Shown here: positions 1-64,000 of the stretch, one piece after another | Layout: each line of letters opens with the position of its first letter | Numbering within the stretch: position 1 is the first letter of the stretch | NCBI GenBank assembly: GCA_016196625.1 | Contig: JACPXH010000004.1 | Location: forward strand, 71,993-135,992 | DNA from: Candidatus Parcubacteria bacterium | GTDB taxonomy: Bacteria > Patescibacteriota > Minisyncoccia > JACPXH01 | Direction of reading: 5' to 3' | Length of the DNA stretch: 64,000 bases | The notes under the pieces: model-generated | Told to the model about the DNA's origin: nothing | The model's input: only the letters and a program-made list of their open reading frames with translations | Databases searched by the model: none | Program-made: the position numbers and the translations under genes

Positions 1-1330
1 CGCAGGTTCCGCCACCCGGTGTCGAAGGTGTTGTTTCGGCGGTGATGGTGAGTGTTGCCTCGCACGAACTGGATTCAGACCGCACTGATCCGTTTGGCGC
101 GCCGGTATCGGTAACCGTACCGATGTACTTGCGCGTTACAGGCGACTCGCCTGGCCGCACTCGCGGGAGCGCGCCCAAACCGGTTGAACCCGTAGCAAAA
201 TTGGTGGTGGCGGCCTTGCCAGTCGGGACGTTGCTTGCGGTATACTCCTTCGCCTCGATGGTGTCGTCGTTGTTTGCAAAATTTGCGGTGGTCCAAGTTA
301 AGTTGGGGGCAGGACTACTGCTGCTCTGCCAAGTGGCGCTACTCACATTATTGATGAGTATATCGCACCTAATCGTTGGCGGCGGCGGATTGCACACGCC
401 GCCGGGCGGTGAAGTTCTTGAGGCAACTACTTGACTATCCCTCATGGACAGCGAAACCGTAGAGCCATCGCTGAACGTACCGGCATAAACGTACGGTGGC
501 TGGCTCAAATTCGCTGTAAGGCTCGGAGAAGTTGAAACAAGGGTAACACCACTAATTCCCCACTCTGTCGTGCCGCCCCGATTTGAACTCAACGGCGAAG
601 TGTAAAGCGTGGTTTCGCCGCACGGAATAGAGAGATCGGCCGTGGTTTCTTCTGCCTGCCAAGGACAGGTGGCTGATGAAACCGCCACACCGTAGCGCGG
701 ATCGGTAAAATCCTTTGTCCGGTACCTCAGGCAGTCTGGCGCGCGGTTATTTGCAGATACGTCAGTGCCAGCGCACTGGACTTTCGTGGTATTGGCTGAA
801 TAGACCGCGGCCCGATAGTAAGTATCATCATCAATGGCAAGGCCGGTGGCTGTTTCATTTCGCACAAGCTGCGTGATAAGACCGCTGCCAGCGCCTAGAG
901 TCGGCACAGAGGGATCACTATCCCAACGCCGAAACCCGGCGCTGGCTGGCTGGATAGTGCCGTCTGCTGCTATAAAAAACTCAAACCCGGGAATCACCAG
1001 TTGGTATTTCCAGCTGGGCAACGCATCAAACCCGAACCATTCAAGCTTGAACCCCGGGTAGGCGTCGTAGGGTCCCTGACACTGGGCGCTCAATTTCACG
1101 CATGGCCCGCCGGACTGCGCTTCGGCCAAGTGCGTACCGAAATGTTGATCCACCAACGCCAACCACTGGTTTTGCTCACCGCAGTGTACCACCTTCTCCA
1201 GCGGCGCCTCCCGCACAGGAAGCTGGCGCCCGCCGACCAGAAGAAGGATTACGAACAACCCGAGTAGCAAACCAAACTTAACCAGCCACTGTCGTGACGG
1301 AACAGAGGTAAATTGCCAGAGCCGTTTCAT
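1..1330 (-). CDS. Large secreted protein, 5' part (N-terminal signal/TM; Ser/Thr/Cys/Gly-rich); continues past window start
   Basis: ATG at 1328-1330 (minus) opens a frame with no stop to position 1. N-terminus MKRLWQFTSVPSRQWLVKFGLLLGLFVILLLVGG is a signal/TM segment. The ORF track omits it because the stop lies outside the window. Confidence 0.45.
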   Translation of the reverse strand, partial: MKRLWQFTSVPSRQWLVKFGLLLGLFVILLLVGGRQLPVREAPLEKVVHCGEQNQWLALVDQHFGTHLAEAQSGGPCVKLSAQCQGPYDAYPGFKLEWFGFDALPSWKYQLVIPGFEFFIAADGTIQPASAGFRRWDSDPSVPTLGAGSGLITQLVRNETATGLAIDDDTYYRAAVYSANTTKVQCAGTDVSANNRAPDCLRYRTKDFTDPRYGVAVSSATCPWQAEETTADLSIPCGETTLYTSPLSSNRGGTTEWGISGVTLVSTSPSLTANLSQPPYVYAGTFSDGSTVSLSMRDSQVVASRTSPPGGVCNPPPPTIRCDILINNVSSATWQSSSSPAPNLTWTTANFANNDDTIEAKEYTASNVPTGKAATTNFATGSTGLGALPRVRPGESPVTRKYIGTVTDTGAPNGSVRSESSSCEATLTITAETTPSTPGGGTC

Positions 1331-1429
1331 CGGAAATTCACATTCCTTTCAATTCTAACACCAATCTAAAAAGCCAAGAACAGCCTTATCCACAAACGAA
1401 AAGTTCGCTTCCTACATTATACTCCCTCT

Positions 1430-1478
1430 CGCAAAAAGGAAGTCCCGTGACAGCGAGCGTGTCTCACTATCACGGGAC
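1430..1478 (-). terminator. Intrinsic terminator overlapping the metzincin stop codon
   Basis: 9-bp stem GTCCCGTGA/TCACGGGAC (1442-1450 / 1470-1478) followed on the minus strand by CUUCCUUUUUGC. Confidence 0.4.
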
Positions 1479-2543
1479 AATGTTGTACGTCAGCTCAACC
1501 TGGTTTTCATTACCGGATCTGTCGCGGGCGATGACGGTAATGGTAAGGGTCTGGCCCATTGAACGCGGCGGGAAAAGCGAGCACTCTGGCTCGAGTAGTG
1601 TGCCGCAGCGCATCCCAGCCCGAAGGAGCACGCCGGCGTTGAACTGTGATTTTGGGGACAACGACAGGACATACCCGTAAGGCGTAAGCCGACCAAACAT
1701 ACCGAATAGCCAGCCCACTCCTGCGGTTACGTCCTGACCGTTCGCCAGAACCTGCACGCTTGCGATGTCTTCCCTGCCGTCTGGGTCTGAAATCGCAATC
1801 TGAAAGTCCTGGCCTTGGTAAGAGACTTGACCTGACGCTGGCCAAATCTCCACTTCCGGCAGCCCGGAAGCCCGCAGCTGTTGGTCGCTTCGGCTCGGCG
1901 CCGGGTAGAGATAGTGGATACCAGCGATGTCGTCCGGGTGGAGCGGAAACCACTCTACTCCGATTGGCACGCCGCCGTGGCCCATGACCGGGCCGCCAAT
2001 GCCTGGAAACTGGCTCGGGTCCGGATGCCCCAAGCCCGAGACATGGCCGATTTCGTGCACCATGTCTGCGTAAAACACCTCCTTGTGCCGGCCAACCATG
2101 CCGTGATTCGTCCCGACCTTCACCCGACCATACAGCATGGCCATGGTGCCGCGCGACCGGTGAGCGATTAGGTAGGCCGAGGTCTTGTTATCGTCGGTGA
2201 AGTACACTTGGATTAGCGGTTTCGGATTGGCTGGGTCGAACGTGGCATTCGGTTCATACCGAAACCGCACGTACGCTTCCGGCACTTCTTCCCAAGCCCG
2301 GAACGCCCGGTGGATGACTTCGATCGGGTCGAACGGCGGGACGATCTGGCCGGGCCGCACGACTGGGTAAGCCGCGAGGCTTGCGAAATCAATCGTGTAG
2401 GGAATGGGCATATCAGCCGCATCCCACACGCAAAACTCGATGGGCTTGCACAGCCGCTCGAACGCCGACGTTGCCGTAGGTACTCCGACGAAGAGCGCAA
2501 TCAGGACCAGCCTGACTGCGCTCTTCCTCCAAAGCGCAGTCAT
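1470..2543 (-). CDS. Secreted zinc metalloprotease, metzincin/matrixin-like
   Basis: HEIGHVSGLGH matches HExxHxxGxxH. N-terminal signal peptide. SD GAGGAGGAAAACC precedes the ATG. Confidence 0.7.
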   Translation of the reverse strand: MTALWRKSAVRLVLIALFVGVPTATSAFERLCKPIEFCVWDAADMPIPYTIDFASLAAYPVVRPGQIVPPFDPIEVIHRAFRAWEEVPEAYVRFRYEPNATFDPANPKPLIQVYFTDDNKTSAYLIAHRSRGTMAMLYGRVKVGTNHGMVGRHKEVFYADMVHEIGHVSGLGHPDPSQFPGIGGPVMGHGGVPIGVEWFPLHPDDIAGIHYLYPAPSRSDQQLRASGLPEVEIWPASGQVSYQGQDFQIAISDPDGREDIASVQVLANGQDVTAGVGWLFGMFGRLTPYGYVLSLSPKSQFNAGVLLRAGMRCGTLLEPECSLFPPRSMGQTLTITVIARDRSGNENQVELTYNIVP

Positions 2544-2686
2544 GGTTTTCCTCCTCGGCCTCCGTAGCTTTAGCGCAGGAGGCCTTGCCCGTCAGCTGTC
2601 AGGCGATTGGGGCTTGCTCCGTACCATCACCTCAATTGTCAAACATCAATCCTCCTACTCTCTAGACCGAAGTTTACTACCTAACA

Positions 2687-5029
2687 TTACTCCTTGTCAA
2701 GCTCTTTGTTTTTGTTTTCTGGCAAAAACCGACGGATACCGACCAAGGCGACAATCACAACGAAAAGAAGTACAGCCGCTCCGATAAGGACATTCTGCTC
2801 CCGTGAACTCTTAGCCGGAGTACGGTTGCTCACGACCCGCACGACCTGACCGCGAGCGACGTCAACGACAGTCAGCGCGTGCTGGCTGGCGTGGAGCGCG
2901 TACAGTTCGCCGGTGCGCTGATTGAAAGCCGCGTACGAAACCGGAAACAGGAGCGTGGCGATGGCAGAGACGGCCTGATCAGCCGGGTTAAACCGAAGGA
3001 GTTGGCGCTGCGAGACACGGTCGCTAAACAGCACTTCGCCGCTTGACTGAAGAACCGGCGGCGCGACGCCCGTTGACGCGAGCGCCTGATCAAGATGCGT
3101 CCGGCTTGTCACCGACAAACTCTCCGGATCGACCATGATTATCTCGGCGCCAGCTGAAAGATTCTGACCCACGATAATGCCCGCTTTCGTATCGGCAATG
3201 CCCACGGCCTCTCCGGCGAGAGAAACCTGCTGTTCGAGCGTGGCGCGGTCCGCATCAATGAGCGCTATCGTGCTCGGCGAACGTGTAAGCACAACCGCGC
3301 CCGCCCCGCGCTCAGGGAAGACCGGCCCCACGATTGGCGCACCGAGTTCAACGCGCCCCACCTCGCGAAGCGCTGCGGTATCAATGAGGCTCACGGAGTT
3401 GTCGGCGGTGTTGGCAACCGCGACCCGACTGATCGCCGGCTGGACCGCAATGAGCAAGGGCGCGTTGCCAACCGAGATTGTCTGAACTACCTCATCCTTT
3501 GTGGCATCCACGACGCTCACCGAATTGCTGTCCTGGTTCACCACGAAGAGCCGCCGGGTAACGGGATCGTAGCGCATGGTGCGCGGTTTCTTGCCCACCG
3601 CGATCCGTTTTTTCACGCGGCGAGCCTCACGGTCAAGTACCATCACCACGTCCTCGTCACCACTCACCACATAGAGCTTGCCCACTTCAGGAACGTAGAG
3701 CGATGCGCGAGGGTTGCGGCCAAGCTGGGTCGTCCGGACAGCCGCCTGCGTCCGGCCCTCGATGACGGTGAGGAACCCGCCGATGTTGTTGACGACGTAC
3801 ACGCGCCCAGCCGCTTCGTTGACGGCCAAACCGATCGGCAAATCAAATACCGGTCCGGCGCGCCGCACGATCCGCCGAGGGTCTGCACCCCTTGGCAGAA
3901 ACGAAGTCTGGTTCGCGCTGACATCGAAGATGGTAAGAGTGTCGCTTTCTGGGTTCACGAAGTAGACCTCGCGCCGGCGCGCATTGAATGTGGCTTCGTC
4001 AGTGTTCGTGCCGCTTTCGAGCATGCGGACTACCTGCATGCGTTCGGTATCCACAACTGCCACGCGAGCCGAACCGGTGAGCGGCACGTAGAGTACGCCT
4101 CCCTCACTATCAAGCGTTGGCCGCCCGGGAAAAGAACCAGCGGGAAATTCGAGTTTTGATATGGCCTCCCCCACCGGTGAAATTTTCGCAACGGCGTTAC
4201 CCACAAAGAGCGTAACATACAACGTTCCCGTGGCCGCATCGAGCGCAAATCCCCGCGGGTCGCGGCCGACGACAATTTCTTTAGGCACGAACTCTCCTTC
4301 CGCCATCCTCACGGTAGAGGCGCCAACGGCGGGCGCGACGTAGAACGCCGACCGCTCGCTATCCACCAAGAGAAGCTGCGGGGAGAAAGGCAGCGGCACC
4401 GTACGAATCGCCAAGAGAGGTTCAGGCGCCAGGACCGTGATAGAGCGGCTGGTTTCGTTTGCGACATAAGCCGAGCCGGTTTTCGCATTGACAGCGACCT
4501 GAATAGGTCCGGTCCCGACCGCTGTTCCAGCCACCACGCGCGACGTGCTGGTATCGATGAGAGATACAGAATTTTCGATAAAGTTTACGACGAACAAACG
4601 CTTGCGCGCTGGATCGAGCGCGAGCGCGACCGGCCGTTTGCCTACTGGAATACGCCTAACCCCCCATGTATCTGGACGTATTTCGACTACGGAATTTGTC
4701 TGTCCATCGGTAAGGTAGAGCGCCCCGCTCTCGGAATCGAGCACCATGGCCTGAGCCCGAGGTGCCGCTTGGGCTCGACCGATCACCTCTTTTGTGCTGG
4801 CCCGGAAACCCACGACGATCCCGGATGCGTCGTTGAATACGAAAAAGCGATCGCGCGCCTCGTCAATCGCGATGAGCAACGGTTTCTCGAAAAGCGATGG
4901 TTGTGCCGGTGGCCGAACACGTGCCGAAACGAAAAAGACCGCTGCCAGCGCAACGGCTCCCGCGATGATGAAGCTCGGCCTGATCCAACGGCGCACCTGC
5001 ATCAACAGATACCGCCCGAGTTGCCACAT
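2687..5029 (-). CDS. YVTN-type beta-propeller repeat surface protein with N- and C-terminal TM anchors
   Basis: At least 10 degenerate ~40-aa repeats of the form ...ALDPxxxRLFVVNxxSNSVSVID... C-terminal hydrophobic helix then KNKELDKE. Likely start MWQLGRYLL. Confidence 0.6.
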   Translation of the reverse strand: MWQLGRYLLMQVRRWIRPSFIIAGAVALAAVFFVSARVRPPAQPSLFEKPLLIAIDEARDRFFVFNDASGIVVGFRASTKEVIGRAQAAPRAQAMVLDSESGALYLTDGQTNSVVEIRPDTWGVRRIPVGKRPVALALDPARKRLFVVNFIENSVSLIDTSTSRVVAGTAVGTGPIQVAVNAKTGSAYVANETSRSITVLAPEPLLAIRTVPLPFSPQLLLVDSERSAFYVAPAVGASTVRMAEGEFVPKEIVVGRDPRGFALDAATGTLYVTLFVGNAVAKISPVGEAISKLEFPAGSFPGRPTLDSEGGVLYVPLTGSARVAVVDTERMQVVRMLESGTNTDEATFNARRREVYFVNPESDTLTIFDVSANQTSFLPRGADPRRIVRRAGPVFDLPIGLAVNEAAGRVYVVNNIGGFLTVIEGRTQAAVRTTQLGRNPRASLYVPEVGKLYVVSGDEDVVMVLDREARRVKKRIAVGKKPRTMRYDPVTRRLFVVNQDSNSVSVVDATKDEVVQTISVGNAPLLIAVQPAISRVAVANTADNSVSLIDTAALREVGRVELGAPIVGPVFPERGAGAVVLTRSPSTIALIDADRATLEQQVSLAGEAVGIADTKAGIIVGQNLSAGAEIIMVDPESLSVTSRTHLDQALASTGVAPPVLQSSGEVLFSDRVSQRQLLRFNPADQAVSAIATLLFPVSYAAFNQRTGELYALHASQHALTVVDVARGQVVRVVSNRTPAKSSREQNVLIGAAVLLFVVIVALVGIRRFLPENKNKELDKE

Positions 5030-5345
5030 CCGCCCTGCCCGCCGCCGGCGTTCCCGCCGTCGCCCGGTGGTGACGGTGGTGACGTCCAACAGCTCGGATC
5101 ATTCACTTGCGCTGAAGCGATCGGCACCACGCCGCCCACGCCGCACGAGTTTGCGGCCGAATGTGGCTGCGAGGCCGATGATTTCGCCACGAGGCCGACG
5201 ACGAAAACCGTCAACCCCACCACGATGATACGCAGGAATTCACGGACAGACTGGAGCATATGTTGGTCAATCCAGTACACTAATACGTAGCGCCATCATA
5301 CCCCAAGACCCCTCCGTATACAACGCCGCTATCCACACCGCCACT

Positions 5346-6308
5346 GTGCCACGCAGCCTCCAGAAACTCTTGATTTACCTCAGCCGACTCCTCAAGCAGG
5401 ATGAACTTGTGTTGCTCGATCGCCTAATCCACCAACGCCTGGTAACGCCGGGTGAATTGACGCTCGAGCAAAATCAGTATGGCTACTGGGAGCACCTCGT
5501 TGACCACTGGGAGACGGTCGAGAGCCCGTTCCGTCCGAGTACCGAAGATATTGCTATCTATCGCGAGTTCCTCGCGAAGACCGGAAACGCCGGCCCTGTG
5601 CTTATCTTGGGTTCTACCCCGGAACTTCGAGATCTCACCGCAACCGCCGGCGCAGGCCGGGTGCACCTTGCTGACTTCTCCTACCGGATGCCCCTCGCCA
5701 TGCTTCGGTTCACAAAACACGTTGACCCGCTCGAGGAAATCTGGGTGCGGACCAACTGGCTTAAACTCCCCTTCCCTCCTGAATTCTTTGGCGCTATTCT
5801 CGGAGACCTTGCGCTCCAGCAGCTAACGCCCGAAGCAGAACCTCGCCTCCTTACGAAGATCGCAAAACTACTCAAGCCCGAAGGCGTCTTCATCGCGCGC
5901 TGTCAGGTACTCGACGAAACGGCTCTCGGCGATGATGTCGGCGCGATCGTTGCGCGATTCCGCGACCGTCCGCTGACGGACTGGCAAAGAGTATACTTCA
6001 TCGCCTCGCGGCTCTTGTGGCGCTTCGCCGACCGGGCCAACCGCAGACTCAACCGAACGCTCGCCGCACAAGAACTCACGGCGTGGGCAAACGAAACAGG
6101 AATGACGCAACCACTCCTAGCGAGCATCCACCAAGCCATTATTGAAGACCCGGCCGCGTTCCGGACATGGTCGCCGCCTGAAGAGCGCGCGCTCGTGGCG
6201 CTATTCTCCCGATACTTCACCGTGGTTGAAATGAAGCGCGCGAGCGACTACGAAGGCGCTGCGTGGTGCCCGATATTTCGCCTGCGCGTCAGGCAGAGCC
6301 CTTCGTGA
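5346..6308 (+). CDS. Putative class I SAM methyltransferase-fold protein with a degenerate G-loop
   Basis: VLILGSTPE...VHLADFS...ILGDLAL...LLKPEGVFI resemble MTase motifs I, post-I, II and III. GTG start. Confidence 0.35.
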   Translation: MPRSLQKLLIYLSRLLKQDELVLLDRLIHQRLVTPGELTLEQNQYGYWEHLVDHWETVESPFRPSTEDIAIYREFLAKTGNAGPVLILGSTPELRDLTATAGAGRVHLADFSYRMPLAMLRFTKHVDPLEEIWVRTNWLKLPFPPEFFGAILGDLALQQLTPEAEPRLLTKIAKLLKPEGVFIARCQVLDETALGDDVGAIVARFRDRPLTDWQRVYFIASRLLWRFADRANRRLNRTLAAQELTAWANETGMTQPLLASIHQAIIEDPAAFRTWSPPEERALVALFSRYFTVVEMKRASDYEGAAWCPIFRLRVRQSPS

Positions 6309-7185
6309 AAATAAGGTACCGGCGTTCGCTGGGCCCGGTGCTGGAAATTTGGAACCGGAACTGCCGCGCCTGATCTTCTTCCGCTTCCCCGGAGAGATAC
6401 CATCGCAGGCGCGGGGGTGCAGTCGTCTCGATGATGTGCCACAGAAATGGCGCGGGCTCCCCCCAGATTCTGCCGATTTCAACAGTGCGGTCGGGCTCAT
6501 TGTTTACGACCGCCACACCACTCACCGCGCCTAATCCGTCATGGCTTATTAGCAGCCGTCGGCTCGCGATGAGCCGCTCGAGCTCATCGTTGGAACTGAT
6601 CGGCCGCCATACGAAATTTTCGCCAAAGAGATTAGCGTGATCGAACGCAAGTGGGTAGTGCGCGCTAAGAAACGATGCGATTTCGGCCCGCTCGGGTGCG
6701 ATCGCTTCGCGCGCAACCGTTCGATCCCAGAAATGGCTAGGGCGCACCGCACCAATCGTGGCCTCCATGAGCGTAAACCCCGACTGCGCAGCAAAACCCG
6801 CGTTCGTGAACACGCGCACCGCCGGCGCGTTCGCCGCAAGCACGACTGCCTTTACCGGTTGACGCCGCATCGTGGCAAACTGCGTGATGCGCTCAACCAA
6901 TCGCTGAGCGATTTTCTGGTTGCGCCAGTCGGGGTGCACACGCAAACCCATCAACCACACGTACGGCTCCAGCACGAGTGCGCATGCCACGCCGACCGCC
7001 ACGCTATCTCGTACGGCCACAAACGGCACGAAATCCTCGGAGAGGAATGGTTGCTGAAAGAATAAGAGTACGTGATCGCGCGGTCCGCCAACGAAGAGGC
7101 AAAGCCCGCGGATGCTATCGCGATGTTCGTTTGTGGCCACGAGAATTTGAATGTCCGGTGTTGATGCCACGGTACGACGCATCAT
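6289..7185 (-). CDS. GNAT-family N-acetyltransferase domain protein
   Basis: RVHPDWRNQKIAQRLVERI matches GNAT motif A. Confidence 0.5.
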   Translation of the reverse strand: MMRRTVASTPDIQILVATNEHRDSIRGLCLFVGGPRDHVLLFFQQPFLSEDFVPFVAVRDSVAVGVACALVLEPYVWLMGLRVHPDWRNQKIAQRLVERITQFATMRRQPVKAVVLAANAPAVRVFTNAGFAAQSGFTLMEATIGAVRPSHFWDRTVAREAIAPERAEIASFLSAHYPLAFDHANLFGENFVWRPISSNDELERLIASRRLLISHDGLGAVSGVAVVNNEPDRTVEIGRIWGEPAPFLWHIIETTAPPRLRWYLSGEAEEDQARQFRFQISSTGPSERRYLIFTKGSA

Positions 7186-7281
7186 AGCACGAAGGGGCGA
7201 TCGGAAAAGAAAACCGCCCGACCCAATGAGACGAAGTCTAATTATTGGGTCGGGCGGGTTGGCGCGCGAGGGCGCCGAAGA

Positions 7282-8202
7282 TCAACGAGGCAACCCCACC
7301 CTCAACGCGACCGGAGCTGAAGAACCAGTGCCCGGGGCGACGTTGAATGCGAAGTCCAGTCCGAACACCCGCAGTTCATAAACACCACCGGGCGTGAGGC
7401 GCGAAGTGCAGACGGTGGTGGCGGTAGCTGACGGCAGGAGAACCGCTCCCCAAGCCCGATCGCGTTGCAGTTCGGGCCCGTCGGAGAAAACGCGGCCGGT
7501 AAACTCTCGATACGGCCCGACGTATTCGAGCGCATAATACGCAGCACCCGGTAACGTTTGCCAACGAATGCCGAAACACTCTCCGGCCGTGAGCCTGCTC
7601 GGCTCCACCCCAAACCCGACGACTGGCCGGAACGGCATCGCGGAGACCGCGGTGAAGGTGCCGCTGAAAGATCGCTGTATTGTGGCACCGCTCAACAGCG
7701 TCGCCACGATATCGCCGTCGTAGCGACCGAGCGGCGCGAAGTTGGCTGAACTGACGGTGAGGCGAAACGCGACAACCATCTCATCGCCGCTGCACCTGCG
7801 CAGCGCTCCCCGATCGGCAACTGCGCCGGTCGGCGAGTGCACGAACAGTGGCGCACGAAACGTAAGCATGGTCACATCAAGAGCAAACTCACCCGGCATC
7901 TCGGCCGAAATGGCAGGGTGAAACCAATCGTTAAAGAGCACCCCTCTCGAGCGCTGCGAGACCGAGAACCTGATCGCTTCGCAATCAAGCGATTCAAGAT
8001 CGGCATAGGCGTCAAAATTCCCGTCGCTCCAGAGCGTAACCGAGAGCCTGCCACTCACATCTTCGCTCCCGGCCAAACGATGATTGCCCTCAAATCGCCG
8101 AACTACTACCCGATTGTCGTTTGATGCTGCCCGCGCTGGCAGTACGCCCATAACGCCGAGCACTATCATCACCGTCGCTCCCACCGCGCGCCTGACCATC
8201 GT
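7282..8202 (-). CDS. Hypothetical secreted protein
   Basis: Internal Met followed by signal peptide VGATVMIVLGVMGVLPARAAS. No recognisable domain. Confidence 0.4.
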   Translation of the reverse strand, partial: TMVRRAVGATVMIVLGVMGVLPARAASNDNRVVVRRFEGNHRLAGSEDVSGRLSVTLWSDGNFDAYADLESLDCEAIRFSVSQRSRGVLFNDWFHPAISAEMPGEFALDVTMLTFRAPLFVHSPTGAVADRGALRRCSGDEMVVAFRLTVSSANFAPLGRYDGDIVATLLSGATIQRSFSGTFTAVSAMPFRPVVGFGVEPSRLTAGECFGIRWQTLPGAAYYALEYVGPYREFTGRVFSDGPELQRDRAWGAVLLPSATATTVCTSRLTPGGVYELRVFGLDFAFNVAPGTGSSAPVALRVGLPR

Positions 8203-8423
8203 CCACCTCCTTCTGGCACAAGTGAAAAGACCACTCCCCGTACCGACACGATACCAGCAACCAGAAGTTTTAGCAATACACAACACACAGTTCGTGGTAT
8301 ACTAACAGGATAAAATGGCCCGCGCTAAACAGAAAAGGAGGACTGCCAGTGCGTGCCCAACGACCTGCTCTTTACAAACCTTGAAAATCGACACTTGGCA
8401 CCGCCACAGCGAAAGGAGGGTGC

Positions 8424-10289
8424 GTGATGGGACCACGGAGATGGTTGGCTCTTTTCAAGATTCAGGGGCTGACGGTTTTTCTGCTTGCTACCTGGGTGAG
8501 TGCAGCGCCAGCACTTTCGCCGCCCGAGCATCCCATTATCCTCGTGCCCGGCTTCACCGCCGACGCGAGTACGTGGGACACGTTCCTCGATACCGTCACC
8601 CAGCAAGGGTGGACTTTCGGGGGACAAGCCCAATACCGCAACGGTCAAATCTACTACTTCCCAGACGCCCGATTTGGCGGGCGCATCAAGCCGGGCGACA
8701 TCTACACCATCACCTTCACGAGCAGCGTCGCCCTCACCTACCAAGAGCAAGCTGCCGAGTTGGAAGGCGTGATCGAGTTCATCTTGCAGCTGACCGGTAA
8801 ATCAAAGGTGATTTGCGTCGGGCACAGCATGGGCGGGCTCGCGTGCCGCGCTTACATGAGCTATGTCCGACGGCCAAAGGTAAGCCAGATCATCGCGGTG
8901 GGAACCCCGCACTTGGGTTCGAACTTCGCGAATATTGCCGCGAGTGCTGGTTTCTCGGGGGCAGTCACGGCCGTACGCATCCTGCAGCCGAACTCCCTCG
9001 AGCTCAACCAGCTCAACACCGACACGCTCAACCGCTACCGAGACACCCCGATTGCCTACAACTCCATCATCGTGGACAACGACGATGTAGTGAGTGAACG
9101 CAGCCAGAACTTTACGAACGTCGGCTTGCAGGTCCCCCTGCACACCGAAGTTCGCATCCGCCTGCTTCAGCCTTGCACCTTCAACCGCTTGAACCACCTG
9201 TGCGAAACCGAGGACGAGAACGTCCGAGTCGCTGTCACGGCCGAGATAGCTCGCCGACCGGTCGCGCTCGTGCTCAAGACCGATACGCCCACGACACGGA
9301 TGGGCTCACCCCTGCGCATCAAACTCCTCGTCTCCTCCGCAAACCGCACTGCGGATCTCTATGCCGGGATACTCATGCCGAACGGACAGTTCGTGTTCCA
9401 AACCACCCTGGACGCTGACAACCCCGGATGGGCCGCCGCAGCCGCGCCCGCCGCGAACCGCCTGAGCGAAGAAGAGCTGTATCTGATCAACTTTCGTTCG
9501 CTCAACCGCGGCAGCGAGGGCGAGTACACCTTCTATGCGCTCCTCGTCCGGCCTGATCAGAGCCCCTACGATGGCACGCGCATCTCCAATCTCGCCCAGA
9601 CGAAGTTCCGAGTCGCCGCGGTGGAGAGCTCACCCACGAACATTGAACGCATCTTCGTCTCAACCCAGAACAACCCCTACCACTGGGGATCACCGTGGAC
9701 GCCGGGGTACCGATTCCACATTGAGGTGATCGTCTCGGATGAACGCGGATCAGCCGCTGACTACGTCTCGCGCGTTGAAGCACGAAGCCGCCGAACCGGC
9801 GAAGTAATCGCGATCGACCTCGAGTGGCGTCTCCCGAACGGCAACGCTAGCTACATCTTTGAGCGAGACTACGGAGGCGAAGCCGGAGTGTTCGACGTCG
9901 CGGTTACGACGACCGATGGCCGTACGGTGAGGGGAACGTCACACTCGTTCGATCGACCCCGCCAGCTACCGCTCCCGCAAGGGCTCAACATCAACAGCGT
10001 ATCCCCGACGCGTTTCTGGTTTGAGCCGGTGCCGGGAGCTTCGCGCTACTGGTGTTGGGTCTATACGCGGTTTGCGCCGCGCCGAGCCATCTACACCTGT
10101 CCAGCTTCAACCACGCCGAGCTTTGCGCTCCCCGCAAACATCTTCCGTGGCGACGAATGGTACATCGTCGTTGCGTTCGCGGCCGAGATTGATGCCACCG
10201 AACCGAGCGACAGCCCCAGCAACGAGAACGTTGCTGTCAATAACTTGTTCCTATGGCCCGGCAGAGAGTACTCCACTGCCGACTACTGA
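8424..10289 (+). CDS. Secreted alpha/beta-hydrolase lipase/esterase with a long C-terminal domain
   Basis: Signal peptide; PIILVPGF...GHSMGG nucleophile elbow (GxSxG). SD AAGGAGGG lies 7 nt upstream. Confidence 0.65.
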   Translation: MMGPRRWLALFKIQGLTVFLLATWVSAAPALSPPEHPIILVPGFTADASTWDTFLDTVTQQGWTFGGQAQYRNGQIYYFPDARFGGRIKPGDIYTITFTSSVALTYQEQAAELEGVIEFILQLTGKSKVICVGHSMGGLACRAYMSYVRRPKVSQIIAVGTPHLGSNFANIAASAGFSGAVTAVRILQPNSLELNQLNTDTLNRYRDTPIAYNSIIVDNDDVVSERSQNFTNVGLQVPLHTEVRIRLLQPCTFNRLNHLCETEDENVRVAVTAEIARRPVALVLKTDTPTTRMGSPLRIKLLVSSANRTADLYAGILMPNGQFVFQTTLDADNPGWAAAAAPAANRLSEEELYLINFRSLNRGSEGEYTFYALLVRPDQSPYDGTRISNLAQTKFRVAAVESSPTNIERIFVSTQNNPYHWGSPWTPGYRFHIEVIVSDERGSAADYVSRVEARSRRTGEVIAIDLEWRLPNGNASYIFERDYGGEAGVFDVAVTTTDGRTVRGTSHSFDRPRQLPLPQGLNINSVSPTRFWFEPVPGASRYWCWVYTRFAPRRAIYTCPASTTPSFALPANIFRGDEWYIVVAFAAEIDATEPSDSPSNENVAVNNLFLWPGREYSTADY

Positions 10290-10839
10290 GACCGCGGCGC
10301 CCGCTCCCCCTAGGGAGCGGGCGCAATCTCATTTGTCTTGACACGCGCGGCAGTGCTTTTTGGAGCCAGAAGCTGTACCGGCGCGGATGGCGTCGGATGT
10401 CGCGCCGGAGCGCGGCAAGGGCAATCCATTTGCACGCCTCGGCTTCTTTTGGATTCGGCTTGGGCGTTCCGCCAAAGCGACCGACCAACACATGATCGTA
10501 CTCGTGCTCAATGAGCCCGTTCAGGAATTTCACTTTGTAGACGAAGCTGAAAATTTCTTTGAGCTTCGTATCAAACCCCATCTCTTCTTTGAGCCGGCGG
10601 TGCGCGGCCCGGAGCACGGTTTCGCCCGGCCGGGGATGACTGCAGCAGGTATTCGACCACAGCCCTCCGGAGTGGTACTTGCGGCGCGTTCTACGCTGCA
10701 AGAGAAGTTCTCCTCTCGGGTTAAAGATGAAGATGGAAAAGGCGCGGTGAAGCAAACCCTTACGATGGGCAACAAGCTTGCCCATCGCCCCAACCTTCCG
10801 ATCGCGAGAATCAACAAGAATAATCTGTTCGGTTTCCAT
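10237..10839 (-). CDS. idi: Isopentenyl-diphosphate delta-isomerase, type 1 (Nudix)
   Basis: LHRAFSIFIFNPRGELLLQRRTRRKYHSGGLWSNTCCSHP is the IDI-1 signature. 3' end overlaps the lipase gene convergently by ~50 nt. Confidence 0.75.
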   Translation of the reverse strand: METEQIILVDSRDRKVGAMGKLVAHRKGLLHRAFSIFIFNPRGELLLQRRTRRKYHSGGLWSNTCCSHPRPGETVLRAAHRRLKEEMGFDTKLKEIFSFVYKVKFLNGLIEHEYDHVLVGRFGGTPKPNPKEAEACKWIALAALRRDIRRHPRRYSFWLQKALPRVSRQMRLRPLPRGSGRRGLSSRQWSTLCRAIGTSY

Positions 10840-10881
10840 GCCGCGCGTTGGCTGCTCCCAAAATATTCTTGGCCGCGGTGC

Positions 10882-12654
10882 CTAAGACGTCTCCAGCTCG
10901 TACGCTTCGACTTTAAGCTCTAACTCGCGGTTGCCGTTCCACTCGTTGATTGAAGGCCGAAAGAGAACCTGAATTCGGTCGCCTGCGCCGGGCATGCGCC
11001 GACCGTTGCCCGTCGGACTCAACTCGGTTACGCCATCACCTTGACCAAAAGCTATTGCCTTCAAGAGTCGACGCGGCTCATCTGACGGTCTAAGCACGAG
11101 CTTGAGATGCCGGGCCGAATCTCCGACCGAGCGACTTTCGATAACCTCAAGACCGCGCATGAGAAGTTTCGGCTCTGGGTTCGCCTCACCAAAAGGCTCC
11201 ATGCGACCAAACCAGTCCGCGAGCTCCCACGTGTATTCTCGGCTCGAAAGCTCTGTTTGAGCCTCCGCCAGAGACTTGAAATCCTCCGGTTTGAGCGAGG
11301 CCGCCGCGGTGCGCTTGAGGCAACGCTCGAACTCGACAAGATTTTCAGTGGGGATGGTGAAGCCGGCCGCACGTGGATGCCCGCCCATTTGGGTGAAAAT
11401 GTCGCCACAGCTACGCATGGCCTCGACGATGTTGAAGGCGTCGATGCTGCGGCACGAACCGCGCGCTTCAGTCTCGCCCTGATGGAATAGCACCGCGGGC
11501 CGGAGGTACTTGTCCTTGAGCCTGCCCGCCACCAGCCCCAAGACGCCGGGCGACCAGTCGGGCGAGCCGACAATGAGAATCGGCGGGAGCTTAAAGGGAT
11601 CAATTGTCCGCTCCGCCGCGCGCAGCATCTCTTCCACTAGGGTTTGGCGTTCGCGGTTTTTCTCGTCGAGCTTCTGGGCCAGGGCAGCTGCGATCTCAAC
11701 GTCTTCCGTCAACAGCAGCTCAAAGCTGGTATTGGCGTGGTCCATGCGGCTCGCGGCATTAAGACGCGGGGCCAGGAGATAGCCCACGGTATGGGCGTCA
11801 AGGTTAGTGAGCGGGATGTGCCCCACGGGCTGCCCCAAAGAAAGCACTTTGGGTTCAACGCCGGCAACGGCCATGAGCGCTTTCAGGCCCAGCCGCGAGG
11901 TATGCGCAAGGATATAAAGGCCCGCGCGCACGAGCGTACGGTTCTCTCCCAGAAGCGGCATGACATCGGCAATCGTGGCGACAGCCACCAAATCCAAAAA
12001 CAACTTCTCCCAACCCGGTGCCATCCTGTCCTTGACGCGAACCCCAAGAGCCTGCACCAGTTTAAAGGCTACTCCGCACGCGGCCAGATGCTTAAAAGGG
12101 TAGCGATCTTGAGGCAGCTTGGGGTCAACAACGGCCAAGGCCTTGGGGAGTACCGCCGGCGGCAGGTGGTGGTCGCAGATGATGACGTCAATGCCCGCCG
12201 CTTGGGCCCGGGCAACTTCCTCGCCGAAGGTAATGCCGGTATCAATCGTAATCAAAAGTTTCACGCCTTCCGCAACGCATTGCTCAATGCGACTAGAGCT
12301 AAGCCCATACCCTTCGGCGTTGCGGTGGGGCAAGTAGACTTGAACCTGTCCGCCGAGCATCCTGAGCGCGACCACCAAGAGCGCACTCGAACAGACCCCG
12401 TCGGCGTCGTAGTCGCCGTAGACCAAGATGGACTCGCGCTTCTGGACCGCCGCCAGAATCCGAGACACGGCCTCCTCCATGCCGGAAAGCAAAAACGGAT
12501 CGTGTAAATCCGTCCCGTAGTCGGGGTTGAAAAACTCATCAATGGCTGTTTGATCCCTAAGACCACGCTGCCACATGAGCTCGCGGACGACCCGCGGATA
12601 TTCTGGGAATCGGACGTGGAACTCGGCTGGCGCAAGAGACTTGAGTGGAAACAC
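10882..12654 (-). CDS. recJ: Single-stranded-DNA-specific exonuclease RecJ
   Basis: DHH motifs (DYDADGVCS, DHH) and DHHA1 region over the full 590-aa length. Confidence 0.85.
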   Translation of the reverse strand: MFPLKSLAPAEFHVRFPEYPRVVRELMWQRGLRDQTAIDEFFNPDYGTDLHDPFLLSGMEEAVSRILAAVQKRESILVYGDYDADGVCSSALLVVALRMLGGQVQVYLPHRNAEGYGLSSSRIEQCVAEGVKLLITIDTGITFGEEVARAQAAGIDVIICDHHLPPAVLPKALAVVDPKLPQDRYPFKHLAACGVAFKLVQALGVRVKDRMAPGWEKLFLDLVAVATIADVMPLLGENRTLVRAGLYILAHTSRLGLKALMAVAGVEPKVLSLGQPVGHIPLTNLDAHTVGYLLAPRLNAASRMDHANTSFELLLTEDVEIAAALAQKLDEKNRERQTLVEEMLRAAERTIDPFKLPPILIVGSPDWSPGVLGLVAGRLKDKYLRPAVLFHQGETEARGSCRSIDAFNIVEAMRSCGDIFTQMGGHPRAAGFTIPTENLVEFERCLKRTAAASLKPEDFKSLAEAQTELSSREYTWELADWFGRMEPFGEANPEPKLLMRGLEVIESRSVGDSARHLKLVLRPSDEPRRLLKAIAFGQGDGVTELSPTGNGRRMPGAGDRIQVLFRPSINEWNGNRELELKVEAYELETS

Positions 12655-12697
12655 GCAACGAATGCTTCACAAGAGATAAAACAATGCGTAGTACGGC

Positions 12698-13270
12698 TCA
12701 AAATCCAACGGCGCGTTGCCCGCAGGCGCTACAGACAAAAAACAGCCGATAGCACTTCTCTTGAGGCACGTATGTAATTTCAAGCAACAGATCATTGCCG
12801 CAGGAACGGCACGCCAAACTTGGATCGGCATCAAGATCTTCGGCTAAACGCATGGCGTCGTGCGTGCCCTTATTGAGCGCAACCCGATACGTCGGCAAAC
12901 CGCCCAAAACAGCTTTAATGCGCTCCACGACCTCGTTGGGTGTCACGAGCCCCGCGAAAATAAAATCCACCGCGCCGAGTTGCCGCGCGCGACGCTCATC
13001 TTCTTTGCGACCGCGGTGAGAAGAAATGACCACTGGGATATCTTTCGTCGCCGAATCCCTGCGGATCTCAAGCAGGAGCGAGAATCCGTCCATCTTGGGC
13101 ATCTCGATGCCGGTGAACACCGCGTCGGGCTTGGGCGATGCGCGCCGAATTTCCTCGAGCGCTTCAGCGCCGTCAACGGCAGTCAACACCTCAAAGCCGA
13201 TTGCCCGGAACTTCTCGGCGTAGACGTTCCGGACGAAATTGTCATCATCGACAATGAGAATCTTAGGCAT
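12698..13270 (-). CDS. Atypical orphan response-regulator receiver (pseudo-receiver) fused to a C-terminal zinc ribbon
   Basis: CheY-like REC fold (LIVDDD...MPKMDG). The phospho-acceptor Asp position aligns to Gly (FTGIEMP) and the conserved Lys is absent. C-terminus has CRSCG...CSACG. Confidence 0.55.
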   Translation of the reverse strand: MPKILIVDDDNFVRNVYAEKFRAIGFEVLTAVDGAEALEEIRRASPKPDAVFTGIEMPKMDGFSLLLEIRRDSATKDIPVVISSHRGRKEDERRARQLGAVDFIFAGLVTPNEVVERIKAVLGGLPTYRVALNKGTHDAMRLAEDLDADPSLACRSCGNDLLLEITYVPQEKCYRLFFVCSACGQRAVGF

Positions 13271-13288
13271 GGCTGCAAGAGGTGTATG

Positions 13289-14464
13289 CTACGAATAGTA
13301 GCCCAAAGCTTCGAGGGCCGGCAAGCGATTACCCGCCACAAACTCAAGCATCGCCCCGCCTCCGGTGGACACGTGCCCAAAGCGCCCCAGCAAGTTCTCT
13401 CGTTTCAGGAACATCACCGTATCGCCTCCGCCCACCACCGCAGCCGTTCTTTTGGGATCAATGGCTTGGGCGATAAGTTTAGTGCCAAGCCCGTACGACG
13501 CCTCTTCAATTACGCCTACCGGCCCGTTCCACAAAACGCTGCCCGCTGTGGCCAAAACATGCCCGTAGCGCCGCGCCGTTTCCGGCCCGATATCGAAGAT
13601 GACTTCTCCGGTCTGAATATCCTCGAGGTTGGCAGTGCGACCGGCCATCCTGGACGGACCCGGCAGAGCGAATTGACCGTCAACCGGCAACAGAATCTTA
13701 TTCGCATACTGATCAAGCTCACCCAAGGCATCCGCGGCGTCTTTCGCCACCGGCGAAGAACCCACGGCGAGGCCACGACGAGCAAGCATGGTGTTCGCGA
13801 GCACTCCGCCAAGGAGAAGTTGATCAACCACGGGTAATAGTCGCGCCAACGCCGGCAGTTTCGCTTCCGCCTTGGCTCCGCCGAACACGGCCACAGCCGG
13901 ACGACGCGGCTCTTTAAGAAAATCGGTCAGATGATTTATTTCGGCGACCATGAGTTCACCAGCTGCGGCGGGCAGAAGCCTTGCCACCTGCGTCAGCGAA
14001 GCGTGGTCGCGGTGGGCAGTGCCGAAAGCATCCGATACATACTGTTGGGCCAGCGCGGCGAGCGCTTGCGCAAAACTAGGATCGTTGGCGGTCTCGCCCG
14101 GCGCGAAGCGCAAGTTCTCGAGCATGAGTATGCCGCCCGGCTTAAGTGCGCGTACGGCAACTTCAACTTCCGGCCCCGTGATCTCGCCCGTAAACTCAAC
14201 CCGCCTCCCGGTGAGTTTGGCGAGGTGCCTGGCCACGGGCGCCAGAGACCACCGTGGATCCGGAGCATCCGGCTCGCCCAGGTGGCTTGCCACAATCACG
14301 CGCGCATCCCGCCGCAAAAGCTCATCCAGCGTGGGCAGTGCTGCAGCCATGCGCCAGTCTTCAAACCGATCCACCTCGCCGTCTCGGCCCAGTGGCACGT
14401 TGAAATCAACGCGCCAGAAGACGCGCTTACCGGAAACATCGAGGTTGTCGAGCGTCCGCCACAT
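13289..14464 (-). CDS. pgk: Phosphoglycerate kinase
   Basis: Full-length PGK homology (FNVPL, hinge, GGGA motifs). Confidence 0.9.
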   Translation of the reverse strand: MWRTLDNLDVSGKRVFWRVDFNVPLGRDGEVDRFEDWRMAAALPTLDELLRRDARVIVASHLGEPDAPDPRWSLAPVARHLAKLTGRRVEFTGEITGPEVEVAVRALKPGGILMLENLRFAPGETANDPSFAQALAALAQQYVSDAFGTAHRDHASLTQVARLLPAAAGELMVAEINHLTDFLKEPRRPAVAVFGGAKAEAKLPALARLLPVVDQLLLGGVLANTMLARRGLAVGSSPVAKDAADALGELDQYANKILLPVDGQFALPGPSRMAGRTANLEDIQTGEVIFDIGPETARRYGHVLATAGSVLWNGPVGVIEEASYGLGTKLIAQAIDPKRTAAVVGGGDTVMFLKRENLLGRFGHVSTGGGAMLEFVAGNRLPALEALGYYS

Positions 14465-14618
14465 ACCGAAAAGTTCAAATTACAAATTTCAAATCAAATT
14501 CAAAGCTCAAAATCCAAAACGCATTTTGACATTGGGATTTTGGATTTGATTTGACATTTGAACTTTGGGCTTTGGATTTCTGTTTACTCCATTCTACCAT
14601 ACCCTCCCCCGCACTCCG

Positions 14619-14633
14619 TGATATAATCGCCAT
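14619..14633 (+). promoter_or_regulatory. -10 box TATAAT 6 nt upstream of the ndh ATG; near-leaderless
   Basis: gtgaTATAATcgccatATG sits at the end of an AT-rich palindromic divergent region (14471-14580). Confidence 0.35.
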
Positions 14634-15875
14634 ATGGACACAGAGACTACTCCCGCGGTCAACATCGTCATCCTCGGCGGAGGGTTCGGCGGAGTCGCGT
14701 GCGCGCTTGAACTCGGGCGACTCATCCGGCGCCATCGGTTGAGTGCCCACGCTCGGGTGTTTCTGGTCGACCGCCAGAGCGGCCAACTCTACCAACCGGC
14801 GCTCTACGAAGCAGCGGCGAGCACCAAAGCGGACGCACCAGCCTTTAAACTCAGACAAGCCATCACCGTCCCATACGAAGAGATACTGGCCAGAACCGGA
14901 GTCCAGTTCATCCAAGCCGAAGTGCTTTCGGTCAACCCCATGAGCCGGACCGTTGAACTGCGGGGGGGATCAACCCTCCCCTACTCTCAGTTGGTGCTGG
15001 CCCTTGGCGCCGAGCCTAATTTTTTCGGAATCCCGGGCCTCGCCGAACACGCCTTCACCTTCAAGTCATTTACGAGCATCATCCGACTTCGAAACCACAT
15101 CGGCGAGGCGTTACTCCGGGGCGAACGCCAACCGCTCGTCATCTGCGGCGGCGGGACCACCGGCGTGGAGGTGGCCGGGGAACTGGTGGGGCTCGCACGC
15201 AAACTCGGCTGGGCCAAACCAGACATCACCATTATTGAGGCGAGCCCCGGGATCCTCTCGGGTTTCCATCCGGCAGTTGTCGCCGCAGTTTCCGAACGAC
15301 TTAAGAACTTGGGGGTTCGAGTGCGAACGAATGCAAAAGTGGTTAGCTCTGACGCAGGCGGCGTCTGGATTACTGAAGCCGGCAGAAACCAGAGTGAGTA
15401 CGTGCGATCACTTGTCACGATCTGGACCGGCGGCATCCAACCCAACCGCATCCTCAAAGAGCTACTTCTGCCTCGGGACGTCCGCGGCCGGGCCGAGGTT
15501 AACACGGCACTACTGTGTACGCCAAACACTTACGCGATCGGAGACAACTCGTGTTTCGTCGACCCGAAAACAAAAAAACCGCTCCCGGCGGTTGCGCGCA
15601 TCGCCATCGCCCAGGGGAAAGTTGCCGCCCGCAACACCATAGCCACAATCCTGCGCCAACCCGCAATGCCCTACCCCGTCCACCGCTACCCAGTCGTCAT
15701 CCCGGTTGGCGGCAAGTGGGCCATGGCTGACATGATCTACCTTCGCATCTGGGGATTCCTGGGCTGGTGCATCAAGCAACTGGTTGAACTCCTGTACCTT
15801 TTTTCCATCCTGCCGTTCTCCCGGGCGGTCGCGGTGTGGACACGGGGAGTTTCAATCTACCTTGCGAACGACTGA
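14634..15875 (+). CDS. ndh: Type II NADH dehydrogenase / FAD-dependent pyridine nucleotide-disulfide oxidoreductase
   Basis: N-terminal GxGxxG (IVILGGGFGGV) and a second dinucleotide fold (ICGGGTTGVE). Confidence 0.8.
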   Translation: MDTETTPAVNIVILGGGFGGVACALELGRLIRRHRLSAHARVFLVDRQSGQLYQPALYEAAASTKADAPAFKLRQAITVPYEEILARTGVQFIQAEVLSVNPMSRTVELRGGSTLPYSQLVLALGAEPNFFGIPGLAEHAFTFKSFTSIIRLRNHIGEALLRGERQPLVICGGGTTGVEVAGELVGLARKLGWAKPDITIIEASPGILSGFHPAVVAAVSERLKNLGVRVRTNAKVVSSDAGGVWITEAGRNQSEYVRSLVTIWTGGIQPNRILKELLLPRDVRGRAEVNTALLCTPNTYAIGDNSCFVDPKTKKPLPAVARIAIAQGKVAARNTIATILRQPAMPYPVHRYPVVIPVGGKWAMADMIYLRIWGFLGWCIKQLVELLYLFSILPFSRAVAVWTRGVSIYLAND

Positions 15876-16620
15876 CCGCAGCAGCCCGTCTAACCAATTC
15901 GATGAACTCTGACGCGCGGAGCGACGCACCGCCCACCAATGCGCCGTCAATACCTTCTTCGCTCAGGAAAGAAACGATGTTTTCGCTAGAAACACTGCCG
16001 CCGTAGAGCACCGGAACACTTTGAGCGACTTTTTGATCGAAGCGATCTCGAATCACCTTCCGAATGGTGATCGCGGCCGAGAGCGCGTTACTCGAACTGT
16101 CGGCCTCGCCAGTACCAATGGCCCACACCGGCTCGTAGGCCACGACAAGCCGCGCAAGCGAAGCTTTGGCCAGCCCACCGAGAGCCGCCACGAGCTGCTG
16201 CTCCAACACGGCAGAAACGTTGTCTTGCTCGCGAGACTCTTCCCCCACGCACAGAATCGCGGTGAGCCCCGCTGCCAGCACCGCCGCCACTTTACGGCGC
16301 ACCATTTCGTCGGTCTCGCCGAGCCAACGCCGGCGCTCCGAATGTCCCACGATCACGTGACTCACCCGCGAGGTCTGAAGCATTGAGAGCGAAACCTCTC
16401 CGGTGTAAGCGCCCGCTAATTCCCAAAACACGTCCTGGGCGCCGAAGGACACCGGCCGCATCTTATGAGAAAAATCAGTAAGCCAGACAAAAGGCGGGCA
16501 GAAGACCACCGTGACTCCCCGGATGCGCTTAACTCCGCCGAGCACTGCGGCCAGCAACTGCTCTGCTTCCGCGTAGTTTTGCGGATTCATTTTCCAATTG
16601 GCGATGATCAATTTCCGCAT
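15772..16620 (-). CDS. tpiA: Triosephosphate isomerase
   Basis: MRKLIIANWKMN...VGHSERR...AYEPVWAIGTG. True start is the internal Met. The C-terminal tail overlaps the ndh 3' end convergently. Confidence 0.85.
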   Translation of the reverse strand: MRKLIIANWKMNPQNYAEAEQLLAAVLGGVKRIRGVTVVFCPPFVWLTDFSHKMRPVSFGAQDVFWELAGAYTGEVSLSMLQTSRVSHVIVGHSERRRWLGETDEMVRRKVAAVLAAGLTAILCVGEESREQDNVSAVLEQQLVAALGGLAKASLARLVVAYEPVWAIGTGEADSSSNALSAAITIRKVIRDRFDQKVAQSVPVLYGGSVSSENIVSFLSEEGIDGALVGGASLRASEFIELVRRAAAVSRSQGRLKLPVSTPRPPGRTAGWKKGTGVQPVA

Positions 16621-16691
16621 AGGTTCATGTTCTCGCGTTACGGTCCTCGCCGCTTCGAGCACTCGGTTGCCAGGTTCTGGCGTTCCGGGCG

Positions 16692-17345
16692 TCAGTGCGC
16701 GGTGAGCTTGCCGGAGTGGCGGCGCCGGCGCCAAATCAACCAAGCGATAAATGCGATGATGCCCGCGATGATAACGATATCAAATTTCTGGAAAAACCCC
16801 TCAATCACTTTCCAATCTGCCCCCAGCCGCACGCCGAGCCACGCAAAGAGAGCCGACCAAGGGGCAGAACCGAGAAAGGTATAGAAGGCAAACCTGCCTA
16901 CAGGCATGCGACTTAACCCGGCCGGCAAGGAGATATAGGTACGCACCACCGGGAGGAGTCGGCCGAAAAAAACAGTTGGTCCGCCGTACTTAGCAAACCA
17001 TCGCTCGGTCACCGCCAGCTCTCTCCTAGAAAGCAAGAAGTACTTGCCGTATCGCTCAATGAAGGGCCGCCCTCCAAAATAACCGATCCAGTAGAGCAGC
17101 AACGACCCCGCCAGATTCCCGAGAGTACCCATCAAAACCACCGCCCAAAGTTTGAACCGGCCGGCCGAAACCAGAAAGCCGGAGAACGGCATGATGATCT
17201 CTGAAGGTACCGGCGCACCCGCACTCTCGAGCGTCATCAAAAAGAAAATGCCGGGGTAGCTTGTAAGCTCAATCACGTGAATCACCCAGAGACTGACGGT
17301 GCCAATGATGGAAGCAGTAAACAGTTGCGGCGCTGAGGTGCTCAT
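16692..17345 (-). CDS. DedA/SNARE-associated family membrane protein
   Basis: Multi-TM protein with DedA signature region (GRLLPVVRTYISLPAG). Confidence 0.75.
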   Translation of the reverse strand: MSTSAPQLFTASIIGTVSLWVIHVIELTSYPGIFFLMTLESAGAPVPSEIIMPFSGFLVSAGRFKLWAVVLMGTLGNLAGSLLLYWIGYFGGRPFIERYGKYFLLSRRELAVTERWFAKYGGPTVFFGRLLPVVRTYISLPAGLSRMPVGRFAFYTFLGSAPWSALFAWLGVRLGADWKVIEGFFQKFDIVIIAGIIAFIAWLIWRRRRHSGKLTAH

Positions 17346-18367
17346 GTCTTGGTTTCTCCCCGTAAGTAGCGAGCCGCCATCTCCGGAGAAATAGCCGAGA
17401 TTTCGATTCCGGTGCCAAGTTCAAATCCGGCCCAGATTGCGGTCTTCGGCAAAACCTCAATGTGCCAATGGTAGTGACGATAATCCTCTTCACTCGTGGC
17501 GGGAGCAGTGTGAATGAAAAAGTTGTAGGCCGGATGATTCAGCTTCTGACTAAGCATCTGAAGCACCGTGCGCAGGGCCGTGGCCACACCCAAAAGCTCG
17601 TCCGGAGATGAACGTTCAAAGAAGGGTTCATGGCGCTTCGGGAAGATGCGCGCCTCAAAGGCCGTGCGCGAAACAAAGGGGCAAAAAGCGAGAGCGTGTT
17701 CGTTCTCGAAGACAATACGGGCACGTTCTTCCTTTTCCCACGCCATCATCGCGCAGTGAACGCAGATCTCGTTTTCGTGCCAATAGCGGCGGGATCCATC
17801 GAGGCTGCGCTTGACGTCCGGCGGGATCACGGGAATCGCGATAATTTGCGAGTGGGGGTGCCAAACCGAAGCACCCGCCCCGCGGCCGTGGTTGTGAAAG
17901 ACGGAAACGTACCGCACGCAGGGCACCCCGAGGAGTGCCCGATAGCGCTCGCCGTACGCCGCAAACACCGCCGCTGCTTCTTTGTCCGAGAAGTCTCCCC
18001 ATTGCCGATCGTGATCGCGGGTGATGACCACTTCGTGGGAACCAACGCCGTCGAGAACCGTGTAGGGTCCGACCGCACGGAACTCGTCGCAGGTGCCCTG
18101 TCCGAAGGCCGGGAACTTGTTGGGTACAACTTGTACGAACCAAGGATCGGGCACTCTCGCGCCCACCGGACGGCCAACGCGGTCATAAGCCAGTAGAGCC
18201 GGCCCGTTACCCGCTGCCTCTAGGTCTTCAAAGGGACACCCTTCTTTTGGGCTAGGCGCCTCGCCCGCAGACTCTTTGAACGCCCCGGGCCTCTTGGCAC
18301 GCCCAGTAGCCACCACCACCCAATCGCCCGAGACGAGATCTTGGCGCAGTTCGGAAATATGCTCCAC
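17342..18367 (-). CDS. galT: Galactose-1-phosphate uridylyltransferase-like (HIT superfamily)
   Basis: HPHSQ catalytic motif, Cys/His metal site and GalT-like N-terminus. GTG start. Confidence 0.7.
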   Translation of the reverse strand: MEHISELRQDLVSGDWVVVATGRAKRPGAFKESAGEAPSPKEGCPFEDLEAAGNGPALLAYDRVGRPVGARVPDPWFVQVVPNKFPAFGQGTCDEFRAVGPYTVLDGVGSHEVVITRDHDRQWGDFSDKEAAAVFAAYGERYRALLGVPCVRYVSVFHNHGRGAGASVWHPHSQIIAIPVIPPDVKRSLDGSRRYWHENEICVHCAMMAWEKEERARIVFENEHALAFCPFVSRTAFEARIFPKRHEPFFERSSPDELLGVATALRTVLQMLSQKLNHPAYNFFIHTAPATSEEDYRHYHWHIEVLPKTAIWAGFELGTGIEISAISPEMAARYLRGETKT

Positions 18368-18463
18368 GTAAAAGTTAAAAATGAAAAGTTAAAGGTTAAA
18401 AATGACGGGGCGCATAAGAAAGTTCGACCGTCCGCCGCGAGCGGGGCTCTAACTTTGCACTTT

Positions 18464-19216
18464 TCACTTTAAACTTTTAACCTCGCCATACTTCCCCCGC
18501 CAGATATTCAGACGAATCTTGACTGTTTCCCAGAGCACCTCGAGATACGCAGAAAACCCCACATGGGAATTGGCATCGTTCACCCAACGAATCGGCACTT
18601 CCTTAATCCGGTAGCCCAAGAGACGGGCCACGGCGAGCGCTTCCACGTCGAACCCCCATCGGTCAATGGTGAGCCGCGAGAAAATATCTTGAGCCGCTTT
18701 CGCGCTGAATGCCTTGAAGCCCGCCTGCGTGTCCCAAATACCCCACACTGCAAAGACCTGGATGACTTTATTGCCGAGACGTCCAGCCAGTTCTTTATAC
18801 CAAGCTTGATGCACGGCAATGCGGGCGCCACGCACTGCTCTAGAGCCGATGACCACGTCGTACCCTGCGGAAAAATACGGCCAGAATGATTCAACGTGGT
18901 CTAGAGAGGTCGAGTTGTCAGCATCGGTAAAGAGTCGCACGTCCCCCCGGCTAGCAAGCATCCCTTGACGCACCACGTACCCCTTGCCGTGATTTTCAGA
19001 ATTGCTCAGCACTTTGAGGTGCGCCACGGTACCTTCAAAGCGCTGGACTATCTGGACGGTTTCGTCGGTGGAACCGTCGTTGACCACCAAGATTTCATAC
19101 GCGTAAGGCTGCCGACTCAAGTAGTGATCGATGTCTAGCAGAGTCGCGGCGATGCCGCGCGTTTCGTTGTAGGCCGGAATAATTACGGACAGACGCGGCC
19201 GGCTTGAATCAGGCAT
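18464..19216 (-). CDS. GT2-family glycosyltransferase (polyprenyl-phosphate sugar transferase-like)
   Basis: SVIIPAYNE...VNDGSTD...DAD are GT-A motifs. Start at the internal Met, overlapping the ruvX stop by 8 nt. Confidence 0.7.
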   Translation of the reverse strand: MPDSSRPRLSVIIPAYNETRGIAATLLDIDHYLSRQPYAYEILVVNDGSTDETVQIVQRFEGTVAHLKVLSNSENHGKGYVVRQGMLASRGDVRLFTDADNSTSLDHVESFWPYFSAGYDVVIGSRAVRGARIAVHQAWYKELAGRLGNKVIQVFAVWGIWDTQAGFKAFSAKAAQDIFSRLTIDRWGFDVEALAVARLLGYRIKEVPIRWVNDANSHVGFSAYLEVLWETVKIRLNIWRGKYGEVKSLK

Positions 19217-19613
19217 TGGAATTATAACGTGATCGGACGAGATAGCTTTCCAGGATTGTCGCCGCCGCGGCTGCATCCAGCGAGGCCCGCCGGCCGGAGG
19301 TTTGCAGTTTGCGCCTGGCCAACGCCGTAGAAAACCGTTCGTCTTGGGTCCTGATCGGAAGCGACACGACTGCCCGCAGACGTTCAATGAAACAAGCCAC
19401 CGCCACGGCCTGCGCACCTTCTTGCCCGGAAAGCGATCGCGGCCAGCCCACGATGATCTCACTGATCTTTTCGCTCCGGCACAGTTCGGCAAGACGGGCC
19501 ACGAGAGAACCGTCAACGGCCATCACTCCCCGGGGAAAAGCAAACGAGCGGCCTTCGTCCGAAACAGCGAGGCCGAACCGCCGCAGACCAAAATCAATGG
19601 CTAAAATTCGCAT
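19209..19613 (-). CDS. ruvX: Holliday junction resolvase-like YqgF/RuvX
   Basis: MRILAIDFGLRRFGLAVSD is the RuvX N-terminal signature. Confidence 0.8.
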   Translation of the reverse strand: MRILAIDFGLRRFGLAVSDEGRSFAFPRGVMAVDGSLVARLAELCRSEKISEIIVGWPRSLSGQEGAQAVAVACFIERLRAVVSLPIRTQDERFSTALARRKLQTSGRRASLDAAAAATILESYLVRSRYNSNA

Positions 19614-19881
19614 CTCCGCCCCCAGTCTACCAATAAGCTGCCAAAAAAGGAAGCAGCGCTTGAAAGACCGCGGGAACGGAACTGTGAGAAATGCGAGTGT
19701 TGTTTACATCAAGCGGGGTAGGCTCGAGCGGCTTCTGAGGCCGAGCGGGCAGGGTGCCCCGAGCCTGTCGAGGGGCGAGCGAGGCCGAGGAGCAGCGAAA
19801 ATCCTCGCTGGGGATTTTCGCGTAGCGAGAGCCTGCCCCGCTTGATGCCAAAGCATGTAAACAACGCTGTCGAAGCTTACT

Positions 19882-20625
19882 TCAAGCCATAGTTAGAACT
19901 TCCGGGCCGCTTTCGGTAATCGCTACCGTGTGCTCAAAGTGAGCAGCAAGTCCTCCGTCTTTAGTCTTCCACACGCCGCGCGCCCCCTCCACGACCCCCG
20001 CGCCTCCGGTAACCACCATCGGTTCAACGGCGAGCGTCATGCCAACTTCGAGTTGCACGCCACCCCCGGGCTTGCCGGTGTTTGGCACCATCGGCTCCTC
20101 GTGAGGCTCACGACCAACACCATGCCCCACGAGCTCACGCACCACCGCGAAACCATGCTGCCCGACAAACTGTTCAATGGCCCAACCAACATCTCCGGTC
20201 GTCGCCCCAACCTCGAGCGCATGAATGCCCACCTCGAGCGCCTTACGGGTTACCTCAATGAGTCGGCGCGCTTCTGCACTCAACGGCTCGACTCCAACCG
20301 TGACCGAAGTGTCGGTATAAAATTCCCGGTGCCGAATGCCCAAATCCAAACTCACAACGTCCCCGGCTTCGAGCACCCTTTGGGACGGCACGCCGTGCAC
20401 CACTTCGTCGTTGACGGAGACGCATAGCGCCGCCGGAAAATTCCGGTAGCCCTTAAAGGCCGGCGTTACGGCCACGTCGTTAATGAGGTGCTCGGCAAAT
20501 TCATTGAGTGCCGCAGTGCTGCCTCCTGCCCGGACCTCGCGAGCCACCGCCCGAAGCATACGCGCGAGGATTCTGCCACCCTCGCGCATAATTGCTATTT
20601 CCTCTTTGGTCTTCAAGTAAAGCAT
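19882..20625 (-). CDS. map: Methionine aminopeptidase type I
   Basis: Pita-bread fold with metal ligands (D, D, H, E, E). Start MLYLKTKEEIAIMREGG. The 5' 47 bp are duplicated 145 bp upstream. Confidence 0.85.
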   Translation of the reverse strand: MLYLKTKEEIAIMREGGRILARMLRAVAREVRAGGSTAALNEFAEHLINDVAVTPAFKGYRNFPAALCVSVNDEVVHGVPSQRVLEAGDVVSLDLGIRHREFYTDTSVTVGVEPLSAEARRLIEVTRKALEVGIHALEVGATTGDVGWAIEQFVGQHGFAVVRELVGHGVGREPHEEPMVPNTGKPGGGVQLEVGMTLAVEPMVVTGGAGVVEGARGVWKTKDGGLAAHFEHTVAITESGPEVLTMA

Positions 20626-20771
20626 AGAAGCCGGGGCGTTCCGGTTCCTCGATGAACTCGGAACATCGGAGCGCCCGTTCGGCCGAGCGCGCGCAAAGCA
20701 GTTTGCGCGCGCCAACGGCCTCACCCCTCGCGCATAATTGCTATTTCCTCTTTGGTCTTCAAGTGAAACAT

Positions 20772-21434
20772 CTACGTCAGGTGCGTCGCCACTGCCTGCG
20801 CCAGCTCTCCAGCGACCACCTCGATGGGCCGCTCGCCCTTTACGCGCGTGAGCCGCCCCTGTGTTTCGTAGTAGTGAACAAGAGGCATGATGTCTACATC
20901 AAACCAGTCGAGTCGTTTCTCGATTGCCTCGGGGGTATCGTCAGGACGGTTCACGAGTCGGCCGCCGCACACGACACACTGCTGTTCGGCCGCTGCGTCT
21001 GCGACCGGACCTGACAGCGTCGCACAACCCTCGCAGATGCGCCGACCCATGAGCCTCCGTCGCGCCTCCTCGCGGCTAATGTCGAGCAAAAACACGTGCA
21101 CGTTCGTCCGTTCGTACCACGCAAGAATCTCATCAATAAGCTTCGCCTCCTCGAGCCGCCTAGGTGTGCCATCAAAAATCACCCCTTGGTCAGGCGCGAT
21201 TTTATCAATGAGTTCCGCCAGCCAGAGGTGTGCGCCCAACCAATAGGGCGGCAACCCACCAGCATCAATAATGGATCTGACCTTCTGACCAGTCCAAGAA
21301 GAAGTTGCGGCGAGCTCGCGGAAGCGATCGCCTGGGCTAACAGCGGCCAACCCGAAACGTTCGGCCAGGCGCCTGGCCTGCGTACCCTTACCGCAACCTG
21401 AGCGGCCTAAAATTACAACATCGATAACTGCCAT
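20772..21434 (-). CDS. adk: Adenylate kinase with zinc-binding lid
   Basis: P-loop GRSGCGKGTQ and a LID with CEGC...CVVCGG. Confidence 0.9.
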   Translation of the reverse strand: MAVIDVVILGRSGCGKGTQARRLAERFGLAAVSPGDRFRELAATSSWTGQKVRSIIDAGGLPPYWLGAHLWLAELIDKIAPDQGVIFDGTPRRLEEAKLIDEILAWYERTNVHVFLLDISREEARRRLMGRRICEGCATLSGPVADAAAEQQCVVCGGRLVNRPDDTPEAIEKRLDWFDVDIMPLVHYYETQGRLTRVKGERPIEVVAGELAQAVATHLT

Positions 21435-21806
21435 GCTCCCAGCATACCAACTTCACCCATCCTCCTCAACCCCGCCTGATCGACAAAGGACCCCGAAGGT
21501 TACTGTCGAGAAAAGCGCCGCCCCGCACGAGTCTACCGAAGCAGAGACCGTGCTGGGTAAACTCCGGCTGAGCTCCTGAGGCGAGGCGCAGCCCCGAGGC
21601 GACATCCGCAGCTGACGGGCATGGTGGGCGCTGCCGGAGCAGCGACCCCGTCAGCGAGGACAGAGTGAGCGAGTCGCTGGACGAGCGAATGCTCGCAGAG
21701 GGGCTGTGCCTCGCCGATCGTACGACACGTAAGGCAGGAGACGGCCCGCTCGCTGGACAGGCCGACACGTCTTTTCGAGACAGTACCCGAGGGGACACGG
21801 TGACAA

Positions 21807-23084
21807 TCAAAATCCTTCGTACTCGCGCATGACGAGCTGAGCTTTGACTTGTTTGGCGGTCTCGAGCACCACCGAAACCACAATCAGCAAAGCGGTACCA
21901 CCAATGGTGAGCGTCGTGATACGCAAAAATCCCTGGATGATCAACGGTAAAACGGCAATAAGCCCCAAGAAAACTGCGCCCCCCAAGGTGATGCGTGTCA
22001 AAATACGGTAGAGATATTCAGCTGTGGTATTGCCCGGACGGATGCCGGGAATGAAGCCGCCCTGCTTTTGCAGGTTGGAAGAAATTGCTTGCGGGTCGAA
22101 CGTGACCGCGGTGTAAAAATAGGTAAAGAGAACGACCAAAACAAAGTAGAGCCCGCCATAGACCAACTGGTTTTGGGTAAGGCTGGTTAGGAACTGGGCG
22201 AGCGCGGTCAATTGGGGTACTCGACTCAAGAAAGCACCAATCATACTGGGGAAGAGAAGGATGGAGAGCGCAAAGATAATGGGGATGACGCCGGCCTGAT
22301 TGACTCGGAGGGGCAAGTGCGTCGAGATGCCGCCGTACATCCGAGAGCCCCGAATGCGCTTGGCATAGGAAACCGGCACGGCTCGTTCGCCTTCATTGAT
22401 CAGCACCACTCCGGCAATAACGATCACCGCAATGGCCAGGAAGGCAATAACGCTCGGTACTTTCGACGCCTCGAACGTTGCGCTAAAACGCGTGAAATCC
22501 GTCGGGAAACGCGCCACGATGCCGGCGAAGATAATGAGCGAAACACCGTTGCCCAAACCCTTTTCGGTAATGAGTTCCCCCAACCACATGAGCACAATAC
22601 TGCCGGCCGTGATGATAAGCATATCGGCCACGAGCCCAAAGAGCGAAAGGTTGGAGAGCAACCCCTGCCGGGCAAGGAGCGTAAGCAACCCATAGCCCTG
22701 CAGCAAGGCGAGCGGAACTGTGAGCAGGCGCGAATACTGGTTGAAGCGCTGACGACCCGCCTCCCCCTCTTCCTGATACATTTCTTTGAGGCGCGGGAAA
22801 ATCATAGTCAGTAACTGCATAATGATGGAAGCGGTAATGTAGGGTCCCACACCCAACATCATGACCGAAAGATTGGCTAGGGCACTGCCGGAAAACAAAT
22901 TGAGCAACCCCAAGATCTGACCGGTCTCGCCAGAGAATAAATTTTGGAGCTGGGCGGCGTTAACGCCGGGCACTGGCACGGTAGCGCCCAACCTGAAAAT
23001 AGCCAGGAGCGCCAACACAAAGATGGCCTTGCGGCGCAGGTCCCGCGCTTTTACAAATTGCGTCAGCGCTTCCCACATGGACAT
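21807..23084 (-). CDS. secY: Preprotein translocase SecY
   Basis: 10-TM SecY homology along the full length. Confidence 0.95.
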   Translation of the reverse strand: MSMWEALTQFVKARDLRRKAIFVLALLAIFRLGATVPVPGVNAAQLQNLFSGETGQILGLLNLFSGSALANLSVMMLGVGPYITASIIMQLLTMIFPRLKEMYQEEGEAGRQRFNQYSRLLTVPLALLQGYGLLTLLARQGLLSNLSLFGLVADMLIITAGSIVLMWLGELITEKGLGNGVSLIIFAGIVARFPTDFTRFSATFEASKVPSVIAFLAIAVIVIAGVVLINEGERAVPVSYAKRIRGSRMYGGISTHLPLRVNQAGVIPIIFALSILLFPSMIGAFLSRVPQLTALAQFLTSLTQNQLVYGGLYFVLVVLFTYFYTAVTFDPQAISSNLQKQGGFIPGIRPGNTTAEYLYRILTRITLGGAVFLGLIAVLPLIIQGFLRITTLTIGGTALLIVVSVVLETAKQVKAQLVMREYEGF

Positions 23085-23528
23085 TTACACGACCACACTC
23101 CCGCCGGCGGCTTCAATTTTAGACCGGGCGCCCCCCGAGACCGCACACCCGCGCACCCTAAATGCCGCGTGCACCTCGCCCTCGCCCAAGATTTTGATCC
23201 GAGGAATGCGGCCGCGCACGCGTTCGACCGCGCCCGCTTTAAGCAATAGTTGTGGAGTGACCTCGCCACCCGAAGCGAAGAGCCGACCCAGTTCCCCGAT
23301 GTTCACACTGACGGGTTTGGCTTGGATACTCTTGAATTGATGCTTGGAGCGGCCCCGCTGCTTAGGAATTTTTTTGATGACGTCGCGCAGTGCCGGGCGA
23401 ATTTTGGCGCCAGCTCGGGATTTCTGCCCCTTGATACCGCGGCCGGAAAACGCCCCGCGCTTGCCGCCGCGGCCTACGCGCCGGCGGGCTTTCAAAGCAT
23501 GGAAGGGGCGGATAGTGTGGAGCTGCAT
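23085..23528 (-). CDS. rplO: 50S ribosomal protein L15
   Basis: L15 homology. Only 18 nt separate it from rpsE, leaving no room for an L30 gene. Confidence 0.9.
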   Translation of the reverse strand: MQLHTIRPFHALKARRRVGRGGKRGAFSGRGIKGQKSRAGAKIRPALRDVIKKIPKQRGRSKHQFKSIQAKPVSVNIGELGRLFASGGEVTPQLLLKAGAVERVRGRIPRIKILGEGEVHAAFRVRGCAVSGGARSKIEAAGGSVVV

Positions 23529-23546
23529 ACAGGCGGAACACCGAAA

Positions 23547-24014
23547 TTATCGCCGCGCCTTGAGCTGCCCGAGTGCCGCCATGGTGGCCCGGGCGATATT
23601 GAGCTTATTGGTCGAACGCGAGAGGATTTTGGCCGTGATGTTGCCAATGCCGGCGAGCGCGCATATCGCACGCACGGCGCTGCCGGCAATGATACCGCGG
23701 CCTTGCGCAGCTGGCCTCAAGTACACCTTGGCCGAACTGAACTTGGCCTCCACCTCATAATCAATGCTTCCCCGAACTGTCATGGGGACCGAAAGCAGCC
23801 GCTTCTTGGCCTGGTTTTTCGCTTTCTCGATGGCCTTTGAGACATCTGAACCCTTGCCGATGCCAACCCCAACCAGCCCTCGCCGGTTGCCGACGACAAC
23901 GGTGGCCCGGAAGGAAAAACGTCGGCCGCCAGCGACCACGCGGGCAACGCGCCTCACGTCAAGGACGGTATGATCGAACTCTGGTTTTTCTCTGCGAGCG
24001 GTAAAACGCGCCAT
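23547..24014 (-). CDS. rpsE: 30S ribosomal protein S5
   Basis: S5 N- and C-terminal domain homology. Confidence 0.9.
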   Translation of the reverse strand: MARFTARREKPEFDHTVLDVRRVARVVAGGRRFSFRATVVVGNRRGLVGVGIGKGSDVSKAIEKAKNQAKKRLLSVPMTVRGSIDYEVEAKFSSAKVYLRPAAQGRGIIAGSAVRAICALAGIGNITAKILSRSTNKLNIARATMAALGQLKARR

Positions 24015-24030
24015 GACAATGGAAATGGTG

Positions 24031-24390
24031 TCAGAACTTTAGCCCCGCGATCCGAGCTGCTTCAGCTAGCGCTTTAACCCGACCGTGGTAGCGCCTGCCG
24101 GCCCGATCGAACACGACGGCCGTAATCTGTTTTGCTTTTGCAGCCTGTGCAATCAACCTGCCCACGGCTTCAGCTGTTTTACACCGACCGCCAGAAGTTT
24201 TCTTCAGACCTAAGTCAGAAGTAGCGGCCAAGGTGAGACCGTTCGCATCATCAATGAGCTGAGCATAAATGTGCTGGCTCGAACGGAACACCGCGAGACG
24301 CGGACGTTGAGCTGTGCCTGAAACTTTTGACCGGACGCGTTTGCGGCGCCGCAAGAGTCGAACCTGACCGGTAATCGTACGACCCGCCAT
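24031..24390 (-). CDS. rplR: 50S ribosomal protein L18
   Basis: L18 homology. Start at internal MAGRTITGQ. Confidence 0.85.
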
Positions 24391-24397
24391 GGTGTGG

Positions 24398-24949
24398 TTA
24401 CTTAGCCGAGGCCACGGCTTTCTTGCCGGCCTTGCGCCGGACAACTTCGCCTTCATACAGAATTCCCTTGCCCTTGTAAGGCTCAGGCCTTTTCAGCGCC
24501 CGGATGCTCGCCGCCGCCTGCCCGACCATTTCTTTATCAATGCCGGAGACGGTAATGACGTTCTTGGCTACGCCAAAAACAATGCCAGCTGGCGCGCTCA
24601 TCCGGACGGGATGCGAGAAGCCGAGTGCCAACACGAGATCGCTCCCTTGCACTTCTGCCCGGTAGCCGACGCCCTCGATGGTGAGCCGCTTTGCGAACCC
24701 CTCAGACACACCCACTACCATGTTGGCGACAAGCGCCCGCAATAAACCCCACCGGGCACGGTGCTGCCCAGCTGCCTCGGGCGTCTCGGGCGTGACGACC
24801 GCTTCACCCGCCGCAACACGCACCGTGAAAAAAAGCGGCACGAGACGAGTCAAAACTCCTTTGTGCCCCCGCACCGTGAGAGTTTGTCCGGTTATATCCA
24901 TCGTTACGCCCGCTGGAATGGGAATGGGTTTTTGACCGATACGCGACAT
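24398..24949 (-). CDS. rplF: 50S ribosomal protein L6
   Basis: L6 two-domain homology. Confidence 0.9.
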
Positions 24950-24960
24950 GGGTACGATAT

Positions 24961-25356
24961 TCAGAAAATTTCGCAGAGCATCTCTCCGCCGACATTAGAC
25001 TTCCGTGCTTCTTCGGCGGTTTGAATCCCCCGCGGAGTCGAAAGCACAGCGATCCCTCGACGGTGACGGCTCGACCGCAGCGTTCGCGCTCGCGCATATA
25101 CGCGCTGACCGGGTCGGGAGACACGTTTCGCTGATTCTATGCGCGGGGCACCGCTCTCATCGTATTTGAGCTCAACTTCGAGCCGCTTTTTGATTCGTTT
25201 GCCCCGCCGCGTGATCTCACCGACGTAGCCGGCGCTCTGCAGAATTTGAAGGATGGCCAGCTTCACTTTTGAATGTGGGATCACTGCCGTGTCCTTCCGG
25301 GCACGACTTGCGTTTTTGAGTCGCGTGAGCATATCAGCAATGGGATCGGTAAGCAT
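24961..25356 (-). CDS. rpsH: 30S ribosomal protein S8
   Basis: S8 homology. Confidence 0.9.
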   Translation of the reverse strand: MLTDPIADMLTRLKNASRARKDTAVIPHSKVKLAILQILQSAGYVGEITRRGKRIKKRLEVELKYDESGAPRIESAKRVSRPGQRVYARARTLRSSRHRRGIAVLSTPRGIQTAEEARKSNVGGEMLCEIF

Positions 25357-25362
25357 AGAGTT

Positions 25363-25548
25363 TTACCAAGAAGATTTCTTGATGCCCGGCAACTCGCCGC
25401 GGCTCGCCAACTCCCGAAAGCAAATCCGGCAGATGCCGAACTCGCGCAAGTATCCCCTCACCCGGCCACACCGAAAGCACCGTCGCACGACCCGAGTCGA
25501 GTACTTGGGCGGTCTAAGAGACTTGACGATGAGCGATGTTTTTGCCAT
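25363..25548 (-). CDS. rpsZ: 30S ribosomal protein S14 type Z (zinc-binding)
   Basis: 61 aa with CFRCG...CRIC. Start at internal MAKTSLIVK. Confidence 0.85.
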
Positions 25549-25567
25549 ATGGGAGAGCGCAAGAAAA

Positions 25568-26143
25568 CTACTTCTCTTCGGCCCGAATCGGGAAACCGAA
25601 GAGCTGCAAGAGTGCCATGCCCTCCGCGCGACTGCGGGCATTCGTGACCACCGTTGCTTCTAACCCCCAAGTACTGCGCGCCTGTTCGGTTGAAATCTCG
25701 GGGAATACAATATGCTCTCGGATACCGATCGTCAAGTTGCCACGCTCATCAACGGACGATGCGTCAAGCCCACGGAAGTCATGCGTGCGGGGGAGTGCGA
25801 CCGAGATCAACCGATCCATGAAGTCGAACCTGCGCCTACCCCGCAGTGTCACCCGGTAGCCCACCAGCATGCCCTTGCGGCTTTTGAACGAAGCGACTGA
25901 TTTCCTCGCCGTAGTGGGAACGGGCTTCTGTCCAGAGATAGCCGTAAGGCCCGCGACGATATTGTCCGTGAGCGCCTTGTCCTTGGCTATGCGCCCGACG
26001 CCCACATTCAACACTACCTTAAGCACCCTGGGCACGGCCAGATCGTTACGATAACCGAACCGAGCCCGCATGGCCGGGACCACGGTGGCCCGATAGTGCA
26101 GTTGCAGACGGTGCGTTTTCTCTTTGGTGGTCTTTGCGGCCAT
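25568..26143 (-). CDS. rplE: 50S ribosomal protein L5
   Basis: L5 homology. Confidence 0.9.
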
Positions 26144-26146
26144 AAA

Positions 26147-26452
26147 CTAGAAAGCAGCCCCACATTTCAGACACCCTCGGGATTTGTGCGCACCCGCCAT
26201 CACGACCTTGATCCGCGTGGGCTTACTACAGGTTGGGCACACCACCATCGCCTTGGCTGCCGAGAAGGAGGCCGGAAATTCAATCTTCTGCCCCTTCTCG
26301 CCGCCTTTCCGGGGACGGCGATGGCGCACCCGAATGTTGATCCCTTCAACGACCAGACGCCCAGCTCGCGGCAGAACCAGCAGCACCTTACCGCGCCGGC
26401 CGCGGTCTTTGCCGGAAAGCATGACAACGGTATCGCCTTTACGAAGTCGCAT
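26147..26452 (-). CDS. rplX: 50S ribosomal protein L24 (KOW) with C-terminal CxxC...CxxC
   Basis: KOW motif GDTVVMLSGKDRG. C-terminus has CPTC...CLKC. Confidence 0.85.
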   Translation of the reverse strand: MRLRKGDTVVMLSGKDRGRRGKVLLVLPRAGRLVVEGINIRVRHRRPRKGGEKGQKIEFPASFSAAKAMVVCPTCSKPTRIKVVMAGAHKSRGCLKCGAAF

Positions 26453-26456
26453 ACGA

Positions 26457-26822
26457 TTAGATAACCTCTTCGGCTAACGAAATGATTTTGTTAAAGCCGC
26501 GCTCGCGCAACTCTCGCGCAATAGGCCCAAAGATGCGCCCGCCTCTCGGCTCCTTGCCATCTACGACCACCGCGGCATTATCATCGAACCGCACATGGCT
26601 GCCGTCGCGCCGGCGGATGGCGCTGCGACTGCGCACAATCACGGCCCGCACCACGTCGCTCTTCTTGACGAGCTTGCGGGGTTCGGCTTCTTTGACCGCG
26701 CAAACGATAATATCACCCACGGCCGCATAGCGCCGGCGGGTACCGCCGAGCACCTTAATACACTGAAGCTTTTTGGCTCCGGTGTTATCGGCAACGCTCA
26801 ACATGGTTCGCGGCTGAATCAT
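26457..26822 (-). CDS. rplN: 50S ribosomal protein L14
   Basis: L14 homology. Confidence 0.9.
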
Positions 26823-27097
26823 ATCGTCGGCTCCTCATTTGTCTCCGGCGGTGAACTCTGCTCGCCTACCTTCGCTCGCACCGTCCAGTGCTTATCCTTA
26901 GAAACCGGCCGGGATTCAACGATCTCTACCACATCGCCCACCCGGTATTCGTCCGTGTGGCTGTGCACCTTGTAGCGTTTTGAGACAACGTAACGCTTCC
27001 GGTAGCGCGGGTGTGCCCGGAACACGTCAACGGCTACGATGAGCGTTTTCGCCATCTTGGTGGAAACAACTACTCCCCTAAGAACGCGTTTGGGCAT
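26819..27097 (-). CDS. rpsQ: 30S ribosomal protein S17
   Basis: S17 OB-fold homology. Confidence 0.9.
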
Positions 27098-27102
27098 AAG
27101 AT

Positions 27103-27294
27103 TTAGGCGGGCTTTGCTAAACGCAAAACAGTCAAAACCCGAGCGATATCGCGCCGGACCGTCCGGAGTTTGCGGACATTCTTCGACTTTGACGCAAGCT
27201 GTTCAAAGCGCACGGCTTGCAATGCACTCTGCAGCTTGGCGAGCTCTTGCGTCAACGCTTGGCGCGACTGCGTGCGCAGTTCAGAAGCCTTCAT
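27103..27294 (-). CDS. rpmC: 50S ribosomal protein L29
   Basis: L29 homology. Confidence 0.85.
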   Translation of the reverse strand: MKASELRTQSRQALTQELAKLQSALQAVRFEQLASKSKNVRKLRTVRRDIARVLTVLRLAKPA

Positions 27295-27701
27295 GATCGT
27301 GCCACTATTTTCGTTTTCAGCGGCAGCTTGTGCCCGGCCCGACGCAGTGCCTCCCGAGCCGCCACCATAGTCACCCCATCCATTTCAAAAAGGATCCGGC
27401 CGGGGCGAACCGCGGCGACGTAAAATTCGACACTCCCCTTGCCTCCGCCCATCGGAACCTCAACGCCTTTGCGGGTGACGGGTCTATCCGGAAAAATACG
27501 CACCCAGACCTTGCCGCTGCGCTGGGTCGCACGGGCCAGGGTGCGCCGGGCAGCCTCAATCTGACGCGCATTCACCCAGCATTCGTCAACGGCCATAAGA
27601 CCGACACTGCCGAAGGCGAGCTCCGTGCCACGCGCTTCGCGTTTCACGCGGGCCCGGCCCTTGTGCCATTTACGGTGCTTTACCTTCTTGGGAATCAACA
27701 T
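27291..27701 (-). CDS. rplP: 50S ribosomal protein L16
   Basis: L16 homology. Confidence 0.9.
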   Translation of the reverse strand: MLIPKKVKHRKWHKGRARVKREARGTELAFGSVGLMAVDECWVNARQIEAARRTLARATQRSGKVWVRIFPDRPVTRKGVEVPMGGGKGSVEFYVAAVRPGRILFEMDGVTMVAAREALRRAGHKLPLKTKIVARS

Positions 27702-27710
27702 ACGGGTCGG

Positions 27711-28355
27711 CTACTTGTCTTCGAAAACCTCCCCCTTGTAAATCCAGACCTTGACGCCGATGACGCCATACGGCGTAAACGTATGCTTCTGGGCATAATC
27801 AATGTTGGCGCGCAGCGACTGCAGCGGCAACTGCCCCTGCTGGAGCTTCTCTGATCGAGACATCTCGGCTCCTCCCAGCCGACCAGAAAGCATAATCTTG
27901 GCACCCTTGACGTCTCTAGACTGCATGATTTTCATCATCGTCTGCCTCATCACCCGACGGAACGGCAGCCGCTTGAGTAACTCTTGGGCAATCAGCTGGG
28001 CAATAAGGGCGGCCTCCGAGTCGGGTCGGCGCACCTCGCGCACCTCAAGGCGCACCTCCCGATCTTGAACTCCTAAGAGCCGCACGATGTCTTTCTTGAG
28101 CGTTTCAATACCCCCGCCACCGCGTCCCACCAGCACTCCGGGCCGACTCGTGGAGATGATAACCGTGGTGGTCGCGCCCGAACGCTCAATCTCCACCTTG
28201 GCGATGCCTGCTTTCTCGGCCTTTAAGGCCAGGAACCGCCGGAGCGCGACGTCTTGGGCAAGGAATTTTCGGTATGTGCGCGAGGTAAACCAGCGACTGA
28301 TCCAATTGGACGTCTGCCCCAAACGAAATGCGGTTGGATTCACTTTCTGGCCCAT
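27711..28355 (-). CDS. rpsC: 30S ribosomal protein S3
   Basis: KH plus S3-C domains. Start at internal MGQKVNPTAFRLG. Confidence 0.9.
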   Translation of the reverse strand: MGQKVNPTAFRLGQTSNWISRWFTSRTYRKFLAQDVALRRFLALKAEKAGIAKVEIERSGATTTVIISTSRPGVLVGRGGGGIETLKKDIVRLLGVQDREVRLEVREVRRPDSEAALIAQLIAQELLKRLPFRRVMRQTMMKIMQSRDVKGAKIMLSGRLGGAEMSRSEKLQQGQLPLQSLRANIDYAQKHTFTPYGVIGVKVWIYKGEVFEDK

Positions 28356-28362
28356 GTGATCG

Positions 28363-28884
28363 TTACATCGCTTTACGACGAAATACTCTCCGGCCAAACT
28401 CGGTCATGCGCCGCCGCGGAGCTGGCCGCACCTTGGCTGCCTCTCGGAGACCCTTCTTGCCTTCCCGCTCTGACTCCCGGTGTTGCTCCCGGTCTGCCGG
28501 CACCGACGCCACAGCTGCTGTGGTCACAACTGGCCGGCGCTCTTCGGCGGCGGCGCGTTCTGTCAACACGAGCGTGACATGGCTTGTCCGGCGCCCGAGG
28601 GGGTGCGTGAGTCCTCGCGAACGAGGGCGGAAACGCTTGAGCGTCGCTCCCGCGTCCACCGTTATTTCAGACACCATCAGATTGGACTCTTCAAGCCCGA
28701 AGGTATGCTTGGCGTTGGCGACGGCTGATTCGAGTAATTTACGGATCGGTTCTGCCGACCGCCTCAATAGAAACAGCAGCTGTGCTCTTGCGTCAACGAC
28801 CCGCCGCCCCCTGAGCAATTCCGCCACGGCCCGCACCTTCCGTGGGCTCAGGCGCAAATAGTTAAGTTCAGCCCTGACCTTCAT
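28363..28884 (-). CDS. rplV: 50S ribosomal protein L22 with basic C-terminal extension
   Basis: L22 homology. Confidence 0.85.
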   Translation of the reverse strand: MKVRAELNYLRLSPRKVRAVAELLRGRRVVDARAQLLFLLRRSAEPIRKLLESAVANAKHTFGLEESNLMVSEITVDAGATLKRFRPRSRGLTHPLGRRTSHVTLVLTERAAAEERRPVVTTAAVASVPADREQHRESEREGKKGLREAAKVRPAPRRRMTEFGRRVFRRKAM

Positions 28885-28893
28885 AAAGAATGG

Positions 28894-29223
28894 TTACGCC
28901 GCTTTTTTGTCGGGTTCGGGTTTCGGCGAAACAACCTCGGCCTCCTTAGCTTCGATCCCCCGCTGCATCTTGCCACCGTGCCGAACGAACTTTCGGGTAA
29001 GCGCAAACTCGCCCAGCCGGTGGCCCACCATCTCTTCACGCATAAGAACCGGCACGTGCTCCCGGCCATTGTGCACGCCGATGGTGTAACCAATCATCTC
29101 CGGGGTGACGACAGAAGCGCGGGCCCATGTTTTGATAACGGTTTTATCACCCGACCGCAGACGGCGGATCTTGCTCATAAGTTTTTCGTCCACATAGGGA
29201 CCCTTCTTTAGACTGCGCGACAT
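28894..29223 (-). CDS. rpsS: 30S ribosomal protein S19
   Basis: S19 homology ([10 protein letters not shown]-like). Confidence 0.9.
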
Positions 29224-29235
29224 AACGAAAGTTTA

Positions 29236-30060
29236 CTACCGGCTGCGACGAGCCACAATTAAACGACCTGACGGCCGGTGACGCTTGCGAGTTTTCACCC
29301 CGCGGGCGGGTTTCCCCCAGGGAGTCTTGGGCCCCGGAAGTCCGATGGGCGCCCGGCCCTCGCCGCCGCCGTGCGGATGATCAACCGGGTTCATGGCGCT
29401 GCCGCGCACTGTCGGCCTAACCCCCATTAGACGCCTCCGACCTGCTTTACCAATGGCCACAGCGCCGTGCTCCGGATTCGACACGAACCCGAGTGACGCA
29501 TAACCCTGCTCTGGCACCTTACGAACTTCTGTCGACGGCAACTTCAAGTGCACCCAGCCACCCTCGTGCGCCATAACCTGCGCTGCAGCGCCGGCGCTGC
29601 GGATGAGCTGACCGCCTTTACCCGGAAACAACTCCACGTTATGCACGAAGGCGCCCACCGGAATATGTTTAAGCTGTGCCCTGTTGCCGGGCCGAAGCGG
29701 CGTTTGGGGAGCGGTCAAAACAGTATCTCCCACCCGCATGTCCTGAGCTGCCAAAAGGTAGCGCTGCTCGCCGTCAACGTAGACGACGCGAACGATGAAG
29801 GCAGTCCGGTTCGGATCGTACTCAATAGAAACAACTCGGCCGGGGATGCCAATTTTATTCTGCCGGAAGTCCACGCGGCGGTACCGCTGTTTTGCTCCGC
29901 CGCCCTTGTGCCGCACAGTAATGCCAATACCGCGCGCCCGGCCAGAGCGCCTGGCCCGGCCGAAGGTGAGACGCTTCAACGGCCTCGAGCCGGATAGGGC
30001 CGCATAGTCGACTGACGTCATCTGGCGCCTAGCCGGACTGGTTGGACGATACTGTTTCAT
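29236..30060 (-). CDS. rplB: 50S ribosomal protein L2
   Basis: L2 homology. Start at internal MKQYRPTSPARR. Confidence 0.9.
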   Translation of the reverse strand: MKQYRPTSPARRQMTSVDYAALSGSRPLKRLTFGRARRSGRARGIGITVRHKGGGAKQRYRRVDFRQNKIGIPGRVVSIEYDPNRTAFIVRVVYVDGEQRYLLAAQDMRVGDTVLTAPQTPLRPGNRAQLKHIPVGAFVHNVELFPGKGGQLIRSAGAAAQVMAHEGGWVHLKLPSTEVRKVPEQGYASLGFVSNPEHGAVAIGKAGRRRLMGVRPTVRGSAMNPVDHPHGGGEGRAPIGLPGPKTPWGKPARGVKTRKRHRPSGRLIVARRSR

Positions 30061-30431
30061 GCGCGTACCAATTCGAGCTTTTGCCCCTTGGCTATAGTAA
30101 CGATCGCTTTGCGAAACCCCGGCCGCCACCCCTGAACGCGCCCCCGCCGGCGGACCTTGCCGGGCACGTTCACCACTCGAACGGCTCTAACGGTAACGCC
30201 ATACTGCTCCACGACGGCTCTCTTAACCTGACCCTTCGTGGCCTCTGGCCGAATGCGGAAGACATACTCGCCCCTAGCCTCGCCGGCCACCGCCTTTTCG
30301 GTCGCCGGTGCTCCCATCAACACCAAAGCAGCCAAAGCACTGCCGCTTGTGCGCGGCGCTCCGGCTACCGACTCGACCGTTCGTGTCTCGCTGACTGGTT
30401 TTTTTCGTCTCGAGAAAATAGCCATACCCAT
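30057..30431 (-). CDS. rplW: 50S ribosomal protein L23
   Basis: L23 homology with N-terminal extension. Confidence 0.85.
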   Translation of the reverse strand: MGMAIFSRRKKPVSETRTVESVAGAPRTSGSALAALVLMGAPATEKAVAGEARGEYVFRIRPEATKGQVKRAVVEQYGVTVRAVRVVNVPGKVRRRGRVQGWRPGFRKAIVTIAKGQKLELVRA

Positions 30432-31087
30432 TACTTCTTATTTATGGTTTTAGCTTTTGCGCTTTTGGCGCCGTACGTGACGGCCAGAGTTTCGATGCTC
30501 TGACGCGGCACCACAACTGCGGCAAACCGAAGCAAATCCACGACATTAAGTGAACCGACCCCAATGGCTTTGGTCTTGGGCAAGTTCCGAACTGCCCGGA
30601 TCACCTCGTGCGCTCCTGTGGGCACGACCACGAGCCGGCTTGACCCCGCCGGAAGACTCGCAAAAAACCGCCCGTAGGCCTTCGTTTTTGACTCTGCCGG
30701 GAAACCCTCCACGACAAAAAACTTTTCGTCAGCGACCTTGGCCGAAAGCACTTGGCGCAGCGCAGCTTGGCGCATCTTTTTGGGAAGTGCTTTGTAATAC
30801 TTACGCTCTTTGGTCGGGCCAAACGTGATCCCACCGCCTCGCCACAGCGGCGATCTAATGGAGCCGTGTCTGGCTCGACCAGTCCCTTTCTGACGCCAGG
30901 GTTTATGGCCCCCGCCGCGAACCTCGCTGCGATCTTTAGTGTGCGCTATCACGCGCCGGCGGTTGGCCAGTTGAACAGTCAGAGCTTGATGGACCAAATC
31001 GCGGTTCACTTCTAACCCGAAAATATCGGCCGGCAGCTCAACCGTATCGACCTTCTTACCTTCCAAATTATACACCGCGGTCTCCAT
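30431..31087 (-). CDS. rplD: 50S ribosomal protein L4
   Basis: L4 homology. Confidence 0.9.
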   Translation of the reverse strand: METAVYNLEGKKVDTVELPADIFGLEVNRDLVHQALTVQLANRRRVIAHTKDRSEVRGGGHKPWRQKGTGRARHGSIRSPLWRGGGITFGPTKERKYYKALPKKMRQAALRQVLSAKVADEKFFVVEGFPAESKTKAYGRFFASLPAGSSRLVVVPTGAHEVIRAVRNLPKTKAIGVGSLNVVDLLRFAAVVVPRQSIETLAVTYGAKSAKAKTINKK

Positions 31088-31092
31088 GGGCC

Positions 31093-31680
31093 TCAGGCGC
31101 GAATTTCAAGCAGTGTGCCCCGGCTGCCTGGCACCGCTCCTCTCAAGTAAAGCAGATGCTGATTGAGATCAACTTTTATCACTTCAAGATTTTTCACCGT
31201 CACCCGTCCAAAGCCCATCCGCCCGGCCATGCGCATCCCCTTGAGCACTTTCTGGGGCGTGGTTGCGCCGATTGAACCAGGTGCTCGATGCCCGTGCTTC
31301 TGGCCGTGCGTCTTGGGCCCGCCGCCAAAGCCGTGGCGCTTGACCACTCCTTGAAACCCTTTGCCCTTGGAAACCCCGGAAACGCGCACCCGTTCGCCGG
31401 GCGAAAATATCGACACATCGATCTTCGCTCCCCGCTCGGGCCGAATCTCTCCTTCTCCTACTTGAAACTCCCGCAGCCACCGAAACCTGCCGAGGTCCTT
31501 GAAAAAACCTGCTTGGGGTTTGTTGAGACGCTTGGCCTGACCGAAAGCCAGCGCTACTGTCCGTCCGGTAACGGCACTGACCACTGCGGGTTCGGCTTCA
31601 ATAACCGTAACCGGCACGACTTCGCCGTCCACGGCAAAAAGCTGCGTCATCTCTTTTTTTGTGCCGAGAAGCATTTTCAT
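31093..31680 (-). CDS. rplC: 50S ribosomal protein L3
   Basis: L3 homology. Start at internal MKMLLGTKKEMTQLF. Confidence 0.85.
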   Translation of the reverse strand: MKMLLGTKKEMTQLFAVDGEVVPVTVIEAEPAVVSAVTGRTVALAFGQAKRLNKPQAGFFKDLGRFRWLREFQVGEGEIRPERGAKIDVSIFSPGERVRVSGVSKGKGFQGVVKRHGFGGGPKTHGQKHGHRAPGSIGATTPQKVLKGMRMAGRMGFGRVTVKNLEVIKVDLNQHLLYLRGAVPGSRGTLLEIRA

Positions 31681-31683
31681 ACC

Positions 31684-31720
31684 GTTTTGACAACACAAAA
31701 CCGGGCGCGGGCCCGGCACT
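31684..31720 (-). terminator. Terminator-like hairpin plus U-tract immediately upstream of rplC (possible attenuator)
   Basis: Minus strand reads CCGGGC-CCGC-GCCCGG then UUUUGUGUUGUC, ending ~15 nt before the rplC ATG. Confidence 0.35.
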
Positions 31721-31851
31721 AAACAGGCACGAGGTTCAGGTGTCGAATTGATAGTGCAGGGCTCTGCACCGCACCGGGATCTCGCATGAGTCCCGAACTC
31801 TCCCGCGGAGGGGATTAAAGCTCTCCGCACCAGAATTCGAAACTCAAACCA

Positions 31852-32181
31852 TCACGACATCTTAATCTCCACGTCAACTCCGGCCGGCAGCGTCAGGTTG
31901 GTCAAGGCGTCAATGGCTTTCGGTGTCGGATTGATGATATCAATCAAGCGTTTGTGCACCCGCATCTCATACTGCTCGCGCGAGTCCTTGTGCACAAAGG
32001 GCGAACGGTTAACCGTGTACCGATGCATCTCGGTGGGCAAAGGAATTGGCCCCAACACCTCGGCACCTTGACGCTGGGCGGTCTCGACGATCTGCCGGGC
32101 TGATACGTCAATGATCTTGTGGTCGTAGGCCCGAATCTTGATGCGAATGCGCGTCTGGGCTGGAGGAGATTTAGTTACCAT
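31852..32181 (-). CDS. rpsJ: 30S ribosomal protein S10
   Basis: S10 homology. Confidence 0.9.
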
Positions 32182-32237
32182 GAATGAACGTAAACCAGAG
32201 AACTTTAGTCGCGCTCAAGGCGCGGCAGCATGCCGAG

Positions 32238-33431
32238 TTACTTGATCACTTTCGTCACCACGCCTGCACCCACGGTCTTGCCTCCTTCCCGAATCGCAAA
32301 ACGCTGCTTTTCTTCAAGGGCGATGGGGGCGATGAGCTTGACGCTCACGTTCACCGTGTCTCCCGGCATCACCATCTCGGTCCCCTGCGGCAGCGTAACC
32401 TCGCCCGTGACATCGGTCGTCCGGAAGTAAAATTGGGGCTTGTAGCCGGGGAAAAATGGCGTGTGCCGACCACCTTCTTCTTTGGTTAACACGTACACCT
32501 CGGCCTCGAAATCCGTATGCGGCGTCACAGTGCCGGGTTTCGCAATGACTTGGCCACGCTCAACGTCCTCTTTCTTGGTGCCGCGCAAGAGCACGCCGGC
32601 GTTGTCGCCCGCGATGGCTTCATCGAGGGATTTATTGAACATTTCAATGCCGGTTACGACGGTCTTTACGGTCGGCCGAAGCCCCACGATTTCGACTTCT
32701 TCGTTGACCTTGACCGCGCCGCGCTCCACCTTGCCGGTTACAACCGTGCCCCGGCCTTCAATCGAGAAGATGTCTTCGATGGGCATAAGGAAGGGCCTCG
32801 CTGTTTCGCGCTGCGGTTCCGGAATGTACTCATCGAGAGCATTCACCAACTCCATGATCGGTTTTGCCTCGGGACTGTCGGCGCTGGTCGCCTGCAGGGC
32901 CTTGAGCGCCGACCCCCGGATGACCGGGGTCTTATCGCCGTCGTAGTTATACTTCTTGAGGAGCTCACGCACCTCGGCCTCCACGAGATCAATGAGCTCC
33001 GGATCGTCAACTTGATCCACCTTGTTAAGAAAAACCACGATCGACGGCACCCCGACCTGACGAGCCAAAAGAATGTGCTCTCGCGTCTGCGGCATGGGAC
33101 CGTCATAAGCGGAAACCACCAAGATGGCACCGTCCATCTGGGCGGCACCAGTAATCATGTTCTTGATGTAGTCCGCGTGCCCGGGCGCGTCAATGTGGGC
33201 GTAGTGACGTTTGGCGGTTTCGTATTCGACGTGCGCAAGGGCAATGGTGATGCCCCGCGCCTTCTCTTCAGGCGCGGAATCAATTTGATCCACCGATTTA
33301 TCTTGGGCTCGCAAACCAGCACTGCGCAGCACCTTCAAAATAGCGGCGGTCAGTGTGGTCTTGCCGTGGTCAACGTGCCCAATGGTGCCCACGTTGACGT
33401 GCGGTTTGGTTCGTTCAAATTTCTCGGCCAT
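32238..33431 (-). CDS. tuf: Elongation factor Tu
   Basis: GHVDHGKTT...DAPGH...NKVD and full-length homology. Confidence 0.95.
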
Positions 33432-33506
33432 GAAAGAAAATCCTTAAAGGGTTAAGTGGTTTTAAGTGGTCTTTGGCAGACAGCCGTGAGTATTCTAGAA
33501 GAACTC

Positions 33507-33824
33507 TCAACGAGAGTCAAGGGAGCTACGCTCAAACGGCAAATCTTCCAGCTCCAGAGAAACGAGGGGGGCGCTACCTTCTTCTGGCAACTCAACTTTT
33601 GGTTCGCGCTCCCGCTCCCGCCCCTTAAAGACTTCGATGTCGCGGTTGATGCGCTCCCGAAGTTCTTCGTCCGAAAGCTGATCCGAATTCGCCGGGCCTG
33701 GCCTCGCCCCAAAGTATTCCTCAACGGTCGTCAGCACGTACTTCGGCCTCCCGTCTTCAACGATTAGGCACCGCCCGTCCCAACGCTTGAGTAACTCTTT
33801 AAGCGTATTCCAATCCATAAGCAT
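33507..33824 (-). CDS. Small acidic protein with Phd/YefM-antitoxin-like N-terminus, inserted between fusA and tuf
   Basis: CLIVEDGRPKYVLTTVEEYF resembles the Phd/YefM core (xILITRxGkPxaVLmSxEEYe). Sits 6 nt after the fusA stop. Highly charged C-terminal tail. Confidence 0.4.
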   Translation of the reverse strand: MLMDWNTLKELLKRWDGRCLIVEDGRPKYVLTTVEEYFGARPGPANSDQLSDEELRERINRDIEVFKGREREREPKVELPEEGSAPLVSLELEDLPFERSSLDSR

Positions 33825-33830
33825 CCGCCG

Positions 33831-35954
33831 CTACAGCCGGCCGGCGATAATCTCGGCTGCGACATTGGCCGGCACCTCGGCGTAGTAATCGAACTCCATG
33901 GCATACGAAGCCCGGCCCTCGGTCATGGACCGAAGCTTCGTGGAGTAGCCGAACATCTCAGCCAGTGGAACTTTAGCCGAAATCACCTTCACGCTCCCCC
34001 GCTCGCCAATGCCTTCAATGTGAGCGCGCTTCGAATTGAGATCGCCGGTGACGTCACCCATGAACTGTTCAGGTGTTATCGCTTCCACCTTCATCACTGG
34101 TTCTAGCAACACGGGATCTGCGCGCTTGGTTGCGCCCTGGAGCGCAATGGAGCCGGCAATCTTAAAGGCCGCCTCGGATGAGTCCACCTCGTGATACGAC
34201 CCATCGTACAGGGTAATTTGGAGATCTTGCAAGGGGTAACCGGCGAGCACGCCCTTCTCGACGGCCTCGATGACGCCTTTCTCAACCGCGGGGATGAACT
34301 CGTTGGGAATAACACCGCCTCTAATTTTATTGACGAACTCCACACCCTTACCCCGCTCCAAGGGTTCAACCCGGAGCCACACATGCCCGTATTGACCTCG
34401 CCCGCCTGATTGCCGGATATATTTCCCTTCGGCTTCCGCCGCCTTACGGATCGTCTCTTTATAGGCCACTTGGGGCCGGCCCACGTTCGCCGCCACTCCA
34501 AACTCCCGCTTCATCCGATCAACAATAATTTCCAAATGCAACTCCCCCATGCCGGAGATGATAGTATCGTTCGTATCGGGATCAGTCCGCACCCGAAAAG
34601 TCGGGTCTTCCTGAACGAGGCGGCGCAGCGACAAACCCATTTTTTCCTGATCAGCTTTGGTTTTCGGTTCAATTCTGAGCGACATGACCGGTTCTGGGAA
34701 GCTTGGCTTTTCGAGCACTATAGGATGATCCGGGTCGGTCAAGGTGTCGCCCGTGGTCGTATTTTTGAGTCCCACGGCCGCCCCGATACCACCGGCACCA
34801 ATGGACATAACCTCTTCCCGTTCGTTCGCGTGCATGCGCAAGATCCGACCAATCCGCTCTTTATCACCGGTTGAAGCGTTAAGCACATAAGAGCCGCGCT
34901 CAAGTTTCCCTGAGTAAACGCGGAAATAAGTGAGCTGCCCCACGTAGGGATCCGAAGCAATCTTGAAGGCCAAGGCGCTAAAGGGCTCTGTCTCCAGGGC
35001 TCGCCTCGACTCTTCTTGGCCGGTCTTTGGGTTCGTGCCCGTGACCGCGGGGCGCTCTACGGGACTGGGCAAGTAGTCAATAACGCCATCAAGGATGAGC
35101 TGCACGCCTTTGTTTTTTAGCGCCGAGCCGCAAAATACGGGCACGAGTTTAGCGGCGATGGTGGCCCGGCGCAAGCCGGCCCGAAGTTCGTCCACGGCGA
35201 GTGACTTACCTGCCAGATATTTCTCGACCAGCTCGTCGTCTGCGCCCGCGATCTGCTCAATTACGGCCTCCCGCCACCGCTCCATGTCGGCCACGTACTC
35301 GGCCGGTACTTCCTCTTGAACCACACGCTCACCGTGAGCACCCTCAAAGCGCAGTGCTTTACGCCTCAGCAAATCCACCACTCCGCTGAAGCGCTCTTCT
35401 TCGCCCATGGGAATGGTCAGCGCGACCGCATTCGGCGTAAGCCGTTCCCGGATCGAGTTGAAACTTCGCTCAAAAGAAGCACCGGTCCGATCGAGCTTGT
35501 TAATAAAGCAGATGCGCGGGACTGAATACTTATCGGCCTGACGCCAGACGGTCTCGGACTGCGGTTCAACCCCGGCCACACCGTCAAACACCACCACCCC
35601 GCCGTCGAGCACGCGCAGACTGCGCTCGACCTCGACGGTGAAATCCACGTGCCCGGGGGTATCGATGATATTGATGTGATGTTCGTGCTGATCACGAACT
35701 GCGCGCTCATCTTCACCCTCGGCAAGTTGCCACGTTGACGTCCAGAAGCACGTGGTTGCGGCCGCGGTAATGGTAATGCCCCGCTCGCGCTCTTGTTCCA
35801 TCCAGTCCATGATGGCCGCCCCCTCGTGCACCTCGCCAATTTTATGCGAGATGCCGGTGTAAAACAAAATGCGCTCGGTCACCGTGGTCTTGCCGGCGTC
35901 GATGTGGGCGATAATGCCGATGTCGCGAGTTTTTTCGATGGGGTACTCTCGCAT
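33831..35954 (-). CDS. fusA: Elongation factor G
   Basis: Start at internal [24 protein letters not shown]. Full EF-G domain set. Confidence 0.95.
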
Positions 35955-35994
35955 TGAGGAAAATAAAAAAGCCCCGCGCAGCGTGTCGCCCGCC

Positions 35995-36462
35995 CTACCA
36001 CCCAAAGTGGGCGAAGGCGCGATTCGCTTCAGCCATGCGGTGGGTATCGTTTTTCTTCTTGACCGCTGCGCCCTCGTTTTTCGCCGCCAGTTCAATTTCT
36101 TGAGCCAGTTTCTCGACCATGGATCGCCCCTTCTGACTCCGGGCAGCACCAATGAGCCACCGCAGCGCCAGCGCCAGCCGCCGTTCGCCCCGCACCTCGC
36201 GCGGCACCTGATAAGTCGCTCCACCAATGCGCTTCGAGCGCACCTCCACGAGGGGTGAAGCGTTCTCTATGGCGGCCTCGAGTGCCGCGCGAGGCTCGCG
36301 TTTGGTGCTCTGGGCGACCCGCTCTAGCGCGCGATAGACGATGGCCCGAGCCACGGCTTTTTTGCCCCCCCACATGAGGGTGTTGATTAACTTGGTAATC
36401 AGCGTGGAGCCGTACTTCGGATCAAGCAGAATTTCTCGTTTGACGCTCTTGGTGCGGCGCAT
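35995..36462 (-). CDS. rpsG: 30S ribosomal protein S7
   Basis: S7 homology. Confidence 0.9.
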
Positions 36463-36486
36463 GGCGGCGTAAAATAAAACTGAAAA

Positions 36487-36897
36487 CTATTTGGGGTGCT
36501 TCGCGCCGTACTTGCTGCGCTGCTGCCTGCGACCTTCAACGCCCGTCGCATCTAAGACGCCTCGCACAATGTGGTAGCGCACCCCCGGCAGATCCTTCAC
36601 GCGCCCCCCCCGGATGAGCACAATCGAGTGCTCTTGGAGCGTATGCCCGATGCCGGGAATGTACGCCGTAACTTCCATGCCGTTGGTAAGCCGCACGCGC
36701 GCCACCTTGCGCAAGGCCGAGTTTGGCTTTTTGGGAGTCATAGTTTTAACTTGAATGCACACCCCGCGCTTCAAGGGCGAAGCGTACCGATAGGGCCGGT
36801 TCTTGAGGACGTTAAAACCACGCCAGAGCGCTGGTGATTTTGGTTTGCGGCGCGCTGTGGCTCGCGGCCGACGGATAAGTTGATGAATCGTTGGCAT
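36487..36897 (-). CDS. rpsL: 30S ribosomal protein S12
   Basis: S12 homology (PNSALRK motif). Confidence 0.95.
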
Positions 36898-36938
36898 AGC
36901 CTAGAAACGGTACTGCTTCAGGAACGTCGTGTCAAACG

Positions 36939-37604
36939 CTATGAGCCGCCGCCATCGAAGAACGACCCCTGACCGGTAATCGCGGTAAATAAGAAGCCCG
37001 CAAGCGGCGGAATAAGAATGGTGGCCACCAACACCGCAAGCAGCAACCCGAAGACCGATCGGTTGAGCAGCCCTTCGGCCGATGGCGGCAGCACGCGAGG
37101 CAGTATGCGAGAGCCGTCCAGTGGCGCAATGGGGATAAGGTTAAAGAGAGCGATGAAGATGTTGATGTAGGCCGTGAGCCCCAGCACAAAGATCGTCAAA
37201 TTCCCCGCCTCGGCCGGGAGACCGAAACCCCGCACAGCAGCTGGCGACAAAAACCGAACGGCCAAGCCCAGGATAACCGCGACGATCAGGTTCGCGGCCG
37301 GCCCGGCGGCCGCAACCTTGAGCTCGCCCAAGCGCCCGCGCAGTGCTCGCGGATCAATGGGTACGGGCTTAGCCCAACCGATGAAGACCCGAAATGCCAA
37401 AAGCGAAAGCAGCGGCATGAGCACCGTCCCGAAAAAATCAATATGCCGGAACGGATTAAGCGTCAACCTCCCCGCTTCCTTGGCCGTGGTGTCCCCCAGC
37501 TGTTCGGCTGTCCATGCATGGGCATACTCGTGCACTATGGCCGAGAAAACAATGATGATATAAATTAGGGCGTACTGTGCAAGGCCAGAAATCACGGTTG
37601 CCAA
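36939..37604 (-). CDS. Site-2-protease family (M50) membrane zinc metalloprotease
   Basis: HEYAHA (HExxH) in a TM helix plus downstream NLIPIAPLDG. TTG start. Confidence 0.7.
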   Translation of the reverse strand: MATVISGLAQYALIYIIIVFSAIVHEYAHAWTAEQLGDTTAKEAGRLTLNPFRHIDFFGTVLMPLLSLLAFRVFIGWAKPVPIDPRALRGRLGELKVAAAGPAANLIVAVILGLAVRFLSPAAVRGFGLPAEAGNLTIFVLGLTAYINIFIALFNLIPIAPLDGSRILPRVLPPSAEGLLNRSVFGLLLAVLVATILIPPLAGFLFTAITGQGSFFDGGGS

Positions 37605-37636
37605 GGACGCGAATATTAGATAGAATTGCGGGGCTT

Positions 37637-37825
37637 ATGGCTCGCGTGTGCACTATCTGCGGCAAGGGCCCGCATATGAGCGTAACGAGAAAGCTGTTAC
37701 GCGGCAAGTATAACCCGACGGCAAAAACGAGGAAATACCCCAATTTGCAATGGGTGCGTATTGGGGGTGGCAAACGCGTGAAGGCATGCACCCGGTGTAT
37801 CAAACGGCTGGCGGTGGCAAAATAA
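37637..37825 (+). CDS. rpmB: 50S ribosomal protein L28
   Basis: MARVCTICGKGPHMSVTRK...KACTRCIKR has Cys4 and L28 homology. TAGAAT -10-like box 10 nt upstream. Confidence 0.8.
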   Translation: MARVCTICGKGPHMSVTRKLLRGKYNPTAKTRKYPNLQWVRIGGGKRVKACTRCIKRLAVAK

Positions 37826-37989
37826 CTGATGGTTGTCGAACGCTATCGCGCCACCAAACAAAACAGCGGCTCGGAGCTCGGCAGCGCTACGTGACACCCG
37901 AAGCCACCGCGTCCCGCCTGAGTAAATGAGCTCTCATTGCTTTAAGAATGTTGCCCAAGGCGCTGGGCTGGACCGGGCACAAACGATTT

Positions 37990-38063
37990 CGGGGCGTCGT
38001 ACAATGGTAGTACGCAAGGCTGGGGGTCTTGTGACCGGGGTTCGATTCCCCGCGCCCCGACCA
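37990..38063 (+). tRNA. tRNA-Pro (anticodon GGG), CCA encoded
   Basis: Cloverleaf folded by hand: acceptor CGGGGCG/CGCCCCG, D-arm GTAC-AATGGTA-GTAC, anticodon arm CAAGG-CTGGGGG-TCTTG (U33, anticodon GGG, G37), T-arm CGGGG-TTCGATT-CCCCG, discriminator A, CCA. Confidence 0.8.
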
Positions 38064-38472
38064 AGTCAGACATTGAGAGTTTTCGGAAGAAGGTACGCGC
38101 TCGCTTCGCTCGCGCGCTGGGGGGATTTTATTCTGATTTTCCGCCACAATCCGCCATTCGCCCGACCAATCCCAACCGACTTGTTTGGCAAGCAGGCGGC
38201 GGTTCGTTCCAATTTTTTCCACAAACGATTTCACCAAATTGGGCTGCCTTCATTACGAAAGCGCGGGATATATTGATTAGTTGTGCATGGCTACTCATAT
38301 ATTAATGCCCTAGGTGATGTAAGATTATTGAATCATAACGCCGCCTTGACGAAACAAGAGGTATATGCTAGGATTGCTGACAGTATCGGAGATAGTCTCT
38401 GATATGCTCTACAGCGAGAGTGTCGCTGTGCAACAGCACCTTGAATCCAAAAACGAGAGGAGGTAAAACCCC

Positions 38473-39276
38473 ATGAGGGCCGTGACGCGCGAGCAAGCCC
38501 ACTGCCAATGCACGAGAAAAGAAAGGGAAAGGGGCAGTTGCAAAGAAAACCGGAGGGTCAAGTTTCTAGATGGCAGTTCGCTTCCGTCCATTCCCTACCT
38601 CGGAGAGAGTGACTACCATCGAGGGGAATGGCCCAAGAACGAACGCTGTAGTGATTGCCGTTGTTTGCCGGGACGATTTCATCATCCCGGTTGCGACATG
38701 GAAATATGTCCGCGTTGCAAGGGGCAAGCAATCAGATGCCCCTGCCTCAACGACTGGAAGGCGCAAAAGAGACAGGAAAAACAAGCGAAGAAGAAGTCGG
38801 AGAAAGAGGCAAGAGCGACACTCGGGCAGTTGAAACGCGAGCGGCGCGAACGAAAGCGTCAGATTCTCAAACAAGACGCCGAACATCGCCGCCTGCACAA
38901 AGACGGTTACACCTTTCTCTGTAACGGTGGTCCTGCGCCGGTAGACTTCAGCGAGGACTTCGTTCAAGAAGCTCTCGTCAAGAAGTGCGTTCGGCATGAT
39001 AACGTTGCGCAGTGTTCTACGACCTATGACGGCGACGGGAAACTTATCCCAGGCGAGATATCGCTGTGGGCGAAGGTCCCAAGAGTGGTCGCTCGAAAGT
39101 CCGAGAAGACTTTCGAATTCAAGAGAGTAGGGCCAGGCACGAAACGCGCCCGCTGGACCGTCTGGTACGAGGGACACACGAAGATCAAGGGATACGGGTT
39201 GACCAAGGAGGACGCGATCTACGACTTGGAAACCCGCCACAACCATGTACGGCTCAAAAAGCTGTACCCGGACTAG
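38473..39276 (+). CDS. Cys-rich hypothetical protein (N-terminal multi-Cys/His cluster, central K/R/E-rich segment) in a low-GC islet
   Basis: Strong SD AGGAGGT 8 nt upstream. Coding GC ~52% against ~62% local background. Followed by a strong terminator. Confidence 0.55.
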   Translation: MRAVTREQAHCQCTRKERERGSCKENRRVKFLDGSSLPSIPYLGESDYHRGEWPKNERCSDCRCLPGRFHHPGCDMEICPRCKGQAIRCPCLNDWKAQKRQEKQAKKKSEKEARATLGQLKRERRERKRQILKQDAEHRRLHKDGYTFLCNGGPAPVDFSEDFVQEALVKKCVRHDNVAQCSTTYDGDGKLIPGEISLWAKVPRVVARKSEKTFEFKRVGPGTKRARWTVWYEGHTKIKGYGLTKEDAIYDLETRHNHVRLKKLYPD

Positions 39277-39296
39277 CCACCCCGAAGTTCGTTCGC

Positions 39297-39334
39297 GCCC
39301 GCCATGTCTTCGGATCTGGCGGGCTTCTTTTTAT
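39297..39334 (+). terminator. Rho-independent terminator
   Basis: GCCCGCCA-12 nt loop-TGGCGGGC followed by TTCTTTTTAT. Confidence 0.6.
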
Positions 39335-39530
39335 CCTGATAGTATTCAATTAAAGTTCGCGCGACTTTCCAAAGCGAGGGCGGGGCGGGAATTCATGTTC
39401 CCCCACACCCCTTTTTCTTCCCGCCCCGTCCGAGCGTTAAGTTTTTGGTTCCTGCCGCGCCGCCCTCCGTCGCCAAGGCTTTGGCGGGCAGGCAAAGTAG
39501 GTTCGTACTGCGTTCAGTAATTGCGACCAA

Positions 39531-40295
39531 TTGAAACAAGTCGTCATCAACGACATCCTTATCGCGTACGACGCACTCCGGCACCCTGCACCGCAGCCGG
39601 AGACATTCGTCTTGCTGCACGGCTGGCGATCGCGCAAGGAAGTTTGGCGGGTGGTTGCCGAGCAACTATTCAGCCACGGGGACGTCTACGCCCTTGATCT
39701 GCCGGGCTTTGGAAACTCTGAAATCCCGGGCCGCGCGCTTACGGTTAGCGACTACGCTGACCTCGTGGCCGATTTTATACAGAAGTGCGAACTGAAGGCG
39801 CCGACCGTGATTGGCCACTCATTCGGCGGTCGGGTAACGATTGCGCTTGCTTCGATCCACCCGGAAAGTATCGGGAAGATTGTGCTGGTTGACAGCGCTG
39901 GCTTTATCAACGCTTCAGCAAAACGCCGCATTGCGAAGGCCGCAGCCAGACTGCTCCGCCCCTTGTTCCGACCTACCTTTATGGCTTCCCTCCGACAAAA
40001 AATCTATGAGCTCATAGGCGCAGAAGATTACGTCGCCACCCCCTGGCTGCGGCAGACATTCACGAACATTATCAACGAAGACTTGAGCGAACACCTGCGC
40101 GCCATTACGGCGCCAACGCTCCTCCTGTGGGGCAAAGACGACCGGGAAACTCCGCTCTCGTTCGCTACTCGTATGCGCGCCCTTATCGCCCGTTCGCGCC
40201 TCGTCGTTCTCGAAGGCGCGGGGCACTTCAGCTTTGCCGATCAGCCGAAAGCGTTCGTCGAGGCGGTACAAACATTCCTACGAGAAACGCCATGA
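39531..40295 (+). CDS. Alpha/beta-hydrolase fold protein
   Basis: HGW...GHSFGG nucleophile elbow and C-terminal His. Stop overlaps the murF ATG (ATGA). Confidence 0.65.
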   Translation: MKQVVINDILIAYDALRHPAPQPETFVLLHGWRSRKEVWRVVAEQLFSHGDVYALDLPGFGNSEIPGRALTVSDYADLVADFIQKCELKAPTVIGHSFGGRVTIALASIHPESIGKIVLVDSAGFINASAKRRIAKAAARLLRPLFRPTFMASLRQKIYELIGAEDYVATPWLRQTFTNIINEDLSEHLRAITAPTLLLWGKDDRETPLSFATRMRALIARSRLVVLEGAGHFSFADQPKAFVEAVQTFLRETP

Positions 40296-41755
40296 ACCTG
40301 CCCGCCGTCTGGGACTACCAGCTCTACCTCCTGCAGCTCGAGCAGTATGAACTTGCGCGCTACTGGAAACTGCTCCGCCTCAAGGGATTATTTCCTCCAA
40401 AGTCTGGCCTGCGTAAGTCTCTGCATTGGACACTCAAGGCGCGCGTCATCTGGCTTCTTGCGTGCACCATACACCTGGCCATCCTCGTTTTCGCGCTCGA
40501 GCGTCTCTCCCGCTTGGACTACGCGCTCGGGTTTGCGGCTCTCGGCGTATGGGTATTGCTGGCGTCCGCCGGCCCGTGCCTCCTCTATACACTCTCGACC
40601 GCGTTGCTATTGCCGGCAGACTTTTTCGTAAAACGCCGGATCATCGCTGCCGCTCGCAGGAAGATGCATAGGCTCAAAAACATCATGGTTGTCGCCATCG
40701 CCGGCAGCTACGGCAAAACGACCATGAAACGCGTGTTGCAGGCGGTCTTGTCCGCACAGCTCCCAGTCGCCGCAACACCAGAGAGCGTGAACACCCCACT
40801 CGGCATTGCGCGCTTTATCTTGCAGGAAGTCAGCCCTGATACCACAGTACTTATCCTTGAGCTCGGAGAGCACTACCGGGGAGACGTAGCGCACTTGTGC
40901 ACCATCGCCGAGCCGAATACCGTCATCATTACCGGCATCAACGAAGCGCACCTGGAGCGCATGGGTGATGTAGCCACCGTGGCCGCGACCGTCTTTGAAG
41001 CGGTCGAACACGCGAAGCCGAAAGCACTCGTGGTGCTCAACGCCGACGATGAAAACGTGCGCGCGCATTGCAACCAGATTGTGATACCCCCAGATCGCCT
41101 TGCATTCTTTAGCGCCGCAAACCATCCCCTGTGCCGTTACCGGATACAGAACGAAGAGTTCCTTGAAGACGGATCGGGCATCCGGGGCACCCTGACGTTT
41201 CCCGAGGAGGACGCGTGCGCCGCTATACATTTTCACATCCCGCTTGTGGGAACCCATGCGCTTGGCACCCTGGTGGCCGCGTGTCTGGTGGCCAGGCATT
41301 TGGGGCTAAACCGAACAGAAATCCAAATCGGTATAAGCCAGATTCGTCCCGTGGAACATCGCCTGCAGGTCTTGAAAGGCACAGACAACATCCTGATCAT
41401 TGACGACAGCTACTCTGGAAATCCTGCGGGCGTGCAAGAAGCCATCGGCGCCCTGAGTCGGTTTCGGAGCCGCCGGAAAATCTATCTGACCCCGGGGTTA
41501 GCGGAAACGGGATCTCGCGCCGGAACACTCCACCGCGAAATCGGCGCGGCACTCGCGCGCGTGGCCGACGTCGTCATCCTCATCCGCAACAGCGTAACTC
41601 CCTTGCTCGCCGAGGGGTTGCGGCAATCTGGCTTTCAGGAACGCCGTATTGTATGGTTTGAGCATGCGGCCGCTGCCCACGCCGCGTTACCCCACATCCT
41701 CAAGCCGGGCGATGTGATTCTGTTCCAGAACGACTGGGGCGACCAATACGTATAA
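40292..41755 (+). CDS. murF: Mur-ligase family protein, MurF-like, with N-terminal membrane segment
   Basis: P-loop IAGSYGKTT. Mur ligase middle and C-terminal motifs (DDSYSGNP). Residues 1-150 are hydrophobic helices. Confidence 0.65.
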   Translation: MNLPAVWDYQLYLLQLEQYELARYWKLLRLKGLFPPKSGLRKSLHWTLKARVIWLLACTIHLAILVFALERLSRLDYALGFAALGVWVLLASAGPCLLYTLSTALLLPADFFVKRRIIAAARRKMHRLKNIMVVAIAGSYGKTTMKRVLQAVLSAQLPVAATPESVNTPLGIARFILQEVSPDTTVLILELGEHYRGDVAHLCTIAEPNTVIITGINEAHLERMGDVATVAATVFEAVEHAKPKALVVLNADDENVRAHCNQIVIPPDRLAFFSAANHPLCRYRIQNEEFLEDGSGIRGTLTFPEEDACAAIHFHIPLVGTHALGTLVAACLVARHLGLNRTEIQIGISQIRPVEHRLQVLKGTDNILIIDDSYSGNPAGVQEAIGALSRFRSRRKIYLTPGLAETGSRAGTLHREIGAALARVADVVILIRNSVTPLLAEGLRQSGFQERRIVWFEHAAAAHAALPHILKPGDVILFQNDWGDQYV

Positions 41756-41787
41756 CCGGCCGCGGTCCGACGCGATCACAATCACGT

Positions 41788-43014
41788 ATGCGCAGTAACC
41801 CAACTCGGAAGACAATCGGCGTATTTTTCGGAAGCCGGAGTGCTGAGCACGACGTCTCCATCATTACGGCTCAACTCATCATGGCGGGCTTGCGCGCGCT
41901 CGGCTATGCGGTTATGCCCGTCTACCTTACCAAGCAGGGCACGTGGCTGCTCGGAGAAGAACTGGGGGAACTAAACTGGTTTACCGATCCCGGAAGAACG
42001 GCCAGCCGGGACAAAAAGTATCAGCGGTACTCCTTGGACCTCGAGGCATCGCGGGGAAAGTTAGTCTTTAGGGAAAAAGGCTGGAACAGAAAGACCGTAA
42101 CCATTGACCTTGCTTTCCCCGCGTTCCACGGAACCTTCGGCGAAGACGGCACGATCCAAGGACTTTTTGAACTGTTCGGGGTTCCCTATGTCGGCTGCGG
42201 CGTACCCGCTTCAGCCGTCGCCATGGACAAAGCCCTCACGAAACAACTGTGCCAAGTCCATAACATTCCCACTACCCCTTTCATATCCTTCTCGCGCCAC
42301 GCCTGGGAAACGGACAAGGCGGCCGTCCTCGCGCGGGTACAGAGTGAACTGCGCTGGCCAGTATTCGTAAAGCCGGTACACCTCGGATCATCAATCGGCA
42401 TTGCCAAGGTGAAAGAGCGAAACGGAAACGATCTCGAGTTTCGCATCGAGGTCGCACTCCACTATGACGATACCGTACTGGCAGAAGAAGCCGTGGAGCA
42501 TGTTATGGACGTAACGTGCTGTGTAGTGGGCAACGATGAACTGCGGACTTCGGTTCTGCAAGAGTCAACTTTTTCGGCTGACCTCTTTGATTTTGAAACC
42601 AAGTATCTGGAAGAAGGGGGCGCGCAATGGGGAAAATCGCGAAGTCGCGTCGTCATCCCGGCCCGCGTAGACGAAGATACTACTCGTGAAATTCAAGAGA
42701 TGGCCAAGCGCGTCTACCGCGCGATTGGCTGTAGCGCCATCGCGCGGGTAGATTTCCTCTATGATCAAGCCTCGAAGCGCCTGTATGCCAACGAAGTTAA
42801 CCCGCTGCCCGGCACCCTCTACCACCACCTCTGGAAAGCGAGCGGGCTGGAACTGCCGCAACTGCTGGAAGAATTGCTCAAACTGGCAGTCGAACGCCAA
42901 GCGGCGCGGGAGCGCCTCACGTACGCGTTTGCTTCAGACATCTTACGTCAGCCTGCCGCTGCCAAACTAAAACTGGTTAAACCGCAGACGCACGAGCGCA
43001 ACGCAGAAAACTGA
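41788..43014 (+). CDS. ddl: D-alanine--D-alanine ligase
   Basis: GVFFGSRSAEHDVS N-terminus and ATP-grasp motifs. Confidence 0.85.
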   Translation: MRSNPTRKTIGVFFGSRSAEHDVSIITAQLIMAGLRALGYAVMPVYLTKQGTWLLGEELGELNWFTDPGRTASRDKKYQRYSLDLEASRGKLVFREKGWNRKTVTIDLAFPAFHGTFGEDGTIQGLFELFGVPYVGCGVPASAVAMDKALTKQLCQVHNIPTTPFISFSRHAWETDKAAVLARVQSELRWPVFVKPVHLGSSIGIAKVKERNGNDLEFRIEVALHYDDTVLAEEAVEHVMDVTCCVVGNDELRTSVLQESTFSADLFDFETKYLEEGGAQWGKSRSRVVIPARVDEDTTREIQEMAKRVYRAIGCSAIARVDFLYDQASKRLYANEVNPLPGTLYHHLWKASGLELPQLLEELLKLAVERQAARERLTYAFASDILRQPAAAKLKLVKPQTHERNAEN

Positions 43015-43087
43015 CGCGCTCCTTCAACGTGCCCGCGGATAAAATCAGTTCGACCCGACCGACAGCCTCAGTGATTTTGAACTAAAA

Positions 43088-43112
43088 AGTCCCCTGGTGG
43101 GGGCTTCTTTAG
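43088..43112 (+). terminator. Putative intrinsic terminator of ddl
   Basis: AGTCCCC-TGGT-GGGGGCT then TCTTT. Confidence 0.35.
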
Positions 43113-43410
43113 TGGCTTTGCAAGTTGGAGTGTAGAAATTGGCACAGCTCCAGGTGGGTGCCCGCAGTCTTGGCCCACGGGCCAAGAATCATATGAGGCT
43201 CCCCGGAAAAACAATTTGACCCAAAATCATACAATGTGCTGGTGCCCGCCAGAGGCGGGTGGCACGCCTGCAAAGCCACGTATAGTATAGACGACCTGAG
43301 CGTAAAAAGGAAACGCCCGACCAGAACAGTCGGGGCGCACCATAGGCCGGCGAGAAGAATCCTGTCTCCTTTCTCCTGCCGGAGAAGTTTTACGATAAAA
43401 GGAACAAGGG

Positions 43411-43484
43411 TGGGGTCGGGAGGGTTTGAACCTCCATCTTCCGCAGGATCGCTGCGGAGCTCTCACCAATTGAGCTACGTCCCC
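43411..43484 (-). tRNA. tRNA-like gene, formal anticodon GAU (Ile), with non-canonical anticodon loop; possibly a pseudo-tRNA
   Basis: Canonical D-arm (GCUC-AAUUGGUGA-GAGC) and T-arm (GGAGG-UUCAAAC-CCUCC). Acceptor has an A5/A68 mismatch. Anticodon loop is GCGAUCC (C33 and C37 instead of U33 and a purine at 37). No CCA encoded. Confidence 0.45.
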
Positions 43485-43835
43485 ACCGTGAAAAGCGAAG
43501 CGGAGTCCGCCGAAGCATGCCGGCCCTCCTTCGCCGAGGCCCCGGAGGATCCACCTCCGCATGACTGAAAGAACTCGTAACGCATACCGGGCGGAGGCGG
43601 AAACAACCAAGCCTTCCCGTTCGGGAAGGCTTGTCCTGTAACGCTATCTGTAAACTTGCTTCAGGCGTCTGCCTTCCCTGCAGATTTCAGAATGACCGCA
43701 AGCGTAATAACCAAGGCTTGGAACGCCTGGCGATGCGCCATCAATTCTGAAATCAAGAAGGCCATAAATCAGCTTACTCCAAAGATATCTCTTCAGTTCA
43801 GGCCACGTCAAGGCGGTTATCAACACTGTAAAAAT

Positions 43836-43868
43836 GACAACGGGAAGCCGCCTGCGGCTTCCCGTTTT
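43836..43868. terminator. Bidirectional intrinsic terminator
   Basis: GGGAAGCCGC-CU-GCGGCUUCCC has 9-10-bp perfect arms and is flanked by T-runs on both strands. Confidence 0.5.
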
Positions 43869-43881
43869 CTGGCCTACGCGA

Positions 43882-44082
43882 TCACCCCCCCCTAACTTTC
43901 GTGAGCAGTTGCCTAAGCTCCTGACGCCTAGCCACCGACCTCCGTCTTTCTTGCCTGGTGGGAACAAAGACAAGATGCTTACCTCCGTGTCCTACATACC
44001 GAGTTTCAAGGCCAAAGCGCCTGTGGATAATGCCCGGGATGATACGCTCGGCATCCTCGCGGTTTTCGGCTATAAGGTACAT
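43882..44082 (-). CDS. Small protein (66 aa) with weak HicA-like GxHGGKHLVF motif; second gene of a 2-gene cassette
   Basis: ATG preceded by SD GGGGGAGGGG 5 nt upstream. Overlaps the upstream ORF by 13 nt. G8 homopolymer near its 3' end. Confidence 0.45.
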   Translation of the reverse strand: MYLIAENREDAERIIPGIIHRRFGLETRYVGHGGKHLVFVPTRQERRRSVARRQELRQLLTKVRGG

Positions 44083-44288
44083 GCGGCCCCTCCCCCGTAC
44101 TCGCCTCGCGGGGGCACGCGGATGAACTTCCCGCTGACGATCCGCCACTCCTCCCCGCAGGTACAGTACGCTGCGAGTATGCGGCCGGTGCCCACAAAAG
44201 CAAACCCAGCCGGCCGACGCGACTGAACCGACAATTCTCCATTGCAAGCGGGACATTGGTAAAAAGGAACGCTCCCATTTACGCTCAT
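44070..44288 (-). CDS. Small zinc-ribbon protein (72 aa; CPAC...CTCG)
   Basis: Translation re-derived by hand. SD GGGAGGAGGTG lies 5 nt upstream of the ATG. Four Cys as CxxC-x30-CxC. Confidence 0.5.
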   Translation of the reverse strand: MSVNGSVPFYQCPACNGELSVQSRRPAGFAFVGTGRILAAYCTCGEEWRIVSGKFIRVPPRGEYGGGAACTL

Positions 44289-44329
44289 AGCGCACCTCCT
44301 CCCGTTGCGGGTTAGCCCACAACATCAAA

Positions 44330-44366
44330 CCCGCCGGACCGAGCGGTTCGGCGGGCTGTTTTGGCG
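44330..44366. terminator. Hairpin plus U-tract in the leader of the small-ORF cassette, terminator-like on both strands
   Basis: CCCGCCG-12 nt loop-CGGCGGG then UUUGAUGUUGUG (minus) or CUGUUUUGG (plus). Confidence 0.4.
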
Positions 44367-44459
44367 AAGGAGAAACTTACGAACGCACAACAACCAACCT
44401 AACCGCCTCCAGACGGCTAAACTGAAACGAGAAGCACCAGTTGATTGTCATTAGCCCTA

Positions 44460-44488
44460 AAGATATTCAAGCCGCAACCAGCTGTCAA
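44460..44488 (-). promoter_or_regulatory. Sigma70-like promoter (TTGACA-17 bp-TATCTT) driving the small-ORF cassette
   Basis: Consensus -35 TTGACA and a 17-bp spacer, read on the minus strand. Confidence 0.4.
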
Positions 44489-44518
44489 CCGACGAATGTC
44501 CACAGCTCAACCAAGGGT

Positions 44519-44553
44519 TAAAAACGAACGTCCCGCCATGGGAATACGGCGGG
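44519..44553 (-). terminator. Intrinsic terminator of ndk
   Basis: CCCGCC-10 nt loop-GGCGGG then ACGUUCGUUUUUAAC. Confidence 0.4.
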
Positions 44554-44612
44554 CAAACGCGGAATTGAGCCCTCGGCCATCCGCCGCTTGATAAAAAGAA
44601 AGAACAGCGCCC

Positions 44613-45320
44613 CTAAAACATAATATCCTCTTCGGCGCGTTTATAATCGTAAACTTCTTCTGGCGCAAACCAGTGCTCAATTTCATGCGCTGCTTCCTCG
44701 GGCGTGCCGGAGGCATGAACAATGTTACGCAACGCCCGCTGGTGGCGGTTGGCAAGCAAGGGGGAATCAATGGAATAATCCCCCCGAATCGTGCCCATCT
44801 CGGCGTAGGCCGGGATAGTTTTGCCCACAAGCTTGCGGACCATGTCGATCGCATGAATCCCTTCGACGATCATCTTGATCACCGGGCCGGAAGACATGAA
44901 TTCCACCAACCATTGGCGGACACGCAATCCGATTTTGTGCGGATCAACAGTGCCATACTCGGCTTTGATGTCAGTCTCCGGCTCATATTGCGTATACGTC
45001 CGCAAGGTGTTCTCGCCCAAATTGATGATGTAGTCGCGATCTCTCGAATAGTGGCCGTCCATCTGCTGTTTGGTCGCCCAAATCATGTTGAGCGCGATAA
45101 CTTTGAGACCCCGCTGCTCAATGCGCCGGATGATCTCACCGGTGAGGCCGCGCTTGACCCCATCGGGCTTGATGATGACCACCGTACGCTCTTGCTGGAC
45201 CGATTGCTTTTTTGTGCGCTGTCGGGGACGCATAATGAAGCTCCGCGGGCTTACGCCTGCGGTATCCTCGGCGGAATCAGCCGCAGCATTCCGAAGGTAT
45301 GCCCTTTGATATTTACTCAT
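44613..45320 (-). CDS. ndk: Nucleoside-diphosphate kinase (long form with insertion and N-terminal extension)
   Basis: VVIIKPDGVKRGL...NIVHASGTPEEAAHEI has the catalytic His. Possible later start at MRPRQRT. Confidence 0.75.
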   Translation of the reverse strand: MSKYQRAYLRNAAADSAEDTAGVSPRSFIMRPRQRTKKQSVQQERTVVIIKPDGVKRGLTGEIIRRIEQRGLKVIALNMIWATKQQMDGHYSRDRDYIINLGENTLRTYTQYEPETDIKAEYGTVDPHKIGLRVRQWLVEFMSSGPVIKMIVEGIHAIDMVRKLVGKTIPAYAEMGTIRGDYSIDSPLLANRHQRALRNIVHASGTPEEAAHEIEHWFAPEEVYDYKRAEEDIMF

Positions 45321-45448
45321 GATATCCGCCCCGCATTCATCCGTGGGTTCACGCCCGCGGTTTTCTGCGAAGGCGGATAAAAACCTGCCTAGCCTTAACC
45401 CCTCCCTTATAGCATGCTACTCGCCGGCGAGGCAACTAAACGTAACCC

Positions 45449-46330
45449 CTACCGTTCGGTTTGCACGACCAACATTTCCCCATTGGTAGCAATACTCACA
45501 TCGCCTCGCTCGTCCGTACGGTATGCCTTTGCTTGGACATTAGCGATTCGTTCGAGCGCCTCGGGGGTCGGGTGGCCGTATGGGTTCTTCGCGCCCACCG
45601 AAACCGCGGCTATTTGGGGATGGACCGCGTTGAGGAACGGGGCCGAACTCGAATACTTTGACCCATGATGGCCAATCTTGATCACGTCGGACTCAAGATT
45701 AAAACCGCCAGAGACCAACCGCCCCTCAACTACGCTCGTTACGTCGGCCGTAAACAGGTACTCGGTGTGGCCGAAGATGAGACGGTTTACGATCCCGTAA
45801 TCGTTCGTTTTATCGATGGTCTCGCCGGCCACTGATGTTTCAGGATTCAACACTGCCATCACCGCGCCATCGCCAAAATCCATAAGCTGGCCCGCCTGCG
45901 CGAATTTGACGGGGATGCGACTGGCCGCGACCGCCCGATCGAATGCCGCGGCTTCCGGAACCGAACGCCTGATGCCGGTTTCAAGCACCGCGGCGACACG
46001 GTATTGCTGAAGCACGTCCGTAAGACCTCCCAAGTGATCCGCGTCGGGATGGGTCGAGATGACAAGATCAAGATCTCGATCCCAGAACCCGAGCGCAGCC
46101 GAAAGCTTCGCGAGGATCCGGTTTGACGGACCGCCGTCAATGAGCACCTGCCGGCCCGAGGGCGTCTCAACGAAGATCGCATCGCCTTGGCCCACGTCGA
46201 AAAACGTTACCCGAAGCTGCCCCGGCTCTGCCGCAGCACCAAGCGCCGTCCAGATTGCGGCGTTGCCGAGCGCGAGGGAGCCTACAAAAATGGCGAGCCG
46301 GTACGCTATCAGCCATTCACGCCAGTTCAT
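45449..46330 (-). CDS. ComEC C-terminal-type metallo-beta-lactamase-fold protein with its own N-terminal TM anchor
   Basis: HPDADH MBL motif and ComEC C-domain homology. Confidence 0.7.
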   Translation of the reverse strand: MNWREWLIAYRLAIFVGSLALGNAAIWTALGAAAEPGQLRVTFFDVGQGDAIFVETPSGRQVLIDGGPSNRILAKLSAALGFWDRDLDLVISTHPDADHLGGLTDVLQQYRVAAVLETGIRRSVPEAAAFDRAVAASRIPVKFAQAGQLMDFGDGAVMAVLNPETSVAGETIDKTNDYGIVNRLIFGHTEYLFTADVTSVVEGRLVSGGFNLESDVIKIGHHGSKYSSSAPFLNAVHPQIAAVSVGAKNPYGHPTPEALERIANVQAKAYRTDERGDVSIATNGEMLVVQTER

Positions 46331-47804
46331 GAACTTGTTGAGCGTACGGAAATACCGGACGCGGTGAGAGCCGCCACACGACGAATACCAAGGCCGCGTA
46401 GCTGACCAGAATCACCGGGGTGGGGATCGGTGCCGGTATACTTGCGAACGGCACCCGTGCAAGCACAGCGGTCAAAACAATCTCATATTGCACCAGGAGC
46501 CACGCCGGGAATGACGCCGCGACTCCGGCCGCAGACAAAACCAAACCAACCATGCCCGCCGCAAACGCCGCCGCCATCGTATACGGAACGAGCGGCACGA
46601 CGAGAAGATTCGCGATGGGCGCGATGACCGAAACTTGACCGAACGTGCTTGCGGTCAGGGGCAACACGGCGGCTTGCGCCGCCAGCGTCATCACGACCGT
46701 CTCGCGCAGCCCCAACCACGTCGGCACCCACCCAAACGCCGGTGCGATGAGGGGCCCCAAGAAGATAAGACCGAGCGTCGCCAGAAACGAAAGCTGAAAC
46801 CCCACGTCCCAACGCAAGAGGAGCGGGTTCACCGCGAGCATAACGAGCCCGGCAAAGACGACGGCGTTCATGGTCCGATAGCGCCTGCCGGCGCGCGTGG
46901 CCAGATGCGCAAGCACCCCCATAGTCGCCGCCCGCACGACCGACGCGGTCGCGCCCGCAATGAACACGAATGCAATGATACTGACCGCAGTAGCCCAGAA
47001 CTGCCAGCGCCCCGACACCGAAAACCAGCGCAAGAGATAACCCAACGCCACGATGACGATCGTAAAGTTGAACCCGGAGATCGCAATGATGTGCGTGAGC
47101 CCGGTGCGCCGGAAGGCTGCCAAGAGTTCATCCGGGAGCGACGCCCGTTCACCCACGAGGAGAGCACCCGCGAGCGAGCCGTGCGGAGATGGCAGTACGG
47201 CATGGAGCGCGCGCAGGAACTCGCCGCGTACGGCAAACAGTAATGCAAGGACGGGATTCCCCCTGCCCGAACCGACCCGCATCGTCTTTGGATACAGTAT
47301 CGTGCCCGCAATCCCCTCTTTGGCAAGATAACTCCGGTAGTCAAAGCCGCTTATGATACCGGGAATCTGGGCGCGGCCGGTCAGTTCAAGCACGTCGCCG
47401 TAGCGGTGCGCTTGTTGACGGCGGACAGTGGCGAGCAGCTTCACCCCTCTCGCCTCGGGAGGCGACTCAACCGAAACCGTAAGCTGCGTGCGATTCGGGA
47501 ACTCGGCCGGCGGCTCTACAACGACCGCTGTGAACGTGGCGGTTTTTCCGACAAACGGCGCCAGGACTTTCGGATCGGTGCGCGCGGAATAGGCCGTGCT
47601 GTAGCGCCACATACCGAACGCGACCACCATGACGAGGAACCCGATAAGTCGCGCCCGGGGCCGATACCATCCGACGGTTACCGCCAGTCCTCCCAAAATA
47701 AAAACAGCTGCCGCGAACGTGAACGGCAGGCCAACGAGCGAAGCTGCAGAAACTCCGACAACAAACGCGAGACACAACGCCAGAAAAATGCGCGACTTCG
47801 TCAT
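46317..47804 (-). CDS. comEC: ComEC/Rec2 competence membrane-channel domain protein (DUF4131 plus competence domain)
   Basis: Multi-TM protein with ComEC-core homology. Ends 14 nt into the downstream MBL ORF. Confidence 0.7.
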   Translation of the reverse strand: MTKSRIFLALCLAFVVGVSAASLVGLPFTFAAAVFILGGLAVTVGWYRPRARLIGFLVMVVAFGMWRYSTAYSARTDPKVLAPFVGKTATFTAVVVEPPAEFPNRTQLTVSVESPPEARGVKLLATVRRQQAHRYGDVLELTGRAQIPGIISGFDYRSYLAKEGIAGTILYPKTMRVGSGRGNPVLALLFAVRGEFLRALHAVLPSPHGSLAGALLVGERASLPDELLAAFRRTGLTHIIAISGFNFTIVIVALGYLLRWFSVSGRWQFWATAVSIIAFVFIAGATASVVRAATMGVLAHLATRAGRRYRTMNAVVFAGLVMLAVNPLLLRWDVGFQLSFLATLGLIFLGPLIAPAFGWVPTWLGLRETVVMTLAAQAAVLPLTASTFGQVSVIAPIANLLVVPLVPYTMAAAFAAGMVGLVLSAAGVAASFPAWLLVQYEIVLTAVLARVPFASIPAPIPTPVILVSYAALVFVVWRLSPRPVFPYAQQVHELA

Positions 47805-47835
47805 GCCTATCTAGCTCATCTGAACGATTCACCCA

Positions 47836-47859
47836 TTCTAATATACTAGTATACTAGAA
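47836..47859. promoter_or_regulatory. 24-bp AT-rich near-perfect palindrome (putative operator) in the comEC promoter region
   Basis: TTCTAATATACTAGTATACTAGAA with perfect core TATACTAGTATA. TATACT and TATATT -10-like hexamers overlap it. Confidence 0.45.
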
Positions 47860-47892
47860 TGCTCCCCAGTGCGGATATGCTAAAACGCTCAC

Positions 47893-48411
47893 TCAAAACT
47901 CAATGCCCCGGCGCGCGAGAAGGCCACTTCGATAGTAGTGCTTGACCTCGCGCACCTCGGAGACGAGATCAGCGATTGCAATAAGCTGCTTGGGCGCGTC
48001 GCGGCCAGTTACGATAATCTCGCGATTCTTTTTCACCCTTTTTAGAAACCGCACCACCTCGCCAACCGCCAAGAGTTTAAGCGCGAGCGCGTTGTTGAGT
48101 TCGTCAAAAATTACGATGTCTGCCTCTCGTTTTTGGAGCGCACGCTTGCCGCGTCGCCACGTCTCTTGTGCGGCTCTTCGATGAACTGAGCGCGGCAGCT
48201 TATCTCCCAAAATCCCCACAAACCCCTTGCCGCCTTTAATAATTCGAAATTTATCGCCAAAAACTTTCACCGCTTCATCCTCGCCAGACTTCCACGGCCC
48301 CTTGATAAACTGGAACATCAAAACCGCCCTCCCCTCACCGACCGCCCGCAACGCTTGCCCCAAGGCCGCGGTGGTTTTGCCTTTGCCGTGGCCGGTGAAA
48401 AGGTAGATCAT
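47893..48411 (-). CDS. cobO: ATP:cob(I)alamin adenosyltransferase (CobO/BtuR/PduO-unrelated CobA family)
   Basis: P-loop GHGKGKTTAALGQALRAVGEG and family homology. Confidence 0.75.
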   Translation of the reverse strand: MIYLFTGHGKGKTTAALGQALRAVGEGRAVLMFQFIKGPWKSGEDEAVKVFGDKFRIIKGGKGFVGILGDKLPRSVHRRAAQETWRRGKRALQKREADIVIFDELNNALALKLLAVGEVVRFLKRVKKNREIIVTGRDAPKQLIAIADLVSEVREVKHYYRSGLLARRGIEF

Positions 48412-49409
48412 CGAATCTCAAACGGTGCGGAGTAGAAAGCATCTCGAGGTTCTGAAGTACGAAAGATGGTGCGGTAAGTACCCCTTACAGCATCGGGAGC
48501 TGGTTTTTTGCCAACGCAACTGTATGTTCCCGAAACATCGCTCAGGTACGTCCCGTTAAATAAAAGCTCGGTATCAAGTTTGTCTACTACCATTTCACCC
48601 GGCTTGAGTTCCCGACTGGGAACAATAGTGAGAAGGTTTGGGAGACACGAACGCACTTGATGCCATGTACCAGTAGTTTCCTGCCATCGTTCCACCCAAC
48701 TCGAAAAAGGCGGCTTCAGTCTCGCGCTCGAACGACCACCATAGAGGAATAATTTTGAAGTGCTATTCGTGATAGTAATCTTTACGCTATCTCCGCGGGC
48801 ATAGCTTGGTTTATCTACGTCCACGCGTATCTCCCTTGCGGTCGGCTCAATGAATTTGAAGGTGGAGAGAATTTGATTGGGTTCATCAACACCCGGCGGA
48901 ATATAAAGATCAACCGCATAAACTCCCACTCGATCATCAAAGGGAACATAGATCGATATATGACTCGGATCATAAATGTACTTATCGCTTGCGCGTCCAG
49001 CAACAACTATATCCTCTCGGGCAACTTCTTGCGGCATTGCTTCTCTAATCGTTGATAACATCTTGTTTTGTATACTCAAGCCGAAGTACGTTTTTGCAAT
49101 CCCTGGATTATTGGGGGGATCAAGGATGATTGACTCTGGCGAATACTCCGCCAACCTCCAGTTTGCTGGATAGCTTAATTCAAACCCATACTGCTCATTG
49201 CGATAGGTTTTCCACGTCGAGGTGTCTGGTAACGTGGCGGCCTTCCGGGGGATCGGCTCGGTGGCAGCGCGTTCGGTCTCAAGGAACGCACGGTTGGTGT
49301 CAAGCAACGCACTCATCGAGAGCTGGGCCGCGATGATCGCGGCCAACCCGAACACCGCCCAGCAGGTGAGTGAGCCATATGTGCCCCAGAGCGAACGGAG
49401 GCGTTGCAT
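48408..49409 (-). CDS. Hypothetical membrane-anchored/secreted protein (lower GC)
   Basis: N-terminal TM segment. No known motif. Stop overlaps the cobO start. Confidence 0.45.
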   Translation of the reverse strand: MQRLRSLWGTYGSLTCWAVFGLAAIIAAQLSMSALLDTNRAFLETERAATEPIPRKAATLPDTSTWKTYRNEQYGFELSYPANWRLAEYSPESIILDPPNNPGIAKTYFGLSIQNKMLSTIREAMPQEVAREDIVVAGRASDKYIYDPSHISIYVPFDDRVGVYAVDLYIPPGVDEPNQILSTFKFIEPTAREIRVDVDKPSYARGDSVKITITNSTSKLFLYGGRSSARLKPPFSSWVERWQETTGTWHQVRSCLPNLLTIVPSRELKPGEMVVDKLDTELLFNGTYLSDVSGTYSCVGKKPAPDAVRGTYRTIFRTSEPRDAFYSAPFEIR

Positions 49410-49451
49410 GGCTTGATTCTACTCCTGCGGTTCACGCGGGGCAACGAATGA

Positions 49452-49485
49452 GCCGCCGCGCCTCAATGGGGGCGCGGCGGCTCGC
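49452..49485 (-). terminator. Strong hairpin (13-bp stem) downstream of nrdJ
   Basis: GAGCCGCCGCGCC-8 nt loop-GCGCGGCGGCUC. Confidence 0.4.
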
Positions 49486-49612
49486 TTCTCGATATATCTC
49501 TTGCTCGCAAAAGTTGCTTTTCCCCTCGGCTCGAAGCGTAACGGATCTACTGGTCTTAGGATTGCAGAGCTTGTCCCGAGCGCAGCGAGGGATCTCGCTC
49601 CTCGCACTAACG

Positions 49613-52405
49613 TTACGAGCACCCGCCCGATGCCTCCCCACACTGCAAACACGTCTTGCATGAACCCGTCTGGATCATCATACCCCCGCACAACCGACAA
49701 AGCGTGTCGGCATAGGTAACGCCCGCGGGCATAACGAGCGACGGGGCGCTCGGCAAAACTTTCGCCAACCGCACGCCAAGCGGCACGCCGACGGCTTCAG
49801 CCTTTGGTTCGGCGGAGTACGCCTCACTCTCGCTGCCATTGCCGTTACTCTTGGACGCCATGCCCAGCTCTTCTTGGTCTTCCTTGGCGAGAAACCGCAA
49901 GGCAAGATACCGGAAAATGTAATCAGTGATGGAGGTGGCGATGCGGATGTCCAAGTTTTCGGTAACGCCAGAGGGCTCGTAGCGACCATAGACAAACTTA
50001 CGCGCAAGCTCCTTCAAAGGCACGCCGTACTGCAACGCCATGGAGACCGTAATGGCAAAAGAACCCAAGAGCCCCGCGAGCGCGCCGCCATGCTTGGAGA
50101 TCTGAATGAAAATCTCGGCCGGCGCGCCGTCTTCGTACATGCTGTACGTCAGATACCCTTTGTGCCCCGCAATCACGAACCGGTGCGTCTCGGACTTGCG
50201 CGTGGGCGGCAGTTTTCGCCGCGTGGGACCCACCCCCAAAACAAGCTGCGTCGCAGGCTTGACGCCGGAGGCGGTCACCAGTGGTTGTGCTGCCTTGGAT
50301 CCGTCCCGATAGACCGCAAAACACTTGAGCCCCATCTTCCACGCCATGAGGTACGCTTCCATGATCTCGTCGGACGTGGTCTCGGCGGACATATTGAAGG
50401 TTTTCGAGAGCGAACCCGAAATGAACGGCTGCGCTGCCGCCACCAGGCGCACATGCCCCTGCCAAGAGATCGCACGCGTGCCGTTCGCAGGCTTGACCGC
50501 GCAGTCAAAAACAGCCAAGTGCTCGGCCTTGAGATCAGCCGCGCCCTCGATCGCGCCGGTCTCCTTGATGTGGGCAACGATCCGCTCAATAGCCCCTTCG
50601 CCGTACCCCAACCGCCGGAGCGCGGCAGGTACGCTCTGATTGACAAACTTCATCGTGCCCCCGCCCACGAGCTGCTTGGAGGTAACGAGCGCAAAGGCGG
50701 GCTCGACACCAGTCGTATCACAATCCATCATCAGGGCAATCGTGCCCGTGGGGGCAATCACCGTAACCTGTGAGTTGCGCACGCCGTGTTCGCGCGAAAG
50801 AGTCACCGCCTCGTCCCACGCCTGCTTGGCCGCCACCACCAGGTCTTCATCGTTAATGAGTTCCACCGGCACTCCCGCCAGCGCATCCCGATGTTTTTCA
50901 ACCACCCTGAGTTGCGGCTCGCGGTTCATCCGGTACCCGTCATAGGGGCCCATGGCCGCGGCTATCTCGGCCGAATACCGATACGCTTCGGCGCACATGA
51001 AAGAGGTGATCGCTCCGGCCAACGCGCAGGCTGGCCCCGAGTCATAGGGTAGCCCGAGCGTCATGAGCAGCGCACCCAAGTTGGCGTAGCCTAAACCGAG
51101 TTGCCGAAAGGCTTTCGCGTTCTTGGTGATTTCGGGCGTCGGGTAGCTCGAGCCATCCACAATAATGTCTTGAGCCAGAATCATCACTTGGACCGTATGC
51201 CGAAACGCTTCCACTGCAAAAGTACCGTCCTCATTCAAAAACTTGATCAGGTTGATCGAAGCCAAGTTGCAGGCGGAATTATCAAGACTCATATACTCAC
51301 TGCACGGATTCGACGCGGTAATCGGGCCGGTATTGGGGCAGGTGTGCCAATCATTGATGGTGGTGTCAAACTGCATGCCGGGGTCCCCGCATTCCCACGC
51401 CGCTTGGGCGACCATTGTGAGCAGATCCCGCGCGCGATACTCGTCTGCCACTTCACCAGTCTGAACGAGTCGCGTCTGCCACCGCCCATCCATCTCAACC
51501 GCCTGCATGAAGCTGTCCGGCACGCGCACGGAGTTGTTCGCATTCTGGTACTGAATGGACTTCCACCCTTCGTTGTTGATGTCTGTCATGTCGTAGCCGC
51601 CAGCCATTAGCGCCCGCACCTTGCGCTCCTCTTCAGCCTTGCAGCGGATAAATTCAACGATGTCCGGATGCTCAACATTGAGCACCACCATCTTGGCCGC
51701 CCGCCGGGTGGCGCCACCCGAGGCAATCATGCCCGCAACCGCGTCGGCCCCGCACATGAATGAGACCGGGCCCGAAGCGTGCCCGCCCTTGGACAGGCCC
51801 TCGCGGCTCGAGCGCAAAGTCGAGAGGTTAATGCCCGCACCCGAACCTCCCTTGAAAATCATCCCTTCGGTGCGAATCCAATCGAGAATGGAAGTCATCG
51901 TATCTTCCACTTTAAGGATGAAACAAGCCGAGGACTGCGGCCGAGCTTCAATGCCAACATTAAACCAGACGGGGCTGTTGAAAGCGGCCCGCTGCATGAC
52001 CAAAATGTGACTCAATTCTCCTTCAAAAATGTCGGCGTCCGTATTGGTCGCAAAATACCCTAATTCCTCACCCCAACCGCGGATAGTCTTGGCCACGCGG
52101 CCTACCATCTGCCGGACGCTCGTCTCGCGCTCGGGCGTGCCGCGCTTGCCGCGAAAATACTTGGCCGCGGTAATGTTCGCGCTGTTTTGAGACCAGAAGT
52201 CCGGAAACTCCAAGCCGGTATCCTCCAACACCGTGCCTTGGCTGTGCACTTTGACGGTACGCCGATCCCACGCCACCTCATCGAATGGGTGACGGCCTTC
52301 GTTCGTAAAAAACCGCTTGAGGGCAAGGCCACGGCCCTTCCCTGAAAGAGCTGCAACGTCTGGGGGGCGTTTCGCCTGGATCGCCCCGGGGTGATAAGGA
52401 GTCAT
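49613..52405 (-). CDS. nrdJ: Class II adenosylcobalamin-dependent ribonucleotide reductase
   Basis: NrdJ homology throughout, including a C-terminal Cys-rich zinc finger (CRLCGG...CKTCLQCGE). ATG at 52405 preferred over the TTG at 52501. Confidence 0.85.
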   Translation of the reverse strand: MTPYHPGAIQAKRPPDVAALSGKGRGLALKRFFTNEGRHPFDEVAWDRRTVKVHSQGTVLEDTGLEFPDFWSQNSANITAAKYFRGKRGTPERETSVRQMVGRVAKTIRGWGEELGYFATNTDADIFEGELSHILVMQRAAFNSPVWFNVGIEARPQSSACFILKVEDTMTSILDWIRTEGMIFKGGSGAGINLSTLRSSREGLSKGGHASGPVSFMCGADAVAGMIASGGATRRAAKMVVLNVEHPDIVEFIRCKAEEERKVRALMAGGYDMTDINNEGWKSIQYQNANNSVRVPDSFMQAVEMDGRWQTRLVQTGEVADEYRARDLLTMVAQAAWECGDPGMQFDTTINDWHTCPNTGPITASNPCSEYMSLDNSACNLASINLIKFLNEDGTFAVEAFRHTVQVMILAQDIIVDGSSYPTPEITKNAKAFRQLGLGYANLGALLMTLGLPYDSGPACALAGAITSFMCAEAYRYSAEIAAAMGPYDGYRMNREPQLRVVEKHRDALAGVPVELINDEDLVVAAKQAWDEAVTLSREHGVRNSQVTVIAPTGTIALMMDCDTTGVEPAFALVTSKQLVGGGTMKFVNQSVPAALRRLGYGEGAIERIVAHIKETGAIEGAADLKAEHLAVFDCAVKPANGTRAISWQGHVRLVAAAQPFISGSLSKTFNMSAETTSDEIMEAYLMAWKMGLKCFAVYRDGSKAAQPLVTASGVKPATQLVLGVGPTRRKLPPTRKSETHRFVIAGHKGYLTYSMYEDGAPAEIFIQISKHGGALAGLLGSFAITVSMALQYGVPLKELARKFVYGRYEPSGVTENLDIRIATSITDYIFRYLALRFLAKEDQEELGMASKSNGNGSESEAYSAEPKAEAVGVPLGVRLAKVLPSAPSLVMPAGVTYADTLCRLCGGMMIQTGSCKTCLQCGEASGGCS

Positions 52406-52547
52406 CGTCAGGTGAAAAATTACACTTGGTGCCTCAATTCTAGCACCGCAAAACCGGGGGTCAAAAAATCGTCGTCTCGGTGTTAAAAGTTCTGCCGCCA
52501 AGCCAAAAAGATAGAACCGGCGTAGTGGTTATCCACACGCGGGCTGC

Positions 52548-52584
52548 GCCAGAAAACAGCGCAGCGCGGCCCGGGGCCGCGCTG
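52548..52584 (-). terminator. Intrinsic terminator of ftsZ
   Basis: CAGCGCGGCC-loop-GGCCGCGCUG then CGCUGUUUUCUGG, 24 nt after the ftsZ stop. Confidence 0.5.
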
Positions 52585-52607
52585 CTTATCCAACCCCAAG
52601 TCAAAAG

Positions 52608-53777
52608 TCACTTCATCTTCCGCCGAATGAAAGCGGGAATATCCCACTCTTCATCGCTCACCGAGGTAACTTCGGGCGAAAACTCCCCACCCTGCGCCTG
52701 CGCTGAAGCTACGGCGGCCACTGGCACCGGCTTTTTCTCCACTGACTTGACCCCCACGGAAAACGCTTTCGGCTCTTCACGCCGGAAAATGTCAGAGACA
52801 GCCTCGGGCCGTTCGACCGACACAGGACTGAAGCCGGTTGCGACCACGGTCACCTTGATCTCACCCTTCTTCATCTTTGAATCTTCCACGGCGCCGAAAA
52901 TCACCTTGGCGTCCCGGTCAATGGATTCAGTAATCACCTTGGCGGCATCATTGATTTCTGCCATGGTGAGGTCTGCCCCGCCGGTTACGTTAAAAAGCAC
53001 CCCGCGGGCGCCGTCAATGGAAATATCCAAGAGGGGGGAATTGATGGCCGCCTGTGCCGCCTGCACCGCGCGATCTTCGCCCATGGCCCGGCCCACGCCC
53101 ATGAGGGCCGAACCGGTGTTTTGCATAATGGTACGCACATCGGCAAAGTCCACGTTGACGATCCCGGGCATCGTGATCAAATCCGAAATCCCCTGCACGC
53201 CTTGACGCAGCACCTCGTCGCACACCCAGAAAGCGTTCGTGAGCGTGGTCTTGCGATCAATGATGTGCAGGAGTTTGTCGTTTGAAATCGTGATAATCGC
53301 GTCCACCTTCTCACGCAAGGTGTTCCACGCCTCGTCAGCGATGCGCGCGCGCTGCACGCCTTCGAATGAAAACGGTTTCGTGACTACGGCCACCGTCAGC
53401 GCCCCCGCATCTTTCGCGACTTCGGCGATGACGGGTGCGGCCCCCGATGCGGTCCCGCCACCTAACCCGGCCACAACAAACACCATGTCTGCTCCTCGCA
53501 GCACGTCTTGAATTTCGTCTTTGGTTTCCTCCGCTGCTTGCCGCCCCACGTCGGGTACCATGCCTGCGCCCAAACCCTTCGTAAGGTTTTTACCAATGTG
53601 AATTTTGATGGGCGCGTTCGTATGATGCAGCTGCTGGGCGTCAGTATTGATCGCGATGAAGTCAACCCCCTTGATGGCACACTGCATCATGCGGGCAACC
53701 GCGTTGTTGCCAGACCCCCCCGGGCCGACCACCTTGATGCGCGCGAATGTCTCAATTTCCGGCTTGATTTGAGGCAT
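52608..53777 (-). CDS. ftsZ: Cell division GTPase FtsZ
   Basis: GGGTGSG tubulin signature and full homology. Confidence 0.95.
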   Translation of the reverse strand: MPQIKPEIETFARIKVVGPGGSGNNAVARMMQCAIKGVDFIAINTDAQQLHHTNAPIKIHIGKNLTKGLGAGMVPDVGRQAAEETKDEIQDVLRGADMVFVVAGLGGGTASGAAPVIAEVAKDAGALTVAVVTKPFSFEGVQRARIADEAWNTLREKVDAIITISNDKLLHIIDRKTTLTNAFWVCDEVLRQGVQGISDLITMPGIVNVDFADVRTIMQNTGSALMGVGRAMGEDRAVQAAQAAINSPLLDISIDGARGVLFNVTGGADLTMAEINDAAKVITESIDRDAKVIFGAVEDSKMKKGEIKVTVVATGFSPVSVERPEAVSDIFRREEPKAFSVGVKSVEKKPVPVAAVASAQAQGGEFSPEVTSVSDEEWDIPAFIRRKMK

Positions 53778-53859
53778 AGACGAAAGTTGGCTCTAGCACT
53801 TATACAAATGTCCTCCCGGCCCAGTCAAAACTGGTGTGCTCATAGTATAGCCACCGCGA

Positions 53860-53895
53860 ATTTTTTTGCAAGCCCCGTACCACAACGAGGAATGA
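53860..53895 (-). promoter_or_regulatory. Putative sigma70-type ftsZ promoter inside the ftsA-ftsZ spacer
   Basis: TTGCAA-16 nt-TATACT with an upstream TGG (extended -10 like). Confidence 0.3.
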
Positions 53896-54012
53896 CCGCC
53901 TCGGCGGCAGATGGATGAGACAGCTCGGTGCATCGTCCTCGGTATTCTGGGGACACGTCTCCGGGGACGTCTAAGCGTTCAAACTTTCTCGTTGTGGTGC
54001 GGGGCAAACCGG

Positions 54013-55269
54013 CTAGGGAAGAAAGTTTTTAAGGAATCTCCGGAATGCCCCGTAGGCGTTGTTAAATGAAGTGAGCGTCCCCAATCCCAACCGACGGCTA
54101 AACCCCCCTTGGAGTCGCGCCTCTTCGCCCCACAGCGTAAGCCCAACCGCAGACGCAAACATAGGGTCATCCACCTGATCCGAAAGTCCGTCGAACTCCG
54201 TCGGGAACCCCAATTGCACGGGGAGACGCAGCCGCTTTTTTGCAAGATCCACGAGCCCTGGGATTTTTGCGCCTCCGCCCACCAAGACCGCTCCGGCCGG
54301 CAGCTGCCCGTCGCGGCCAATACGCTTCAACTCCTTAACCACCAAATCGAACATCTCGCTCACTCGCGCTTCAATGATTTCGGCCACCATCCGGCGCGGC
54401 ACCGCAACTCCGCGCTCCAAGGGCGAAAACTGTTCCAATTCAACCAGCTCTTTCTTTGAAAATTCCTCAGGAAAACAAGTGCCGTAACTTATTTTCACCT
54501 GCTCGGCCACATCGATGCCGGTCCGCAAGCCGATGGCGATGTCATTGGTGATGTGAGCCGCGCCAACCGGCAAAACGGCAGCGCTCAAGAGCTTCCCCTC
54601 CTCGAAGACGCCGCATGAAACCGTCCCGCCGCCGATATCAATGGCGAGCACGCCGAGCTCTTTCTGGCGTTTATGCAACACGGCTTGGGCGGCCGCCAAT
54701 ACGTCCAGGACAAACCCCTCCGGCATGACCTCGGCGTAAGCAAAGGCTTTTTGCATGTTCTTAAGGTAGGGACTGGAGGCGTGAATGAGAAGCGCGTCAA
54801 CCTCAAGTCTAACTCCTGTCATGCTAATGGGGTCGGGAATCCCGCCCTCGCCATCGACGAAGTACTCTCTGGGGATCACGTGGATTACCTCACGGTTTGA
54901 AGGCAGCGAGACCGCCTGTGCGGCAGCGAGCACTCTTCCGACGTCCTCGGTCGAAATCTCGCCGTCGGCACGCGAGACCACAATCACTCCCCGCGAAGGC
55001 TGCGAGCCGATGTGGACGCCACCGATGCTCACAAAAGCCTGGGTAACCTTAACTCCGGCCATCCGTTCGGCAATCGCCACAGATTGACGGATGGAACGCC
55101 CCGCCTCCTCGGCGTCCACCACCGCTCCACGCCGGAACCCTTGCGAGGGCGCCACCCCAACTCCAATGACCCGCATTTTGCCGCCCGGTTCAGCCGGCTC
55201 TGCGGCAATCACGGTCTGGACCGTGGAGGATCCGCAGTCAATGCCCACGATGTGTTGAGGCCGCGCCAT
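54013..55269 (-). CDS. ftsA: Cell division protein FtsA
   Basis: Actin-like ATPase homology (IVGIDCGSS...DIGGGT). Confidence 0.9.
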   Translation of the reverse strand: MARPQHIVGIDCGSSTVQTVIAAEPAEPGGKMRVIGVGVAPSQGFRRGAVVDAEEAGRSIRQSVAIAERMAGVKVTQAFVSIGGVHIGSQPSRGVIVVSRADGEISTEDVGRVLAAAQAVSLPSNREVIHVIPREYFVDGEGGIPDPISMTGVRLEVDALLIHASSPYLKNMQKAFAYAEVMPEGFVLDVLAAAQAVLHKRQKELGVLAIDIGGGTVSCGVFEEGKLLSAAVLPVGAAHITNDIAIGLRTGIDVAEQVKISYGTCFPEEFSKKELVELEQFSPLERGVAVPRRMVAEIIEARVSEMFDLVVKELKRIGRDGQLPAGAVLVGGGAKIPGLVDLAKKRLRLPVQLGFPTEFDGLSDQVDDPMFASAVGLTLWGEEARLQGGFSRRLGLGTLTSFNNAYGAFRRFLKNFLP

Positions 55270-55726
55270 GTCTCTGAATCAATAAAAGCTCCATTATGTG
55301 CTGCTGGGCGTTCGTCATCGCCTGTGCGGTACGCTTGCTTTTTTCGTGGTCAAAACCGGCGAGGTGCAAGAACCCATGAACGGCAAGACGCACCAGCTCT
55401 ATTTCCAAAGTCACACCGTGCTCGCGAGCTTGGCGTCTGGCCACGGGCACCGCTATCACGATCTCCCCCGCAATTCTCTCCTGCCGGGGCGTATTGAAGT
55501 CGGGTGCCGCAGGAAATGCGAGGACGTCGGTGGGTTTGTCCACGCCCCGCCAGCGCCGGTTGAGCCGCTGCATGCGCGCTTCGCCCACCAACGCCACGCT
55601 CACCCGTACCGCCCGAATCTTCCGGCCGCAGTACGCCCGACTCAACCTTAATGCTAACGCCAGCCTTTGGGGCGAAATCCGCGTGCGTGTAAAGTTTAAA
55701 ATGTCAAAATCAGAAGAGTCTCCCAT
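55238..55726 (-). CDS. ybeY: rRNA maturation endoribonuclease YbeY
   Basis: HGFLHLAGFDH motif. Confidence 0.8.
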   Translation of the reverse strand: MGDSSDFDILNFTRTRISPQRLALALRLSRAYCGRKIRAVRVSVALVGEARMQRLNRRWRGVDKPTDVLAFPAAPDFNTPRQERIAGEIVIAVPVARRQAREHGVTLEIELVRLAVHGFLHLAGFDHEKSKRTAQAMTNAQQHIMELLLIQRHGAASTHRGH

Positions 55727-55782
55727 CGCTTCAGCCCTAAAGGGCGAGCCTCCGAGACCGGACGGTCGGACTAGGTCGGGCT

Positions 55783-56238
55783 TTAGCCGGAGAGCAACTT
55801 CCGAACCAACTCGGCCGCCACGCCCCCGTCGGCCCGCCCGGCAATGCGGGGCCGCAACGCCACCATGACCTTGCCCAAATCTTTGGCTGACGTTGCCGAC
55901 GTCTCGGTAATAGCTGCCCTTACCAACTGCTCCAGCGCGCCCGCGTCGAGCGGCTCGGGCAGGTAGTGGTAGAGTATGGCGAGTTCAGCCCGTTCCTGCT
56001 CAACCAAATCAGCCCGCCCGCCTTTCTCGTAGGCCCCGATTGATTCCTTGCGGCGCTTGGCCTCACGGGCGACAACGTCTAGCACCCCTCCCTCCTCGAG
56101 GCCGGACTGCTGCTTCCCTTTGGCGATTTCCTCGTTGTGCACCGCAGCGGCCAAAAGCCGCAACACCGAAACTACGGCTTTGTCCTGACGCCGGAGCGCA
56201 GCCTCAAGGTCTTTCTGGATCCGATCTTTAAGGTTCAT
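55783..56238 (-). CDS. GatB/YqeY-domain protein
   Basis: YqeY family homology. Confidence 0.7.
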   Translation of the reverse strand: MNLKDRIQKDLEAALRRQDKAVVSVLRLLAAAVHNEEIAKGKQQSGLEEGGVLDVVAREAKRRKESIGAYEKGGRADLVEQERAELAILYHYLPEPLDAGALEQLVRAAITETSATSAKDLGKVMVALRPRIAGRADGGVAAELVRKLLSG

Positions 56239-56480
56239 CGCCGTAAAGGTCCCGCGGTCTCTTCAGTCAGTAACCCCAACTTGCGCAGCCGTTCTCGCTC
56301 GGCCTTGATCCGTTCGCGGTGGAGCGCCGAGAGACGCCGCTCTCGTTTGGTCCGTTCTGACGCATAGAAGCGCACCTTGCGGGCCCTAATAAGAATCCCC
56401 GATTGCTGCACCCGACGCGTAAAGCGCCGAAGGAGACTTCCGGTTGTTTCTCGCTCTTTCCTTTTTACTTCAACGGCCAC
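56235..56480 (-). CDS. rpsU: 30S ribosomal protein S21
   Basis: MAVEVKRKERETTGSLLRRFTRRVQQSGIL is the S21 family sequence. Confidence 0.8.
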   Translation of the reverse strand: MAVEVKRKERETTGSLLRRFTRRVQQSGILIRARKVRFYASERTKRERRLSALHRERIKAERERLRKLGLLTEETAGPLRR

Positions 56481-56511
56481 AGAAAAAACTTAAAATGAGA
56501 AGCTTAAAAAT

Positions 56512-56859
56512 TTATTCTTGGTCCTGACTCCACCCGCCCAACAGATGCAGGTGCACGTGATCAATGATCTGCCCACCCTTGCGGCCAGCATTGAAAACCA
56601 ACTTGTAACCGTCTTTGATGCCTGCGTCCGCCGCCGCCAGATTTGCCGCGAGTATGAGCTCACCCGCTAGAGCGCGCTCGGCAGTGCCGAAATCAACAAC
56701 CGAAGGGATGTGGCGTTTGGGCACAATTAAGAGGTGCACAGGCGCACTCGGTCGGATATCGTCGAAAACCATCAGAACATCGTCCTCATACCGGAATGTT
56801 TTCGGCACCTCATGAGCCGCAATCCGGCAAAAGATGCAATCGGATCGATCAGGTTTCAT
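56512..56859 (-). CDS. HIT-family (histidine triad) protein
   Basis: HVHLHLLGG motif. Confidence 0.8.
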   Translation of the reverse strand: MKPDRSDCIFCRIAAHEVPKTFRYEDDVLMVFDDIRPSAPVHLLIVPKRHIPSVVDFGTAERALAGELILAANLAAADAGIKDGYKLVFNAGRKGGQIIDHVHLHLLGGWSQDQE

Positions 56860-58219
56860 CGTGGTCAGTGGTCGCCAGCGGAGGGCGGACCATCCCGGCC
56901 GGACGAGAAGCGGCCAGCCGACGCTTCGTCTCGGCCACCACCTTCTCCAAGGCCACCAGTTCCTGCATGCCGGAATTCATCTCGCGGATGATGACAGTGC
57001 CGTCAAGCGTCTCCTTCTGGCCCATGATGAGAGTAAATTCAACTCCGAGACGCGCGGCTGACCGAAACTGAGATTTGATAGACTCCCGCCCCAAGCTTTC
57101 TGCCACCGCGACCCCTGCTTTCCGAAAATCCTCAAGGAGCTTGAGAGATTTTTTCTTTGCAAGTTCCCCTAACTGGGCGAGGAACACCCGGGGGCGATTC
57201 CGCTCTGGGATGCGTACCTCGCGCACTTGCATGAGCTCTACCCAGCGCTCCATGCCGCAGGCCGCCCCCACCGCCGGGGTGGGTTTGCCACCAAGCAGCT
57301 CAACAAGGCCATCATAGCGGCCGCCTCCGCCCAACGCAAGCGCAGCCGATCCGGTGGCATCGCCCGGTGTTACTCCGGACTCCTCCGGAAAAATCTCAAA
57401 GACAGTCCGGGTGTAGTAATCAAGCCCCCGCACGAGGAACGGATCCAAGTAGTACGACACGTTCAGCTCATCGAGAAACTCGAGCACGGCTTTAAAGTGG
57501 CCGTGGCAACCCGAACAGAGATGATCGACCCCGTGCGGAGCCGTCTGGCGCAGTTCGGTACAGGTCTCTTCTTTGCAGTCAAGGAGACGGAGCACGCTGG
57601 TCTTGATGCGACTGCGACAATCCTTGCAGAGCTTGACCACCTTCGGCCGGTAGTGCTGCACGAGCGCTTTCCGGTAGGCAGCCCGGCATTCGGGGCAACC
57701 AATAGAGTTAATCTTCAACATCAAGTTCTTTAGTCCCACCTCGGCCGCGACCACGGTGATGAGCTGCATGATTTGGGCGTCAATGACCGGATCGGCCTCG
57801 CCGATCACCTCAAAACCAAATTGCCACAGCTGCCGATAGCGGCCGCGCTGGGGATTCTCGTGACGGAACATGGGACCAAGATAGTAAAGCTTGACCGGTT
57901 GCGGCCAACTCACCATGCCCCGCTCGAGATACGCTCGCACCACCCCGGCCGTACCTTCCGGCCGCAGCGTGAGATCGTCTCCGCCTTTCGTCTTAAACGA
58001 ATACATCTCCTTGGAAACGATATCAGTGTCCGCCCCGACCGACCGGACAAAAAGCTCGGTGGCTTCCACGATCGGAGTATCAATCCGCTCAAAGCTATAG
58101 AACGCCGCCACTTCGCGGACCGCCCGCCGGATACGCTCCCAGTGTTTCTGGTCTGCCGGCAAAATGTCATGCATGCCCCTAGGGGCTTGCAGGACAAATG
58201 TTTTCCCTTTGTTGATCAT
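56849..58219 (-). CDS. hisS: Histidine--tRNA ligase
   Basis: Class II aaRS motifs and HisRS homology. Confidence 0.9.
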   Translation of the reverse strand: MINKGKTFVLQAPRGMHDILPADQKHWERIRRAVREVAAFYSFERIDTPIVEATELFVRSVGADTDIVSKEMYSFKTKGGDDLTLRPEGTAGVVRAYLERGMVSWPQPVKLYYLGPMFRHENPQRGRYRQLWQFGFEVIGEADPVIDAQIMQLITVVAAEVGLKNLMLKINSIGCPECRAAYRKALVQHYRPKVVKLCKDCRSRIKTSVLRLLDCKEETCTELRQTAPHGVDHLCSGCHGHFKAVLEFLDELNVSYYLDPFLVRGLDYYTRTVFEIFPEESGVTPGDATGSAALALGGGGRYDGLVELLGGKPTPAVGAACGMERWVELMQVREVRIPERNRPRVFLAQLGELAKKKSLKLLEDFRKAGVAVAESLGRESIKSQFRSAARLGVEFTLIMGQKETLDGTVIIREMNSGMQELVALEKVVAETKRRLAASRPAGMVRPPLATTDHDET

Positions 58220-58229
58220 TCGGGTGTGG

Positions 58230-58808
58230 TCAAGGACGATACGCCGGGGCAGAAAAAACCCGGGCTCGGTTCACCGGCCAAGCTCTCACCCAGACTCGGC
58301 CGACGATATCGCGCCGAGGCACCGGGCCCCAGCGGCGCGAATCATAGCTGACGGCACGATTATCGCCCAACACAAAGTACTCTCCGTCGCCCAGGGTAAT
58401 CGTCGTCTCGCCGCTGCTATCGGGGCTTCGCGAGTAAGACTCGGTAAGACGCATACCGGCCGGACTAAAGCTGTTCACGATCCATAACACTCCGTTACGG
58501 ATCTGAACGGTCTCGCCGGGAAGGCCGATAATCCGTTTAATAAAAAACTGCGATTCGTTTTGCGGGAACCGAAAGACGACCACCTCCCCCCGTTCGGGCG
58601 AGCGGAACGAATAAGAGATTTCGTCAATGAGCAGGTACTCGCCGTCGGCAAACGTTGGCTCCATTGAAGCGCCATGCACTAGGAACGGCTGGAACAGGAA
58701 CGTGCGCAGGAGAAAGGCAATGCCAAAGGCCGCTACTCCGATTACTAGGAGCTCCCACCCGAATCTTCCCGCTGATCTGTGCGGCCAATGCTTCGCTCCC
58801 AGAGCCAT
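58230..58808 (-). CDS. lepB: Signal peptidase I
   Basis: GASMEPT (Ser) and KRIIGLPGE (Lys) boxes. Confidence 0.85.
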   Translation of the reverse strand: MALGAKHWPHRSAGRFGWELLVIGVAAFGIAFLLRTFLFQPFLVHGASMEPTFADGEYLLIDEISYSFRSPERGEVVVFRFPQNESQFFIKRIIGLPGETVQIRNGVLWIVNSFSPAGMRLTESYSRSPDSSGETTITLGDGEYFVLGDNRAVSYDSRRWGPVPRRDIVGRVWVRAWPVNRARVFSAPAYRP

Positions 58809-58877
58809 AACGGGACCAATTGTACCACGGCCCTCACCCTCTTACAAGCAGCCTGAGTTTTCTGCTACCATCTAAAG

Positions 58878-59861
58878 ATGCGACTACCGAAGACTGCCGC
58901 TCTTGGCGCGCTTGGGCTTGCCGGTTTTGCCGGACTCGTGGTGCTGGCGCGTTCGGAAAATGAGTTCGCCGTAGCTATCCGTTCCGCCGCCGGATTCAAC
59001 GAGACCCGACGGCAATCCCCGGCTCCGTCTTCCTTCACCGCCCGCATCCTGGTGGCAGGCATCCCGGGCGAAGGCAACCCGGCCCCGGATCTAACTGATA
59101 CTATCCTCGTGGCTCAACTTACCCACACGCCGCCCGCCGCACCCACACTGCAACTCGTCTCCATCCCTCGGGACTTAGCCGTGGCGGGATCAGACGGCGC
59201 TCTCCAACGCGTCAACAGTATCTACGCCGAGGCAAAGGCGCGCCACCAACCGACAGCTACAGTGGCAACGCTAAAAGAAATAGTCGAACGCGTCATACGC
59301 CTGCCCATCCCCAATGCAGCCTTGGTTGATCTGACTGCCTTTCGAGAAGTAGTGTCCGTTCTCGGCGGCGTTAACGTGGAAGTTCCGGAGACGATTGCCG
59401 ATCACCTTTTCCCCACTGCCGGTGGCGGCACCGAAACGTTCGCCATTGAAGCCGGCTGGCGCTACCTCGACGCCGCAACAGCGGAAAAATACATCCGCAC
59501 GCGCCATGGCGGCCGCGGAGATTTTGACCGCGTCCGACGTCAGCAGTATGTACTCGAGGCAATCCACAAAAAAATTCTGGGGTTGAACCCCCTCGCCGAC
59601 TTACACACCATTCTCGAACTAACCACTATTTTGAGACGCCGGGTGCTCACGGATCTCGCCATCGACGACGTCCGCCGACTCCTTGAAGAAAGCCGTGGGC
59701 TTGTGAGCGCCAACGTCCGCGTGCTCGATCTCGCTTCTGATCCGGCGGGTCTTGTCGAGGGAGACCGGCTGGGCGAAGCACAGGTGGTCCGGCCCCGCGC
59801 CGGCTGGACAGACTATACGGAAATTCAAAAGCGCGTCGGAGACTTTTTTCAAATACCATGA
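58878..59861 (+). CDS. LytR-CpsA-Psr (LCP) family cell-envelope phosphotransferase
   Basis: N-terminal TM, DTILVAQL...LVSIPRD, LCP domain. Confidence 0.75.
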   Translation: MRLPKTAALGALGLAGFAGLVVLARSENEFAVAIRSAAGFNETRRQSPAPSSFTARILVAGIPGEGNPAPDLTDTILVAQLTHTPPAAPTLQLVSIPRDLAVAGSDGALQRVNSIYAEAKARHQPTATVATLKEIVERVIRLPIPNAALVDLTAFREVVSVLGGVNVEVPETIADHLFPTAGGGTETFAIEAGWRYLDAATAEKYIRTRHGGRGDFDRVRRQQYVLEAIHKKILGLNPLADLHTILELTTILRRRVLTDLAIDDVRRLLEESRGLVSANVRVLDLASDPAGLVEGDRLGEAQVVRPRAGWTDYTEIQKRVGDFFQIP

Positions 59862-60418
59862 AGTTGATCGTCGGCCTTGGAAACGTGGGCCGGGACTACG
59901 AACGCACCCGACACAACATTGGGTTTCGGGTGGCAGACGCGCTCTCTGCGGCGTGGGGGCTTACGTGGCGGGAACGCGCCGACTGTGAGGCGACCGTCGC
60001 AGAGGGATCGCGGGATGGTGCGAAAATCGTCCTCGCAAAGCCCGCAACAATGATGAACGACTCCGGTCGGGCGGTTGCGAAGCTTGGTCATTACTACCGT
60101 CTCACGCCCGGAGAGATCCTCGTCGCCCACGACGATGTGGACCTCTCTTTCGGTGAAATCCGCATTGAGGCAGGCCGCGGCTCGGCCGGCCACCGCGGGG
60201 TGGAGTCGCTGATCGAAGCGCTCGGCACGAAGGAGTTTCATCGCGTTCGCATCGGCGTCCGGAACGGACAGTACCGACCGGGCACAAAGACCGCCGACGA
60301 ATTCGTGCTCGCCGATTTTACGAACGAAGAAGAAAAACAACTTCCCGCAATCATCCAAAAAGCAATCGCCGCCATAGAAGCGAGCTTCGATGGCGGCCAA
60401 CCAGACAATGCGCAGTGA
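59858..60418 (+). CDS. pth: Peptidyl-tRNA hydrolase
   Basis: LIVGLGNVGRDYERTRHNIGF signature. Confidence 0.9.
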   Translation: MKLIVGLGNVGRDYERTRHNIGFRVADALSAAWGLTWRERADCEATVAEGSRDGAKIVLAKPATMMNDSGRAVAKLGHYYRLTPGEILVAHDDVDLSFGEIRIEAGRGSAGHRGVESLIEALGTKEFHRVRIGVRNGQYRPGTKTADEFVLADFTNEEEKQLPAIIQKAIAAIEASFDGGQPDNAQ

Positions 60419-60424
60419 TCAACG

Positions 60425-60526
60425 TCACGGGCGCATCTCGGCGCTCTCCCAATAATAGAGAACGACAAAAACTAAGGCCACCGCCGTGGCGAAGAAAGAC
60501 CCGAGGAGCAAGAGCCACCATGACAT
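60425..60526 (-). CDS. Candidate 33-aa hydrophobic micropeptide
   Basis: Hand-translated MSWWLLLLGSFFATAVALVFVVLYYWESAEMRP. SD AAGGAG 6 nt upstream. Below the ORF-track size cut-off. Confidence 0.3.
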   Translation of the reverse strand: MSWWLLLLGSFFATAVALVFVVLYYWESAEMRP

Positions 60527-60567
60527 CGAACGCTCCTTCGCGCTAAAGATCGGTTTCGTGCCCGTGG

Positions 60568-60801
60568 TCAAGCTCGCCGCTCACCCGAGCAGCAACTACC
60601 ACCGCGAAGTGCCGGAGTCGTCGGAAAAACTCGGCGATCGAACGAATCCACCCCATAGGTCCTCCCCGACGACCTAGCCGAAGATTCGACCAGGTCGTCT
60701 GTCTCGCCAGCCCCCGCAAAGACGGCATATCCCACGAGAGCTACGGAAACACCCAGACCAATGCCTGCCAATACGAACGTCAGTATCACTCCCCTCCCCA
60801 T
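60568..60801 (-). CDS. Candidate small single-TM membrane protein (72-77 aa)
   Basis: TM helix VILTFVLAGIGLGVSVALVGYAVFAGAG. TATAAT box immediately upstream. GGGAGGGGAG SD-like run at the start. Confidence 0.3.
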   Translation of the reverse strand: MGRGVILTFVLAGIGLGVSVALVGYAVFAGAGETDDLVESSARSSGRTYGVDSFDRRVFPTTPALRGGSCCSGERRA

Positions 60802-61004
60802 TATAAAAAGGACGCTTAAACCACAATGCCCCTGACCCTACCGACGAGCGTCGGAGCACCCCCGTAATAACAGGAAGCCCCGATACTTTCGGCCGGGTAC
60901 CACCTAGGAGGGATGGCGGCACCGTGTGGCCACTCGCCGGATAGGGCAAGGAGCACTCTGGCGAAAAGCCCGACTGCGAATTATGATGGCGCCGAACTGC
61001 GGCA

Positions 61005-62984
61005 GTGTCAAGCCAACCCGCGCAAGACCAAACCTATCTCATCATCCCCGGGCTGACCCCCACTTTTATGGGTCGGCCGGCATTATGGTTTTCCGAAAAC
61101 GCCGAACACATCCGGAGAGCGGTCCTGGCCGATCCGTGGTGGCAAAAACACGCACTCATCATTGACGCGGCTGAACGCCGCCTCGTTTCAAAAACGATCC
61201 GCGAGCTGGCTGAACTCGGCTACGAACGCGTAAACTCCCTTGAGCACGTAGGACAGTTTAGGGTGCTGGGAGATACGCTTGATGTGTTCCCGCTCGCCGC
61301 CGCGCACCCGTGGCGCATTGAGTTCCTCGGCAACACGGTCGAAGCCATCCGGGAACTTACCGCTGATCTACCGGCCCCGCGCGCGAAATTCAAGCTCAAA
61401 GAGGAGATTCTGCGCGAAGGCGATTATGTGGTGCACGCAGACCACGGCATTGGCGTTTTCCGGGGGACAATCTTAGACCCATTAACCGGGCAGAATTTCC
61501 TTGCTCTTGCCTATGCGCCACCACCCCGCCCGAACGCACCGCCCGATCGGCTGCTCGTGCCGCCGGACCAACGCGAGAAAATTACGCGGTACATCGGTTT
61601 TGACAAACCGACGGTGCACCGCCTCGGCGGATCTGTCTGGCTTAAAACCAGACAACGCGTAAAAGAAGAAACATTGGCACTGGCTAAACAACTGCTCGAA
61701 CTCTACGCCAGCCGAGAGTTGGCACGGCGCCCGCCAGCGCTCGGCGAAGGAGACCTGGAAGCGGCGCTCGCGGCAAGTTTCGAGCATGCGGAAACGCAGG
61801 CTCAGACGCAGGCTCTTCAAGAAATTCTTGCCGATCTCTCGTCTGATCGACCCATGGATCGGGTACTGGTGGCAGATGTCGGCTTTGGGAAAACCGAAGT
61901 GGCGCTTCGGGCCGCCGGACGAGTACTCGCCTCGGGTCGACAGGTAGCGTTCATCGCGCCGACCACCATCCTCGCCCACCAGCATATTTCTACCATTGCG
62001 CCTCGCCTGGCGCCGCTTGGCTTTGCGGTGGCCGCGCTCTCCCGTCTCACCTCAAAACCGGAAGTGGTACAAACGCTCGCTGGCCTACGGACCGGAACGG
62101 TAGACTGCGTAGTTGGCACCCACCGGCTCCTCTCCCGAGACGTGTCATTCAAAAACCTCGGTTTACTCATTATTGACGAAGAGCAGCGCTTCGGCGTCCG
62201 CCACAAGGAACGGTTTAAAGAGCTCCGTCACGATCTCGACGTGCTCTCGCTCTCGGCCACTCCCATCCCCCGCACGCTCTACCTTGCGCTATCTAACCTA
62301 CGCGCCGTCTCCACCATCACCGCTGCCCCGCCGGGACGGCTCCCTACCCGGACCTACGTACTCCCCTTTTCTTGGAAACTGGTGCGCGAGGCAATTCAGG
62401 CCGAGCTCAAACGGGGAGGTCAAGTCTATTATTTGCACAACCGCATCGAGACCATTCAGGCGGTGCTGCGCCGCCTTGAGACCAGTCTGCCCCGCGCCCG
62501 GATCGCGGTTGTGCACGGCCGGATCTCGGAACGAATGCTAGTTGAAACGATGGCTCGATTCCGTGAAGATGCCGTCCAGGTGCTGGTCGCGACCACCATT
62601 ATTGAAAACGGACTTGACTTCTCGAACGCGAACACGCTCATCGTAGACAATGCCCTGCGCCTCGGGCTGGCGCAGGCCCACCAGTTGCGGGGCCGCATCG
62701 GTCGGGGTACTACAGAAGCCTACGCGTACTTCCTTTACCGTTCCCGGCATCTGACCGCTGCGGCACGGGAACGACTTGAAGCCCTCGAAGAACTGCAACA
62801 CCTAGGAGCTGGCTACGAGATCGCTCTGCGAGACCTTGAGCTGCGCGGCGCGGGCAACGTCTTGGGCCGCGAACAGTCGGGGTCCCTAAATCAAGTTGGC
62901 CTTAACCTCTACTGTGATATGCTGGCAGAAGCGGTGGAGACGTTGCGGGAACACCAAAATGCAAAAGTCAAAACTTTATCCTGA
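61005..62984 (+). CDS. mfd: Transcription-repair coupling factor Mfd, short form lacking the UvrB-homology N-terminal domains
   Basis: RNAP-interaction-like region, SF2 helicase motifs (GFGKTEVA, DEEQRFG, SATPIPRT) and TRG motif. GTG start. Confidence 0.85.
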   Translation: MSSQPAQDQTYLIIPGLTPTFMGRPALWFSENAEHIRRAVLADPWWQKHALIIDAAERRLVSKTIRELAELGYERVNSLEHVGQFRVLGDTLDVFPLAAAHPWRIEFLGNTVEAIRELTADLPAPRAKFKLKEEILREGDYVVHADHGIGVFRGTILDPLTGQNFLALAYAPPPRPNAPPDRLLVPPDQREKITRYIGFDKPTVHRLGGSVWLKTRQRVKEETLALAKQLLELYASRELARRPPALGEGDLEAALAASFEHAETQAQTQALQEILADLSSDRPMDRVLVADVGFGKTEVALRAAGRVLASGRQVAFIAPTTILAHQHISTIAPRLAPLGFAVAALSRLTSKPEVVQTLAGLRTGTVDCVVGTHRLLSRDVSFKNLGLLIIDEEQRFGVRHKERFKELRHDLDVLSLSATPIPRTLYLALSNLRAVSTITAAPPGRLPTRTYVLPFSWKLVREAIQAELKRGGQVYYLHNRIETIQAVLRRLETSLPRARIAVVHGRISERMLVETMARFREDAVQVLVATTIIENGLDFSNANTLIVDNALRLGLAQAHQLRGRIGRGTTEAYAYFLYRSRHLTAAARERLEALEELQHLGAGYEIALRDLELRGAGNVLGREQSGSLNQVGLNLYCDMLAEAVETLREHQNAKVKTLS

Positions 62985-63047
62985 GCCGCGTCGAAGAACA
63001 AAAATAAAGTAGCGCCTCTGGAGAACGATAGAAAATCCTTTGCGTCT

Positions 63048-63674
63048 ATGACAGCTATCCCCGATAACACCATAGCTACGTATAGCAAAATCGCGGAGCG
63101 TTACGACGCGCTCCACTTCACTCCAGAATTCTGGCAACGAGAGTTCAAAGTATTTTCGCGGTTGATACCTGGACGCCACGTGCTCGATATCGGGTGTGGT
63201 ACCGGACGTGATGCAGTTTTGTTTACGAATCACAAGTTCGACTACGTTGGGATTGACGGTTCACGAAACATGCTGCGCATTGCCCGGAGACGCGCGCCGC
63301 GGGGGAAATTCCTACTCATGAATTTCTATCGGCTCCGCTTCCCAGCCGAGACGTTCGACGGCTTCTGGGCTGGCGCCTCACTCCTCCACATTCCGAAAAA
63401 GAAACTGGGTTCGGTTCTACGCTCGATTCGGAAAATCGTAAGAAGAGGAGGCGTTGGTTTTGTCTCCATTAAGGAAAAAAGGACGGTAGACGAAGCAATC
63501 ATCACAGAAGAAAAATATGGTAACCAGTCGCGCTTCTTTGCATTCTATGGTCGAGACGAATTTGCCAAGGCCTTAAAACAGAACGGCTTTCGGCTTATTA
63601 AATTCCACACAAAGAAACGCCGAAGTCCGCAGAGCACTGACTGGCTCTGCTATTTCGTGAGGAGAATATCGTGA
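63048..63674 (+). CDS. Class I SAM-dependent methyltransferase
   Basis: VLDIGCGTGRD motif I and downstream MTase motifs. Confidence 0.75.
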   Translation: MTAIPDNTIATYSKIAERYDALHFTPEFWQREFKVFSRLIPGRHVLDIGCGTGRDAVLFTNHKFDYVGIDGSRNMLRIARRRAPRGKFLLMNFYRLRFPAETFDGFWAGASLLHIPKKKLGSVLRSIRKIVRRGGVGFVSIKEKRTVDEAIITEEKYGNQSRFFAFYGRDEFAKALKQNGFRLIKFHTKKRRSPQSTDWLCYFVRRIS

Positions 63675-64000
63675 GCGAAATCACCATCATCGGTCGCACC
63701 GACTCCCGTTACCCAACGCTGCTTGCAGAAATTGCCCAACCGCCCGAGACTCTGTACGTCCGCGGCTCGCTCGAAGCATTGAACGCGCCGTGTCTCGCGG
63801 TCGTAGGCACGCGCACGCCGTCTGCGTACGGCAAACAAGTAGCGCCGGCGCTCGTTGCGGCGCTCGCCCGCGCCGGAATCACTATCGTAAGCGGTCTGGC
63901 AATCGGTATTGATACGCTGGCGCACGAAGCCGCACTGGAGGTTGGCGGCCGGACCGTCGCAGTGTTGGGTTCGGGCGTAGATGAAACGAGCCTCTACCCG
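63671..64000 (+). CDS. dprA: DNA-processing protein DprA (Smf), 5' part; continues beyond window
   Basis: LAVVGTRTPSAYGKQVA...IVSGLAIGIDTLAHEAAL Rossmann-like DprA core. GTG start overlaps the MTase stop. Confidence 0.75.
   Translation, partial: MSEITIIGRTDSRYPTLLAEIAQPPETLYVRGSLEALNAPCLAVVGTRTPSAYGKQVAPALVAALARAGITIVSGLAIGIDTLAHEAALEVGGRTVAVLGSGVDETSLYP

Follow-up and report, generated by a model that had tools for sequence, protein, structure and literature searches.

A duplicated map start and a hairpin-rich spacer at the adk–map junction of uncultivated Parcubacteria: a possible old relic

Introduction

Why should the beginning of an essential housekeeping gene be present twice in a row, and what placed a hairpin-rich spacer between the two copies? 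The question is raised by the junction of the genes adk and map in a 64-kb stretch of DNA from an uncultivated member of the Parcubacteria, referred to below as the window. An initial annotation, made from the letters of the sequence, saw at this junction the footprint of an insertion or excision event, or else a small mobile or regulatory element. We have analysed the junction together with its counterparts in related genomes; a literature search returned nothing on this adk–map locus. On present evidence it represents a modest evolutionary footprint, in which a dead gene start has been kept nearly identical to the live one over a long divergence, and it offers a small and clean case of this in uncultivated bacteria with reduced genomes.

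Organization of the adk–map junction

The locus is read on the minus strand in the order adk, distal copy of the map start, 96-nt hairpin spacer and real map start at 20625. Its features, in coordinates of the window, are the following.

20772..21434, minus strand: adk, adenylate kinase, 220 aa, an ORF with its stop TAG at 20774-20772
20722..20771, minus strand: distal copy of map nt 1-47/50, with an ATG (20771-20769) adjoining the adk stop
20626..20721, minus strand: GC-rich spacer of 96 nt between the map-start copies (copy limits 20722-20771 and 20576-20625)
20681..20720, minus strand: hairpin H1, an outer stem GGCCG/CGGCC plus an inner 12-bp stem with a CUGC loop; perfect 11-bp core at 20687-20712
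20634..20676, minus strand: hairpin H2, with the base GGGCG.../...CGCCC
20626..20640, minus strand: conserved block AACGCCCCGGCTTCT, directly upstream of the functional map ATG
20576..20625, minus strand: proximal copy, the real map 5′ end, with an ATG (20625-20623) at which the 247-aa homologues start
19882..20625, minus strand: map, encoding a type I methionine aminopeptidase of 247 aa; homologues, with 91% identity to P0121, match Pfam Peptidase_M24
20559..20590, minus strand: coding hairpin in map codons 12-23, UAUGCGCGAGG, 10-nt loop, CCUCGCGCGUA

Pfam ADK was matched on a protein identical to the adk product of the window, and the adk homologues of syntenic relatives are 70–90% identical. 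The two copies of the map start (20579-20625 and 20725-20771) align without gaps over 47 nt with 45 identities, contain an exact core of 40 nt and have a spacing of 146; if one indel is allowed, the repeat reaches the 50-nt limits 20576-20625 and 20722-20771. Shuffled sequence gave 0 chance matches to this repeat, which is the sole sizeable direct repeat within the 64-kb window. It begins exactly at the map start codon. Its right-hand end coincides with the boundary between the 5′ arm and the loop of the map coding hairpin at 20559..20590, a hairpin that is also covered by the inverted-repeat pairs I4/I5 and I5/I6 and whose sequence is kept in all relatives.

The ATG of the distal copy directly follows the adk stop (TAGATG). 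This copy is translated as MFHLKTKEEIAIMREG and then stops (16 codons, TGA at 20723-20721), and we interpret it as a non-functional pseudo-start, or decoy. The proximal copy is translated as MLYLKTKEEIAIMREGGRIL and aligns with residue 1 of the 247-aa homologues. The 45/47 match and the empty shuffles bear out the initial description of a map 5′ end present twice with hairpins in between. Translation and alignment with the 247-aa homologues likewise uphold the proposal of a truncated 16-codon copy at the adk stop with the real start downstream, and the perfect 11-bp-stem hairpin reported at 20687-20712 was found as described.

Distribution and age of the duplication

Nine lineages were compared: the window, L019, L020, L021, L022, L024, L025, L026 and L027. 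The distal copy is found in five of them, namely the window, L018/L019 (two NCBI MAGs), L020, L024 and L025 (the last three being Logan assemblies of other runs). L022 has what may be a remnant of it, while the spacer occurs without a distal copy in L021, L026 and L027. The copy was absent from all of the 16 distant genomes (16/16), and a metagenome scan with adk yielded no relative closer than 43%.

Carriers of the distal copy occur in both adk sub-groups of this Parcubacteria clade. Because the adk proteins of the two sub-groups are only 70–77% identical, the event appears to be old; third codon positions between the sub-groups are near saturation (33–52% identity). The comparison of junctions, which recovered the same layout in related Parcubacteria, thus suggests a duplication that is old, clade-wide and variably decayed in these uncultivated bacteria, and not a recent insertion. 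The general idea of an insertion or duplication footprint survives, whereas a recent event is contradicted by the presence of the copy in two sub-groups. Since L021, L026 and L027 have the spacer without the duplicate, two orders of events are compatible with the data: duplicate and spacer may have appeared together, or the spacer first and the duplicate later.

Decay and homogenization of the distal copy

Within a single genome the two copies differ at only 2/43 positions, both in the window and in L019, as against 4–5/43 between orthologous copies, and two sites have changed in concert. Third-position identity between the window and L019 is only 70–73%; in each of them the upstream copy is 95–96% identical to the functional start. 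Such figures imply that in the lineages of the window and L019 the distal copy has been overwritten repeatedly from the live one, by gene conversion, and the high similarity of the copies reflects later homogenization, not youth. The first codons are, in addition, swapped between genomes, the proximal copy of the window resembling the distal copy of L020 and vice versa (MLYLKT / MFHLKT-MFNLKT).

Across the relatives, the proximal copy varies at third positions and conserves its peptide. The distal ORF comprises 16, 31, 46 or 26 codons or has no start, in frames that differ among relatives, and neither its length nor its stop position nor its start codon is conserved. Nonsynonymous changes have also struck conserved residues of distal copies, E becoming A in L024 and I becoming R in L025, and in L019 the distal start has changed from ATG to ATC. 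Those of L024 and L025 keep ACACCA, which is the state of the single functional copy of L021. Comparison of the lineages shows drift of the distal copy in L020, L024 and L025, loss of its ATG in L019 and deletion of most of it in L022.

The spacer and its hairpins

In the predicted RNA fold, the 11-bp core extends to a composite 17-bp hairpin (20681-20720), which is followed by a second hairpin (20634-20676). The folding energy of the spacer is -57.3 kcal/mol (z = -3.8), and 0/200 shuffles were as stable. Only the window, L024 and L020 still have both hairpins in intact form (z = -3.4 to -6.2); the fold is lost in L025, L022, L027 and L021, and the spacer of L019 is down to 6 nt. A hairpin also occupies the position of H1 in L024 and L026; it shares the CUGC loop and the GAAC flank, its stem sequence is different, and the window H1 is an enlarged form of it. 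Between L024 and L026 the stem shows one double change, from G-C to A-U. At the position homologous to H2, L024 has a 9-bp base, GGGCGCUGC/GCAGCGCCC. The window, L022, L024 and L025 have the block before the functional ATG in identical or almost identical form, and its last 6 nt are kept in L019. An insert block shared by L020 and L025 is identical at 52/54 positions (96%), compared with 70% for their adk DNA, and a 13-nt inverted-repeat arm of L020 is missing from the otherwise identical block of L025.

MAFFT and BLAST connect the spacers of all clade members, those devoid of the duplicate included, and the spacer of the window is a mosaic homologue of the adk–map spacers across the whole clade. 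All of these spacers are versions of one homologous, fast-eroding intergenic sequence, and their comparison shows evolution by extension and perfection of palindromes, plus deletions. Palindromes of the spacer expand and decay, and there is one case of apparent movement between lineages. With a homologous spacer in every clade member, duplicate or not, the spacer can no longer be considered a foreign 95-bp unit private to one genome.

A dispersed mobile element, the other suggestion made for the insert, found no support either: H1, searched with up to 3 mismatches in the 64-kb window, has no second copy, and the viral, phage, plasmid and Rfam searches were empty. Four insert variants compared with the window and 41 fetched loci gave matches at adk–map junctions only. 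At the gathering threshold, Rfam returned nothing relevant in a search of the whole window, and at a permissive E-value (window region, L020, L024, L025) only sub-threshold chance matches to miRNA and snoRNA families. The promoter and terminator scan of 19800-21600 placed no site in the spacer (20626-20721), and H1 is followed by no T-run 3′, so it is not a canonical intrinsic terminator. The spacer or its hairpins may still have a regulatory role.

REP and REPIN extragenic palindromes (PMC3733652), which form high-copy families, are similar in being short, GC-rich and perfect hairpins placed right after stop codons, where they may act on mRNA ends. They differ from the present case, a single locus in 64 kb with an H1 unique within 3 mismatches and no repeat family.

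Other GC hairpins located after stop codons exist in the window, with sequences unrelated to that of H1. A conserved long-range pairing between the block before the ATG and map codons ~86-90 (10 nt, perfect in the window) was also considered and was rejected because L022 and L024 keep the block without the complementary site.

A possible history of the locus

The reading that we prefer, with moderate confidence, is that of an old lineage-specific relic: a duplication or insertion at the adk–map junction that was subsequently homogenized and eroded. The ancestral map start probably stood directly at the adk stop (TAG-ATG), comparable with the L15–secY junction of the window genome, a stop-start join of the form TAAATG. 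One event would have duplicated map nt 1 to ~50 and left the GC-rich spacer between the copies. The breakpoint at the loop of the coding hairpin fits replication template switching or a microhomology-mediated duplication–insertion, and it is from this position alone that we infer the mechanism of origin. Template-switch (quasipalindrome) mutation and microhomology-mediated tandem duplication (PMC8604942, PMC7954356) share with the locus homogenized or extended arms, a breakpoint at a hairpin loop and the homogenization of nearby repeats. The likeness is one of sequence pattern, and template switching by itself leaves the 96% identical block of two distant genomes unexplained.

After such an event the upstream copy would have become a dead pseudo-start joined to adk, and the downstream copy the working start. 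Ribosomes ending adk could start again at the decoy ATG and release a 16-residue peptide immediately ahead of H1, and this reinitiation would uncouple the translation of map from that of adk. Translation of map itself would begin at an AU-rich start of its own that has no Shine-Dalgarno sequence, as is normal for this genome, in which most operon genes have none. H1 and H2 are probably ordinary intercistronic RNA hairpins, like the other post-stop hairpins of the window. Nothing indicates that the arrangement is indispensable.

Several observations fit a simple relic poorly. Repeats of 40–47 nt lying 6–100 nt apart should vanish by slippage, yet they survive in five lineages; consequently, the precise deletion product may be selected against, which would argue for some function. 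The two-hairpin architecture, built of different stems in three lineages, could reflect selection on RNA structure. Finally, the 52/54 block of L020 and L025, set against the 70% identity of their adk DNA, is not explained by vertical descent and neutral decay.

A possible selected regulatory leader

The first two of these difficulties also speak for a cis-regulatory leader, in which the decoy start coupled to the adk stop would, together with the two hairpins, set the amount of map. We regard this as unlikely. The leader could, for example, drain adk ribosomes, terminate or process the adk transcript at H1 or stabilize both halves of the mRNA. In control by upstream ORFs or leader peptides and in translational coupling, the start of a short ORF abuts the preceding stop and stable hairpins lie before the regulated gene. 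The junction resembles such regions in its short ORF abutting the adk stop and in the hairpins that follow ahead of map. The decoy ATG is found right at the adk stop in the window and L020, possibly in the L022 remnant too, and 2 nt after it in L024, where the decoy ORF ends in ATGA and overlaps the map start; intrinsically unstable direct repeats persist in five lineages; and two strong hairpins of different sequence occupy the same positions in the window, L024 and L020.

Unlike a leader peptide, however, the short ORF copies the start of the regulated gene itself and is not conserved as an ORF, its length, stop, frame and start codon all being variable. The hairpins are destroyed or deleted in L019, L021, L022, L025 and L027, and map, an essential gene, is intact wherever its sequence is available among them (L019, L021, L022). 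Neither a U-tract after H1 nor an Rfam family was detected, and a leader-peptide attenuator is further contradicted by the lack of a terminator/antiterminator pair and the loss of the hairpins in several lineages. The one compensatory double change in H1, between L024 and L026, is weak evidence for RNA function since template switching at the DNA level can keep palindromes symmetrical. Should selection nevertheless account for the persistence of the arrangement, the locus would illustrate how adjacent genes are uncoupled in genomes that have no Shine-Dalgarno sequences.

A possible mobile element or exchanged cassette

The similarity of the L020 and L025 blocks bears on another reading, which we likewise judge improbable: the junction would hold a mobile or integrative element of the site-specific kind, as a remnant or in miniature. 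The 47-nt block would be an att-like identity segment at the map 5′ end that was doubled upon integration, and the spacer would be either a leftover of the element or a small non-autonomous cassette that is still mobilized in trans. In the classic attL/attR signature, the end of a gene is directly repeated and the inner copy restores the gene. The map-start repeat resembles this signature, and the decayed derivatives known as cis-mobilizable elements, in having direct repeats of a gene terminus on either side of non-homologous DNA, of which one copy is functional and restores the gene and the other is a dead fragment. The repeat starts exactly at the start codon. The identity of the L020 and L025 blocks (52/54), together with adk DNA at 70% and distal copies that differ at 10/43, would suggest recent lateral movement of ~55 nt, and the first-codon resemblance is crossed between the proximal copy of the window and the distal copy of L020.

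No recombinase, integrase or longer element is present between the copies, however: in the window, and in the six relatives whose assemblies span the junction (L018/L019, L020, L021, L022/L023, L024), adk and map lie no more than 146 nt apart and enclose no additional gene, while L025, L026 and L027 end before the map start. The intervening DNA measures only 6–96 nt, and its homology extends to all members of the clade, also to those that lack the duplicate, in agreement with vertical descent. A second copy of any insert was seen neither in the 64 kb nor in any fetched locus. IMG/VR viral contigs, INPHARED phages and PLSDB plasmids gave 0 matches and hence no attP-bearing element, a weak result because phages of these bacteria are poorly sampled.

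Target-site duplications of insertion sequences and MITEs are short, about 2–14 bp. The duplication observed here, 47–50 nt, far exceeds them, and its inverted repeats are internal hairpins, no pair of which joins the ends of the spacer. A diversity-generating retroelement is not indicated either: the two differences between the repeats are T/C and C/T and are not confined to template adenines, and the repeat is located at the 5′ end of an essential housekeeping gene.

Still more speculatively, and with a low probability in our view, the 47-nt block could serve a tiny non-autonomous cassette system as its recombination site, with structured inserts at the adk–map junction being swapped between co-occurring lineages of Parcubacteria. 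Such a system would jointly explain why L020 and L025 share a 96% identical block between flanking genes of 70% identity, why the repeats evolve in concert and why first-codon variants are exchanged between the distal and the proximal position. Were the insert mobile, it would give a first indication that miniature site-specific elements exist in this group.

Assembly and gene calling at the repeat

That the arrangement is an artefact of assembly, or a chimera in which two strain variants of the map start were joined, is very improbable. Assemblers can mis-join at the 40-nt exact core, which exceeds common k-mers, and the independent Logan unitig L001, an exact substring of the window, does break in the repeat: it stops with the last 31-mer that only the distal copy contains, and the break falls exactly at the first 31-mer common to both copies. 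This graph, however, requires that in at least one genome the spacer be entered through one copy and left through the other. Moreover, adk runs contiguously into map with the distal copy in L018/L019, L020 and L024, which come from independent projects (L025 ends at the map start), and the copies of L020 and L024 are too diverged to have 31-mers in common. The topology of L001 and the same layout in independent assemblies of relatives thus exclude the duplication by assembly against which the initial annotation had cautioned.

Translational bypass of the T4 gene 60 type, with take-off at Gly16 (GGG) before the UGA and H1 and landing on the Gly codon of the proximal copy, can practically be discarded. 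The window, and only the window, combines a Gly codon followed directly by a stop, a strong hairpin and an identical context downstream; the stop after Gly is missing in L020, L024 and L025, L019 has no decoy start, the gap would be ~146 nt and the proximal copy has its own ATG where all homologues start.

Two other starts of map were considered and rejected. The longest ORF, from a GTG at 20724, runs through the spacer in the map frame and would extend the protein at its N-terminus to 280 aa; L020 has an in-frame stop 33 nt upstream of the ATG, and the homologues have 247 aa, which argues against this extension. An internal start at Met13 corresponds to the 235-aa gene calls in L020, L024 and L028; codons 1-12 are nevertheless translated, since the peptide of the proximal copy is conserved while its third positions vary. 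The locus thus misleads gene callers, which choose the internal Met13 start or the extended map of 280 aa, as well as assemblers, whose unitigs break in the repeat.

A duplicated map start between adk and map

The junction between adk (adenylate kinase) and map (methionine aminopeptidase) carries a real, clade-wide and partly decayed rearrangement, in which a map pseudo-start, kept similar to the real start probably by gene conversion, stands beside a two-hairpin spacer that is eroding. The rearrangement is not a recent one, and it lies outside every known RNA or mobile-element family tested. The genes occur in the order secY, adk, map:

23084-21807, minus strand, secY
21434-20772, minus strand, adk
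20625-19882, minus strand, map

On the coding strand adk ends in ...ACG TAG and the next base opens ATGTTTCACTTGAAGACCAAAGAGGAAATAGCAATTATGCGCGAGGGGTGA, translated as MFHLKTKEEIAIMREG followed by a stop (the distal copy); 96 nt past this copy stands ATGCTTTACTTGAAGACCAAAGAGGAAATAGCAATTATGCGCGAGGGTGGC..., translated as MLYLKTKEEIAIMREGGRIL... (the proximal copy, the real map start). The two form a direct repeat (20579-20625 and 20725-20771) of 47 nt, identical at 45 of 47 positions, with a spacing of 146 and an exact core of 40 nt. Shuffled sequence gave no chance match to the 47-nt repeat, which is the sole sizeable direct repeat across the whole 64-kb window. The spacer between the copies contains a perfect 11-bp hairpin (20687-20712), and its RNA is predicted to fold into hairpins H1 (20681-20720) and H2 (20634-20676) at -57.3 kcal/mol (z = -3.8). 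The duplication and hairpin described in the initial annotation were thus correct in every particular according to the repeat finder, the translations and the RNA fold.

The duplication in independent assemblies

An exact match to the adk protein was found in one other contig, a 951-bp Logan assembly from run SRR12113416 (L001), whose whole sequence is contained without mismatch in the window (20735-21685). L001 stops at the last 31-mer found in the distal copy alone; the next would be the first of ten common to both copies. Logan unitigs are built with k = 31, and on that basis L001 would end at the break expected if both copies, and hence the intervening spacer, exist in the reads. Assemblies from other projects are more decisive. 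The comparison with related genomes that had been proposed as a check recovered the same layout, unbroken from adk into map, in the related Parcubacteria loci L018/L019, L020 and L024, and in the last two the copies have diverged too far to confuse an assembler. The duplicated map start is not an assembly artefact.

The junction in related genomes

The nearest genomes are uncultivated 'Candidatus Parcubacteria' MAGs, together with Logan or ENA contigs. All relatives are syntenic (S5-L15-secY-adk-map-ruvX-glycosyltransferase). No upstream copy rose above the shuffle null in 16 more distant genomes, and a JGI metagenome scan yielded no further close relative.

Layout of the adk-map junction in relatives (percentages are adk identity)
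L018/L019, 90%: TAG, 43-nt distal copy (ATG changed to ATC), GCTTCT only, real start; copies match at 41/43
L020, 90%: TAG-ATG distal copy, 84-nt spacer, real start; copies differ at 8/43
L024, 77%: TAG-CG-ATG distal copy, 93-nt spacer, real start
L025, 74%: distal copy beginning GTG, 12 nt past TAA
L022/L023, 77%: TAG-ATGCTT, a possible 6-7-nt remnant, then the 3' half of an L024-like spacer
L026 and L027, 72% and 70%: adk stop, GGGTGA and, without a distal copy, the CUGC-loop hairpin (preserved in L026 but broken in L027); neither contig reaches map
L021, 76%: 29-nt spacer, no distal copy

Age and evolution of the spacer

The adk neighbour-joining tree has two groups, A (window, L020, L018/19, L022) and B (L021, L026, L027, L025, L024), and the distal copy occurs in both. 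MAFFT and BLAST comparisons make all spacers mosaic versions of one sequence. The block CGCCCCGGCTTCT ahead of the map ATG is common to the window, L022, L024 and L025; GCCGCG-N-AGCGGCG to L024, L020 and L025; and the CUGC-loop hairpin to the window, L024 and L026, with a decayed form in L027. L021 and L027 retain the 3' part. The spacer is therefore older than the clade split, across which third codon positions approach saturation (33-52% identity). In this small sample two histories fit: the duplicate dates from the same time and has been lost three times, or it joined a pre-existing spacer and spread afterwards.

The two-hairpin fold is highly significant in L024 (z = -3.4) and L020 (z = -6.2) as in the window, and is absent in L025, L022, L027 and L021; the L019 spacer has only 6 nt. 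Each relative for which map sequence is available (L019, L021, L022) has an intact gene. These comparisons suggest a dispensable, fast-evolving spacer whose lineage differences look like palindrome growth and erosion. L020 carries two hairpins, one of them 16 bp long and unrelated in sequence, and a 13-nt arm of L020, the 5' arm of the first hairpin, is missing from the otherwise identical L025 block. The first L024 hairpin differs from that of the window in its stem and is identical in its CUGC loop and GAACGGGCGCT flank; window H1 resembles the L024/L026 hairpin lengthened by a GC-rich palindrome. Between L024 and L026 there is a single compensatory double change, G-C to A-U. No T-run follows H1, the spacer matches no Rfam family, and comparably strong hairpins also occur after other stop codons of the window.

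The 54-nt block shared by L020 and L025 is 96% identical (52/54), against 70% identity of adk and 10/43 differences between the distal copies of the two. This leaves two explanations: lateral movement of about 55 nt between co-occurring lineages, or very strong constraint on the block in just those two. The spacer could accordingly be a mobile cassette, but the search found no integrase between the copies in the six relatives assembled across the junction, no second copy in the 64-kb window or the fetched loci, and no viral, phage or plasmid match. Close direct repeats of 40-47 nt, expected to be deletion-prone, have nevertheless persisted, as a regulatory role for the hairpins and the decoy (the distal start codon and its short ORF) might require. 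Block identity and repeat persistence keep both explanations alive; we regard the cassette as unlikely and the regulatory role as doubtful to a similar degree.

The pre-ATG block (20626-20640) is complementary to 20356-20370, around map codons 86-90 (EAGDV), with 10 nt perfect in the window; the L025 block has 15 nt complementary to the map site of the window, L020 and L019. L022 and L024 do not retain this complementarity, which is therefore probably chance or a trace of the spacer's origin.

Decay and probable gene conversion of the distal copy

The distal ORF has 16, 31, 46 or 26 codons, or no start codon, and its ends and frames relative to map vary. Non-synonymous changes have occurred at residues kept in functional copies (E to A in L024, I to R in L025). 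The proximal peptide KT-x-E/D-E-I-A-x-M-R-E-G-G is conserved with variable third positions, so map codons 1-12 are translated; the 235-aa gene calls from Met13 are wrong.

Such automatic calls occur at L020:1969, L024:3339 and L028:16 (another related locus), where an SD-like GAGGAAAT precedes Met13 within the coding sequence. The longest map ORF in the window begins at a GTG inside the spacer (20724; 280 aa). Both annotations are probably errors to which the duplicated start gave rise.

In the window and in L019 alike, distal and proximal copies differ at only 2/43 positions, against 4-5/43 between orthologous copies. At two sites the copies have changed together (both window copies read T...A, both L019 copies G...C). 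Window and L019 share only 70-73% third-position identity, and neutral drift should have left roughly six private changes per lineage since their split alone. In L024 and L025 the distal copies keep ACACCA, as in the one functional copy of L021; proximal copies have ACCAA(A/C). The simplest account would be an old duplicate, dead as an ORF and intermittently overwritten from the functional copy by gene conversion, recently in the window and L019 lineages and longer ago in L020 and L024.

Possible origin and consequences

Shine-Dalgarno sequences are mostly absent upstream of the ribosomal-protein operon genes (19209-36227), and L15 and secY join stop to start as TAAATG (about 23085). An ancestral map coupled to adk through TAG-ATG is thus plausible, and the present map start needs no Shine-Dalgarno sequence. 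The right-hand end of the duplicated block falls at the loop of a hairpin conserved within map codons 12-23; this breakpoint and the palindromic filler suggest a replication template switch or a microhomology event as the probable origin. In the window, ribosomes that have finished adk could start again at the decoy, synthesise 16 residues and stop three bases short of H1; map initiation would then be independent of adk. In our view the rearrangement led to this uncoupling but was not selected for it, since one or both components have been lost from half of the lineages.

Other features of the locus and the window

A promoter-like TTGAGG, 17 nt, TATGCT lies at 21441-21469 (minus strand) upstream of the adk ATG (21434), its second hexamer ending 6 nt ahead of that codon. 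It is conserved in the relatives aligned there (TATCCT in L022, L024 and L025) and was not flagged by a simple sigma-70 scan. With this candidate promoter, adk and map would form a nearly leaderless transcription unit distinct from secY.

The secY-adk spacer (21435-21806) measures 372 nt, compared with 70 in L019, 107 in L020, 181-239 in L021, L022, L024 and L025, and 893 in L026. It holds about 300 extra GC-rich bases whose predicted fold is much more stable than that of shuffles (-159.7 kcal/mol, z = -4.7), without an Rfam match, and the other end of L001 (21685) falls within it. L026 alone among the relatives has a 176-aa ORF between secY and adk (L026:1713-2243), without a Pfam match.

Further strong hairpins (12-16 bp) stand in gaps between genes or immediately after a gene at 52561-52585, 43836-43869 (followed by TTTTC) and 43608-43633, two of the three flanking tRNA-Ile (43408-43485). 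An AT-rich 17-nt palindrome, CATTCTAATATACTAGT / ACTAGTATACTAGAATG, at 47834-47861 between two minus-strand genes of a genome otherwise 58% GC, could be an operator-like site.

Follow-up and report, generated by a model that had tools for sequence, protein, structure and literature searches.

The window, by which we mean the whole 64,000-nucleotide stretch of DNA analysed here, carries a small gene, hereafter X, in a run of genes that all lie on the minus strand, with rpsL, rpsG, and fusA upstream and tuf, rpsJ, rplC, rplD, rplW, and rplB downstream. Its immediate neighbours are fusA (33831..35954, minus strand; EF-G, 707 aa from MREYP), placed from the ORF list with its start set against the gene at another locus, L001, and tuf (32238..33431, minus strand; EF-Tu, 397 aa), placed from the ORF list and synteny and the constant downstream neighbour of the X family. 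The fusA stop codon (TAG) occupies 33833-33831 and the X stop codon 33509-33507, and the ATG of tuf at 33431 follows after a spacer of 75 nt. Two starts are available to X: the first ATG, at 33824, opens an ORF of 105 aa (33824..33507, minus strand) that begins 6 nt after fusA, while the second, at 33818, gives a protein of 103 aa (MDWNTLK...) and a gap of 12 nt. A reading of this DNA made from its letters alone (the sequence-only reading) had described a 105-aa ORF located 6 nt past the fusA stop and 75 nt before tuf, and the coordinates bear this out. The longer frame thus exists, but the shorter one is favoured both by the NCBI record of the identical protein (P0001) and by the family alignment, in which the common N-terminus coincides with the second Met. 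Together with the ORF list, these place the coding sequence at 33507..33818 (minus strand, 103 aa plus stop).

X is a genuine protein-coding gene

Chance ORFs of this length are frequent in the window's 57% GC DNA according to the ORF list, which holds many long non-coding frames, and the window protein searched alone found no match in Pfam, NCBIfam, or PDB, both of which would suit an X that is spurious, i.e., a frame open by chance in a GC-rich spacer. An orthologue that is 87% identical occupies the same position in two other assemblies, however, and comparison with it (the L001 copy) gave a dN/dS of 0.16, with 24 of the 39 differences at third codon positions. Judged by this dN/dS, X evolves as a coding sequence. 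Further, hundreds of homologues are kept at the protein level in AT-rich and GC-rich genomes alike, with three motifs and the gene position conserved. We consider the spurious reading already refuted, its remaining probability being next to nil, and X is a genuine protein-coding gene.

How large the family appears depends on the search: a word-indexed homologue search with X alone returned two close relatives only, an exhaustive HMMER search 40 representative homologues, and a profile search with the family at least 332 protein clusters. Source names were without exception Patescibacteria (Parcubacteria group) or unclassified bacterium, and more than 100 other loci of the Parcubacteria group (CPR) besides the window have X in front of tuf. 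The family is large and confined to one part of the Patescibacteria (CPR), the Parcubacteria group, within which it spans several candidate phyla. Some members carry Phd/YefM-type names assigned by NCBI PGAP and JGI. Our literature searches found no paper that describes the family, and within the scope of those searches it is previously undescribed.

X is linked to tuf, with a predicted promoter between them

The neighbourhood of X was read from several sets of loci. Look-ups of individual family members placed the gene upstream of tuf on the same strand in 12 of 12 cases, and of the genome loci retrieved through tuf, 11 have X directly before that gene. In a metagenome sample of 80 loci, found with the tighter A6 alignment, the tuf start lies at most 800 nt downstream of X in 62 of the 63 evaluable loci (median gap 166 nt), whereas fusA lies no farther than 400 nt upstream in just 28 of 58 (Fisher p 4e-11). 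Insertions separate X from fusA in 30 of 58 evaluable loci and from tuf in 1 of 63; because they split fusA-X repeatedly and X-tuf almost never, the X-tuf junction appears specifically protected. No recurrent neighbour other than tuf, and no recurrent gene upstream of X, was seen in the metagenome loci. The fusA-X-tuf arrangement, whose recurrence in related lineages the sequence-only reading had proposed as a check, does recur widely, but what is conserved is X-tuf rather than the whole triplet.

The junction itself consists of the 75-nt spacer (33432..33506, minus strand), which contains the ribosome-binding site of tuf (TAAGGA, 33441-33446), and a promoter scan placed a predicted sigma-70-like promoter facing tuf at 33492..33520 (minus strand; TTGACT-17-TAGAAT, 10 of 12 matches), the -35 element of which (TTGACT) overlaps the 3' end of the X codons. 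L001 shares a block of 37 nt around this promoter without any difference, against a dS of 0.3-0.4 for the flanking genes, and a promoter score of at least 10 was reached by 59% of X-tuf spacers versus 13% of shuffles. Rfam gave no match in or around the spacer, and no terminator-like site was found within it. One subclade additionally carries the 9-mer TGTGGATAA between the X stop and the -35 element (25 of 75 spacers at no more than one mismatch, versus 4.2 +/- 2.0 when shuffled). With a promoter separating the two genes, X and tuf, in contrast to a toxin-antitoxin pair, are not bound to share a transcript or to be produced in a fixed ratio. Of the earlier idea of an X co-transcribed with the elongation factor genes, the shared strand holds, and transcription jointly with tuf is a possibility.

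Such constant linkage has another possible origin, in that X might have a role unrelated to EF-Tu (e.g., a hub or adaptor of another conserved machine, or a regulator controlled by a C-terminal degron) and might owe its position to a frozen accident, in which an ancestral insertion was locked into a gene cluster almost closed to rearrangement. The order rpsL-rpsG-fusA-tuf-S10 is indeed extremely conserved in all loci seen, and the region does collect lineage-specific small genes, as three loci of other Patescibacteria (L016, L040, and L078) have an unrelated small gene in the slot of X and two more (L087 and L088) have extra small ORFs elsewhere in the S10 operon. The EF-Tu proteins encoded beside X, moreover, show no clear X-specific signature in sequence comparison, with two weak columns only, and hence no signal of co-variation. 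The specific protection of the X-tuf junction argues the other way, but the promoter located there could explain that protection without any link between the two proteins. We regard this account as unlikely, if worth serious weight.

A putative Phd/YefM-like core, a conserved helix, and an acidic tail

Three parts make up the proteins of the family: an N-terminal core of ~40 residues, a conserved amphipathic helix, and an acidic disordered linker that ends in a C-terminal tip. The first of these, residues 1-40 in the window protein (GRCLIVEDGRPKYVLTTVEEY; 33699..33818, minus strand), was delimited from AF2 models, PF02604, and hhalign as a truncated Phd/YefM-like core. AF2 predicted a helix (3-12), two strands (17-21 and 24-29), and a second helix (32-37), with pLDDT values of 82-91 in two models, and V28 and Y35 are conserved at 90% and 97% in the family alignment.

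The relationship of this core to Phd/YefM antitoxins comes from profile comparisons across the family. PF02604 was the only recurrent Pfam match, found for 27 of 42 members (best E 1.4e-6) and then for 9 of 10 further members, with scores of 12-27 bits that all lie below the gathering cut-off of 29.8 and matches always truncated to about profile positions 11-50 of 74. The cut-off of TIGR01552 (phd_fam), 20.8 bits, was passed by 2 of 10 members (P0021 with 22.2 and P0015 with 20.9 bits), hhalign against a genuine YefM profile aligned 24 columns (X residues 17-40) at 59% probability and an E of 9e-5, and the PHROG antitoxin family phrog_2268 matched a single member, P0021 (E 1.2e-5). Foldseek returned nothing significant for the X models, and the X profiles A1 and A3 drew chance matches only from PDB sequences (e.g., an N-WASP WH2-like match to the helix, E 1.9). 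The fold assignment thus depends on sub-threshold sequence matches, yet their recurrence, weak as each is, supports a sequence-level relationship of the N-terminal core to the beta-hairpin/helix core through which Phd/YefM antitoxins dimerise. A Phd/YefM-type N-terminus, as the sequence-only reading had claimed, therefore stands at the level of the family through PF02604, TIGR01552, and hhalign, and not for the window protein, which matches no profile itself; DUF2281, also suggested there, was absent among the Pfam matches (E up to 1) of the window protein and 52 family members.

Residues 48-70 form the amphipathic helix (LSDEELRERINRDIEVFKGRERE; 33609..33677, minus strand), delimited by conservation and AF2 and constituting the most conserved stretch of the family (consensus L[TS]E-x-ELL-x-KINRDI-x-x-WK; N58 97%, I57 and I61 89%, W/F64 86%). 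Two AF2 models predict it as an isolated helix (50-70) that does not pack on the N-terminal domain and is followed by a low-confidence tail, a prediction consistent with a partner-binding segment of the antitoxin kind, which is disordered by itself and turns helical on binding. Low pLDDT, charge, and the tip classes define the next part (33534..33608, minus strand), i.e., the acidic disordered linker (71-87) and the tip (88-95, LELEDLPF). Past the helix the linker measures between 23 and 214 residues across the family, the tail is ~30% D+E, and the tip residue E91 is conserved at 91%. Among 156 members the majority (at least 81) have the tip YYFEPVE, the clade of the window protein has IEDLPF, and hybrids join both. 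The last codons (33507..33533, minus strand) encode an extension of eight residues, ERSSLDSR, plus the stop; this extension is confined to the window protein and the members nearest to it, and its codons hold the promoter -35 element. The window protein has a pI of 4.67 and net charges of -7 (residues 48-103) and -5 (residues 71-103), while the family has a median pI of 4.3 and a neutral to acidic N-terminal domain (median net charge -1). The C-terminal half is thus acidic, as noted before from the letters alone; the charged tail described there is real but not featureless, as two motifs within it are the best conserved of the whole family.

Two ideas about the tail were tried and rejected. 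Folding of the C-terminal tip back onto the core as a replacement first strand was dropped as the tail stays disordered in an AF2 model from a deeper alignment. Mimicry of the C-terminal tip of SSB (D-D-D-I/L-P-F) was suggested by the acidic disordered tail with L-E-D-L-P-F in the window clade and by close relatives that end in E-D-I-P-F. In the window protein, however, EDLPF is followed by ERSSLDSR and is not the extreme C-terminus, an LPF-type tip is found in only 29 of 156 members, the family-wide tip is E-E-D-R-Y-Y-F-E-P-V-E rather than IPF, and X has no OB fold, and we judged the resemblance superficial.

Comparison with antitoxins and operator-binding regulators

Several features make X look like a Phd/YefM antitoxin, including a hairpin-plus-helix core with the signature I-I-V-x-x-G-x-P-x-x-V-x-x-x-x-x-E-Y, an amphipathic helix of the partner-binding type at about residues 50-70, a C-terminal part that is predicted to be disordered alone, and a position as the first gene of a co-directional pair. 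Unlike in those systems, no toxin gene (YoeB, Doc, or RelE-type) accompanies X, in agreement with the earlier remark that no toxin partner is adjacent, as the ORF list shows no toxin-like neighbour; tuf lies downstream instead, separated by the promoter and a spacer of ~100-300 nt. Also unlike toxin-antitoxin loci, which are patchy, mobile, and multi-copy, X sits at one chromosomal site and on one strand in every locus found across several candidate phyla. It differs from antitoxins in two additional parts, a long acidic linker and a C-terminal tip that is conserved, and its helix is far more conserved than toxin-binding regions usually are. We hold it highly probable that X is a genuine and conserved gene that is linked to tuf, resembles Phd/YefM, and has no toxin.

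Phd/YefM N-domains are operator-binding modules, and YefM reads bases through Tyr6-Ser7 and Arg10-Gln11 on beta1/alpha1, on a positively charged surface (PMC7544224). X could accordingly bind DNA and regulate transcription at the tuf promoter or in the str/S10 region, with an N-domain dimer of the Phd/YefM type on the operator and the acidic arms as sensor. The end of X adjoins, and in the window overlaps, the conserved sigma-70-like promoter facing tuf, the subclade 9-mer is enriched between the X stop and the -35 element, and regulators are often encoded beside their targets. Yet it is just the base-reading segment that the family lacks: profile positions 1-10 are unmatched, with matches starting at about position 11, and AF2 places a single 10-residue helix before the hairpin where YefM has its DNA-reading first strand and helix. 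A hidden N-terminal exon is impossible because fusA ends 6-12 nt upstream. The N-domain, moreover, is not basic (as its median charge and the low pI of the whole protein show), the most conserved part is the helix rather than the putative DNA-binding part, and the 9-mer is non-palindromic, variably spaced (5-24 nt to the -35 element), and absent from the window spacer. A DNA-binding X is in our view improbable, albeit well short of negligible.

Alternatively, X might be a working antitoxin or immunity protein against a toxin that is encoded elsewhere or injected by others. A Doc-type Fic kinase attacking EF-Tu would be one example, with X retained beside tuf to ensure that target and guard are expressed together. 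In the Phd-Doc module, Doc phosphorylates a single conserved Thr of EF-Tu and thereby inactivates it, and Phd binds Doc through its C-terminal helix, residues 52-73 (PMC9207808). The Phd/YefM-like N-domain and the conserved helix (48-70), placed like the Doc-binding helix of Phd, fit such a role and tie a Phd-type protein to EF-Tu as in Phd-Doc, and the Thr targeted by Doc is present in all 72 EF-Tu sequences with a readable motif. One locus, L090, has between fusA and X a RhuM+Fic gene whose motif HPFSDGNKR we take to be Doc-type. That gene, however, is not arranged as in a toxin-antitoxin locus, since 1.5 kb and a further gene separate it from X downstream, and it is the only Fic gene in ~104 X loci and the 64-kb window, with none in 80 further loci, no Fic/Doc motif anywhere in the window, and no Doc gene in about 103 of the 104 loci. 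We therefore rejected a Doc/Fic neighbourhood as the general context of X. A PADLOC defence search gave no matches. Toxin-antitoxin genes, further, are patchy and mobile while X is vertically fixed at one site, and toxin-binding regions diverge fast while the helix of X is almost invariant across candidate phyla. In Phd-Doc it is Doc and not EF-Tu that the antitoxin binds, and the X helix has no detectable sequence similarity to the Phd C-terminus beyond generic amphipathic spacing. A working antitoxin is very unlikely in our estimation.

A possible EF-Tu-linked role for X

The reading that we prefer, tentatively and at somewhat less than even confidence, is that X is a domesticated, toxin-less dimer of the antitoxin type that binds a conserved partner, most plausibly EF-Tu among the candidates, through its helix and tip. 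X would have descended from a Phd/YefM-type antitoxin, been domesticated, and lost its toxin; it would dimerise through the N-domain, and its disordered arms (helix and tip) would wrap the partner and fold upon binding, as in antitoxins. The partner must itself be highly conserved because the helix and tip motifs are conserved across several candidate phyla, and EF-Tu is the best candidate because tuf is the only constant neighbour. X may then be a lineage-specific EF-Tu-binding modulator that sequesters, buffers, or protects EF-Tu. Adjacency is a weaker sign of physical interaction here than elsewhere because the str-S10 gene order is the most frozen in bacteria, and EF-Tu does not generally need X because the slot upstream of tuf is without X in many Patescibacteria. 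The sequence-only reading had envisaged a domesticated regulator or a lineage-specific ribosome- or EF-associated factor, and a role both domesticated and EF-associated fits the evidence best, as suggested by the gene neighbourhood.

One elaboration, which we find distinctly improbable, would make X and tuf a domesticated toxin-antitoxin-like module with EF-Tu taking the place of the toxin. Free EF-Tu would be bound by the helix and tip of the X dimer, the complex would feed back on the intergenic promoter, much like the conditional cooperativity of YefM-YoeB or Phd-Doc, and in these ultra-small CPR bacteria the amount or activity of EF-Tu, the most abundant translation factor, would in this way be buffered or autoregulated by X.

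bL12 and the P-stalk proteins of archaea and eukaryotes are flexible-arm dimeric recruiters of translation GTPases, and the preferred EF-Tu-binding dimer would resemble them by analogy of architecture only, in its small dimerisation domain, its flexible acidic hinge of variable length, its conserved terminal binding element, and its place among translation-factor genes. X shares no sequence or fold relationship with them, and bL12, unlike X, has a globular C-terminal domain.

Implications

At present, X genes are labelled 'hypothetical' or, misleadingly, as toxin-antitoxin antitoxins, and a separate model and name for the family are warranted. If the domesticated reading is true, X would be a clean case of an antitoxin fold recruited to housekeeping without any toxin, and if its partner is EF-Tu, a new class of EF-Tu-binding factor. 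Patescibacteria (CPR) make up a large and mostly uncultured share of bacterial diversity, with tiny genomes and a translation machinery that is reduced and unusual. A small protein that purifying selection maintains beside the EF-Tu gene in several of their candidate phyla likely matters for running or protecting translation.

Identification of a conserved small gene upstream of tuf

On the minus strand of the window, the genes between 29 and 37 kb lie in the order rpsL, rpsG, fusA, X, tuf, rpsJ, rplC, rplD, rplW, and rplB, where X is a small ORF between the EF-G (fusA) and EF-Tu (tuf) genes. Read from its first ATG in the ORF list and the sequence, X occupies 33824..33507 (minus strand), beginning 6 nt after the fusA stop codon and ending 75 nt before the tuf ATG (33431), which agrees with the sequence-only reading in every coordinate and gap. 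We adopted the numbering of a 103-aa form because a second ATG two codons in (33818, minus strand) is both the start in the public record (P0001, "hypothetical protein, Candidatus Parcubacteria bacterium") and the position to which the family N-terminus aligns. The mechanical fusA ORF (33831-36227, minus strand; 798 aa from TTG) is 91 codons too long and runs over the end of rpsG, and comparison with an orthologue places the real start (MREYP) at 35954 (minus strand), giving 707 aa.

Long random ORFs are common in the window's 57% GC DNA, so ORF length alone is no proof for X. The sequence-only reading had allowed for a spurious ORF, unconserved in relatives, and this is refuted by several observations. 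Two other assemblies encode an 87%-identical protein (P0002) at exactly this fusA-tuf junction; the pair has a dN/dS of 0.16, and third positions account for 24 of its 39 differences, while the same comparison gives 0.08 for fusA and 0.04 for tuf (dS 0.3-0.4). When 1.84 billion representatives were scanned exhaustively with HMMER, 40 homologues emerged at E <= 1e-3, almost all of them 86-130 aa long and aligned end to end, and a profile search extended the family to 332 clusters. The source names of these clusters are all Patescibacteria (Parcubacteria, Falkow-, Buchanan-, and Komeilibacteria, among others) or "unclassified bacterium," and tuf-anchored loci bearing X add Portnoy-, Nealson-, and Uhrbacteria (a few of those MAGs being otherwise auto-labelled). 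Komeili- and Portnoybacteria, the two lineages looked up, are separate candidate phyla of the NCBI Parcubacteria group. X encodes a genuine small acidic protein that is under selection and specific to this lineage.

Protein architecture

Family members begin with an N-terminal core (residues ~1-40; consensus ..K..L.KKTGDK.II...G.P.YV.M...DYE.L; V28 90%, Y35 97%), followed by a short variable linker and an amphipathic helix (residues 48-70; consensus L[TS]E.ELL.KINRDI..WK), the most conserved stretch of the family (N58 97%, I57 and I61 89%, W64 86%, the last being Phe in window X). The region past the helix core is 23 to 214 residues long with ~30% D+E and comprises an acidic low-complexity linker and a C-terminal tip. 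The majority tip is EEDRYYFEPVE (81 strict matches among 156, besides many near-variants), the clade of window X carries IEDLPF/EDIPF/ENLPI (29 of 156), and hybrid tips, e.g., EEDRHYLEEIPF, bridge the two classes; window X and its nearest relatives have 2-8 extra residues past the tip. Median pI is 4.3 and median net charge -14 in the family, against 4.67 and -8 in window X. Two mutually consistent AF2 models, from 42 and 141 sequences, predict an N-domain of helix 3-12, strands 17-21 and 24-29, and helix 32-37 (pLDDT 82-91), then a disordered gap, an isolated helix 50-70, and a low-confidence tail.

Two local resemblances were set aside. Residues 50-66 (window 33621-33671; family ELLDKINRDIAxWK) are faintly like the WH2 actin-binding motif of N-WASP, LLDQIRQGIQLKK, which a profile-versus-PDB search led us to judge chance (E 1.9), and likeness to an SSB tip is limited to one clade of the family.

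Relation to Phd/YefM antitoxins

Window X alone matches nothing in Pfam, NCBIfam, or PDB, and the Phd/YefM N-terminus claimed for it from sequence emerges only when the family is considered. PF02604 was the sole recurrent Pfam family. Of 42 members, 27 matched it at E <= 1 (the best at 1.4e-6), as did nine of ten others (E 4.6e-6 to 0.07); every match covers profile positions ~11-50 of 74, and none reaches the gathering score of 29.8 bits. DUF2281, the other family proposed, was never among the profile matches. Two members pass the NCBI TIGR01552 phd_fam cut-off, hence the PGAP name "Phd/YefM family antitoxin" on some members, and one matches a PHROG antitoxin family (E 1.2e-5). A further profile was made from genuine YefM orthologues, with E. 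coli YefM as the seed and with source names that bore out its identity, and this profile aligned with the X family over the strand-strand-helix core (59% probability, E 9e-5). By these comparisons, the head of X appears Phd/YefM-like at the family level, as a distant relationship with a truncated domain.

In the YefM-DNA structure, the operator is read by Tyr6-Ser7 and Arg10-Gln11 of beta1/alpha1 on a positive surface, and dimerisation proceeds via beta3-beta3' (PMC7544224). X shares the hairpin and the next helix of YefM but is without the beta1/alpha1 DNA-reading segment, and its N-domain is not basic. The conserved helix of X occupies the place of the Doc-binding helix of Phd (residues 52-73; PMC9207808). 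Although X is antitoxin-like in architecture, it departs from the defining traits of Phd/YefM toxin-antitoxin members: it lacks a toxin, its N-domain is incomplete, its profile scores mostly fall below threshold, and its distribution is not that of a mobile gene. We regard it as a probable toxin-less, tuf-linked derivative of the Phd/YefM fold with new C-terminal modules. Our literature searches turned up no account of the X family, nor of a gene with a fixed place between fusA and tuf in CPR.

Genomic neighbourhood

Twelve family members, picked to cover the tip classes and the range of divergence, were looked up, and each of them precedes tuf immediately on the same strand (one extra ORF occupies the X-tuf interval of locus L088). 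X also lies just upstream of tuf in 11 of 80 genome loci that were retrieved by way of tuf, and scanning metagenomes with a tight sub-alignment yielded 80 more X loci (72 distinct X sequences). Recurrence of the fusA-X-tuf order, which the sequence-only reading had raised as a check, holds on the tuf side, where 62 of 63 evaluable metagenome loci have a tuf start <800 nt past X (gap median 166 nt, range 86-715 nt), but on the fusA side only in part, with fusA ending <400 nt upstream in 28 of 58, lying farther off (up to 3.4 kb) in 21, and absent from the available upstream sequence in nine (Fisher p 4e-11 for tuf versus fusA linkage, the loci not being phylogenetically independent). Insertions between fusA and X are heterogeneous, with no recurrent gene family. 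Since tuf is near-constant and fusA variable beside X, the conserved unit is X-tuf. The sandwich in the window looks like a compact, ancestral form, and fusA-X gaps of 5-12 nt also occur in L001, L003, L009, L035, and L089. The single X locus without tuf downstream (L159:2837-6087, >3 kb covered) has GC-rich inverted repeats and a different gene just past X, while in its close relatives L162-L164 tuf lies 392 nt downstream, and it may reflect a rearrangement, a mobile insertion, or a mis-assembly.

The position of X could also be frozen within a rigid gene cluster, its role having nothing to do with EF-Tu; the rigidity of the cluster speaks for this, as do other small genes that occupy the same slot in other lineages, but the asymmetric protection of the X-tuf junction weakens this explanation, which we consider unlikely.

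Several other small ORFs were seen in these clusters. A different conserved ORF of ~95 aa, unrelated to X, sits on the same strand in the tuf-upstream slot of three Patescibacteria loci (L016:2543-2842, L040:2530-2817, L078:2364-2645; pattern ...EWGL..L..EEQI.MV..I..LIYQAIL.RSL.ILSE.E..E.D.L...D.TTPEDV..FL..KIP.F), and small genes particular to one lineage seem to be drawn to, or kept in, this position. Unannotated ORFs also include one of 117 aa between rpsJ and rplC (L087:5628-5981) and, in L088 (3911-4327; 5717-6292), one of 138 aa between X and tuf and two of 39 and 142 aa between tuf and rpsJ; these extra ORFs of L087 and L088 have no Pfam matches.

The absence of an adjacent toxin partner, noted at the outset for the window, extends to the other loci with one exception. 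In L090, a Komeilibacteria-type contig, a RhuM+Fic-domain gene (525-1538; 337 aa), followed by a 313-aa Gly/Pro-rich ORF, lies between fusA and X-tuf, and we take its motif HPFSDGNKR, with Lys replacing the second Gly, to be Doc-type. As neither the window nor any of the other loci, the 80 from metagenomes included, has a further Fic motif, making this the only Fic/Doc gene in ~104 X loci, we treat it as a one-off and probably a chance insertion, of note only in that Doc targets EF-Tu. An antitoxin or immunity protein acting in trans, e.g., against Doc-type kinases of EF-Tu, would follow the Phd-Doc-EF-Tu logic and accommodate this gene, but the gene does not recur, and the conservation and fixity of X are un-antitoxin-like, leaving such a role very doubtful.

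The X-tuf spacer and a probable tuf promoter

A sigma-70-like promoter (TTGACT-17-TAGAAT; 33520..33492, operon strand) has its -35 within the last X codons, and a 37-nt block around it is identical in L001 despite flanking-gene dS of 0.3-0.4. Promoter scores of at least 10 of 12 occur in 59% of 75 X-tuf spacers versus 13% of shuffles, often with an extended -10 (TGnTATAAT), the -10 usually ending ~70-135 nt before the tuf ATG in the best-scoring spacers. This conservation and enrichment make it very probable that tuf has a promoter of its own just past X, and window X most likely closes an rpsL-rpsG-fusA-X unit; the window spacer contains no terminator-like site, and Rfam gave no match in or around it. 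A tandem 10-nt duplication (ACCACTTAAA ACCACTTAAC; 33446-33475, minus strand), represented by one copy in L001 (87% related), accounts for spacers of 75 nt in the window and 65 nt in L001.

Regulation of this promoter by X would suit both its location and the Phd/YefM ancestry of the family; the missing DNA-reading segment, the acidity, and the pattern of motif conservation speak against it and make it improbable.

A 9-mer, TGTGGATAA, the reverse complement of the DnaA-box consensus TTATCCACA, was found in X-tuf spacers, with eight perfect copies versus 0.2 expected (L095, L096, L100, L107, L108, L109, L111, L112) and one mismatch in 17 others (at most one mismatch in 25 of 75, versus 4.2 +/- 2.0 in shuffles); it does not occur in the window spacer (33432-33506). 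It lies 1-45 nt past the X stop in most bearing spacers, nearly always in the same orientation and 5-24 nt upstream of the tuf-promoter -35, and in some loci directly follows a near-copy from the last X codons (GTG GAA TAA c TGTAGATAA). It could be a DnaA site, an X operator, or something else.

A proposed role for X

We tentatively propose that X would be a domesticated antitoxin-type dimer whose arms capture a partner by folding upon binding, and that the neighbourhood points to EF-Tu as this partner; the reading as a whole we hold to be possible, somewhat short of probable. The partner would be very conserved, because the X helix is near-invariant across candidate phyla, and EF-Tu is the candidate because tuf is the sole constant neighbour of X. 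Antitoxins are typically protease-labile, and the C-terminal tip could alternatively be a degron.

X is a widely conserved, unannotated component that lies amid the core translation genes in a major radiation of uncultured bacteria, and the role proposed here would be a clear and cheaply testable hypothesis.

Follow-up and report, generated by a model that had tools for sequence, protein, structure and literature searches.

The locus described here lies in a window of 64,000 nucleotides, the whole stretch of DNA analysed, from a Candidatus Parcubacteria bacterium, and all of its core features are on the minus strand. A promoter, a structured leader containing a short upstream open reading frame (uORF), two small overlapping genes and a terminator follow one another as a self-contained unit, which, the uORF apart, is much as the original prediction had described it. 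The two genes form a genuine operon, encoding a tiny zinc-binding protein (ORF1) and a small partner protein (ORF2), and the source genome annotation calls neither. From the promoter onwards, the features are:

44460..44488, minus strand: sigma-70-like promoter, TTGACA-17-TATCTT, identified by scan, with 10 of 12 positions matching
44289..44455, minus strand: structured leader, made up of P1, an inner hairpin, the helix between anti-SD and SD, and a terminator-like hairpin, from folds and covariation
44377..44451, minus strand: uORF with putative leader peptide MTINWCFSFQFSRLEAVRLVVVRS, 24 codons plus TAA, start and stop in the same columns in all five lineages
44388..44407, minus strand: segment 2 (3' portion of the uORF), a candidate antiterminator strand that ribosome-mask folds can pair with the attenuator hairpin's 5' arm
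44366..44375, minus strand: anti-SD stretch UUUCUCCUUC, 1 nt past the uORF stop, paired with the ORF1 SD in every lineage's minimum-energy fold
44330..44355, minus strand: attenuator (terminator-like) hairpin, CCCGCCGAACCG-CU-CGGUCCGGCGGG then UUUGAUGUU, -18.3 kcal/mol alone
44295..44303, minus strand: ORF1 SD, GGGAGGAGG, mostly paired in predicted ensembles
44070..44288, minus strand: ORF1, a 72-aa C4 zinc-ribbon protein, CPAC ... CTCGEEW, from translation and alignment
44087..44096, minus strand: internal SD of ORF2, GGGGGAGGGG, conserved and G-rich, inside the 3' end of ORF1
43882..44082, minus strand: ORF2, a 66-aa alpha/beta protein translationally coupled to ORF1, with homologues in three lineages
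43885..43892, minus strand: G8 homopolymer within the final codons of ORF2, found in the window only
43839..43866, minus strand: intrinsic terminator, AACGGGAAGCC-GCAG-GCGGCUUCCCGUU then GUCAUUUUUA, from a hairpin scan
43408..43485, minus strand: tRNA-like gene (aberrant, tRNA-Ile-like)

The sigma-70 promoter that had been read at 44488..44460 is present as a promoter-like site, and such sites in the region number three against 0.8 expected from shuffles. The GTTGA of its -35 element and the position of its -10 element are kept in the related lineages L081, L083, L088 and L089. Operator palindromes at the promoter (GATAGCG-N4-CGCTATC in L083 and L088) were considered and dropped, being absent from the window and L081. 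What had been called a perfect bidirectional terminator is indeed a terminator, and an equivalent hairpin lies 3' of the unit in L081, L083 and L088, but it is 94% complementary and carries a T-run on one strand only.

The unit occupies the same place, 3' of ndk, in four related lineages of ultra-small Parcubacteria (L081/82, L083/84, L088 and L089), whose Ndk proteins are 81-91% identical to that of the window, and it is syntenic in every clade member recovered. Relatives repeat the promoter position, the leader fold, both ORFs with their SDs, the overlap of stop and start and the terminator; the features of the locus exceed chance. The unit, its reading frames, the four cysteines of ORF1, the uORF and the alternative helices of the leader are kept in four to five lineages, the number of effectively independent lineages being only four. 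Similarity among lineages is significant for both ORFs (pairwise z-score 11.9 for ORF2) and specific to the frames named in the original prediction, even as the two genes evolve about six times as fast as Ndk (dN 0.5-0.75 against 0.06-0.12 for ndk).

Codon-usage scores taken alone are ambiguous, placing ORF1 and ORF2 at the 5th and 10th percentiles, respectively, of segments of real genes. Across ORF1, whose GC content is 0.607, each of the three minus-strand frames stays open. These observations, together with the lack of gene calls in the source annotation, would suit a reading in which ORF1 and ORF2 are not functional proteins but open frames in a GC-rich read-through or spacer, or decaying genes, with only the RNA elements mattering. 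Both ORFs are nevertheless intact and similar in length in every lineage that has them, despite saturated synonymous divergence; codon position 3 is the least conserved, and the named frame is always the conserved and best-scoring one. The dN/dS ratio between L088 and L089 (0.49 for ORF1 and 0.55 for ORF2) rests on few substitutions, with 16 changed codons each, and does not formally reject neutrality; none of the four cysteines of ORF1 varies, and each start has a conserved SD before it. A second knuckle of CxC in place of CxxC in the window and the dispensability of ORF2 in L083/84 would again fit decay, against which ORF2 is modelled at pLDDT 70 without an alignment. We judge it very unlikely that these genes lack a protein function.

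The reading of ORF1 as an SD-preceded, 72-aa zinc ribbon with CPAC...CTCG at 44288..44070 is supported by the invariance of the four cysteines across the five available sequences, with AAGGAGG or GGGAGGG as the equivalent SD in relatives. The second knuckle of the window copy is one residue shorter than CxxC, and the motifs RxGGFAxVGSG, between the knuckles, and CGEEW are clade-specific. The structural model is of low confidence (pLDDT 56), the five-sequence alignment is too divergent for pattern scans, and known small zinc ribbons, including the haloarchaeal CPxCG proteins HVO_2142/HVO_0758, FmdB CxxC_CxxC_SSSS, the Trm112/UPF0434-like 2JNY and LysW, score far below thresholds. Matches of ORF1 to 'Cake' designer propellers in the PDB were rejected as a repeat artefact. 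An MqsA-type zinc antitoxin, a family that the original prediction had named for comparison, is not indicated for ORF1. MqsA (a YgiT-type N-domain plus HTH) does resemble ORF1 in its CPxC ... YCxxC ligands some 30 residues apart and in the small partner gene adjacent to it. However, hhalign against the MqsA zinc domain gives 1.1%, over the second knuckle only, NCBIfam YgiT does not match ORF1, and the toxin gene comes first in mqsRA; moreover, ORF1 has no HTH, because it ends about 25 residues past the second knuckle. Searches of ORF1 against HicB, Pfam and PADLOC likewise gave no match.

ORF2 proves to be a real, translationally coupled small protein, as had been proposed from its 13-nt overlap with ORF1. 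The overlap shrinks to 4 nt (ATGA) in L081 and widens to 26 nt in L088, both of which again have a G-rich SD within the 3' end of ORF1 (GGGAGGGG and GGAGGAAGGAGGGGG, respectively), and one promoter and one terminator serve both genes. The homologues, of 68 aa in L081 and 64 aa in L088 and L089, are all called genes, and in L083/L084 ORF2 is absent by clean deletion with ORF1 retained. Nine residues (M1, A11, E12, R16, F17, H36, V38, L53 and V60) are invariant, and a single-sequence AF2 model (pLDDT 70) arranges the protein in the order helix-strand-strand-helix. The window copy is strongly basic; that of L081 is not. A run of eight G lies in the last codons of the ORF2 gene in the window alone, at 43892..43885, and is absent from the L081, L088 and L089 copies. 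A slip there would alter only the last two or three residues and extend the tail. Phase variation, proposed for this tract, was dropped on grounds of the tract's lack of conservation and its position at the extreme C-terminus.

The resemblance of ORF2 to HicA, drawn from its 'GHGGKH', did not survive profile comparison. Pfam HicA_toxin (PF07927) gave no match at E<=10 to the window and L081 copies, the only ones scanned, and the same library scores four reference HicA sequences up to 1.4e-23. Aligned by hhalign, the ORF2 family (4 sequences) and a HicA alignment verified to retrieve all PDB HicA chains reach a probability of 0.14% over 2 aligned columns. The ORF2 model does not have the dsRBD-like alpha-beta-beta-beta-alpha fold of HicA, and the first His of GHGGKH (that of GHG) is not conserved. 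One His of the family (xHxV) is invariant, in a context that does not align to HicA. What the pair shares with HicAB is a basic protein of about 60 aa with a His in a strand and an overlapping two-gene operon; it differs in showing no sequence, profile or fold similarity, in the predicted order of secondary structure and in its partner, here a zinc ribbon encoded upstream, whereas HicB is encoded downstream. Motif resemblance such as 'GHGGKH, like HicA' is unreliable ground for a functional call.

Sequence, profile and fold searches with ORF2 found no family or fold match, and neither ORF had a match among 5.8 billion proteins in a word-indexed search. With ORF2 as query, an exhaustive HMMER run over 1.84 billion representatives returned one match, a summed 16-aa motif in a leucine-rich-repeat protein, which we discarded as an artefact. 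No toxin, antitoxin or defence family was matched in Pfam, NCBIfam, PADLOC, PHROGs or PDB sequence and fold searches. Phage, plasmid, viral and metagenome collections, searched with single ORFs and with family alignments, held no relative, and when six-frame translations of 90 sources were scanned with HMMs of both families, neither additional copies nor paralogues came up. As far as these searches reach, neither protein has a homologue outside the clade.

The islet holding the unit is recombining, hypervariable and mosaic between close relatives. It had been described as hairpin-dense, which holds (13 terminator-like sites in the region against 3.1 expected), and as adjoining a tRNA-like gene, which is found at 43485..43408. 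Its supposedly lower GC is only marginally so (0.560 over 43015-44612 against 0.583 for the window), and the stretch is not otherwise non-coding: besides the uORF and the tRNA-like gene, it contains a conserved ORF of 34 codons and what is probably a 6S RNA. The 34-codon ORF was considered as a second attenuator, a reading left in doubt by a downstream hairpin that persists under every ribosome mask. Synteny in every clade member recovered and the lack of a mobile-element relative speak against the view of the unit as acquired rather than core, and the comparison indicates that it is not recent foreign DNA. A tRNA-targeted island was also rejected: the cassette is located on the 5' side of the tRNA-like gene, and apart from an inverted 16-mer no better than chance there is no repeat related to the tRNA.

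These results bear on whether ORF1 and ORF2 might be a novel type II toxin-antitoxin-like pair, with ORF1 as a zinc-ribbon antitoxin and ORF2 as a toxin, co-translated and repressed by the leader. Here are two small genes that overlap and are coupled in translation, the first of them encoding the putative antitoxin; both evolve fast, at a mosaic site, and the clean loss of ORF2 with retention of ORF1 in L083/84 is reminiscent of orphan antitoxins. Yet the locus keeps a fixed, syntenic position, collections of phages, plasmids, viral contigs and metagenomes yielded no copy of it, and neither the family and structure databases nor the hhalign comparisons with HicA and the MqsA zinc domain yield any similarity. 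The strongly basic character of the window ORF2 and its one invariant His would be in keeping with a toxin, but the charge is not conserved in L081, ORF1 is without a recognisable DNA-binding domain, and the regulation resembles leader-peptide attenuation rather than operator autoregulation. We consider such a pair unlikely.

The leader is predicted to be structured. Its fold z-scores in three lineages are -3.0 (window), -3.7 and -3.4, and its consensus of 40 pairs is 90.4% paired, against 32-54% in slid controls; 14 pairs are changed on both sides, and 0 of 500 shuffles reached the observed values, the structure having been derived and tested on the same sequences. In P1, the 5' end of the uORF (~44451-44437) pairs with its 3' part (~44398-44385). 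The CUCCUUC anti-SD-like stretch noted earlier is present at 44375..44366 and pairs with the ORF1 SD GGGAGGAGG in the minimum-energy fold, a helix that across the alignment is 95% paired with two compensatory pairs. Also present is the reported hairpin, CCCGCCG...CGGCGGG, at 44355..44330 and followed by UUUGAUGUU; it is kept with compensatory changes, an alternative type, CCAGCCCGG...CCGGGCUGG, occurring in L083/L088, and the U-tract 3' of it is weak in the window and L083. No Rfam family matches the leader, and a covariance model built on it found no further copy in 704 kb (window and loci).

Folding with a ribosome mask over nt 1-39 of the uORF brings out an alternative pairing. Helix 2:3, between segment 2 and the attenuator hairpin's 5' arm, forms in five of five lineages before the 3' arm is made, at equivalent alignment columns, and segment 2 mimics the hairpin 3' arm in each; in the window and L083 this helix forms even with the full hairpin available. 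Helices 1:2 and 3:4 belong to the leader consensus, with covariation. In equilibrium folds of the full leader, the hairpin persists and the SD is mostly paired under every ribosome mask, so any switch must be kinetic. With its alternative 1:2, 2:3 and 3:4 helices and its anti-SD:SD helix, the predicted leader has the anatomy of a ribosome-mediated attenuator.

The uORF is 24-25 codons long in five of five lineages. Its AUG follows the -10 hexamer by 7-8 nt, and from its stop to the anti-SD stretch there are 1-9 nt. In the window the distance from the -10 hexamer is 8 nt, from which we infer that the uORF is probably leaderless. Its peptide is rich in aromatic residues and in Phe, with a conserved motif, RYFWF, that reads [NS][RW][YC]F[WS]F across lineages. 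Phe, Trp and Tyr account for 10 of 25 residues in L081 (P=1e-5), 6 of 25 in L083 (P=0.012) and 7 of 24 in L088 (P=0.002); in the window they account for 4 of 24 (P=0.12), an enrichment that is not significant.

Should the open frame be incidental, the leader would be a cis-regulatory RNA that acts without uORF translation, as a ligand or temperature sensor or as an autoregulatory site for the ORF1 protein of the kind seen in ribosomal-protein leaders. The conserved structure with its compensatory changes, and an SD sequestered in all predicted states, would be accounted for in this way; an open 24-codon frame has a 34-46% chance of arising in sequence of the leader's composition, and the window copy is poor in aromatic codons. 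The AUG, however, falls exactly at the expected leaderless start, the AUG and stop columns are shared, indels between lineages are of 3 and 6 nt and keep the frame, RYFWF is kept, segment 2 copies the hairpin 3' arm lineage by lineage, and Rfam offers no match. Between L088 and L089 all three uORF substitutions are synonymous, but these C-to-U changes also keep G-U pairs and so do not separate constraint on the peptide from constraint on the RNA. An RNA element indifferent to translation seems to us improbable, and the uORF is probably translated.

We lean, by slightly better than even, towards a small operon, confined to one clade and vertically syntenic, that is controlled by a leader-peptide (ribosome-mediated) attenuator. 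Transcription from the sigma-70-type promoter would start at or next to the AUG of the 24-codon, aromatic-rich uORF. Smooth translation of the uORF would let its 5' and 3' parts pair (helix 1:2) and the GC-rich hairpin with its U-rich tail form (3:4), while the pyrimidine stretch past the uORF stop would pair with the ORF1 SD, keeping the operon off at the levels of both transcription and translation. A ribosome stalled on Phe, Trp or Tyr codons near the 5' end of the uORF would instead free segment 2 to pair with the 5' arm of the hairpin (the 2:3 antiterminator), allowing read-through into ORF1 and ORF2, which would be made together by way of the overlapping stop and start and the internal SD. 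Stalling would thus be the signal, through shortage of aromatic aminoacyl-tRNA or general translation stress, and the two proteins may cooperate as small effectors of a stress response; given the zinc ribbon of one and the basic charge of the other, they might bind nucleic acid or the ribosome.

Attenuators of the classical type govern genes for amino-acid biosynthesis or aminoacyl-tRNA synthetases rather than orphan small proteins, which tells against the present reading. The candidate attenuator resembles those of the E. coli trpL, pheL and ilvL type in its short, codon-enriched uORF, its 1:2/3:4 versus 2:3 segments, the position of the regulatory codons in or next to segment 1, and the GC hairpin with U-rich tail before the genes. 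It differs in that it precedes two orphan small proteins in place of biosynthesis or synthetase genes, in an apparently leaderless uORF, in the extra anti-SD:SD helix, in the lack of an Rfam leader match, in the mere four aromatic codons of the window copy and in its parcubacterial host. Amino-acid biosynthesis is generally reported to be missing from the CPR group. Translation attenuation of ermC and cat likewise involves a short leader ORF, an SD buried with an upstream segment and induction by stalling (here proposed), but the stall there depends on drug and nascent peptide, and the genes here are not resistance genes. In mycobacteria, leaderless amino-acid-rich sORFs have been described in which stalled ribosomes unmask a sequestered RBS (Canestrari et al., 10.1101/834739). 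The polycysteine sORF attenuators of that group share with the present locus a leaderless, short first cistron and a proposed amino-acid-specific stalling that acts on an RBS-sequestering structure. They differ in relying on Cys where Phe, Trp and Tyr would serve here; the present leader also has a predicted terminator-like hairpin, and the genes downstream are unrelated to metabolism of the sensed amino acid.

A broader scenario, to which we give little credence, is that the leaderless aromatic-codon peptide senses amino-acid or translation stress and switches on a new two-protein effector. The latter could be a toxin-antitoxin-like or ribosome-targeting growth-arrest module, in a recombining 'starvation islet' with a second small-ORF unit upstream of the aberrant tRNA-Ile-like RNA.

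If the attenuator reading is correct, this would be the first leader-peptide attenuator described in Patescibacteria/CPR within the literature searched. It would uncouple attenuation from amino-acid biosynthesis, the stalling sensor driving two orphan small proteins instead, and would offer a testable handle on nutrient and translation-stress sensing in host-dependent bacteria with reduced genomes. The conserved uORF and the alternative helices of the leader had escaped the original prediction. Whatever the mechanism, the source annotation of this genome misses conserved small genes of 72, 66 and 24 codons as well as several RNA genes.

The unit, comprising a promoter-like site, a leader and two small open reading frames (ORF1 and ORF2) closed by a terminator, lies on the minus strand between ndk and ddl, with the following layout in the window:

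44613-45320, minus strand: ndk, longest ORF (235 aa)
44488-44460, minus strand: promoter-like site TTGACA-17-TATCTT, followed 3' by a leader of ~165 nt
44451-44377, minus strand: short leader-peptide ORF (uORF), encoding MTINWCFSFQFSRLEAVRLVVVRS
44375-44366, minus strand: pyrimidine (anti-SD) stretch UUUCUCCUUC
44355-44330, minus strand: leader GC hairpin, then U-rich tail
44288-44070, minus strand: ORF1 (72 aa, CPAC...CTCG), preceded by the Shine-Dalgarno (SD) sequence GGGAGGAGG
44082-43882, minus strand: ORF2 (66 aa), preceded by the SD GGGGGAGGGG
43866-43839, minus strand: strong hairpin terminator of the unit
43782-43811, minus strand: promoter-like site of a conserved 33-35-codon ORF
43661-43765, minus strand: second small unit, the conserved 33-35-codon ORF (MAFLISELMAHRQAFQALVITLAVILKSAGKADA in the window)
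43608-43633, minus strand: hairpin 3' of this ORF, just upstream of the tRNA-like gene
43408-43485, minus strand: tRNA-type gene (ARAGORN and Rfam)
43115-43277, minus strand: probable 6S RNA, below the Rfam gathering score
41788-43014, plus strand: ddl

The promoter, leader hairpin, anti-SD stretch, both ORFs with their SDs, the G8 tract at the 3' end of ORF2 and the neighboring tRNA-like gene were all present as described in the original prediction, and the stretch is indeed hairpin-dense, with 13 terminator-like sites versus 3.1 expected from shuffles. The terminator, which had been called perfect and bidirectional, is a strong hairpin, but it is only 94% complementary and carries a T-run on one side only. 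The lower GC content was overstated (0.560 in the stretch versus 0.583 in the window), and calling the rest of the stretch non-coding was incorrect, since it also contains the uORF and the 33-35-codon ORF. Overall, the observation was confirmed and strengthened, and its interpretation partly supported. Ndk assigns the window to Parcubacteria. The GenBank Ndk protein (MRPRQR...), identified by protein search as MBI3304909.1 on a 143-kb contig of the source genome, has 206 aa and starts 29 codons inside the 235-aa ORF; relatives favor the shorter form.

Evidence from the window alone for ORF1 and ORF2 as genes was ambiguous. When scored by codon log-likelihood, with 28 long window ORFs as the training set, each was the top-scoring of its own six frames, ranking at the 5th (ORF1) and 10th (ORF2) percentile among real-gene segments. 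The two consecutive SD-ATG pairs are notable because strong SDs are rare among genes of this genome. Searches with the single sequences returned no match in Pfam, PADLOC, NCBIfam, PHROGs or PDB, nothing in a word-indexed search of 5.8 billion proteins, and nothing in metagenome and viral scans; an exhaustive ORF2 search of 1.84 billion representatives yielded a sole match, rejected as a leucine-rich-repeat artefact. Both window ORFs are missing from a 15-billion-protein collection and were therefore overlooked by the source annotation. The single-sequence AlphaFold2 model of ORF1 (pLDDT 56) places beta-hairpins at the Cys knuckles; that of ORF2 (pLDDT 70) has the order helix-strand-strand-helix.

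The same layout was found downstream of ndk in the related Parcubacteria contigs L081/L082, L083/L084, L088 and L089, whose close relationship is reflected in Ndk identities to the window of 80-82% (91% for one further member of the 90% cluster). ORF1 homologues occupy the same position in L081 (71 aa), L083 (70 aa, annotated as hypothetical protein MBI2623957.1) and L088 and L089 (84 aa), as do ORF2 homologues in L081 (68 aa) and L088 and L089 (64 aa). Local-alignment z-scores against shuffles were 6.8-20 for ORF1 and 11.9 for ORF2, the named frame was always the best-scoring of 36 frame pairs, and nucleotide identity at codon position 3 was below that at positions 1 and 2. Four Cys residues are invariant in ORF1, and nine residues, one a His, in ORF2. 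Conservation extends to the location of the ORF2 SD within the 3' end of ORF1 and to the overlap of stop and start, which is 13 nt long in the window, 4 nt (ATGA) in L081 and 26 nt in L088. On this comparative sequence evidence, the relatives settle that ORF1 and ORF2 are real genes, and the proposed self-contained unit is a genuine module of two regulated genes, one of them for a zinc-ribbon protein. The second zinc knuckle is C-T-C (CxC) in the window (44160-44165, ORF1 codons 42-44) and CxxC in all four relatives, consistent with a 3-nt deletion in the window lineage.

The proposed HicA-like nature of ORF2 was not upheld. A reference HicA alignment (four sequences, all matching PF07927), whose profile recovers 1WHZ, 5YRZ, 4C26, 6HPB, 6G26, 9SVK and 4P78, aligned to the ORF2 family with an hhalign probability of 0.14% over 2 columns; the Pfam HicA model matched neither of the two ORF2 sequences scanned (window and L081), and the first His of GHGGKH varies among homologues. 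Comparison of ORF1 with a verified MqsA zinc domain gave a probability of 1.1%, and ORF1 contains no HTH. These comparisons leave ORF1 as a probable generic C4 zinc ribbon from a family specific to the clade, and ORF2 as an orphan alpha/beta protein. Both proteins evolve fast, with dN of 0.5-0.75 versus 0.06-0.12 for ndk; between L088 and L089, dN/dS was 0.49 for ORF1, 0.55 for ORF2 and 0.25 for the neighboring EamA gene, with just 16 changed codons per estimate. ORF2 is entirely absent from L083/L084 (L083 8687-8735), which keep ORF1 and the leader, with a terminator 18 nt past the ORF1 stop. This loss of ORF2 alone, together with rapid evolution, gene architecture and variable location, would suit a toxin-antitoxin system, but neither homology nor fold evidence favors one, and the pair is not demonstrably of this type.

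Of all parts of the unit, the leader reveals the most. It folds significantly better than its shuffles in three lineages (z-scores of -3.0, -3.7 and -3.4), and the consensus of five sequences, a comparison resting on only four independent lineages, comprises 40 pairs, with 90.4% of cells paired (32-54% with slid partners) and both sides changed in 14 pairs (2-7 in slid controls); none of 500 shuffles matched these values. The consensus includes a long stem, enclosing an inner hairpin, in which the 5' and 3' portions of the first ~75 nt are paired, the GC hairpin with its U-rich tail, and the pyrimidine stretch paired with the ORF1 SD. These first ~75 nt constitute the uORF, overlooked originally, which in relatives encodes MHLNRYFWFFGFSFFFEKGWSGAAA, MATSRYFWFTSQFTRFSVGRLVAHV and MATSRYFWFTKFTRFSAGWLGVHA. 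In every lineage its AUG lies 7-8 nt 3' of the -10 hexamer, which suggests a leaderless start, and its stop lies 1-9 nt 5' of the anti-SD stretch. Indels among lineages are of 3 or 6 nt and all three L088/L089 substitutions are synonymous, RNA and peptide constraints being confounded here. Against a baseline of ~8% (long ORFs of the window, as proteome stand-in), F/W/Y residues make up 24-40% of the uORF peptide in relatives (P=1e-5 to 0.012) and 17% in the window (P=0.12).

We folded the leader with a ribosome placed on the uORF aromatic codons. In all five lineages, as long as the 3' arm of the GC hairpin has yet to be made, its 5' arm pairs with the uORF 3' part, at equivalent alignment columns; for the window and L083 the same pairing prevails even with the complete hairpin present. 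Full-leader equilibrium folds showed no switching, and the U-tracts are weak. The mechanism with the strongest support is one in which a leader peptide attenuates this clade-specific operon for small proteins: a ribosome on the aromatic codons would lead the uORF 3' part to pair with the hairpin 5' arm. The arrangement resembles trp/phe-type attenuators in its 1:2, 2:3 (antiterminator) and 3:4 (terminator-like hairpin) logic, and ermC in its buried SD; among documented systems, the mycobacterial attenuators with leaderless polycysteine sORFs come closest (10.1101/834739).

Contrary to the suggested acquisition, the unit is apparently not foreign or recently acquired DNA: it is syntenic across every clade member recovered, and searches of phage, plasmid, viral and JGI metagenome collections yielded no relative. 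More distant Parcubacteria lack it at their ndk loci. The ndk-to-6S islet containing it is mosaic and recombining. The window and L088 share 89-90% identity across ndk and again starting at the 6S promoter, whereas window 44616 to 43279 cannot be aligned with L088 (6618-9239) except for a hairpin (81%) and the tRNA-like gene (76%). L088 and L089 have the same ndk sequence, differ by 7-9% over the segment running from EamA to ORF2, and by only 0.9% in the 35-codon ORF. The EamA (DMT-family transporter) gene lies between ndk and the unit in L083/L084 and L088/L089 (L083 7287-8183, L088 6720-7619, L089 1122-2021) and absent in the window and L081/L082, a distribution at odds with the Ndk phylogeny.

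The 43115-43277 element is probably a 6S RNA. It received no Rfam call, with scores of 18.4 bits for the window copy and 24.6 bits for that of L081, below the 46.4-bit gathering score. Its features are a separate TATAAT-like -10, a closing stem of 11 bp (GGCUUUGCAGG / CUUGCAAAGCC), a bubble at the center and the conserved CACCCACCUGGA, and it is 83-90% conserved within the clade. Blastn located it immediately downstream of ndk in four loci of distant Parcubacteria (L033, L003, L006, L008). Joint mention of 6S RNA and the candidate phyla radiation was not found in the literature searched.

The 33-35-codon ORF has a gene-like codon score (0.28), weak protein similarity, abundant Leu, Ile and Val, and a GK[AV][DY][AV] ending shared by relatives; its RNA folds as a long rod. 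The 9-mer CGGGAAGGC at its end duplicates the 3' arm of the hairpin at 43608-43633, which is conserved with compensatory changes. It could encode a small membrane peptide or a leader peptide, or be an sRNA.

The tRNA-Ile(GAU) call is aberrant: its anticodon loop reads G-C-GAU-C-C, with C33 where U33 is otherwise universal and a pyrimidine as residue 37, the acceptor stem has an A5-A68 mismatch, and CCA is not encoded. Relatives have the common loop G-[U/C]-GAU-C-[C/A] and score merely 43.7-54 bits; the L088 copy is 76% identical, with flanks at ~90%. A canonical tRNA-Pro(GGG) is encoded elsewhere in the window (37990-38063). In the interval separating the tRNA-like gene from the conserved hairpin, the window copy alone carries an extra GC-rich, hairpin-forming segment of ~110 nt (43490-43600, minus strand) including GCGGAGGTGGATCCTCCGG...GGCGGACTCCGC, where relatives have 15-45 nt.
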